Shown: positions 1 through 28,544, numbered from the stretch's first letter. The stretch is 28,544 nucleotides of DNA from an uncultured Flavobacteriales bacterium (GCA_964455985.1 CAYWDY010000001.1:6889-35432); one strand, 5' to 3'. Made by a program: numbers and translations. Notes: generated by a model not told the origin, from the sequence alone.

Positions 1-393
1 CTCATGAAAAACGATCTCTTTCCGTTCTTGGGAAGAACGACGGCGGGTAACCGATTTGATTCGGGCTATCAGCTCCGACATGTGAAACGGCTTAGTGACG
101 TAATCGTCAGCTCCGATATTCAGTCCTAAAAGCCTGTCATCTAAAGAATTACGGGCGGATATAATGACGATTCCTGTCGTGTGTTCCTTTTGTTGCATCT
201 CCTCAATGACCCGAAATCCGCTGCCGTCGGGGAGCCCGATATCCAACAAAATGCAGTCGAATTCCTTCTCTTGAATCGCCGCCAAGGCCTGACTGACATT
301 CTCTGCGGATGTGCAGGTTATTCCAATACCGGAAAGATATTGCTGAATGGAATTGAGCAATTCCTGCTCATCCTCTACGATCAGTACATTCAT
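1..393 (-). CDS. OmpR/PhoB-family response regulator, N-terminal receiver domain (partial, runs off the left edge)
   Basis: Not in the ORF track. Manual translation from ATG at 393 gives MNVLIVEDEQELL...CILLDIGLPDGSGF...IIISARNSLDDRLLGLNIGADDYVTKPFHMSELIARIKSVTRR. It has the acidic pocket, the phosphoacceptor Asp, the S/T-A switch, the GADDY..KPF motif and the ELIARIK..RR linker typical of the OmpR family. The frame is open to position 1. Confidence 0.93.
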   Translation of the reverse strand, partial: MNVLIVEDEQELLNSIQQYLSGIGITCTSAENVSQALAAIQEKEFDCILLDIGLPDGSGFRVIEEMQQKEHTTGIVIISARNSLDDRLLGLNIGADDYVTKPFHMSELIARIKSVTRRRSSQERKEIVFHE

Positions 394-475
394 GGGGCCA
401 ACTTTACACGATAAAAGTCAATGATTCATCGAAAATAGACAATCCTTGAGAATAAGTCCTCGCCATTTTGAATGA

Positions 476-496
476 GTTCATCGCCGGTTCAGAATT
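476..496 (+). promoter_or_regulatory. Direct-repeat box 1, putative response-regulator binding site
   Basis: GTTCATCGCCGGTTCAGAATT, with GTTCA half-sites at 476 and 487 (11-bp period). It matches box 2 at 18/21 positions. Confidence 0.6.
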
Positions 497-540
497 GTAA
501 CGTCTACGTAGTTGGAGGAGCCTATCATGATAGTAGTCAG

Positions 541-561
541 GTTCATCGCTCCTTCAGAATT
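541..561 (+). promoter_or_regulatory. Direct-repeat box 2, putative response-regulator binding site
   Basis: GTTCATCGCTCCTTCAGAATT, with half-sites at 541 and 552. It ends 17 nt upstream of a -7-like TACATTCG (579-586) that has no clear -33 TTTG. Confidence 0.6.
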
Positions 562-622
562 ACTCGGAATAAATGAGATACATTCGCATTCCTAGAAAAC
601 CATATTATCCTATTTCCCAATC

Positions 623-1468
623 ATGAAAAAACAACTACTTGTTTCCGTATTAGCTGCAGGCCTTTTCGTAGGTCTCACAAGCGAAATCCTGAGCGATAAC
701 GGTAAAGCCGGCGCCACCGGTTCTCCCGGTGAGGTCGATTGCACCGATTGCCACAACTCCTACGCCTTGAACAGCGGCGGAGGCAGTATTGCACTGAATA
801 CCGGAACCACGAACAACCAATACACTCCCGGTGTAACCTATCAGATGACGTTCACCGTCAGCTTTTCCGGAAGAAACCTCTTTGGATTGGGCGTAGAAGC
901 CCTGAACAGCTCGAATAACAACGCTGGAACTTTTGTCATCACGGACGCTGCTTCCACCCGTACCAAAACAGCACTCATCGGAACCGTATCGCGCATCAGC
1001 GTGGTCCATCAGTTCAACGGCGGTGCGAGTGCAAACTCCAAGGTGTTTTCCTTCAGCTGGACCGCACCGGCAGCCGGAACGGGTAATGTCACTTTTTACT
1101 ACTGCGGTCTAGCCGCGAATGCTAACGGCAGCGAAAGCGGAGATTACGTGTACCGTGGTAGCACCGTGCTGACGGAGATGAATACTTCTGGCGTCGAGGA
1201 GGCATACAGCAACATCGACTTCTCCGTATTCCCTACACTCATTCAAGACCAAGCCACCATTCGCGTGACTCAGGTAACATCCGGTCCAATGTCCGTTCAA
1301 CTCTTCGATTTGACCGGCCGCCAGGTTCGTTCTGAATCGTTAGACGTGATCGCTGGAGACAGCCGTGAAATCCGCTGGGAAGGCCTTTCATCCCTGAGCA
1401 AAGGAACTTATCTGGTTAATATCCTCAACGGAAACGCCACGGAAGTCAAGCGCATCGTCATCCAATAA
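623..1468 (+). CDS. Secreted Reeler-like (choice-of-anchor V type) protein with a CxxCH heme-c motif and a T9SS type A C-terminal domain
   Basis: N-terminal signal-like segment; GATGSPGE-x-DCTDCH; Reeler-like beta-sandwich (YTPGVTY, GLGVEAL, FSWTAP.AGTGNVTFY..GLAAN.NG..SGD); C-terminal VFPT...VQLFDLTGRQV...LSKGTYLVNI...KRIVIQ. Confidence 0.85.
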   Translation: MKKQLLVSVLAAGLFVGLTSEILSDNGKAGATGSPGEVDCTDCHNSYALNSGGGSIALNTGTTNNQYTPGVTYQMTFTVSFSGRNLFGLGVEALNSSNNNAGTFVITDAASTRTKTALIGTVSRISVVHQFNGGASANSKVFSFSWTAPAAGTGNVTFYYCGLAANANGSESGDYVYRGSTVLTEMNTSGVEEAYSNIDFSVFPTLIQDQATIRVTQVTSGPMSVQLFDLTGRQVRSESLDVIAGDSREIRWEGLSSLSKGTYLVNILNGNATEVKRIVIQ

Positions 1469-1485
1469 TCGAAAAACACTCAACG

Positions 1486-1509
1486 AGCGACCTCCGGGTC
1501 GCTTTTTTT
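1486..1509 (+). terminator. Rho-independent terminator inside the operon
   Basis: AGCGACC-TCCG-GGTCGCT stem-loop followed by a T run that ends at 1509, immediately before the ATG at 1510. Confidence 0.75.
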
Positions 1510-1869
1510 ATGGCCATGAAATCGTCACTTTTCTCTCTGCTGATTGCATCTCTCGTATTCGTCGGATGCCATACGGATCCTGATTTGTCGGCGGTTCCTG
1601 AAGTCAGTTTCTCCAACGACATCCAGCTGATCCTGGGATCCAATTGCACCATGAGCGGCTGTCACGATGATGGCCAAAGCCATAGTGGCGGTGATGATGA
1701 CGAAGATGAGGCTCGTTCCCTGACCACGTATGACGATGTGATGGACTACGGCGACATCGTGGCTGGAAACTCCCGTCGGAGCAAATTATACCGTTGCATC
1801 ACGAACCGGGATCAACTGATGCCACCATCGGGCCCGATGGCTACCAAAGACATCCACTTACTCCCATGA
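1510..1869 (+). CDS. Lipoprotein cytochrome c-like protein (Planctomycete cytochrome C-like domain, CX4CH), apparently C-terminally short
   Basis: Lipobox LVFVG-C; VSFSNDIQLILGSNCTMSGCH; LTTYDDVM; G.IVAGNS..SKLY; distal MPP Met ligand motif; no final W..QG helix. Confidence 0.72.
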   Translation: MAMKSSLFSLLIASLVFVGCHTDPDLSAVPEVSFSNDIQLILGSNCTMSGCHDDGQSHSGGDDDEDEARSLTTYDDVMDYGDIVAGNSRRSKLYRCITNRDQLMPPSGPMATKDIHLLP

Positions 1870-2309
1870 AAAAAATACTCTTCTTCGCTTCGCTGCTGTC
1901 GATTTTTGCGATAAGCGGTTGCTACGACGACAATATTGAAGAGCTGAATGCCGGCAACGGAATCCAAGCCGGATGCGACACCCTCGACAGTTCCGGAACA
2001 GCAGCCCGAACAATCCTGTTCTCCGGTGATGTGCTTCCGATTTTCAATTCAACGTGCGGAACAAACAATGCCGCCTGTCACGATGCCACCAACGCCATTG
2101 ATTTGGGAGGTAACGGCAGTCTTGCAGACTATACGGAATCCATCGCCACGATCGATGACCGTGGCGAACTCGATTTCATGCAACGAATCACCCACGATCC
2201 GGCTATCGCCAGTTCCAAATGGATGCCCAAAGGAGTGTCTACCAAAATGGGAGACTGTGATATCGCCAAAATCAGACTTTGGTTTGAACAAGGAAGACCA
2301 AACAACTAA
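1866..2309 (+). CDS. Lipoprotein cytochrome c-like protein (CX6CH)
   Basis: Start revised from 1794 to ATG 1866, which overlaps the upstream TGA (ATGA) and gives MKKILFF...ISG-C lipobox. Contains FSGDVLPIFNSTCGTNNAACH, the MPK Met motif and the terminal IAKIRLWFEQGRPNN helix. Confidence 0.8.
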   Translation: MKKILFFASLLSIFAISGCYDDNIEELNAGNGIQAGCDTLDSSGTAARTILFSGDVLPIFNSTCGTNNAACHDATNAIDLGGNGSLADYTESIATIDDRGELDFMQRITHDPAIASSKWMPKGVSTKMGDCDIAKIRLWFEQGRPNN

Positions 2310-2314
2310 TTGTT

Positions 2315-3214
2315 ATGAAGCTCAGAATACTATATCTCCTGCTCCTGTGCACCAGCACCGTGTTCGCCCAGGATCTCCTCAGTGGCCTCGAAACCGGTAA
2401 TGAAACCAAAGATTTTTCCCGTGCGACCTTCAAGTCCACACGACTGATCAACTTCCAAACCATTGAGGTGGTTGGCCCGAAGACGTTAGACTTCCGTATC
2501 TCCCACCGTTTCGGAACCTTGAATCAAGGAGCCTATGATGCTTGGGGTATTGATGGTCCAGCAAACATTCGTCTCGGACTCGACTACAGTTACGAGGGCC
2601 GCTTTATGTTCGGTTTCGGCCGTAGTTCGTTGGACAAAATGGTTGATGGCTATCTGAAGTACCGTTTACTCCGTCAGACTACGGACAACAGCATGCCACT
2701 CAGTGTCACCTTATTCACGAGCGCCTATCGTAACGGCCTCCGCGCGGGAGCCGGCTTCGATAAAAACGCTCCGGACTACGACCGCTATTCATATGTAAAT
2801 CAAATCATCATCGGCCGAAAATTCAGTCCGTCGTTTTCCTTCCAGCTAGCGCCATTCATGGTGCATTATAACCTGGTCGACAAAATCACCGACAAGAACG
2901 ACGTGTACGGCGTAGCCTTCGCCACCCGATTGAAATTCACCAAACGTAGTGCTGTCACTGTGGAGTATGCCTGGCGTTACGATAACGATTATTCGACCGA
3001 CGTCACGTACTATAACAGCTTCAGTATCGGCTATGAATTGGAAACCGGAGGACACGTCTTCCAGGTTCATCTGACCAACTCATTCGGTATCGCCGACAAC
3101 CAGTTTCTCGCCCGCACCACGGACAGCTGGAGCAACAATGGCATACACCTCGGCTTCAACATTTGCCGCTTCTTTACCATACCTGCAGGCGGCGGAGAGA
3201 AATCCGGTTGGTAA
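2315..3214 (+). CDS. DUF5777-family outer-membrane beta-barrel protein
   Basis: Sec signal (TVFA-Q); family-type motifs FKSTRLIN, LDFRISHRFG, GIDGPANIRLGLDY, ETGGHVFQVHLTNS; alternating aromatic/hydrophobic beta-strands. Confidence 0.82.
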   Translation: MKLRILYLLLLCTSTVFAQDLLSGLETGNETKDFSRATFKSTRLINFQTIEVVGPKTLDFRISHRFGTLNQGAYDAWGIDGPANIRLGLDYSYEGRFMFGFGRSSLDKMVDGYLKYRLLRQTTDNSMPLSVTLFTSAYRNGLRAGAGFDKNAPDYDRYSYVNQIIIGRKFSPSFSFQLAPFMVHYNLVDKITDKNDVYGVAFATRLKFTKRSAVTVEYAWRYDNDYSTDVTYYNSFSIGYELETGGHVFQVHLTNSFGIADNQFLARTTDSWSNNGIHLGFNICRFFTIPAGGGEKSGW

Positions 3215-3234
3215 ATACTACGATATATCGCTAT

Positions 3235-3270
3235 AACAAAAGCCGCCCTTTTAGAGGCGGCTTTTTTGTT
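3235..3270. terminator. Bidirectional rho-independent terminator
   Basis: AACAAA-AGCCGCC-(8 nt)-GGCGGCT-TTTTTGTT between the convergent DUF5777 and ACMSD genes, with T tracts on both strands. Confidence 0.85.
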
Positions 3271-3333
3271 GGACTTTATTCCGAATGACTAACGGCGACC
3301 GTGCACTAAAATCAGAGGCGGTAAATCAGCCGA

Positions 3334-4347
3334 TCAGCTACGATGGAATCGCCCAGCATCCAATCCGAGCCATTCCAAGGCAGTTCCTGACAGCAACCGT
3401 TCTTTAAGTACATCGTCATAGGGCATTTCTTTAATCAACTTGCCCGGTGATAATTCGCCTAATGGAAAAGGATAATCCGTGCCAAGCGCGATGCGTTCTG
3501 GCCCCATGAACTTCACGAGGTAATCCAACATCACCGGATCATGAACCAAGGAGTCGAGATAGAATTGCTTCAGGTACTTGCGCGGATTTTCCGGGTTGTC
3601 CACGGCCACCAGGTCGGGACGGACATGAAATCCATGTTCGATACGACCGAAGGTAGCCGGAAAGGATCCACCGCCGTGGGCAAAGGCGACGCGCAGCGAA
3701 GGCAGACGCTCGAATATTCCACCAAAAATCATGGAGCAAATCGCCAGAGAGGTTTCAGCAGGCATACCCACTAACCAAGGCAACCAATACTTATTCATCT
3801 TCTCTTTCCCCATCATATCCCAGGGATGTACAAAGATGGCGGCCCCCAACTCAGCAGCGGCTTCAAAGAAGGGGAACAGAGCCGGCTCATTCAGGTTCCA
3901 ATCGTTCACATGGGAACCGATTTGTACACCACGCAAGCCGATCTTCATGCATCGCTCCAACTCCCGGATGGCCAAGGCTGGATCCTGAAGCGGAACTGTT
4001 CCCAACCCGACAAAGCGGTTCGGATAACGATCGACGATTCCAGCGATATGGTCATTCAGATAAACGGCTACTTCCAACGCATCCTTCGCATTTGCCCAAT
4101 AGCTGAACATGACCGGTATGGTGGAAAGCACTTGAACATGCACACCGTGATGATCGCATTCCTTTTGCCGGGTATCGGCATCCCAGCAGTTGTCCTGTAT
4201 CTCACGGAAGAATTTTCCATCAATCATCATGCGCGCACAACAAGGCTTGTGATGATCTAAAGAAACAAACCCTCCGTAGCCGAATTTTGACTTGAAGTCA
4301 GGCAGTTTCTCCGGAAGGATGTGCGTATGGATATCAATTACCAGCAT
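3334..4347 (-). CDS. nbaD: 2-amino-3-carboxymuconate-6-semialdehyde decarboxylase (ACMSD, amidohydrolase_2 family)
   Basis: Start revised to ATG 4347 ([12 protein letters not shown]). HxH metal motif, [26 protein letters not shown]...GRIEHG and GTDYPF; same operon as 3-HAO. Confidence 0.92.
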
Positions 4348-6349
4348 TGTAGCGTTTGATCTTTTTGACTTCTTCCGCTTTGGCGAAATACGTCTGTGCG
4401 GTCGATTCATCGCCCAAGTTGCGGTAGGTCATTCCCATGAGGTAATAGGGCATGGAATAATCCGGATCCTCTTTAATGGAACGCTGAAAGTAGGAGATGG
4501 CTGTTTCGAAATTCATTTTGGCATTCAACAAGTGCCTGTCCCGGTTAGCAGGGTCCTCTGTAGCGGCCCTGCGCTCCGACTCTCCCAGAACTCCGTAAAC
4601 ACTGGCCAGGTTGTTGAATGCATGGGCGTAACGCGGATTGTAACGTACCGCCGTCTCGAAATGCTGACGCGCTTCATCAAAGCGGTTTCTGTCGAAGAGC
4701 AGGGTACCGTAATTGTTATTCGCCACAGCGTCCGAAGCATTGAGCGAAAGAGCTTTTTTAAAATCCGGCTCAGCCGCTTCATAATCCTTCATGGAAAACA
4801 GAATGAAGGCACGACGCTGGAAGGCTTCCGAATAGTCTGGGTAAATCTGAATGGCCGTATCCAGTTGGGCGATGGCTTCCAATCGGTACTGGCGGGCAGT
4901 CAGGGAGTCTTTCGCCTCCGCGATATACTCTTCGGAGGAAATATGATTCGCCAGGTAAAAACGCATGTGAGCGCTTTGCGGCACCTTGCGGATATCGGAT
5001 GTGTACAGTGTGTAATTGTCTTTCCAGTCGGGATTGCGGTTGATAGCCACAGCCGCATATCCTACCGACAACAAAGCGACTATCAACAATGGACGTGCAT
5101 AAGGACGCAGGTAGGCTGACAGGCTTTCCGCCGGATCGGAAGATTCTTCTTTGACCAACAGGCGGTGCACCAGTACCGCCATGGCAATACACCAGCCCAT
5201 GGAAGGTGCGAATAATAGTCGTTCAGCATAACACGTACCGATCATGATCACCACATTCGATACGATGGAAATGGTCAGAAAGAAATACAGGATGGTGAAT
5301 ACCAGCGGATCCTTCGAACGGAATCGTAGGACGGTAAAAATGGCCAGTCCAAGAAATGCAGCCATGGACAATAAAAAGTGCCAGTCACCGACAGGATAAG
5401 GAGGAATGCTGTTGAAGGATCCATCCGAAACCAGCGGATAGGGAACGAAGAGTTTAAAGACGTACGTACCCAGGATGGCGATGGCCGTAGTGCGTTGGGT
5501 CAGGAAATCCGGCAGGGCTGAAATCGGGTTATCTAGCATAGGAATGGCGGACTGCACCGTTCCCAAAATGTTATGTCTGATCATCAAAAACAACAGCGAT
5601 GGAAGCGTCGCCGCCAATACTACCGGCCAGGATTCACGCCAGGATGACTGTCGGAAAAAATAAAGGGTCAATGGTAATACAGCAATCCAGGTGATCGATG
5701 ACTCTTTGGCCAGCATGGCCAGAAAGAACATCGCAGAAAGGGTCACCAAATGAAGCGATCGTTTCTCCTCGATGTACCGGATCGATAGTCGGCAACTAAG
5801 GAGCAAGAAAAGCAACGAGAGTATTTCGTCACGACTTTTGATGTTGGCCACTACTTCCGTATGCAGAGGGTGCACGGCAAACAGCAAAACGGCAATCAGC
5901 GGAACCAGTTTGTTGCCTTTGAATAGGATTGACAAGACTCCGAACATGACCCAGCATAACAACCCATACAAAATGACATTGGTGGCATGTCCAAGTCCGG
6001 GTTGATTGGGCGCTATAGCCCACTCAACGGCAAAGGTGGCTTTCGAAAGCGGTCGGTAAATGCTGTTATCGGCAGCATCCATTCCTGCGCGGTAACTGGT
6101 CTTGAAGATCTCTCCTACCCCGTCGAATCCCTTTCGGGTTATTTTGTTTTCCGGAATAAGCCCCCAATCATCCAGCACGTATTCATAGCCGATGGTGTTC
6201 GCATAGACGAGCATGCCTACCACAGCTACGGCAAAGCCGAGCCATCGGCGGATCTTTCGTTCGGCAGATACGGCGCGCGACTGATTTTTAGCAGAAGGGA
6301 TACTGGCCCGCTGGGCCTGCTTTTCCCTTTTCGTGAGTTTCTTATTCAC
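4334..6349 (-). CDS. TMTC-like GT-C glycosyltransferase (multi-pass membrane domain plus C-terminal TPRs)
   Basis: YVLDD acidic loop after TM1; YRPL; [19 protein letters not shown]; LAKES; [10 protein letters not shown]; RNPDW..N.TLY; then TPR repeats ([39 protein letters not shown]). These are TMTC1-4-family signatures. Confidence 0.8.
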
Positions 6350-6365
6350 TCCGGGATGATTTGAA

Positions 6366-6893
6366 TCACGACAGTTTTTTCGGAGGCTCCATCACATGAC
6401 CGCATTGCTTGCAGGTACGGAGTTCCTTGTTTTCGTAAAAAGCGTTCGTAGCCTCAGCTAATTGGACTACGATATTATCCAAGTCGAAGTATTGCTCATG
6501 CAACATCGAATGACATTGTTCACAAAACCACATCAAGCCGTCTTTCATGCCCGGACGACGTTGGACTTCCATGACCAGCCCGATGGTATTCGGACCACGC
6601 TGCGGCGAATGAGGAACCTTTCCCGGAAGCAAGAATATCTCGCCTTCCTTGATGGGAATATCGACCATCTTGCCGTCTTCGATGATCTTCACCACGATAT
6701 CTCCTTCCAACTGGTAGTAGAACTCTTCCGTCTCGTTAAAATGATAGTCTTTCCGAGAATTCGGTCCACCGACCACCATGACGATGAAATCCTGATCCGG
6801 CTGATAGACGACTTGGTTGCCGATGGGAGGTTTTAAGAGATGACGGTTCTCGTCGATCCACTTCTTAAAGGAGAATGCGCGTTGAATGGACAT
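6366..6893 (-). CDS. nbaC: 3-hydroxyanthranilate 3,4-dioxygenase
   Basis: VGGPNSRKDYH, EEFYYQLEG and PHSPQR cupin Fe(II) ligands; rubredoxin-like CEQC...CKQC second iron site. Confidence 0.96.
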   Translation of the reverse strand: MSIQRAFSFKKWIDENRHLLKPPIGNQVVYQPDQDFIVMVVGGPNSRKDYHFNETEEFYYQLEGDIVVKIIEDGKMVDIPIKEGEIFLLPGKVPHSPQRGPNTIGLVMEVQRRPGMKDGLMWFCEQCHSMLHEQYFDLDNIVVQLAEATNAFYENKELRTCKQCGHVMEPPKKLS

Positions 6894-6899
6894 AGTGGT

Positions 6900-7193
6900 T
6901 TATGATTTATGGCCGTGCCAGATTTCATTGAATCGTTCCTTCATTTCCTGAGCGAATCCTTCCGCCTTTTGACCGGCCTGTCGAGCACGCTCTTCCATCT
7001 TGTCTCTCCATGCGGTCACCTTGGCTTTGGTCGCATCACCGAATTCTCCTCCCTCGGCCATCTTCTCGATTTCCGGGTGAAGGGCGGTGGGAAATTTCGC
7101 TTTCATCCATTCCAGCGTGACGCGGGCCGCTTGCTCCGCCTGTTCCTTGTTCAGGCCGGCGGAACGCTCATAGAGTTCTGTCAAATTCTGCAT
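6900..7193 (-). CDS. Small all-helical hypothetical protein
   Basis: 97-aa ORF located between a good promoter and nbaC (6-nt gap). AGLNKEQAEQAARVTLEWMKAKFP resembles small Bacteroidota helical proteins; charged coiled C-terminus. Confidence 0.75.
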   Translation of the reverse strand: MQNLTELYERSAGLNKEQAEQAARVTLEWMKAKFPTALHPEIEKMAEGGEFGDATKAKVTAWRDKMEERARQAGQKAEGFAQEMKERFNEIWHGHKS

Positions 7194-7201
7194 GGAATTG
7201 C

Positions 7202-7209
7202 TAGCTTTG
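7202..7209 (+). promoter_or_regulatory. Bacteroidota sigma-70 -7 element for the SDR gene
   Basis: Exact TAnnTTTG match (TAGCTTTG), with a near -33 TCTG ending at 7180 (21-nt spacer). Confidence 0.55.
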
Positions 7210-7248
7210 TTCGGAATGAGGGGCCACGAGGTACACCCCGTAACCCTT

Positions 7249-7279
7249 CAAAGTTAACGAAATCACTCCGATACTTCAA
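7249..7279 (-). promoter_or_regulatory. Bacteroidota sigma-70 promoter for the hyp-nbaC-TMTC-ACMSD operon
   Basis: The minus strand reads TTG-N20-TAACTTTG, matching the -33/-7 consensus. Confidence 0.7.
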
Positions 7280-7284
7280 TCACG

Positions 7285-8070
7285 ATGAATCTGGACTTAC
7301 GCGGCAAACGGGCCATCGTGTGCGGTAGCACACAAGGCATTGGAAAGGCCGTGGCCCTTGAACTTGCCCTGTTAGGTGCATCCGTCACACTGATCGCCCG
7401 AAACGAAGAAGCACTACGTTCCACCCGCAGTGAACTATCATCCCTCTTCCAGCAACAGCATGAATACCTGGTAGCGGATTTCTCCCAGCCCAACCTGCTG
7501 CGCCAGGTTATCAGTAATTACTTGCAGGGCAAACCGGCTCATATCCTGGTGAATAATACCGGTGGTCCTCCTTCCGGACCCATCACCGAAGCCGAGGAAT
7601 TGTCTTTCACCTCCGCATTTGAACAGCATCTGATCTGTAATCAGATCTTGGCGAAAGCCGTTTTGCCCGGCATGAAAGAGGCGAGATACGGCCGTATCAT
7701 CAACATCATTTCGACCTCGGTCAAGCAACCGTTGAAAGGGCTTGGTGTATCCAATACGATTCGTTCAGCCGTTGCCAATTGGGCCAAAACGTGGTCACTC
7801 GAAGTGGCGCCTTACGGCATCACGGTGAATAATGTACTGCCTGGAGCCACCAACACGATCCGACTTCAATCGCTGATGGAGAACAAATCCACTAAAACGA
7901 AAAAACCCTTAGAGGCTATCCGACAGGAAATGTTGGAAGAAATTCCGATGAGCCGTTTTGCCGAGCCGAACGAAGTTGCGAATGCCGTTGCGTTCCTGGC
8001 TTCGCCTGCTGCCGCTTACATCACGGGCATCAACTTGCCTGTAGACGGCGGGCGTACTGGAAATCTGTAA
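7285..8070 (+). CDS. SDR-family NAD(P)-dependent oxidoreductase
   Basis: CGSTQGIG Rossmann motif, LVNNTGGP, GRIINIIS, SNTIRSA (catalytic YxxxK replaced by SxxxR), GITVNNVLPG and YITGINLPVDGG. Confidence 0.9.
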   Translation: MNLDLRGKRAIVCGSTQGIGKAVALELALLGASVTLIARNEEALRSTRSELSSLFQQQHEYLVADFSQPNLLRQVISNYLQGKPAHILVNNTGGPPSGPITEAEELSFTSAFEQHLICNQILAKAVLPGMKEARYGRIINIISTSVKQPLKGLGVSNTIRSAVANWAKTWSLEVAPYGITVNNVLPGATNTIRLQSLMENKSTKTKKPLEAIRQEMLEEIPMSRFAEPNEVANAVAFLASPAAAYITGINLPVDGGRTGNL

Positions 8071-8073
8071 GCC

Positions 8074-8385
8074 TTAGAAAATTTTGTAGATGGTGCCGAT
8101 AAGTTGCTCTTCCTTCTCACGGTAAGCGGGCGTATCGACTTCTTTCCCGTTTTTCAAAACAGTAAGTTCAATGCGGGTGACCCCTTCCGATACGCGGTGA
8201 ATCTTCAGGTCCAGCCCTTCGGAAATTCGCATGGGAAGGAACCCGGTTTTCTTGGCCTTGAATTGAAAAACACCTTCCTGATGATCCAACAATTGACTGA
8301 CCAGCTTGAACTTCTTGCGTTCGAACAATCGGTTGATCCGTTCCAAAACCTCGCGGTCGTTTCGGTGCAATAGGGCGGATCTCAT
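8074..8385 (-). CDS. Hypothetical protein (~103 aa, alpha/beta)
   Basis: Start revised to ATG 8385, because the longer GTG start overlaps a promoter-like TTTG-N19-TATATTGG (8404-8434). No recognisable family. Confidence 0.6.
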   Translation of the reverse strand: MRSALLHRNDREVLERINRLFERKKFKLVSQLLDHQEGVFQFKAKKTGFLPMRISEGLDLKIHRVSEGVTRIELTVLKNGKEVDTPAYREKEEQLIGTIYKIF

Positions 8386-8403
8386 GGGGTGTGGGAATGA
8401 AAC

Positions 8404-8434
8404 CCAATATAGCACATTTCTACGTTATTCCAAA
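8404..8434 (-). promoter_or_regulatory. Putative Bacteroidota promoter for 8074..8385
   Basis: Minus strand TTTG-N19-TATATTGG (one mismatch to TAnnTTTG). Confidence 0.45.
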
Positions 8435-8529
8435 TAGTACCTTAGCCGATCCATTGGATGCTTACCGGTAATTCCCCCTAAAAAGAACCATTAACAGTCT
8501 TTTTTCCAAAATTGAAAGCAGGAAAATCC

Positions 8530-9972
8530 ATGATATTCTTAAAAAATCTAATAAATGGCGACTTGGTAGTGCCGGAAAGCGGAGCTTACCTGGACTCCAT
8601 AAACCCCGCGACTGGCGAGGCCTATGCCAAGATTCCGGATTCCGATGAACGCGATGTAGAACGAGCCGTGGCAGCCGCCCGGACAGCCTTCCCCGGATGG
8701 TCAACGATGGCCAAAGAAAAAAGAAGCGCCCTGTTGATGAAGCTCTCCGCCTTAATCGAGCGCGATCTGGATAAATTGGCTTTAGCGGAAACAAACGATC
8801 AAGGGAAACCACTGTGGCTTTCCAAGAGTGTCGATATTCCACGCGCCGTATCCAATTTGCATTTCTATGCCACAGCAGCGCTGCACAACCACACGGCAGC
8901 CCATGCGATGGAACAGACCGCTGTCAATTATACGCTGCGCACTCCTGTAGGCATCGCCGGCTGCATTTCTCCTTGGAATCTCCCACTCTATCTTTTTACC
9001 TGGAAAATAGCTCCAGCACTCGCTGCCGGATGCACGGTAGTAGCCAAGCCTTCAGAGATTACGCCGATGACTGCTTACCTGTTGGGAGAACTGTCCATCG
9101 AAGCAGGACTTCCTCCCGGCGTCTTGAATATCGTTCACGGACTGGGTCCCAAAGTCGGTATGAGTATCGTTTCTCATCCGGATATTCCCGCCATCTCCTT
9201 CACCGGAGGAACAAAGACCGGTGAAACGATTGCCCGTACAGCCGCTCCACTTTTCAAGAAACTGTCGTTGGAATTAGGCGGCAAGAATCCAACCATCATC
9301 TTCAACGATTGTGATTTCGATAAAACCGTTCAGACGGCTGTGCGTTCCGCCTTCTCCAACCAAGGAGAAATTTGCCTCTGCGGCTCACGTCTGCTGATCG
9401 AAAGACCATTGTACGAGAAGTTCAAAGTAGCCTTCGTGAATGAAGTGAAAAAACTGAAGGTGGGTGACCCGCTTGACGAAAAGAGCTGGCTGGGTGCTAT
9501 CGCCTCCAAGCAGCATCACGAAAAAATAATCTCCTACATCGAGTTGGCCAAACAAGAGGGCGGAACATTACTGACCGGAGGAAATGCCGTTCATCCCGAA
9601 GGCCGTTGCTCCAACGGTTATTTCATCGAACCCACCGTCTTTGAAGGGCTGCCCTACGACTGTCGCACCAACCAAGAGGAAATTTTCGGCCCGGTCGTGA
9701 CACTGATGCCGTTTGATTCGGAAGAAGAGGCCCTGATGATGGCCAATTCTACCCGCTACGGACTCGCTTGTTCGCTCTGGACTTCCGATCTGAGTCGCAC
9801 CCACCGGATGGCATCCCGGTTGGAATTCGGTATTGTTTGGGTGAACTGCTGGTTGCTTCGCGACCTGCGTACGCCTTTCGGGGGAATGAAAGGAAGCGGT
9901 GTTGGTCGGGAAGGCGGGTTTGAAGCACTCGACTTCTTCACCGAAGAACGTAATGTTTGCATCCGTTATTAA
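8530..9972 (+). CDS. Aldehyde dehydrogenase, 2-aminomuconate/2-hydroxymuconate-6-semialdehyde dehydrogenase type (ALDH8A1/NbaE-like)
   Basis: Start revised from TTG 8512 to ATG 8530. ISPWNLPLYL, FTGGT, LELGGKNP (catalytic Glu), NQGEICLCGSR (catalytic Cys), EEIFGPV and WLLRDLRTPFGGMK.SGVGREGG; adjacent to 3-HAO/ACMSD. Confidence 0.9.
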   Translation: MIFLKNLINGDLVVPESGAYLDSINPATGEAYAKIPDSDERDVERAVAAARTAFPGWSTMAKEKRSALLMKLSALIERDLDKLALAETNDQGKPLWLSKSVDIPRAVSNLHFYATAALHNHTAAHAMEQTAVNYTLRTPVGIAGCISPWNLPLYLFTWKIAPALAAGCTVVAKPSEITPMTAYLLGELSIEAGLPPGVLNIVHGLGPKVGMSIVSHPDIPAISFTGGTKTGETIARTAAPLFKKLSLELGGKNPTIIFNDCDFDKTVQTAVRSAFSNQGEICLCGSRLLIERPLYEKFKVAFVNEVKKLKVGDPLDEKSWLGAIASKQHHEKIISYIELAKQEGGTLLTGGNAVHPEGRCSNGYFIEPTVFEGLPYDCRTNQEEIFGPVVTLMPFDSEEEALMMANSTRYGLACSLWTSDLSRTHRMASRLEFGIVWVNCWLLRDLRTPFGGMKGSGVGREGGFEALDFFTEERNVCIRY

Positions 9973-10140
9973 TCCTTTCTGGTCATTTCCAAGGGTCTGT
10001 CTTTGTTTTTAATGATTAATCGCCTTTGCCTTCGTGTAAGGAACGGACGTACTATGCCTGTGTATAGCGTAATAACAGGGTAACTTTTAACAGCTTCACG
10101 GGTAGAATCGAGGACAAATTGTTCCCAACGGCTTCTTCCC

Positions 10141-10875
10141 ATGAAACACCTCCGTCTTCTCCTTCTCAGTTTGTTGATGGCCGGCGCAGCCTCGGCTCAG
10201 TCTTCCCGCAAGGGATTTGAGCCCGTCGATTATTCGGCATATACCCAATCGGCTTGGAACAATATCCTTTCTTGGCAATCTAAATCCAAGAACGATGTAC
10301 GCATGATACCGGCGGATACTACCAGAGCCGCCTTCACCCTTTTCCGTGGACATTATGATTTGACATCCAACCTGGCTGCCTTTGTATATCACAGCGGCGG
10401 AATGATGGTCGATAACGGATGGCTGAGAGTCCTCGGTTCAGGCAGTAAAGACTTCAACCGGGGTATTTTCGAGTGGAATAAAGATAAATACGTGTGGGGG
10501 CCTGACAGTATCGCTTACCTGATGATCGCTGATGATGTAGTAGGCGGCTTCTTCGCTCTCTTCATGACTCCGCACACGGACCTGGACGATGCCTTCGTGT
10601 ATTACCAAGGTCCGAATGATCGCAAGTGGGTTTCTACCGGTTTGGATTATGCCGGATTCCTCAAGTTCTGTTTCTTCGGCGAAATCAAGATGTTCTACAA
10701 CAACTACCGCTGGGAAGGCTGGACGGAGGAAATACACCTGATCAACAGCAACCAGACCATCAGTTGTTATCCGCAATACTGGCGCGAAGGTGCGCGTGAC
10801 ACCAAGCTCAAGCGCCGTGTCATCCCGATCCAACGGCTGTGGGAATTATATAACCCGGCCATTAAAGAACTCTAA
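10141..10875 (+). CDS. DUF2625-family exported protein
   Basis: Signal peptide (AASA-Q); VDNGWLRVLGSG, LMIADDVVGGFFAL and GLDYAGFL..C...FY..YRWEGW motifs recalled for DUF2625. Confidence 0.75.
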   Translation: MKHLRLLLLSLLMAGAASAQSSRKGFEPVDYSAYTQSAWNNILSWQSKSKNDVRMIPADTTRAAFTLFRGHYDLTSNLAAFVYHSGGMMVDNGWLRVLGSGSKDFNRGIFEWNKDKYVWGPDSIAYLMIADDVVGGFFALFMTPHTDLDDAFVYYQGPNDRKWVSTGLDYAGFLKFCFFGEIKMFYNNYRWEGWTEEIHLINSNQTISCYPQYWREGARDTKLKRRVIPIQRLWELYNPAIKEL

Positions 10876-10908
10876 GGTTCTGTATCTTTAGGAAGGATAA
10901 TTCCTTCC

Positions 10909-11508
10909 GTGAATCAATCTACTGCTCCTCTTTACGGTCTTGTGCTCGCCGGTGGTGAAAGCCGTCGCATGGGCAAGGACAAGGGTTTGATTCAATACTA
11001 CGATTTCCCCCAACGCGAATGGGCAGCCAAGCTGCTCCTCCCCTTCTGTCAACAGGTTTTTATTTCGGTACATGAACAGGGCGTAGAATCCGGATTCCCT
11101 TTACTGCAAGACGATAGCTCATACGGGCGGATCGGACCCATGGCTGCGCTTCACCGCGCAATGACCAGTCACCCCGAGGCGGCTTGGATGGTTACCGCCT
11201 GCGATCAACCTTTTCTTACGGCAGAATTATTCCGAAAATTGACCGAGCATCGAAATCAGGAACATGACATAATCTGTTTCCGGACAACGGATCCTGACAT
11301 TATAAATCCTTTTCCTGCTATCTATGAACCCGTAATTCGAGAAAACGTCGAGCATGCCATGAAGGCCTCGTCGTATTCCTTGATCGAAATGATCCGAAGC
11401 GCCAAGGCTTTGTACCTCTTTATCGAGGATCCGATTGAGCTAAGAAGCATCGACAATTTCGAAGAATCGGAAATCCTCTTGCAGCAGCTGCGAAAAAACA
11501 GGCGCTGA
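10909..11508 (+). CDS. mobA: Molybdenum cofactor guanylyltransferase (MobA-like NTP transferase)
   Basis: GLVLAGGESRRMGKDK, GPMA.L..A and VTACDQPFL motifs; directly upstream of fdhD and a bis-MGD enzyme; GTG start. Confidence 0.85.
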   Translation: MNQSTAPLYGLVLAGGESRRMGKDKGLIQYYDFPQREWAAKLLLPFCQQVFISVHEQGVESGFPLLQDDSSYGRIGPMAALHRAMTSHPEAAWMVTACDQPFLTAELFRKLTEHRNQEHDIICFRTTDPDIINPFPAIYEPVIRENVEHAMKASSYSLIEMIRSAKALYLFIEDPIELRSIDNFEESEILLQQLRKNRR

Positions 11509-11541
11509 TTCCGTACTAACCAGTAACTTTACAGGAGCTCC

Positions 11542-12390
11542 ATGGCTGCTTCTGTTTATCCCATACAAACCCGACGTTACGTCCATGCACGTTGGGAAAC
11601 CGCTCCCGACCTGTTGGCGGAAGAGGAGCCGTTGGAAATCCGTATTGAATATGGGCCGCTGAACGACCGACGAAACAAAAGCCTCGCCGTCACCATGCGC
11701 ACACCCGGCCATGATTTCGAGCTTGCGCTGGGATTTCTGTATTCTGAAGGACTGATACGCACGCCCGCTGATATTCATTCCATCCGATATTGTTCCGATA
11801 CTCGGACCGAAGAAGAAAAAGAAAATATTGTCCGCGTATTCCTCGCTCCTGAATGTGAGGTGAATCTCTCCTCGACGGAACGGAATTTCTACATGACATC
11901 CAGCTGCGGTTTATGCGGAAAAGCCAGCCTGGAGGCATTGCAAAAACAATGTCCCGAAACTCCATTTCCGGAAAATGATTGGCATGTTTCTCCGGAATGG
12001 CTTACCACCTTGCCGGAATCGGCTCGCCAAGCCCAGTCCGTCTTCGATCATACCGGTGGACTTCATGCTTGTGCCCTCTTTCAACCGGAAGGAAAACTGA
12101 TCCTGATCCGTGAAGACATCGGTCGGCACAATGCGCTGGACAAGATCATCGGAGCCTCCTTTATGTCTCCGGATATAGACCTGAAGCGCAGTGTCCTTTT
12201 CCTCAGCGGCAGAGCCGGATTCGAACTGATACAGAAAGCCGCCATGACAGGAATCCGGTTTGTCGCAGCGGTTGGAGCACCATCCTCGTTGGCAGCCCGC
12301 CTTGCCCAAGCTATGGGTATCACTCTGGTCGGTTTTTTACGCGACCAACGATTCAATATCTATTCCGGAGAGAGCCGAATATCATCATGA
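11542..12390 (+). CDS. fdhD: Formate dehydrogenase accessory sulfurtransferase
   Basis: EEPLEIR, TMRTPGHDFELALGFL.SEG, SSCGLCGK, TGGLHA, REDIGRHNALDK.IG, SGRAGFEL.QKA and AVGAPSSLA. Confidence 0.96.
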   Translation: MAASVYPIQTRRYVHARWETAPDLLAEEEPLEIRIEYGPLNDRRNKSLAVTMRTPGHDFELALGFLYSEGLIRTPADIHSIRYCSDTRTEEEKENIVRVFLAPECEVNLSSTERNFYMTSSCGLCGKASLEALQKQCPETPFPENDWHVSPEWLTTLPESARQAQSVFDHTGGLHACALFQPEGKLILIREDIGRHNALDKIIGASFMSPDIDLKRSVLFLSGRAGFELIQKAAMTGIRFVAAVGAPSSLAARLAQAMGITLVGFLRDQRFNIYSGESRISS

Positions 12391-14693
12391 GCGACCACCA
12401 CCAAAAACCGAACGCCGAAAACCCGGAGACGTTTACGGGTCTTAAGATCGGTACCCCAAAAGAGGCGGCTGCCGGAATTCCCGGCGTAGTCGCTGCGGTA
12501 GAACATGTATTCCGTGAAATGAGCGTAGGCCGAGGGGTGAAAGCGCTTTTGAAGTTAAATCAAAAAGACGGCTACGATTGTCCGGGATGCGCTTGGCCCG
12601 ATCCGGATGATGACCGCTCCACGTTGGCAGAGTATTGCGAGAACGGTGCTAAAGCCATTGCAGAAGAAGCTACTTCCAAACGGCTCGACAGAGAATTTTT
12701 CGCTCGGCATAGTGTCGCCGAACTGGCAGAGCTGAGCGACTACGAGATCGGTAAAAAGGGACGTATCGCCGAGCCGATGTATCTGCCCAAAGGCAGTTCG
12801 CACTACCAACCGATATCGTGGGATGATGCTTTCCAGAAAATCGCCCATTCGCTGAACGCATTGGCAAGTCCGGATGAAGCCATCTTCTACACCTCGGGCA
12901 GGACCAGCAACGAAGCCGCCTTTCTTTACCAGCTACTCGTACGTCAGTTCGGCACCAACAACCTGCCGGATTGCTCCAACATGTGTCATGAGTCGAGCGG
13001 TACGGCCTTGAACGAGATGATGGGTATCGGGAAAGGATCTGTCACGCTTGAAGATTTCTACCAAGCAGAAGCCATCATCATCTTAGGACAAAATCCAGGT
13101 ACTAATCATCCGCGTATGCTTAGCGCCTTGAAGAAGGCGAAAGAGAATGGTGCGGTTATCCTTTCTGTGAATCCGTTACCGGAGACAGGACTCATGGGAT
13201 TCTTGGATCCGCAGTCTGCCAAAGGGATCTTGGGGATAAAAGCACGACTCACCGATCTCTTCTTGCAGGTTAAGATCAACGGTGACATGGCTCTTCTCAA
13301 AGCCATCAACCGCACGTTGCTGGAAGAAGATGAAAAACAACCCGGCACTGTTCTGGACCGGGAATTCCTTGAAAAACGTACGCAAGATTTTGACGCCTAC
13401 CGCGACCATTTGAAAGCACTGGACCTGCCCACCTTACTGGCACAGTCCGGTATACCGGAGGAAAAATTCCGAACGGCTGTCGAACTGTTGCGCAACCGGA
13501 AGAAAATCATCGCCTGCTGGGCCATGGGTCTGACGCAACACAAGAACGCCGTTGACACGATCAAGGAAGTGGTCAACTTGCTCTTGCTCAAAGGCAGTAT
13601 CGGTAAACCGGGAGCTGGGACATGTCCGGTGCGTGGACACAGCAACGTTCAAGGTGATCGCACTATGGGCATCTACGAAAAACCGACTCCTGCTTTTCTG
13701 GATCGTCTGGAAAGAACCATGGGATTCACGGTGCCACGCAAATATGGCTACGATACCGTGGAAGCGATACACGCGATGCATAGCGGCAAAGCACGTGTCT
13801 TTATCGCGATGGGCGGTAATTTTCTCTCTGCCACACCGGATACCCGTTACACGGCGGAAGCACTGCAGAATTGTTCACTGACCGTACAAGTGTCAACCAA
13901 GCTGAACCGCAGCCATCTTATAACCGGAGAAGAGGCGCTGATTCTGCCGACTTACGGACGAAGTGATAAGGATGAGATCGACGGCGAAATACAATTCGTG
14001 AGTTGCGAGAATTCCATGGGTGTCGTCCAGTGGTCTAAAGGCAGCCTGAATCCAGTCTCGACCTACCTACTCAGCGAGCCTGTCATCGTCGCTCGACTGG
14101 CCACGGCCCTCTTTGGAGATGCGTCATCGATCGACTGGAAAAAATACCAGAGACATTATGATCGCATCCGGGATGATATTGAAAAAGCGATTCCCGGATT
14201 CGAAGACTACAACCGTCGTGTGCGTGAACCGGGAGGATTTTATTTACCCAACTCGGCTCGTGACGGGCGATTCAATACGTCTAGCGGAAGCATACGATTC
14301 CATATCGCACCGCTTAGCCAAGCGGAATTGCAGGATGGAGAGTACATGATGATGACCATCCGTAGCCACGACCAATTCAATACGACCATCTACGGACTCA
14401 ACGACCGTTACCGCGGTGTACTGAACGAACGACGTGTCATTTTCATGAATGAGAACGATGTGATTCGTGAAGGCCTAAAGCAGGGCGATCTGGTGGATCT
14501 GTTCAATCATCACGAGAATCGGGAACGGGTGGCACACCGTTTCATCGTCATCCCCTACAGCATTCCTGAACGTTGTACGGCTACTTATTTTCCGGAAACG
14601 AATGTGCTCGTGCCGATCAACAGCGTAGCGGAAAAAAGCAACACCCCCACCTCTAAATCGGTAGCCATTCGGATTCGTAAGTCTGCGGATTAA
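12387..14693 (+). CDS. FdhF/YdeP-family molybdopterin oxidoreductase
   Basis: NQKDGYDCPGCAWPD, EYCENGAKA, FYTSGRTSNEAAFLYQL, TNNLPDCSNMCHE, PVRGHSNVQGDRTMG and TIRSHDQFNTTIYG; ATGA overlap with fdhD. Confidence 0.93.
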   Translation: MSDHHQKPNAENPETFTGLKIGTPKEAAAGIPGVVAAVEHVFREMSVGRGVKALLKLNQKDGYDCPGCAWPDPDDDRSTLAEYCENGAKAIAEEATSKRLDREFFARHSVAELAELSDYEIGKKGRIAEPMYLPKGSSHYQPISWDDAFQKIAHSLNALASPDEAIFYTSGRTSNEAAFLYQLLVRQFGTNNLPDCSNMCHESSGTALNEMMGIGKGSVTLEDFYQAEAIIILGQNPGTNHPRMLSALKKAKENGAVILSVNPLPETGLMGFLDPQSAKGILGIKARLTDLFLQVKINGDMALLKAINRTLLEEDEKQPGTVLDREFLEKRTQDFDAYRDHLKALDLPTLLAQSGIPEEKFRTAVELLRNRKKIIACWAMGLTQHKNAVDTIKEVVNLLLLKGSIGKPGAGTCPVRGHSNVQGDRTMGIYEKPTPAFLDRLERTMGFTVPRKYGYDTVEAIHAMHSGKARVFIAMGGNFLSATPDTRYTAEALQNCSLTVQVSTKLNRSHLITGEEALILPTYGRSDKDEIDGEIQFVSCENSMGVVQWSKGSLNPVSTYLLSEPVIVARLATALFGDASSIDWKKYQRHYDRIRDDIEKAIPGFEDYNRRVREPGGFYLPNSARDGRFNTSSGSIRFHIAPLSQAELQDGEYMMMTIRSHDQFNTTIYGLNDRYRGVLNERRVIFMNENDVIREGLKQGDLVDLFNHHENRERVAHRFIVIPYSIPERCTATYFPETNVLVPINSVAEKSNTPTSKSVAIRIRKSAD

Positions 14694-14710
14694 CCCTCAG
14701 TGACTTCTAC

Positions 14711-15919
14711 TCACTTCTTCTTTTTGCGGAATGGTCGCCGTTGAGGCTTGGATGATTCCGGCCTGCGTTCGGGTTGATAGCTGGGACACGGTCCCAGATT
14801 TTCGGGTACGACTCCTTTGGGAATCTCCCGCTCGATGAGTTTCTCGATGGTATGGAATCTGCGCTGGTCGTCCGGCCCTATGAAGGTGATGGCCTCGCCG
14901 GTGGTCTCCGCGCGAGCGGTACGACCAACACGATGCACGTAATCCTCGGCGTCTCCCGGAATATCGTAGTTGAGAACAAGTCCGATGTTATCGATGTCTA
15001 TCCCTCGGGAAAGAATATCGGTCGCCACCAGGATGCGGGTTTGTCGGGAACGAAAGGATAAGAGTACGGATTCACGTTCCTCTTGGGTAAGGTCGCTGTG
15101 AATGGCACGGACGGGAAATCCCTTCTTGCGGAGATCGCGTTCCAAATCCTTCACTGTGATTTTTCGCGAAGCGAATACCAGAATACTCGCATCGGTTCGT
15201 TGACGCAGGATCTGCTCCAGCAACGGGGGCTTCTGGGCATTATAAACCACATAAGCCGTTTGGGTGACGCCGGCAGCCGGTTTGCTGAGCGCGATATTTA
15301 TCTCCACCGGTTGGTTCATCATCCGCTTGGCGAGCTCGCGGATTTTAGGCGGCATCGTAGCGGAGAAAAGCAGGTTGCGGCGTTCTTTGGGCAAATAGCC
15401 GATGATCTTTACCAGGTCTTCGAAGAAGCCCATGTCGAGCATCTTGTCCGCTTCATCCAACACGAGGAAATCCAACTGATCGAATTTCACATAGCCCAGA
15501 TTCAAGTGACTGATCAGACGGCCGGGGGTGGCGATAATGACGCTGGCGCCTTCGGTCAACGCTCTCTTTTCTCGGTCGAACGTTTGGCCATCGCCTCCGC
15601 CATAGATGGCGATCGAACTGGCTCCCGTGAAATAAGAGAACCCCTGAAAGGCATGGTCGATCTGAAGCGCCAGTTCGCGCGTAGGAGATAGAATCAGCGC
15701 TGCGGTGTGTTCTATAGATTGTCTGGCAACATGATCCAGGAGCGGCAACAGGTAGGCAGCGGTCTTGCCAGTGCCGGTCTGCGCACAAGCAATGACGTCC
15801 TTCCCAGACAGTATGTGCGGAATAACTTGTTCCTGAATCGGTGTGGGGGATTCAAAACCCATCGAGTCCAAACCCTCCAACAAGGAGTCCTCTAGACCCA
15901 ATTCATGAAACGTCGTCAT
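14711..15919 (-). CDS. DEAD-box ATP-dependent RNA helicase
   Basis: Q motif GFESPTPIQ, AQTGTGKT, PTRELALQ, TPGRL, LDEAD, SAT, ATDILSRGID and HRVGRTARA; short basic tail. Confidence 0.96.
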   Translation of the reverse strand: MTTFHELGLEDSLLEGLDSMGFESPTPIQEQVIPHILSGKDVIACAQTGTGKTAAYLLPLLDHVARQSIEHTAALILSPTRELALQIDHAFQGFSYFTGASSIAIYGGGDGQTFDREKRALTEGASVIIATPGRLISHLNLGYVKFDQLDFLVLDEADKMLDMGFFEDLVKIIGYLPKERRNLLFSATMPPKIRELAKRMMNQPVEINIALSKPAAGVTQTAYVVYNAQKPPLLEQILRQRTDASILVFASRKITVKDLERDLRKKGFPVRAIHSDLTQEERESVLLSFRSRQTRILVATDILSRGIDIDNIGLVLNYDIPGDAEDYVHRVGRTARAETTGEAITFIGPDDQRRFHTIEKLIEREIPKGVVPENLGPCPSYQPERRPESSKPQRRPFRKKKK

Positions 15920-16007
15920 AATTTCTTTCTGAAAAAACAGTCGTGCAAATATCCGAAGAAAGGCCTTCGGAAAAGCCGTGTACCGATAACGTTATACACA
16001 CCAAGAA

Positions 16008-18482
16008 TCAATGGACAACGAGGAATCGTCGTGTGGCGACGAATCCGTCGGCTTGCAAACGAAGAAGGTAAACTCCTTCCGGCAAGGTAGCTGCTGACTG
16101 AGGCAGTTTCATCGTGTGCAATCCGTCAGGGAGCTCCGTTTCCTGTGACATCCCGGAGATGACGTGGCCAGAGATATCGAATACTTCAAGACGAACGTTG
16201 GAGGCACGGTCCAAGTTGAACTGGATGGTAGCATCATCGCGCAGCGGATTCGGATACAACGCCAGATCGAAAATCGGACTGGATGGATACAAAGACTTGG
16301 CCAGGTAGGATGAGGATGTGTTCGACGGAGGGGGAGGAGCAACGCCCACTTTCTGGATGGTGAATTGATCCCAAGTAGATCCAGTGTTGGTGAGGAATTT
16401 ACAATCCAAACGGTCACCGGCCACGTCAATCACCAAAGAACCATACACAGTATTCGTGCTCGTGTACATGGCATTGTGAGGCCAACCGGAGGAGGTAGCA
16501 CTCAATTGTCCGGATACGCCGCAAACCGTATAAACGGTACCGTAGAAATTAGGAGAGTTCTTCGTGTAGGAATTGGGAGAGATGCCGGAACCGGAATTCA
16601 CGGCCATGGTGGAACTGTTGAAGGTGGACTCCAGTCCATAATGTCCACGGATTAGATACGAACGCTCGTAGGCATGACTGTGTCCGGAAAGCACCAAGTC
16701 CACTTTGTAATTCTCCAGTATAGGGATAATGTTGGTTCTCATTTCCACCAGTTCGGTCGAGGAATCGGAATCGTGTGAGCCTTTGGAATACGGAGGATGG
16801 TGGAAATAGACAACGGTCCAGCGTTGGGTGTTGGCTGCGAGATCCGCCGCCAACCAGGTGGCTTGAGCGCCGTTCACCGCACGGAAGGGAGCATCCGTAG
16901 ACTCGAGGCAAACAAAATGGATGTTGGCGTAGTTGAAAGAGTAGTACGCTTCCGTGTTGCTGGCTCGTCCTCCCACCTCGCCGGCTTTCGGCAACGTGAA
17001 CGCATCGAAGTACGCTCCCGTCTGATTGGTGGCGTTGGCAGAATACAAATCGTGATTGCCTGTTGCCGGCCATACGACGAATTTGCGGAACTGGAATGGA
17101 TACATGTCGAATACGTTCGTCTGATATTCCGTATCCAAACCGTTCTGGTAGGCATTATCGCCGAGCCATAGCCAAATATTAGTCGGTGTGTTTCTCGAAT
17201 AATTCATGTACGCATCGCGCACTTGGCGCTGGGCGGTCGTCCCCAATCCGAAATCTCCAATGGCCCAAATGCGGACCGATCCCGTTGATCCGACCGCCGG
17301 ATGGGTATAGAAATAGTATCCCGTATCTCCTGCGACAGTGGCCGTTGATGTTCCAATGGAGTAGAAGTATTTTGTGTTCGGAGTCAGGTTGGTTATTTGA
17401 ACGATGTGCTCGGTAGTGGATGTAGCATTCGTAGCGCTGTAATTCAAATTAGAGGAGGAGGTGCCGAAGCGTACCGTGGAATTCGTAGCATTGTTGGTGC
17501 GCCAGCGGACATAGATGGAGGTAGTATTAGCTTGATTAAGATAAGGTCCCCGGGTGACCGAAAGCGATGAGGAGAGGGTAGTAAAAATTCCGCTGCCAGA
17601 CCAAGCGGCCGTACCGGATGAACAAACGGTCTGGACTTGGAACTCGTAGGTCGTAACTGGAATCAGTCCGGTAAGATTGGCAGAATTGGTGGTCGATGAT
17701 ACCGAGACCCAATTGCCCGAGTAACGAACGGCATACCTTACATTGTATCTGATAGCTCCGGAAACGGAACGCCAGCCTACCGTGACTGAGTTGGAAGTCC
17801 GGTTGCTGTTGGTGAAATAGGTCACATCCGCTGCTCCGCAGTTGCTGGAAAGCGTGGTGAATTGAAGCAACGTACTGTAGGACTGAGTAGTAGTGCCACA
17901 AATACAACGGACTGCCCATTCATACGTGGTGTTCGAGGAAAGTCCGGTCAGGGTATAGGTGCTCAGTGTGCCAGCGATCTTAATCCACACATAGTTGGTT
18001 GTTCCTACCACGTTGTATCGAATCATGAAGGTGTCAGCCCGGATGTAGGAGTTCCAGGAAAGGGTTGCCCCGGTGGATGTGATGTTAGTCGTGACATTCA
18101 GATTGGGTGTCACGCAGGATACGTTTTGGGCCAGCGTGGTGAACCCGACGGGATTCGTTTGGTAGGCGCCAGAAGTTCCAGTCAGACACCAAGTCCTTAC
18201 CTGCCAATAATATGTGGTGTTAGGTTTTAATCCCGTCAAGGTCGTGTTGGTGGCCGTGGCGGAAGAGACGGTCTTGTAGATAAAATTGGCCGTGCCGCTT
18301 TCGTAGTACCTGACTAGAAAACTATCGGCCGGACTGCTAATGGTCCAGTTGAGCCGGGCACCCGTGGAAGTAATTTGCGTGGTAGTCAGATTCGCTGGAA
18401 TGATACACTGTGCATTCATTCCTTCGGTTAAAACCAATCCAAGACCAAAAATGAAAATAAACCGGATCAAAAAAGTTTTCAT
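16008..18482 (-). CDS. Secreted 3x fibronectin-III plus purple-acid-phosphatase-type metallophosphoesterase with a T9SS C-terminal domain
   Basis: Start probably ATG 18482 (MKTFLIRF..., signal). Three Fn3 repeats; RGPYL PAP N-domain; GDFG, GDNAY, GNHD, FHHPPY and SGHSHAYER motifs; LYPNP...LPEGVYLLRL C-terminal domain. Confidence 0.9.
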   Translation of the reverse strand: MKTFLIRFIFIFGLGLVLTEGMNAQCIIPANLTTTQITSTGARLNWTISSPADSFLVRYYESGTANFIYKTVSSATATNTTLTGLKPNTTYYWQVRTWCLTGTSGAYQTNPVGFTTLAQNVSCVTPNLNVTTNITSTGATLSWNSYIRADTFMIRYNVVGTTNYVWIKIAGTLSTYTLTGLSSNTTYEWAVRCICGTTTQSYSTLLQFTTLSSNCGAADVTYFTNSNRTSNSVTVGWRSVSGAIRYNVRYAVRYSGNWVSVSSTTNSANLTGLIPVTTYEFQVQTVCSSGTAAWSGSGIFTTLSSSLSVTRGPYLNQANTTSIYVRWRTNNATNSTVRFGTSSSNLNYSATNATSTTEHIVQITNLTPNTKYFYSIGTSTATVAGDTGYYFYTHPAVGSTGSVRIWAIGDFGLGTTAQRQVRDAYMNYSRNTPTNIWLWLGDNAYQNGLDTEYQTNVFDMYPFQFRKFVVWPATGNHDLYSANATNQTGAYFDAFTLPKAGEVGGRASNTEAYYSFNYANIHFVCLESTDAPFRAVNGAQATWLAADLAANTQRWTVVYFHHPPYSKGSHDSDSSTELVEMRTNIIPILENYKVDLVLSGHSHAYERSYLIRGHYGLESTFNSSTMAVNSGSGISPNSYTKNSPNFYGTVYTVCGVSGQLSATSSGWPHNAMYTSTNTVYGSLVIDVAGDRLDCKFLTNTGSTWDQFTIQKVGVAPPPPSNTSSSYLAKSLYPSSPIFDLALYPNPLRDDATIQFNLDRASNVRLEVFDISGHVISGMSQETELPDGLHTMKLPQSAATLPEGVYLLRLQADGFVATRRFLVVH
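17575..18410 (-). repeat. Three intragenic Fn3 domain repeats
   Basis: Repeated T.IT.T.A.L.W...Y.VRY...L.PNTTY.W.VR..C...FTTL units in the translation; boundaries are approximate. Confidence 0.8.
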
Positions 18483-18627
18483 GCTCTTCGCTTCGTTCAT
18501 GCTTCTTTCTATATGGCAATTACGAAAATCTTTGGGTAATCACAATGAAAATTGAGGCTTATTCCCGATTTGGTACGATTATTTAACTAAAAACAATTCT
18601 GAAGTGGGATGGTTTCTGCCCAAAAAG

Positions 18628-18665
18628 AAAAACACTCCGCAGGAAGCGCCTACGGAGTGTTTTTT
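18628..18665 (-). terminator. Rho-independent terminator of the CotH-kinase gene
   Basis: The minus strand reads CACTCCGTAGG-CGCTT-CCTGCGGAGTG-TTTTTCTTTTT. The internal G-U pair forms only on the minus-strand transcript. Confidence 0.8.
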
Positions 18666-18684
18666 GATGTTTGTTTGACCTTTT

Positions 18685-21600
18685 TTATCGAACAACTATT
18701 TTTTCCATGAAGGCGACTCCGTCCGGATGCGTCACGCGGACGAAATAGGTGCCGGGTGAAATTTGGTGAACGTCCTGTTCCACTTGGTTAATGCCAGGCT
18801 GCAATCTGAGCGTGGAGTGCTGGACGATTCGTCCTAACATGTCGACAATTTCCACCTGCGCCGATATGGATTCGCGGGAATAGAGTGTCAGGGTGGTCAG
18901 CTCATCCGCCGGATTCGGATAAATGGATTGCAAGCCGATATGACTGGTGGGATCCATCATTCCAGTAAAACAATCCACGTGGAAGCTGTCGATGACTACA
19001 CAGGAATTCGCGTAATACGAATTACAAACATAAGTATCTGTCGCCTGAATGAACTGACATGCCATGCTGCCTCCGTTCGACCACTGGTAAAAGACCGCAT
19101 TGGGATCGACGCATAAATTGATCGGCATGGAGCAATCCGCCAACGTATCGATTACGGGATTGATACGCTGTGAAACAATGGTCAGACGGATGGGTACTCG
19201 GGCCGAGTGGCACGTATATCCGTTATCAACCCAATAAGTAACAGTCGTATCAGAACTGAAATAAGGCGTGGTGTATGGATTTCCGGTCTGCAGCAGATGT
19301 TGCACCGGAGCATTCGCTGCTGCGTCATACCAGGACACCTGCTGTAACGCTGAAGCAAACAATTCGACGGAACCGTATCCGCAGACCGTCGTGTCGCGCA
19401 CCGTTGGAAGCGGAGGAACCGGCTCTACATACACAATCGCTGGAACACGGCTGCTGGCGCAAACTCCATTCGACTGAACATAGAAGGTGTCCGTTTGCGT
19501 CAGACTGGGAGTCGTGAACAGGGCTCCATTGCCGAGAAGCTGACCGCCGGTCAACGAAGACCACCAAGAAACAGGGTCGACGCACGATGCGGTAATAACA
19601 GCAGGACCGGGGCCGCAGCGTGAATAGTTGCTCACGGTTGGGACCGAGGTCTCATTCATCATGACGTTGATGACCATACGATTGCTGGGACACAACGTCC
19701 CTGCTTCTACGAAGAAGGAGGTGTCAGACTGCAGGAAAGGAATATAGAATGAACTTCCTGTATTCAACAAACCACCGCCCACGGCCGCGTTATACCATCT
19801 GACCTGAGCCGTGTCCATGGCATGCAGTGTAATAGGGCCAGGGCCGCACAATCCCGTATCACGAACCGCGGGGATTGCTGTAATCGGAATGACTGGTACA
19901 GAAACAATGGTGCGGTTACTCGGACAAGACAACGTAGTCTGTGCATAATACGTCACCGTAGAGTTCAAACTTGGCGTTTGAAACGTATCGCCCATGGCGA
20001 TCGGATTGCCACCGGAAATCGTGCTGAACCAATAGACCGTATCCGGAGCGGTAGCGGTCAGTTGGATAGTTCCACTTCCACAAATGAATACCGGATCTAC
20101 GACCGGAGGAGTATTTCCGGAGACAACGGTAACTACTGCTGTATCCGAACGGGAACTGCATCCTTGGTTCATGACCAACACATGATACGATCCCGGCTGA
20201 TTCACCGTGGCCACGCTGGCGGTATCGCCGACTAGTATGACGTTGTTGCGGTACCACTGGTAGTCGAATCCGGCACCGATGGAAATCGAGAGTTGTGTGC
20301 TCTGACCAGAGCCCGGGCAGATGTTCAGATTACCGGACACATGCAACGGAATACCAAACGAGGTAGGTGTGTATGCTCGACAAGGCGAACCGCCTTTACA
20401 ACCGGCGACCCAGTTGGTACCGTCGTTCGGATCAAGGGAGAAATTGATTCGCTCACACGTGAAACCCAATCCATCCGCTTCGACGGGCCATGGTGCGATA
20501 TCCTGGTAATAGACGGACTCCTGGAGCAGACGAATTTGATCTCCGCCATTTCCGAAGTTGAATTCCATCGGACCGATGACTTTGCCGACATTCTGATAAT
20601 ACTCATTGAACTTCAGCATGTCCTCCGCGATGACCATGTACTCACCGGGTTGAAGGACGGTTCCTACGGGGAACGTATAGATGTGGTAATCCAATTCGTC
20701 ACGAAGCTTCCAATCGGAAAGATCGATAGGGGCCGAATCGGAATTCCGCAATTCAATCCAATCGCCGCAATCCGATGTGGGAGAAGAATTGTAATTGATT
20801 TCAGAAATATCCACCATCGGCGTACGCGGCGATCCGGAGAAGAAGGCCGTGGTAATCTGACTGGACGTGTAATTAGTGGTTACCGTCTGGTTGTAATCGT
20901 TGCCGAGCGTGTTCGAATTCCAATGGTTGAAAGTGTATCCCGGGTTAGGAATTGCTGTAATCGTTACGGGGTTACCGTTGAAGTAAACGCCACTCCAGGG
21001 ATAACTCGGGGGGATGATGGTGCTGATCTGTATGCGACCTGCTCCGGCCGGTGAAACAGCCAGCGTCCAAGTCACCTGACCGTTCAAGGCGAATTCCGAA
21101 TTGACCTGTCCACGAACCACCGCCAGTCGACGATTATAATAGTCCACCATATCGGCGATGTTGGTGCCTGTCCAATCCTGCATGGTACCTCCCCATTTGT
21201 TGAAATGCTCAGGCATGTCAGGTGCCATTACATTCTGAATGGAAAGACGGACACGATCCAGGTTGAGGGGCAGATATATCGTGTTCATCAAGTCGGCGTA
21301 GCGGTTGATGAAGTAACGGCGGAAGGTCGGGTTGTCGGTTATAGCATCGAAAATCTCGGAGGAGTGGCTGAAGGCCGAGGGATCGATGGCCATGTGCAAG
21401 CGGTTCTCAGACACACTGGCGCCCCCATAGCCGAAACCGAAATCGAGGTCATAGACCAGATAACGCAATTTTCCACCGGGTTTGCGTGGACTCCACATCT
21501 TGATGTTGTTGGTCCAGTCACCAATCCAATCGCCGTTGTTCACATACGTTTCAGCAATGAAATAATCTGCGTAGTTCTCCAGGTCTATACGGTCATTCAG

Positions 21601-23673
21601 AAAACCATAATAGGATGGGTCAGTCGGAGAGGTGCTGGTGGCGTAGTTGTAAATACTCCACCAAAGGGAGTCAGTCCCCTCTTTAAGTGTAATGGTGCTA
21701 CCATCTTCTTTCAGGTAGTTTAATTCGGAAATGTCCAGTCCTGCATTGAACTTCTGCCAGTGTTCATCGTGATTCTCGTGAACCGTGAAGACGCCCCAGA
21801 ATTCGCCGTTCAGATACATCGCCGTGGGCTCGGCTCCAATGTATCCGGTATGGGTGGGCTTTAGTACGCGTTCCATGAAGGCATCGCGGAAGTGCACCTT
21901 GTTCCAGTCGGTGCCTGCATTTCGGATAATGATGTCATCCGTTTCGTCAAGCCAAGGCTTGTCGGTGATGAAATTGTACCGTATCGATCCCGTACCGAAT
22001 CGGTCTGACAGCCCCAACTCCATGCTCTTTTGCGGTTTGGCACGGGAGTAATTTCCGTAGATGCTGATGTCGCAATCGAAGGAAGGGAAGGGCTTGTATT
22101 TGCTGGCGTCGAAGAACTCCACGTTAGCCGGTTTCTTCCAGTCCTGCCAGAAATTCGCGCCCTTGTAAGGATACACGTTGGTGTAATTGGAAGGGGGACC
22201 TAGTACGTAAATGCCGGTGTTGTAATCCCACAGGTTGAGGGAGTCCGTGGTAATCGAGAATACCGGCAATTGGATATTCTCGTCAATGACGTATAGATTG
22301 GTGACGACTCGACTCGGCATAAAGCCGTTGGCGAAATTCCGCACGCGAATAGTCTGCGTATGATCGATGGGAAGACTTCCCGTAAATACAGGGTCAGAGG
22401 TGTCCGGAATATCACCATTGGTAGTATATCGGGTTACGCACGATGCACAGGCCGCGTTGGGAAGCAACGAACAACTTTGAGCACCGGAATAAAAACCGGA
22501 GGACAGATCAAGCAATGGAATATCAGCGTATCCTTGATAGCAAGTCCTTATATTGGCTGTGTTTGGAGTCGGAGATTGAAAAAAGGTTTTGATACCGGAA
22601 CTGTCCTGACATATCCCGACCGAATTATCCGATTCAACCGATGTGTACGTGAATGAATCTACTACTATGCCGAGATTATTCGTCAAACAAACAGTCTCTC
22701 CAGATCTGCTTAATTTGAAATTTGCATTGTAATAATCATGGGTGGGTCGAGGAGGAAAACTAGGAAACCCACTGCTTGAATTCGTCCAAATAGATGAAAA
22801 GCCGGATGAGCCTTGCGGTGCAGTCTGGCAACCTAGGCTAAGATATGCTGCTGCATATAGCGAGGAGGAGGATAGTTTTTTATGAACCTCTAACGCTAAA
22901 ACGTTTTGTCCTGTTACTAATACAGATTGAAGCAAGTCGTAATCCAATGGAATGGAGTCCTGCTGATCCGAAGTGATTCGGTCCACCGACATACGTGCAC
23001 TTTCGTTCCACAATGGACGAAACCCTATGGTTCCCAAGTTACTCCTGGCTATTTCTTTTCCATTGATGTAAACCACATAACCGTCTTCGTAGTTCACGTT
23101 CAAAACCCCTTGAAGGATATTGTTTACTTCATTGATGTTGGAGAGGAAGAAGGTCTTTCTCATGAATACAGCCGTAGGTGCTGAATTCGTAATCGATACA
23201 TTCTCCACCGAGGATGAGGTGGATGTCCAACCTACCTCGTTAAAACCAATATTTCTCCAATTAGTATCTGGTGCCGAAGTACCTGACCGAAGATACTTCC
23301 ACCCTCCGGCTGTAGGATTAACCCCTGACACACGGTACCATGAGGAAATATTTCTAGTCTTGTCTTTGTCAGAGGCGAAGACCACCAGTCGTTGTCCTGC
23401 GTTAAGCGTGGTACCCGTAGGGAAAGTGAAGACGAACGGTTTTCCCGGAATGTCGGACAAACCATACCCCGCAAGGTTGACTTGCGATGATCCGCCGTTG
23501 TAGATTTCTATCCAGTCGTCGTATTCCCCGGTGTAGGCGTTCATCAACCCGGTCACGTTACTCGGACATACTTCGTTGATGTGGAGGTCGTTTTGCGCTT
23601 TCAATCCATTGGTAATCACAACCAAACAGAGAAGCAGCGTAAATTTTGAAATTTGGAGCAAAGATGAATTCAT
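18685..23673 (-). CDS. Large secreted CotH-kinase-family protein (lamin-tail domains, Fn3/chitobiase-associated domain, CotH, Ig-like repeats, T9SS C-terminal domain)
   Basis: Signal peptide; LHINEVCPSN...DWIEIYN lamin-tail domain; GFY...RYTTNG.IP; YGNYSRAKPQKS, IRNAGTDW...RD, YLNGEFWG, NGDW...NNIKMW and YDLDFGFG CotH motifs; second lamin-tail ISEINYNS..DWIELRN; IYPNP...PGTYFVRV C-terminal domain. Confidence 0.9.
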   Translation of the reverse strand: MNSSLLQISKFTLLLCLVVITNGLKAQNDLHINEVCPSNVTGLMNAYTGEYDDWIEIYNGGSSQVNLAGYGLSDIPGKPFVFTFPTGTTLNAGQRLVVFASDKDKTRNISSWYRVSGVNPTAGGWKYLRSGTSAPDTNWRNIGFNEVGWTSTSSSVENVSITNSAPTAVFMRKTFFLSNINEVNNILQGVLNVNYEDGYVVYINGKEIARSNLGTIGFRPLWNESARMSVDRITSDQQDSIPLDYDLLQSVLVTGQNVLALEVHKKLSSSSLYAAAYLSLGCQTAPQGSSGFSSIWTNSSSGFPSFPPRPTHDYYNANFKLSRSGETVCLTNNLGIVVDSFTYTSVESDNSVGICQDSSGIKTFFQSPTPNTANIRTCYQGYADIPLLDLSSGFYSGAQSCSLLPNAACASCVTRYTTNGDIPDTSDPVFTGSLPIDHTQTIRVRNFANGFMPSRVVTNLYVIDENIQLPVFSITTDSLNLWDYNTGIYVLGPPSNYTNVYPYKGANFWQDWKKPANVEFFDASKYKPFPSFDCDISIYGNYSRAKPQKSMELGLSDRFGTGSIRYNFITDKPWLDETDDIIIRNAGTDWNKVHFRDAFMERVLKPTHTGYIGAEPTAMYLNGEFWGVFTVHENHDEHWQKFNAGLDISELNYLKEDGSTITLKEGTDSLWWSIYNYATSTSPTDPSYYGFLNDRIDLENYADYFIAETYVNNGDWIGDWTNNIKMWSPRKPGGKLRYLVYDLDFGFGYGGASVSENRLHMAIDPSAFSHSSEIFDAITDNPTFRRYFINRYADLMNTIYLPLNLDRVRLSIQNVMAPDMPEHFNKWGGTMQDWTGTNIADMVDYYNRRLAVVRGQVNSEFALNGQVTWTLAVSPAGAGRIQISTIIPPSYPWSGVYFNGNPVTITAIPNPGYTFNHWNSNTLGNDYNQTVTTNYTSSQITTAFFSGSPRTPMVDISEINYNSSPTSDCGDWIELRNSDSAPIDLSDWKLRDELDYHIYTFPVGTVLQPGEYMVIAEDMLKFNEYYQNVGKVIGPMEFNFGNGGDQIRLLQESVYYQDIAPWPVEADGLGFTCERINFSLDPNDGTNWVAGCKGGSPCRAYTPTSFGIPLHVSGNLNICPGSGQSTQLSISIGAGFDYQWYRNNVILVGDTASVATVNQPGSYHVLVMNQGCSSRSDTAVVTVVSGNTPPVVDPVFICGSGTIQLTATAPDTVYWFSTISGGNPIAMGDTFQTPSLNSTVTYYAQTTLSCPSNRTIVSVPVIPITAIPAVRDTGLCGPGPITLHAMDTAQVRWYNAAVGGGLLNTGSSFYIPFLQSDTSFFVEAGTLCPSNRMVINVMMNETSVPTVSNYSRCGPGPAVITASCVDPVSWWSSLTGGQLLGNGALFTTPSLTQTDTFYVQSNGVCASSRVPAIVYVEPVPPLPTVRDTTVCGYGSVELFASALQQVSWYDAAANAPVQHLLQTGNPYTTPYFSSDTTVTYWVDNGYTCHSARVPIRLTIVSQRINPVIDTLADCSMPINLCVDPNAVFYQWSNGGSMACQFIQATDTYVCNSYYANSCVVIDSFHVDCFTGMMDPTSHIGLQSIYPNPADELTTLTLYSRESISAQVEIVDMLGRIVQHSTLRLQPGINQVEQDVHQISPGTYFVRVTHPDGVAFMEKIVVR
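19180..20090 (-). repeat. Four tandem ~75-aa Ig-like repeats (CHU_C-associated/Ig_7 type)
   Basis: CG.G...L.A.....V.W......GG..L..G..F.TP.L..T.T.YV....C.S.R..V unit repeated four times; boundaries are approximate. Confidence 0.8.
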
Positions 23674-23719
23674 GGCACAATGATAACGGATAAATCAAAA
23701 TTTTCAATAGGTAACCTCA

Positions 23720-23727
23720 CAAAGTTA
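23720..23727 (-). promoter_or_regulatory. -7 element for the CotH-kinase gene
   Basis: Exact TAACTTTG on the minus strand, 46 nt upstream of the ATG; the -33 spacing is imperfect. Confidence 0.5.
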
Positions 23728-23869
23728 ATGGCTCTGAAGCGCTCAAAATGCATTATTTTGGTGATTCCTATTTATTTGGGTGTGAAAAAACCTACTTTGG
23801 AGCAAGAAAAACATGATTCCGGTCAAAGCTACCGGTAACATTTACCACAACCTCAAATTCAGACTGAAA

Positions 23870-24568
23870 ATGGCCCCAAATCGTCGAGAATTTCTAAAAA
23901 CCACCGCCACGCTGACCGCTGCCGGGCTGCTGGTAGGTTGGGCTGATCCTGTTCAAGCCTTTTCCACCGCAGACGGTTTTACCCTTCCCCAGCTCCCCTA
24001 CCCCTACGATGCGCTGGAACCGCATATCGATAAGATGACCATGGAAATCCACCATTCCAAGCATCATCAGGCTTACGTGAATAACTTGAACAAAGCCTTG
24101 ACGGACAATAATTTACCCATGACCTCGCTGGAAGAAATGATGGCTGGGATATCCAAACTTCCCACGGCCGTTCGAAATAACGGCGGCGGCCATTGGAATC
24201 ATTCCTTCTTCTGGACGTTGATGAAACCCAACGGTGGTGGTGCTCCCACCGGAAAAGCCGCTGAAGCCATCAACGCCTCCTTCGGTTCTTTTGAGGAGTT
24301 CAAAAAAAACATGAATGAAGCCGGTGCCAAACGCTTCGGCTCCGGTTGGGCTTGGTTGGTGCGTACTTCCGACAACAAACTTGTCATCGGTTCCACACCG
24401 AACCAAGATAATCCGCTCATGGATGTATCCGACTTGAAAGGGAAACCGATCCTGGGCATCGATGTGTGGGAACATGCCTACTATTTAAAGTATCAAAACA
24501 AACGCGGGGATTACCTCAACGCCTGGTGGAATGTAATCGACTGGGACAAGGTATCTGCTGCTCTCTGA
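23870..24568 (+). CDS. sodA: Mn-type superoxide dismutase with a Tat signal peptide
   Basis: Start revised to ATG 23870 ([12 protein letters not shown]..., twin-Arg). [31 protein letters not shown] (Mn-type GGG), [14 protein letters not shown] and DVWEHAYY. Confidence 0.93.
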
Positions 24569-24578
24569 TTTCCTACCC

Positions 24579-25358
24579 ATGCCCGTCGCTTTAATCACGG
24601 GCGCGTCCAGCGGTATAGGTCGCGCTCTGGCTTTTGTCTTTGCCGAACACGGATACGATCTCGTGCTGGTGGCACGTACCCAAGCCTCTTTGAACGAGGT
24701 GAAGAGCACGTGTGAAAGCAAACATAAGGTGTCAGTGTCGCTCATTGTTGCCGATCTATCAGAACGTGAAGCTGCCAACGCGGTATTTACAACCGTAAAA
24801 AACTCAGGAACTCCTATCGATGTGCTGGTCAACAACGCAGGGATCGGGGATTACGGCTGGTTCCATGAATCAGCGCTGGAGCGTCAACAACACATGATCG
24901 ATGTGAACATCACCTCGTTGATGCAGCTCACGCGACTATTCGTAACCGATATGGTTTCCCGGGGGAAAGGAAGAATCCTGAATATCGCTTCTACCGCCGC
25001 CTTCCAACCCGGACCGACCATGGCGGTATATTTCGCTACGAAATCTTTTGTGTTGCACTTCTCGGAAGCCATCGCCAACGAGTTGAAAGGAACGGGCGTG
25101 ACCGTCACCGTGGTTTGTCCCGGTGCGACACAAAGTGGATTTGAAGATACAGCACGGATGAACGGCAAAGGCTTGTTCTCCAAGAAAGGACATCCGACTT
25201 CCGAGGCCGTTGCCCGCTTCAGCTACGACGCCCTGATGAAAGGTAAAGTGGTGGCGATTCATGGCGCCCTGAACAGGTTCCTTACGTGGACCGTGCGTTT
25301 CACCCCGCGAGCAGCCGTGGTGGCCATTACACGTCGCATACAGCAAATGGGTCAATGA
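24579..25358 (+). CDS. Classical SDR oxidoreductase
   Basis: TGASSGIG, LVNNAGIG, GRILNIAS, YFATK (YxxxK) and CPGATQS. Confidence 0.92.
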   Translation: MPVALITGASSGIGRALAFVFAEHGYDLVLVARTQASLNEVKSTCESKHKVSVSLIVADLSEREAANAVFTTVKNSGTPIDVLVNNAGIGDYGWFHESALERQQHMIDVNITSLMQLTRLFVTDMVSRGKGRILNIASTAAFQPGPTMAVYFATKSFVLHFSEAIANELKGTGVTVTVVCPGATQSGFEDTARMNGKGLFSKKGHPTSEAVARFSYDALMKGKVVAIHGALNRFLTWTVRFTPRAAVVAITRRIQQMGQ

Positions 25359-25359
25359 T

Positions 25360-26445
25360 ATGCTACGCGCCCTTTTCCGACTTCTACTGTTAGGCTTGCT
25401 CTTGGTGAACGTTTTCACGTCATCCGTTTGGGCACAAGAAACCCAACCCGGCATGAAAGACGGAACGATCTACGGCTATGACTCGAGTTATGTCATCAGC
25501 TTCCGGGACAATCTGGTGATTACGCTCGTCAATGAACTCAAAGCGGGAGCCATTGACATGAGTTTTCAGTCAACAAAGCGATCGTACGCGCTGTATTACA
25601 AAGCCAACCCCGCCAATGCCTGGGGATTCGGATTCGATTACAAATGGCTGACGTTCGAGTTCACCAAGCAACTCCCCTGGCAGTCGTTCGATCCGGCAAA
25701 AGGTGAATCGAAAAACTCCAGCTTGGGTTTCGGTGTGACGGGCAGAAAGCTGACCTTCCGTAATTTCTACGAATACACGAAAGGGTATTACCTCGAAAAC
25801 ACCGACGCTTGGTTGGCTGGATATAATACCACGTACCGTCAGTATTATCTGCGTCCGGATATCGAAACGTTCACTTATTTCAGTTCGCTGAACTATACGT
25901 TCAACAACAAGCGGTTCTCGAACAACGCCTCTATCTGGCAATTGGAACGTCAAATGCGATTCGCCGGCACCTTTGTAGCTGGACTAGGTTATATCTACAA
26001 TGCCTTCTCCGCCGATTCGAGCATTATTCCCACCACGACCATCGATTCCTTTTCCCGATCCAACAATAATTTCTTCTCGCTGAACAGTTTGGGAATCAAC
26101 CTCGGTTACATGTGTAACTTCGCCTTTACGCGCTCCAAGAAATTCTTCATCACGTTAGCGATCATACCGGGCTTCTCGCGTCAATGGGGCGAAGTGAATG
26201 TAGAGAAAGTAGGAATCGTGCGAGTCAACCAATTGCAAGGCGTGCAATCCGAGTCGCGGCTGGGATTCGGATATAACGGCGACCGATGGTACACCGGTTT
26301 CATCGCGAAAGCCTACGCCAACTACAATGTGATCGACGAGCAGCAACCGCTATCCATTTCCAATCAATTTTACCGGCTGTATTTCGGATACCGTTTCAAT
26401 CCCATTTCACACCACAGCAAGTTCTTGAAGAAGCTCGGACTGTAA
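25360..26445 (+). CDS. DUF4421-family outer-membrane beta-barrel protein
   Basis: Signal peptide; GFGFDYKWL, YLRPDI, NNKRFS..A..WQ.ERQ...AGTF and GFGYNGDRW..G; C-terminal YFGYRF beta-signal-like strand. Confidence 0.75.
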   Translation: MLRALFRLLLLGLLLVNVFTSSVWAQETQPGMKDGTIYGYDSSYVISFRDNLVITLVNELKAGAIDMSFQSTKRSYALYYKANPANAWGFGFDYKWLTFEFTKQLPWQSFDPAKGESKNSSLGFGVTGRKLTFRNFYEYTKGYYLENTDAWLAGYNTTYRQYYLRPDIETFTYFSSLNYTFNNKRFSNNASIWQLERQMRFAGTFVAGLGYIYNAFSADSSIIPTTTIDSFSRSNNNFFSLNSLGINLGYMCNFAFTRSKKFFITLAIIPGFSRQWGEVNVEKVGIVRVNQLQGVQSESRLGFGYNGDRWYTGFIAKAYANYNVIDEQQPLSISNQFYRLYFGYRFNPISHHSKFLKKLGL

Positions 26446-27933
26446 TCAGGTTTTTACGAACCTGACTGAAGCTGTCCTACCATCTGATTCCCGGAACGTC
26501 ACCCAATAGATGCCCGCTGACCACGAGCGAACATCGATGTATTCGCGGGTCGTTCCGGTCGTCTGACTGCTGAACATAGATCTTCCCATCACGTCTGTGA
26601 TTTGCAGCAGCCCGACTTTGTTTTCCGGCCATTGAACCGTCAGTTGGTCAGTAACAGGATTGGGAAAAACCATTACCCGGTAGCCTGCATCAAGTTCACT
26701 CATCGAGCTGGTGAAGACAGTATCGCACAAGGGGCTTATCGAAATATACGTGGAGAAAAACTGTGCAAGCTGCTGGTCTCGTACATTGAAGTTATCAAAG
26801 GCATGACATGGGTTGTTGACTTGATCCAGACAGCTTCCCGGTCCGAAGAGGTAATTGTACGGAAAGGTTGTGGCCGTAAACTGATCCTGAATCGTGTAGC
26901 CATAACTGTTTAGCGCATTCCACTGATTGATGGCACGGCTTCCGTACACGCGAGGCGTTTGCGCAATGGCCGAGCAGCCGTATCCGTTGGTCATACACCA
27001 CGAAAGTCCCCAATAAATGCGATCGACATCAATAGGAACAACGATGTCGCACGGTTGATGAAAAGAATATAAGGCAGGCTTGACGGGTGATGTATTCCAA
27101 CGTAACAAGTCGTTGAACATGGCTCCGTAAAAGTTCCCGATTCCCTTCACCGTATAACGAATGTTCGTAGGTTCAATGGTCCCTACGATGGAACCGAGAT
27201 CAGGGCGGGCGATGGTGGTGCCCGTGAATACTTGTCCGGCATTGTAACTGCAACTGTCCGTGGAGGTGTTCGGAACAGGAACGTCCGGTAGCGGCCCCGT
27301 GAGAGGAGGTCGTTCCGAAGTTGTATCCATGAGTCCAACACCCATGGCGATGAAGGCACCGGCGCTTTCTCCGGCGATGAAAACGTTATTCGTATCGATG
27401 CGGTATGTCGAGTTCCGGTTGATCAGGTACCGAAGTGCCCCTTTTCCGTCTTGCACGGCGCGGTAGTAGGCGCGATACCACTCGGCAGTATCCGCGGCGA
27501 ACACACAACCGTAACCGGGGTAATTGCAGGTCCAAGCGACATCGTCGGCGACGAAGCCGAGGCGGTAGCTAATGGTGGCGGTCACATACCCGCGCTGGGC
27601 GAAACGGGTGCAGAGTGTCTTGATGTTTACATCGTTCTTATCGCCTGCCAGAAATGCTCCACCGTGTATGAGCAACAATAGCGGTCGACGGGAGATGTGT
27701 TGAGGATCATCGCACTGGGGCAGGTAAATATCGAGTGTATGCGTAACCGTCCTTCCGTTGAAATCGACAGAAGCTCCGTAGGGGATGTTCAGCAGGCTGT
27801 CGTAGGTGTAACGAGGAGAGATCCATTGCTGGGCCTGGGAAGCAGTCCATGAAAGAACGAAAGATAAAGCCAATAGGATACGGAGCATGGTGGTGGCAAC
27901 ACTACGAATTTTCGCGAGAGGGTTGTTATGCAT
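26446..27933 (-). CDS. Secreted alpha/beta-hydrolase (carboxylesterase/lipase type) with a T9SS C-terminal domain
   Basis: HGGAF oxyanion motif, GESAG nucleophile elbow, CDIVVP (Asp) and PCH (His); VFPNP...SAGIYWV C-terminal domain. The start is likely ATG 27933 or 27888, because a promoter overlaps the longer N-terminus. Confidence 0.85.
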   Translation of the reverse strand: MHNNPLAKIRSVATTMLRILLALSFVLSWTASQAQQWISPRYTYDSLLNIPYGASVDFNGRTVTHTLDIYLPQCDDPQHISRRPLLLLIHGGAFLAGDKNDVNIKTLCTRFAQRGYVTATISYRLGFVADDVAWTCNYPGYGCVFAADTAEWYRAYYRAVQDGKGALRYLINRNSTYRIDTNNVFIAGESAGAFIAMGVGLMDTTSERPPLTGPLPDVPVPNTSTDSCSYNAGQVFTGTTIARPDLGSIVGTIEPTNIRYTVKGIGNFYGAMFNDLLRWNTSPVKPALYSFHQPCDIVVPIDVDRIYWGLSWCMTNGYGCSAIAQTPRVYGSRAINQWNALNSYGYTIQDQFTATTFPYNYLFGPGSCLDQVNNPCHAFDNFNVRDQQLAQFFSTYISISPLCDTVFTSSMSELDAGYRVMVFPNPVTDQLTVQWPENKVGLLQITDVMGRSMFSSQTTGTTREYIDVRSWSAGIYWVTFRESDGRTASVRFVKT

Positions 27934-27961
27934 GAAAGTAAATGAACTCGAGATACTTTTA

Positions 27962-27994
27962 GCAATATATAGCCATTGAAAATGTTTACGCAAA
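27962..27994 (-). promoter_or_regulatory. Putative Bacteroidota promoter for the esterase gene
   Basis: Minus strand TTTG-N21-TATATTGC. Confidence 0.5.
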
Positions 27995-28113
27995 CCAGGC
28001 ATAATCACCTCTCTTTTCTCATGTGGTTAATGATTTCTCGGAGAGAAATACCTAGTCAACTCAAAGATCAGTTCTTTTTCCATTGAACTATTATAACACG
28101 TTGATCCACGTCA

Positions 28114-28544
28114 CTAATCCTGTATGAAATGCTTCTTTACAGCCGTTCCGATCAACTCTATGGAACGCATCAATTTCTCGTGAGGCAGCGCGCCGGTGTC
28201 CATCTGAAATGTCAGGCGATCAATACCACCTAACGCCTCCCTGTGCCGGTGAATTTTTTCGGCTACCTCTTCCGGGCTGCCAATGATATACGCTCCTCGC
28301 GTCGAACACTGCGCCTCGAACTGAGCGAGCGTCACCGGCGGCCAGCCACGCTCTCGACCGATTCGACTCATGCTTTCGGCATACCCCGGATAAAATTCAT
28401 CCAACGCCTTCTGCGTAGTTTCTGCTACGTATCCAAAGGAATGCAACCCCACTTTTAATTTCTCCGGCCCGTGTCCAGCCTGTGCTCCGGCCCGACGGTA
28501 CAGATCAATCAACGGACGAAAACGATGTGTTTCTCCTCCGATTA
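28114..28544 (-). CDS. LLM-class (luciferase-like) flavin-dependent monooxygenase, C-terminal part (partial at the right edge)
   Basis: The frame is open to the edge: IGGETHRFRPLIDLYRRAG..AGH, VGLHSFGYVA, GRERGWPP, GSPEEVAEKI and HEKLMRSIELIG. Confidence 0.88.
   Translation of the reverse strand, partial: IGGETHRFRPLIDLYRRAGAQAGHGPEKLKVGLHSFGYVAETTQKALDEFYPGYAESMSRIGRERGWPPVTLAQFEAQCSTRGAYIIGSPEEVAEKIHRHREALGGIDRLTFQMDTGALPHEKLMRSIELIGTAVKKHFIQD

Follow-up and report, generated by a model that had tools for sequence, protein, structure and literature searches.

What do a type IX-secreted protein, two small cytochrome-like lipoproteins and an outer-membrane barrel do together in the envelope of an uncultured Flavobacteriales bacterium, a host recorded from freshwater and sediment? 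Their genes (A to D; Table 1) lie at the start of a window of 28,544 nt, the whole stretch of DNA analysed here, and literature searches found no mention of the barrel family, DUF5777. A reading made from the sequence alone had proposed a monohaem surface module for electron transfer, metal reduction or redox sensing, with the MtrAB/OmcB porin-cytochrome conduits as the known comparison. We found all four genes where that reading had placed them, and the proposal stands insofar as they form a conserved envelope gene set of haem-c-type proteins with a dedicated barrel; its MtrAB/OmcB structural model does not. We suggest that the gene set probably passes electrons at the cell surface, a putative role unlike that of the known porin-cytochrome wires. 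We also consider it somewhat probable that the cluster represents one lineage's own version of an outer-membrane redox module widespread in Bacteroidota, with a core consisting of a small DUF5777 barrel beside lipid-anchored, single-haem cytochromes c.

Table 1. Coordinates of the features of the cluster within the window.
Feature	Position	Strand	Remarks
5' part of OmpR/PhoB-family response regulator gene	1..393	-	Response_reg E 4.7e-29
Distal operator-like box: two GTTCA half-sites 11 nt apart	476..496	+	21 nt
Proximal operator-like box: GTTCA, 6 nt, CTTCA, then GAATT	541..561	+	~60 nt before gene A start
Gene A: signal peptide, N-terminal CxxCH, choice-of-anchor V/Reeler-like beta domain, T9SS type A C-terminal sorting domain	623..1468	+	
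Terminator-like hairpin (8 bp, GC-rich) then T7	1485..1511	+	Between A and B; -14.5 kcal/mol, z -4.0
Gene B: predicted lipoprotein monohaem cytochrome c, lipobox, CX4CH, Met-Pro	1510..1869	+	C-terminally truncated in assembly
Gene C: predicted lipoprotein monohaem cytochrome c, lipobox, CX6CH, Met120-Pro121	1866..2309	+	
Gene D: DUF5777 12-stranded outer-membrane beta-barrel	2315..3214	+	PF19089
Hairpin and T-run, cluster terminator	3241..3268	.	Between convergent gene D and amidohydrolase gene; z -3.3

Profile searches gave matches above the cut-off for DUF5777, for the choice-of-anchor V domain and for TIGR04183, and a match below it for PSCyt1. The product of gene A scored 92.1 bits against choice_anch_V (NF041895; cut-off 42), while its tail scored 32.8 bits against TIGR04183 (cut-off 23) and 33 against PF18962 (cut-off 27). 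Its haem motif (Cys40, Cys43 and His44) was invariant across 17 homologues, with identity down to 40%. A is, as first described, a protein with a CxxCH and a T9SS sorting signal; it is all-beta and lacks the classical cytochrome fold. Choice-of-anchor V genes were also found less than 4 kb from DUF5777 in five other genomes belonging to four families, and the host encodes a T9SS translocon (SprA_N, E 4e-156, in a 2455-aa frame).

The two lipoproteins had been described as each carrying one haem-c-like motif and a distal Met-Pro methionine. An alignment of 36 B/C-type sequences agreed, its only invariant columns being the lipid-bearing Cys, the two haem Cys, the His and the Met-Pro. Where class I cytochromes have CX2CH, B has CX4CH and C has CX6CH, and among their relatives the Cys-Cys spacer varies in one alignment column (CX2, CX4, CX5 and CX6). 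The best 150 family representatives contained 288 CX2CH, 164 CX4CH, 5 CX5CH and 3 CX6CH motifs, CX6CH making up <1% of the B/C family motifs. CX4CH is counted among the known haem c sites (PMC5566968), and some atypical haem attachment sites need dedicated lyases (PMC6976685). Cytochrome c maturation, on which the earlier proposal hinged, is encoded in the host by CcmC/E/F genes, with only one CcmF-type lyase found in the genome.

Against the PSCyt1 profile (PF07635), B reached 16.7 bits (cut-off 22) and C gave no match; PF07635 is carried by distant two-domain homologues of B/C. A B/C family profile searched against the PDB matched PccH (E 7e-6), FoxE (2.5e-5) and the hydrazine synthase alpha subunit (7.2e-5), as well as cytochrome c6. 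When the model of C (pLDDT 80) was compared with known structures, FoxE (Z 7.3) and PccH (Z 6.1) ranked above the next match (3.2), at Z scores that are middling. As modelled, lipoprotein C is a class I cytochrome c of PccH/FoxE-like fold, and the profile matches suggest that the B and C family shares this identity. Both PccH (Geobacter sulfurreducens, PDB 4rlr) and FoxE (Rhodobacter ferrooxidans SW2, PDB 5mab) have the class I fold with Met as distal ligand, and both take part in exchanging electrons with donors outside the cell (PMC13591261, PMC10654088). However, they are soluble periplasmic proteins with CxxCH and no barrel partner, whereas B and C are lipid-anchored and have CX4CH and CX6CH sites, and identity is 15-19%. 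C also carries an extra, covarying Cys37-Cys131 pair, similar to the extra disulfide that holds the FoxE C-terminus (PMC10654088). The lipid Cys of C is followed by an acidic stretch (C-Y-D-D-N-I-E-E, conserved as C-Y-Y-D-K/N-x-E-E) that resembles the SDDFE/SDDDD lipoprotein export signals (PMC5080379) and that is weaker in B. B itself is without its last 13 codons, which form a conserved C-terminal helix (a 39-nt gap relative to the relatives L033 and L035). Since contigs from metagenome runs X1 and X7 have 54 other letters at 1853/1857, giving a longer B allele, the shortened gene reflects either strain variation or an error of assembly.

The fourth protein had been read as an outer-membrane barrel, and D indeed matched PF19089 at model positions 1-247 (E 3e-87; 292 bits, cut-off 23.1), with 12 strands in the model of its 299 aa (pLDDT 90). 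A Foldseek search with this model matched only outer-membrane barrels, of the 12- to 14-stranded NanC, FapF and OmpG type. D has a signal peptidase I site, with an invariant Gln19 as the first mature residue, and contains neither a Slam-like periplasmic domain nor a SusC-like plug. The predicted 12-stranded barrel offers electrons no evident route through the membrane.

Four co-oriented genes bounded by a strong terminator had been described; the genes, their order and the end terminator were found as stated, but a second terminator-like hairpin follows A. Since the position of this hairpin is kept in L033 and L035, with different sequences, A to D may not form one simple transcript, and the hairpin is probably an internal terminator or attenuator. 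Upstream of A, the receiver domain and a full-length OmpR/PhoB-type orthologue in L033, which has no specific equivalog, confirmed a divergent OmpR-family regulator. The rest of its gene lies upstream of the window together with that of a 427-aa histidine kinase (G000:C1 5331-7281), which matched the NCBI PorY-family model NF052314 over its full length at 433 bits (cut-off 350) and is the genome's only kinase above that cut-off. The kinase is thus of the family of PorY in the PorXY two-component system of Porphyromonas gingivalis, and it adjoins a T9SS cargo gene. In that system the orphan kinase PorY is paired with PorX, which has no DNA-binding domain, whereas the kinase here is in an operon with a DNA-binding regulator of OmpR/PhoB type, not PorX type.

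The repeated boxes reported between the regulator and A proved to be two, and the proximal one aligns in L033 with TTCATCG-N4-TTCAGAATTA. The window has two matches to their pattern, a pair of (G/C)TTCA half-sites 11 nt apart, and both matches are in the spacer; 0 of 100 shuffles reached two, for a pattern derived from the same two spacer sites on which it was scored; genome-wide it has 10 sites. We infer that the boxes are candidate binding sites of the regulator. Apart from close relatives, an orthologous regulator-kinase pair adjoins the barrel in just one (L042) of the 40 distant loci, and two-component control is not supported as a general feature of the module.

DUF5777 is present in 167 of the 401 sampled genomes of the phylum, and the barrel-cytochrome neighbourhood is conserved: a cytochrome lipoprotein gene adjoins the barrel gene in 34 of 40 distant Bacteroidota loci, just as B and C immediately precede D here. 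The gene immediately upstream of the barrel encodes YceI in 37 of the 40 loci, and where YceI is absent from that position a Rieske lipoprotein, a T9SS cupredoxin or a dihaem cytochrome takes its place. No YceI gene occurs in the cluster or in the relatives L033, L035 and L036; this genome carries its YceI orthologue on contig C15, with an OB-fold gene and DoxX and DsbD_2 genes. Compared with the Bacteroidota cytochrome-YceI-DUF5777 module (with its OB-fold anchor), the cluster has the same barrel and cytochrome lipoprotein families in the same order, but it lacks YceI and the OB-fold gene, has two single-domain cytochromes with stretched motifs, and is fronted by a choice-of-anchor V gene and a divergent sensor pair. 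The other redox carriers found where YceI is missing were counted in favour of a redox module; the absence of YceI from the cluster, the rarity of CX6CH, the single CcmF-type lyase and the loss of the B helix were counted against it. No inner-membrane electron donor is encoded near the cluster.

Several other explanations were weighed. One is the classical conduit, in which a cytochrome inside a barrel links periplasm and cell surface so that metals can be reduced, as in MtrCAB of Shewanella or OmbB-OmaB-OmcB of Geobacter. In these conduits and in PioAB/MtoAB, a barrel gene likewise lies beside genes for c-type cytochromes and a surface haem protein (reviewed in PMC5566968). Here, too, barrel and cytochrome genes are adjacent and jointly conserved, with a surface partner, A, in the same cluster. 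However, MtrCAB-type barrels wrap at least 20 strands round a deca- or octahaem protein, whereas D has 12 strands and 299 aa, the size of NanC, FapF or OmpG, and since so small a barrel is too narrow for a cytochrome, the MtrAB analogy fails structurally. A, B and C have one motif each, two being lipoproteins and one T9SS cargo, and the cluster holds no multihaem protein; the cytochromes, all monohaem and of ~100 residues, cannot span the membrane. We found no sequence relation of the cluster to MtrCAB-type conduits, and a conduit of this kind is extremely improbable, while an electron-transfer role at the outer membrane is plausible. A possible, though rather unlikely, explanation is that the barrel is mainly a partner for the surface display or anchoring of a cytochrome lipoprotein, following Slam-lipoprotein or SusC-SusD logic, with the chemistry outside the cell, e.g., FoxE-style Fe(II) oxidation or Cbp2D-style reduction of a surface enzyme. 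The near-obligate barrel-lipoprotein gene pair fits this, as do the conserved, export-signal-like acidic motif after the lipid Cys, FoxE as the best structural match of C, the T9SS-sorted secreted partners (choice-of-anchor V and cupredoxin) and the reduction of LPMOs by CjX183 of Cbp2D (PMC8981238); the missing Slam-like domain and SusC-like plug, the weaker acidic stretch of B and the electron source that would still be required at the surface argue against it.

Protection of the envelope, in which the cytochromes (with YceI elsewhere) would supply the electrons that neutralise superoxide or outer-membrane lipid radicals, a role proposed for YceI-cytochrome b561 pairs such as yceI-yceJ, seems decidedly unlikely. 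No gene adjoins the barrel more often than YceI, which in this genome sits with DoxX and DsbD_2 genes, and DUF5777 occurs in 0 of 87 genomes of one large family with cytochrome c assembly genes, which would fit an aerobic link; yet YceI is outside the cluster, and cytochrome b561 is absent. It is very unlikely that the Cys-x-Cys-His motifs hold no haem and instead form disulfide loops or metal sites in structural or metal-handling envelope proteins. Variable Cys spacing (CX2-CX6 in B/C, CX2-CX4 in A) would suit a disulfide loop, and the all-beta A is not a classical cytochrome, but the His and distal Met-Pro of B/C are invariant, their fold and profile match class I cytochromes, the neighbours found in their place elsewhere are bona fide redox carriers, and CX4CH is an accepted haem c site (PMC5566968). 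Uptake of iron or haem, with the barrel as a channel and the lipoproteins capturing or processing the ligand under the sensor pair, could draw on the resemblance of C to the Fe(II) oxidoreductase FoxE and on the freshwater/sediment host. We hold it to be highly improbable, as no TonB-dependent receptor, ABC transporter or haem oxygenase was found in the cluster, covalent haem cannot be passed on, and the kinase belongs to no known iron-sensing type.

Were the cluster a redox module, as we favour, B and C would be made as lipoproteins and, we infer, given haem in the periplasm by the Ccm system despite their CX4CH and CX6CH motifs, after which C may be flipped to the cell surface via its acidic stretch. 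A would fold in the periplasm, probably receive haem c on its N-terminal CxxCH, and leave the cell through the type IX system to be anchored at the surface. D would not be a sheath round a haem wire; it would either help the lipoproteins to dock or assemble, or let a small redox-active molecule through a narrow opening, and single electrons would hop among the one-haem carriers at the outer membrane. The PorY-family kinase and the OmpR-type regulator would probably switch the promoter on via the two tandem-repeat boxes, and the hairpin after A would probably raise the ratio of A to B, C and D. We regard as unlikely a more far-reaching version, a new trans-outer-membrane electron pathway made of one-haem parts only, in which B faces the periplasm, C is flipped to the surface, A is a T9SS-anchored, all-beta haem c protein, and invariant histidines of the barrel bind a cofactor or direct the movement of a lipid-soluble carrier. 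If true, such a pathway would let aerobic freshwater Bacteroidota trade electrons with extracellular iron, humics or surface enzymes.

Single-haem logic has known counterparts. Cyc2 of iron oxidisers is a monohaem cytochrome fused to a porin in one polypeptide, with a larger barrel; set against it by description only, the cluster shares a haem motif just after the signal peptide and an outer-membrane barrel, here in separate genes. A precedent for extracellular one-haem carriers with YceI, the usual neighbour of DUF5777, is provided by Cbp2D and Cbp2E of Cellvibrio japonicus, secreted proteins with small c-type cytochrome and YceI-like domains. The cytochrome domain passes electrons to a surface enzyme (PMC8981238), and growth on cellulose requires both proteins (PMC12542752). 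These are, however, gammaproteobacterial, carbohydrate-binding multidomain proteins without a barrel, lipoproteins or T9SS. Separately, three further T9SS-tailed proteins are encoded in the window.

The gene set formed by A-D is real and conserved, and the reading that fits it best is a module for electron transfer at the outer membrane, in which haem binding is predicted. The four-gene, co-oriented cluster proposed from the sequence alone was recovered in full in the host (G000), a freshwater metagenome-assembled genome that is 81% complete and in which the window spans C1:6889-35432; coordinates of the features discussed here are collected in the table. DUF5777, the family of the barrel D, was present in 167 of 401 sampled Bacteroidota genomes and in 90 of 180 genera, and within this phylum sample one family, represented by 87 genomes, yielded none. 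When 14.7 kb around each of 40 distant DUF5777 copies was surveyed, a motif-bearing lipoprotein-type cytochrome adjoined the barrel in 34, usually ~950 nt upstream, which confirmed the suggestion that barrel and cytochrome genes co-occur in other genomes. In 37 of the 40 loci the barrel was immediately preceded by a homologue of the host's own YceI (Pfam-checked). In three distant loci (L044, L053, and L054) the gene at this position was not YceI but, respectively, a Rieske [2Fe-2S] lipoprotein, a dihaem cytochrome, and a T9SS-sorted plastocyanin/azurin-type copper protein. Such substitution among small redox carriers before the barrel speaks more strongly for electron transfer than any other feature of the gene context.

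Coordinates and features of the cluster, its surroundings and related loci
Feature	Location	Size (aa)	Content
Gene A	window, within 623-3214	281	choice_anch_V and T9SS type A sorting domain
Gene B	window, within 623-3214	119	lipobox
Gene C	window, within 623-3214	147	lipobox
Gene D	window, within 623-3214	299	full-length DUF5777 (PF19089), E 3e-87
Receiver-domain gene	off window start, opposite strand		upstream DNA holds remainder of operon, with kinase
Kinase (L002)	G000:C1 5331-6614, upstream of window	427	
Catabolic genes	window 3334-9972		tryptophan/kynurenine type: Amidohydro_2, 3-hydroxyanthranilate dioxygenase, aldehyde dehydrogenase, SDR; broken up by 671-aa TPR protein, whose version in relatives also matches PMT_2
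Molybdopterin genes	window 10909-14693		MobA-like, FdhD/NarQ and 768-aa molybdopterin oxidoreductase in a row
Three further T9SS-tailed proteins	window 16008-23673 and 26446-28008		purple acid phosphatase with fn3 domains; 1662-aa CotH/lamin-tail/Ig protein; esterase
Fe/Mn superoxide dismutase	window 23813-24568		N-terminal extension of ~55 residues; possibly exported form
Gene A paralogue	G000:C8 1857-3857		
Gene A paralogue	G000:C144 4912-6273		
YceI group	L080 (G000:C15) 277-2513		
Rieske gene	L044 7850-8281 (-)		
Copper protein gene	L054 6276-6848 (+)		

Bacteroidota rank among the main decomposers of organic matter in aquatic and soil habitats, and we know of no description of an extracellular electron-transfer system in this phylum. 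The barrel-cytochrome pair occurs in about four of every ten sampled Bacteroidota genomes, and its surroundings are always small redox carriers, namely haem c, Rieske, or blue copper proteins or the lipid-binding YceI. Such constant company points to an unrecognised redox role of the outer membrane. Literature searches returned no paper that mentions DUF5777 and nothing relevant on YceI, cytochrome c, and beta-barrels in Bacteroidetes.

Several lines of evidence identify the B and C lipoproteins as cytochromes c of the PccH/FoxE kind, with haem binding predicted. When 36 proteins drawn from close relatives and 27 distant loci were aligned, invariance was confined to the lipid Cys, two Cys, a His, and a Met-Pro. 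Among solved structures, the profile of this alignment matched PccH of Geobacter sulfurreducens (E 7e-6) and FoxE of Rhodobacter ferrooxidans SW2 (E 2.5e-5); further hits were the hydrazine synthase alpha haem domain and numerous cytochromes c6. An AlphaFold model of C (pLDDT 80) gave only insignificant matches when searched against the PDB by Foldseek (best PccH, E 5), and an exhaustive VIA search placed FoxE (Z 7.3) and PccH (Z 6.1) at the top, with the next match at 3.2; these Z values are middling, yet structure and sequence profile converge on this one pair of proteins. Within a single column of the alignment the inter-Cys spacer differed, giving CX2CH, CX4CH, CX5CH, and CX6CH. With 48,728 representatives at E <=0.001, this domain family is very large, and its domains are often in tandem; the best 150 representatives contained 288 CX2CH, 164 CX4CH, 5 CX5CH, 3 CX6CH, and 2 CX3CH motifs; thus the CX4CH of B is a regular family variant, and the CX6CH of C is rare but recurrent.

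Proteins of the subfamily of C share a conserved C-Y-Y-D-K/N-x-E-E behind the lipid Cys, and Cys37 covaries with Cys131 (both in 17 sequences, neither in 18, mixed in 1), a pair comparable to the disulfide that holds the C-terminus of FoxE (PMC10654088). Its acidic stretch resembles SDDFE, SDDDD, and K-(D/E)2, signals by which lipoproteins of Bacteroidota are exported to the cell surface (PMC5080379), a likeness which suggests that C may be surface exposed.

The cytochrome c maturation system on which the sequence-only reading had made its proposal depend was found in the host, where CcmC-, CcmE-, and CcmF/NrfE-like genes are grouped on contig C33; ResB was not found in this 81% complete genome. 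Since 396 of the 401 sampled genomes possess cytochrome c assembly genes, their presence across the phylum was rejected as an uninformative test of haem binding. Some atypical haem sites depend on a dedicated lyase (PMC6976685), and one CcmF-type lyase was seen in the incomplete host genome. The CX4CH and CX6CH cytochromes of the window would test how far the Ccm machinery stretches.

We also considered whether the cluster is a porin-cytochrome conduit of the MtrAB/OmcB type, to which it had been compared. The logic of the two is similar, but the defining structural features of those systems are missing from the cluster. The model of D was confident (pLDDT 90, 12 strands) and Foldseek returned outer-membrane barrels exclusively, with the best coverage from 12- to 14-stranded barrels: NanC (TM 0.67 by target), FapF, and OmpG. 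As modelled, a 12-stranded D cannot enclose a 100-residue cytochrome, and the comparison fails structurally. The nearest characterised parts are PccH and FoxE. In D, the first residue of the mature protein, Gln19, is invariant, as are His64, His247, Arg285, and a T-G-G-H turn, among others. As a lead, strands 11, 12, and 1 appear to carry several of these (His64, His247, and Arg285) and neighbouring Phe residues on their hydrophobic face, a facing estimated from strand parity and hydrophobicity rather than from model coordinates; the patch may be an outward binding surface.

Gene A matched NCBIfam choice_anch_V at 92 bits (cut-off 42) in addition to its sorting domain, its language-model neighbours were Bacteroidota clusters with Reeler (PF02014) and Por_Secre_tail, and SprA was found in the host. 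Cys40, Cys43, and His44 were invariant among 17 homologues down to 40% identity; CX3CH or CX4CH replaces CxxCH in a few members of the family. The motif is preceded by a conserved D-N-G-K-A-G-x-T-G-S-P-G-E, which lies right behind the signal peptide. Searched against the PDB, the family profile matched the T9SS tail only, and the haem-motif domain had no match; the Atlas contained no model of A or of its homologue P0172. Should A bind haem, it would represent an all-beta cytochrome that is exported through the type IX system. Choice-of-anchor V genes occurred in 99 of the 401 genomes and lay <=4 kb from a DUF5777 gene in five of them, from four families (G071, G099, G167, G251, and G267); in most genomes with both, the two were unlinked. 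Elsewhere in the host, two longer paralogues of A share a near-identical N-terminal D-N-G-K-A-G...CxxCH head and have no adjoining cytochrome genes.

The arrangement found here, a regulator-kinase pair followed by the cluster, is common to three close relatives, of which L033 and L035 have complete A-B-C-D and L036 one cytochrome and D. These loci are not independent, since the flanking tryptophan-catabolism genes are syntenic too. None of the three has YceI at the cluster; in the host, the module-type YceI is on contig C15, after a FixH-like frame and beside tRNA_anti-like OB-fold, DoxX, and DsbD_2 genes, and the usual module is thus split over two loci. In gene B the window is 39 nt shorter than L033 and L035, so that B overlaps C, the missing stretch encoding the conserved helix at the C-terminus and including the stop codon and a short spacer. 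In contigs from two metagenome runs, X1 (whose upstream sequence is otherwise identical) and X7, 54 other letters stand precisely at 1853/1857; the short B therefore reflects either strain variation or a collapsed assembly.

Two-component control of the module had also been proposed, and the pair is indeed present beside the cluster here and in the close relatives. Of the 40 distant loci, L042 alone has an orthologous pair adjoining the module, which makes such control a feature of this lineage and not of the core. The kinase scored 433 bits against the NCBI PorY-family model (cut-off 350) and was alone in passing, the second-best host kinase reaching 249. Copper/heavy-metal sensors were rejected as its closest family, the cztS/silS/copS model giving 79 bits (cut-off 293). 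Its partner, though, is of the generic OmpR/PhoB type, so that a kinase of the T9SS-regulating PorY family works next to a T9SS cargo gene with a common OmpR-type regulator as its putative partner.

Two boxes with half-sites 11 nt apart were the sole matches to their pattern within the window, a count of two that none of 100 shuffles reached, and they make up 2 of 10 matches genome-wide, the pattern having been derived from those same sites. The proximal box is partly retained in L033, and no convincing box was found before the unlinked YceI/OB-fold genes as a shared operator. A stable hairpin with a T-run directly 3' of gene A, present in L033 with a different sequence and in L035 without a clean T-run, is read as an internal terminator or attenuator. 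The runs containing window sequence are DNA runs only. Together, the module's own sensor pair and putative operator offer a handle on finding the inducing signal. In four loci (L037, L038, L041, and L045) a response regulator of ~250-270 aa, whose receiver domain is weakly matched, lies 3-4.5 kb from the barrel, and may be another module-linked regulator.
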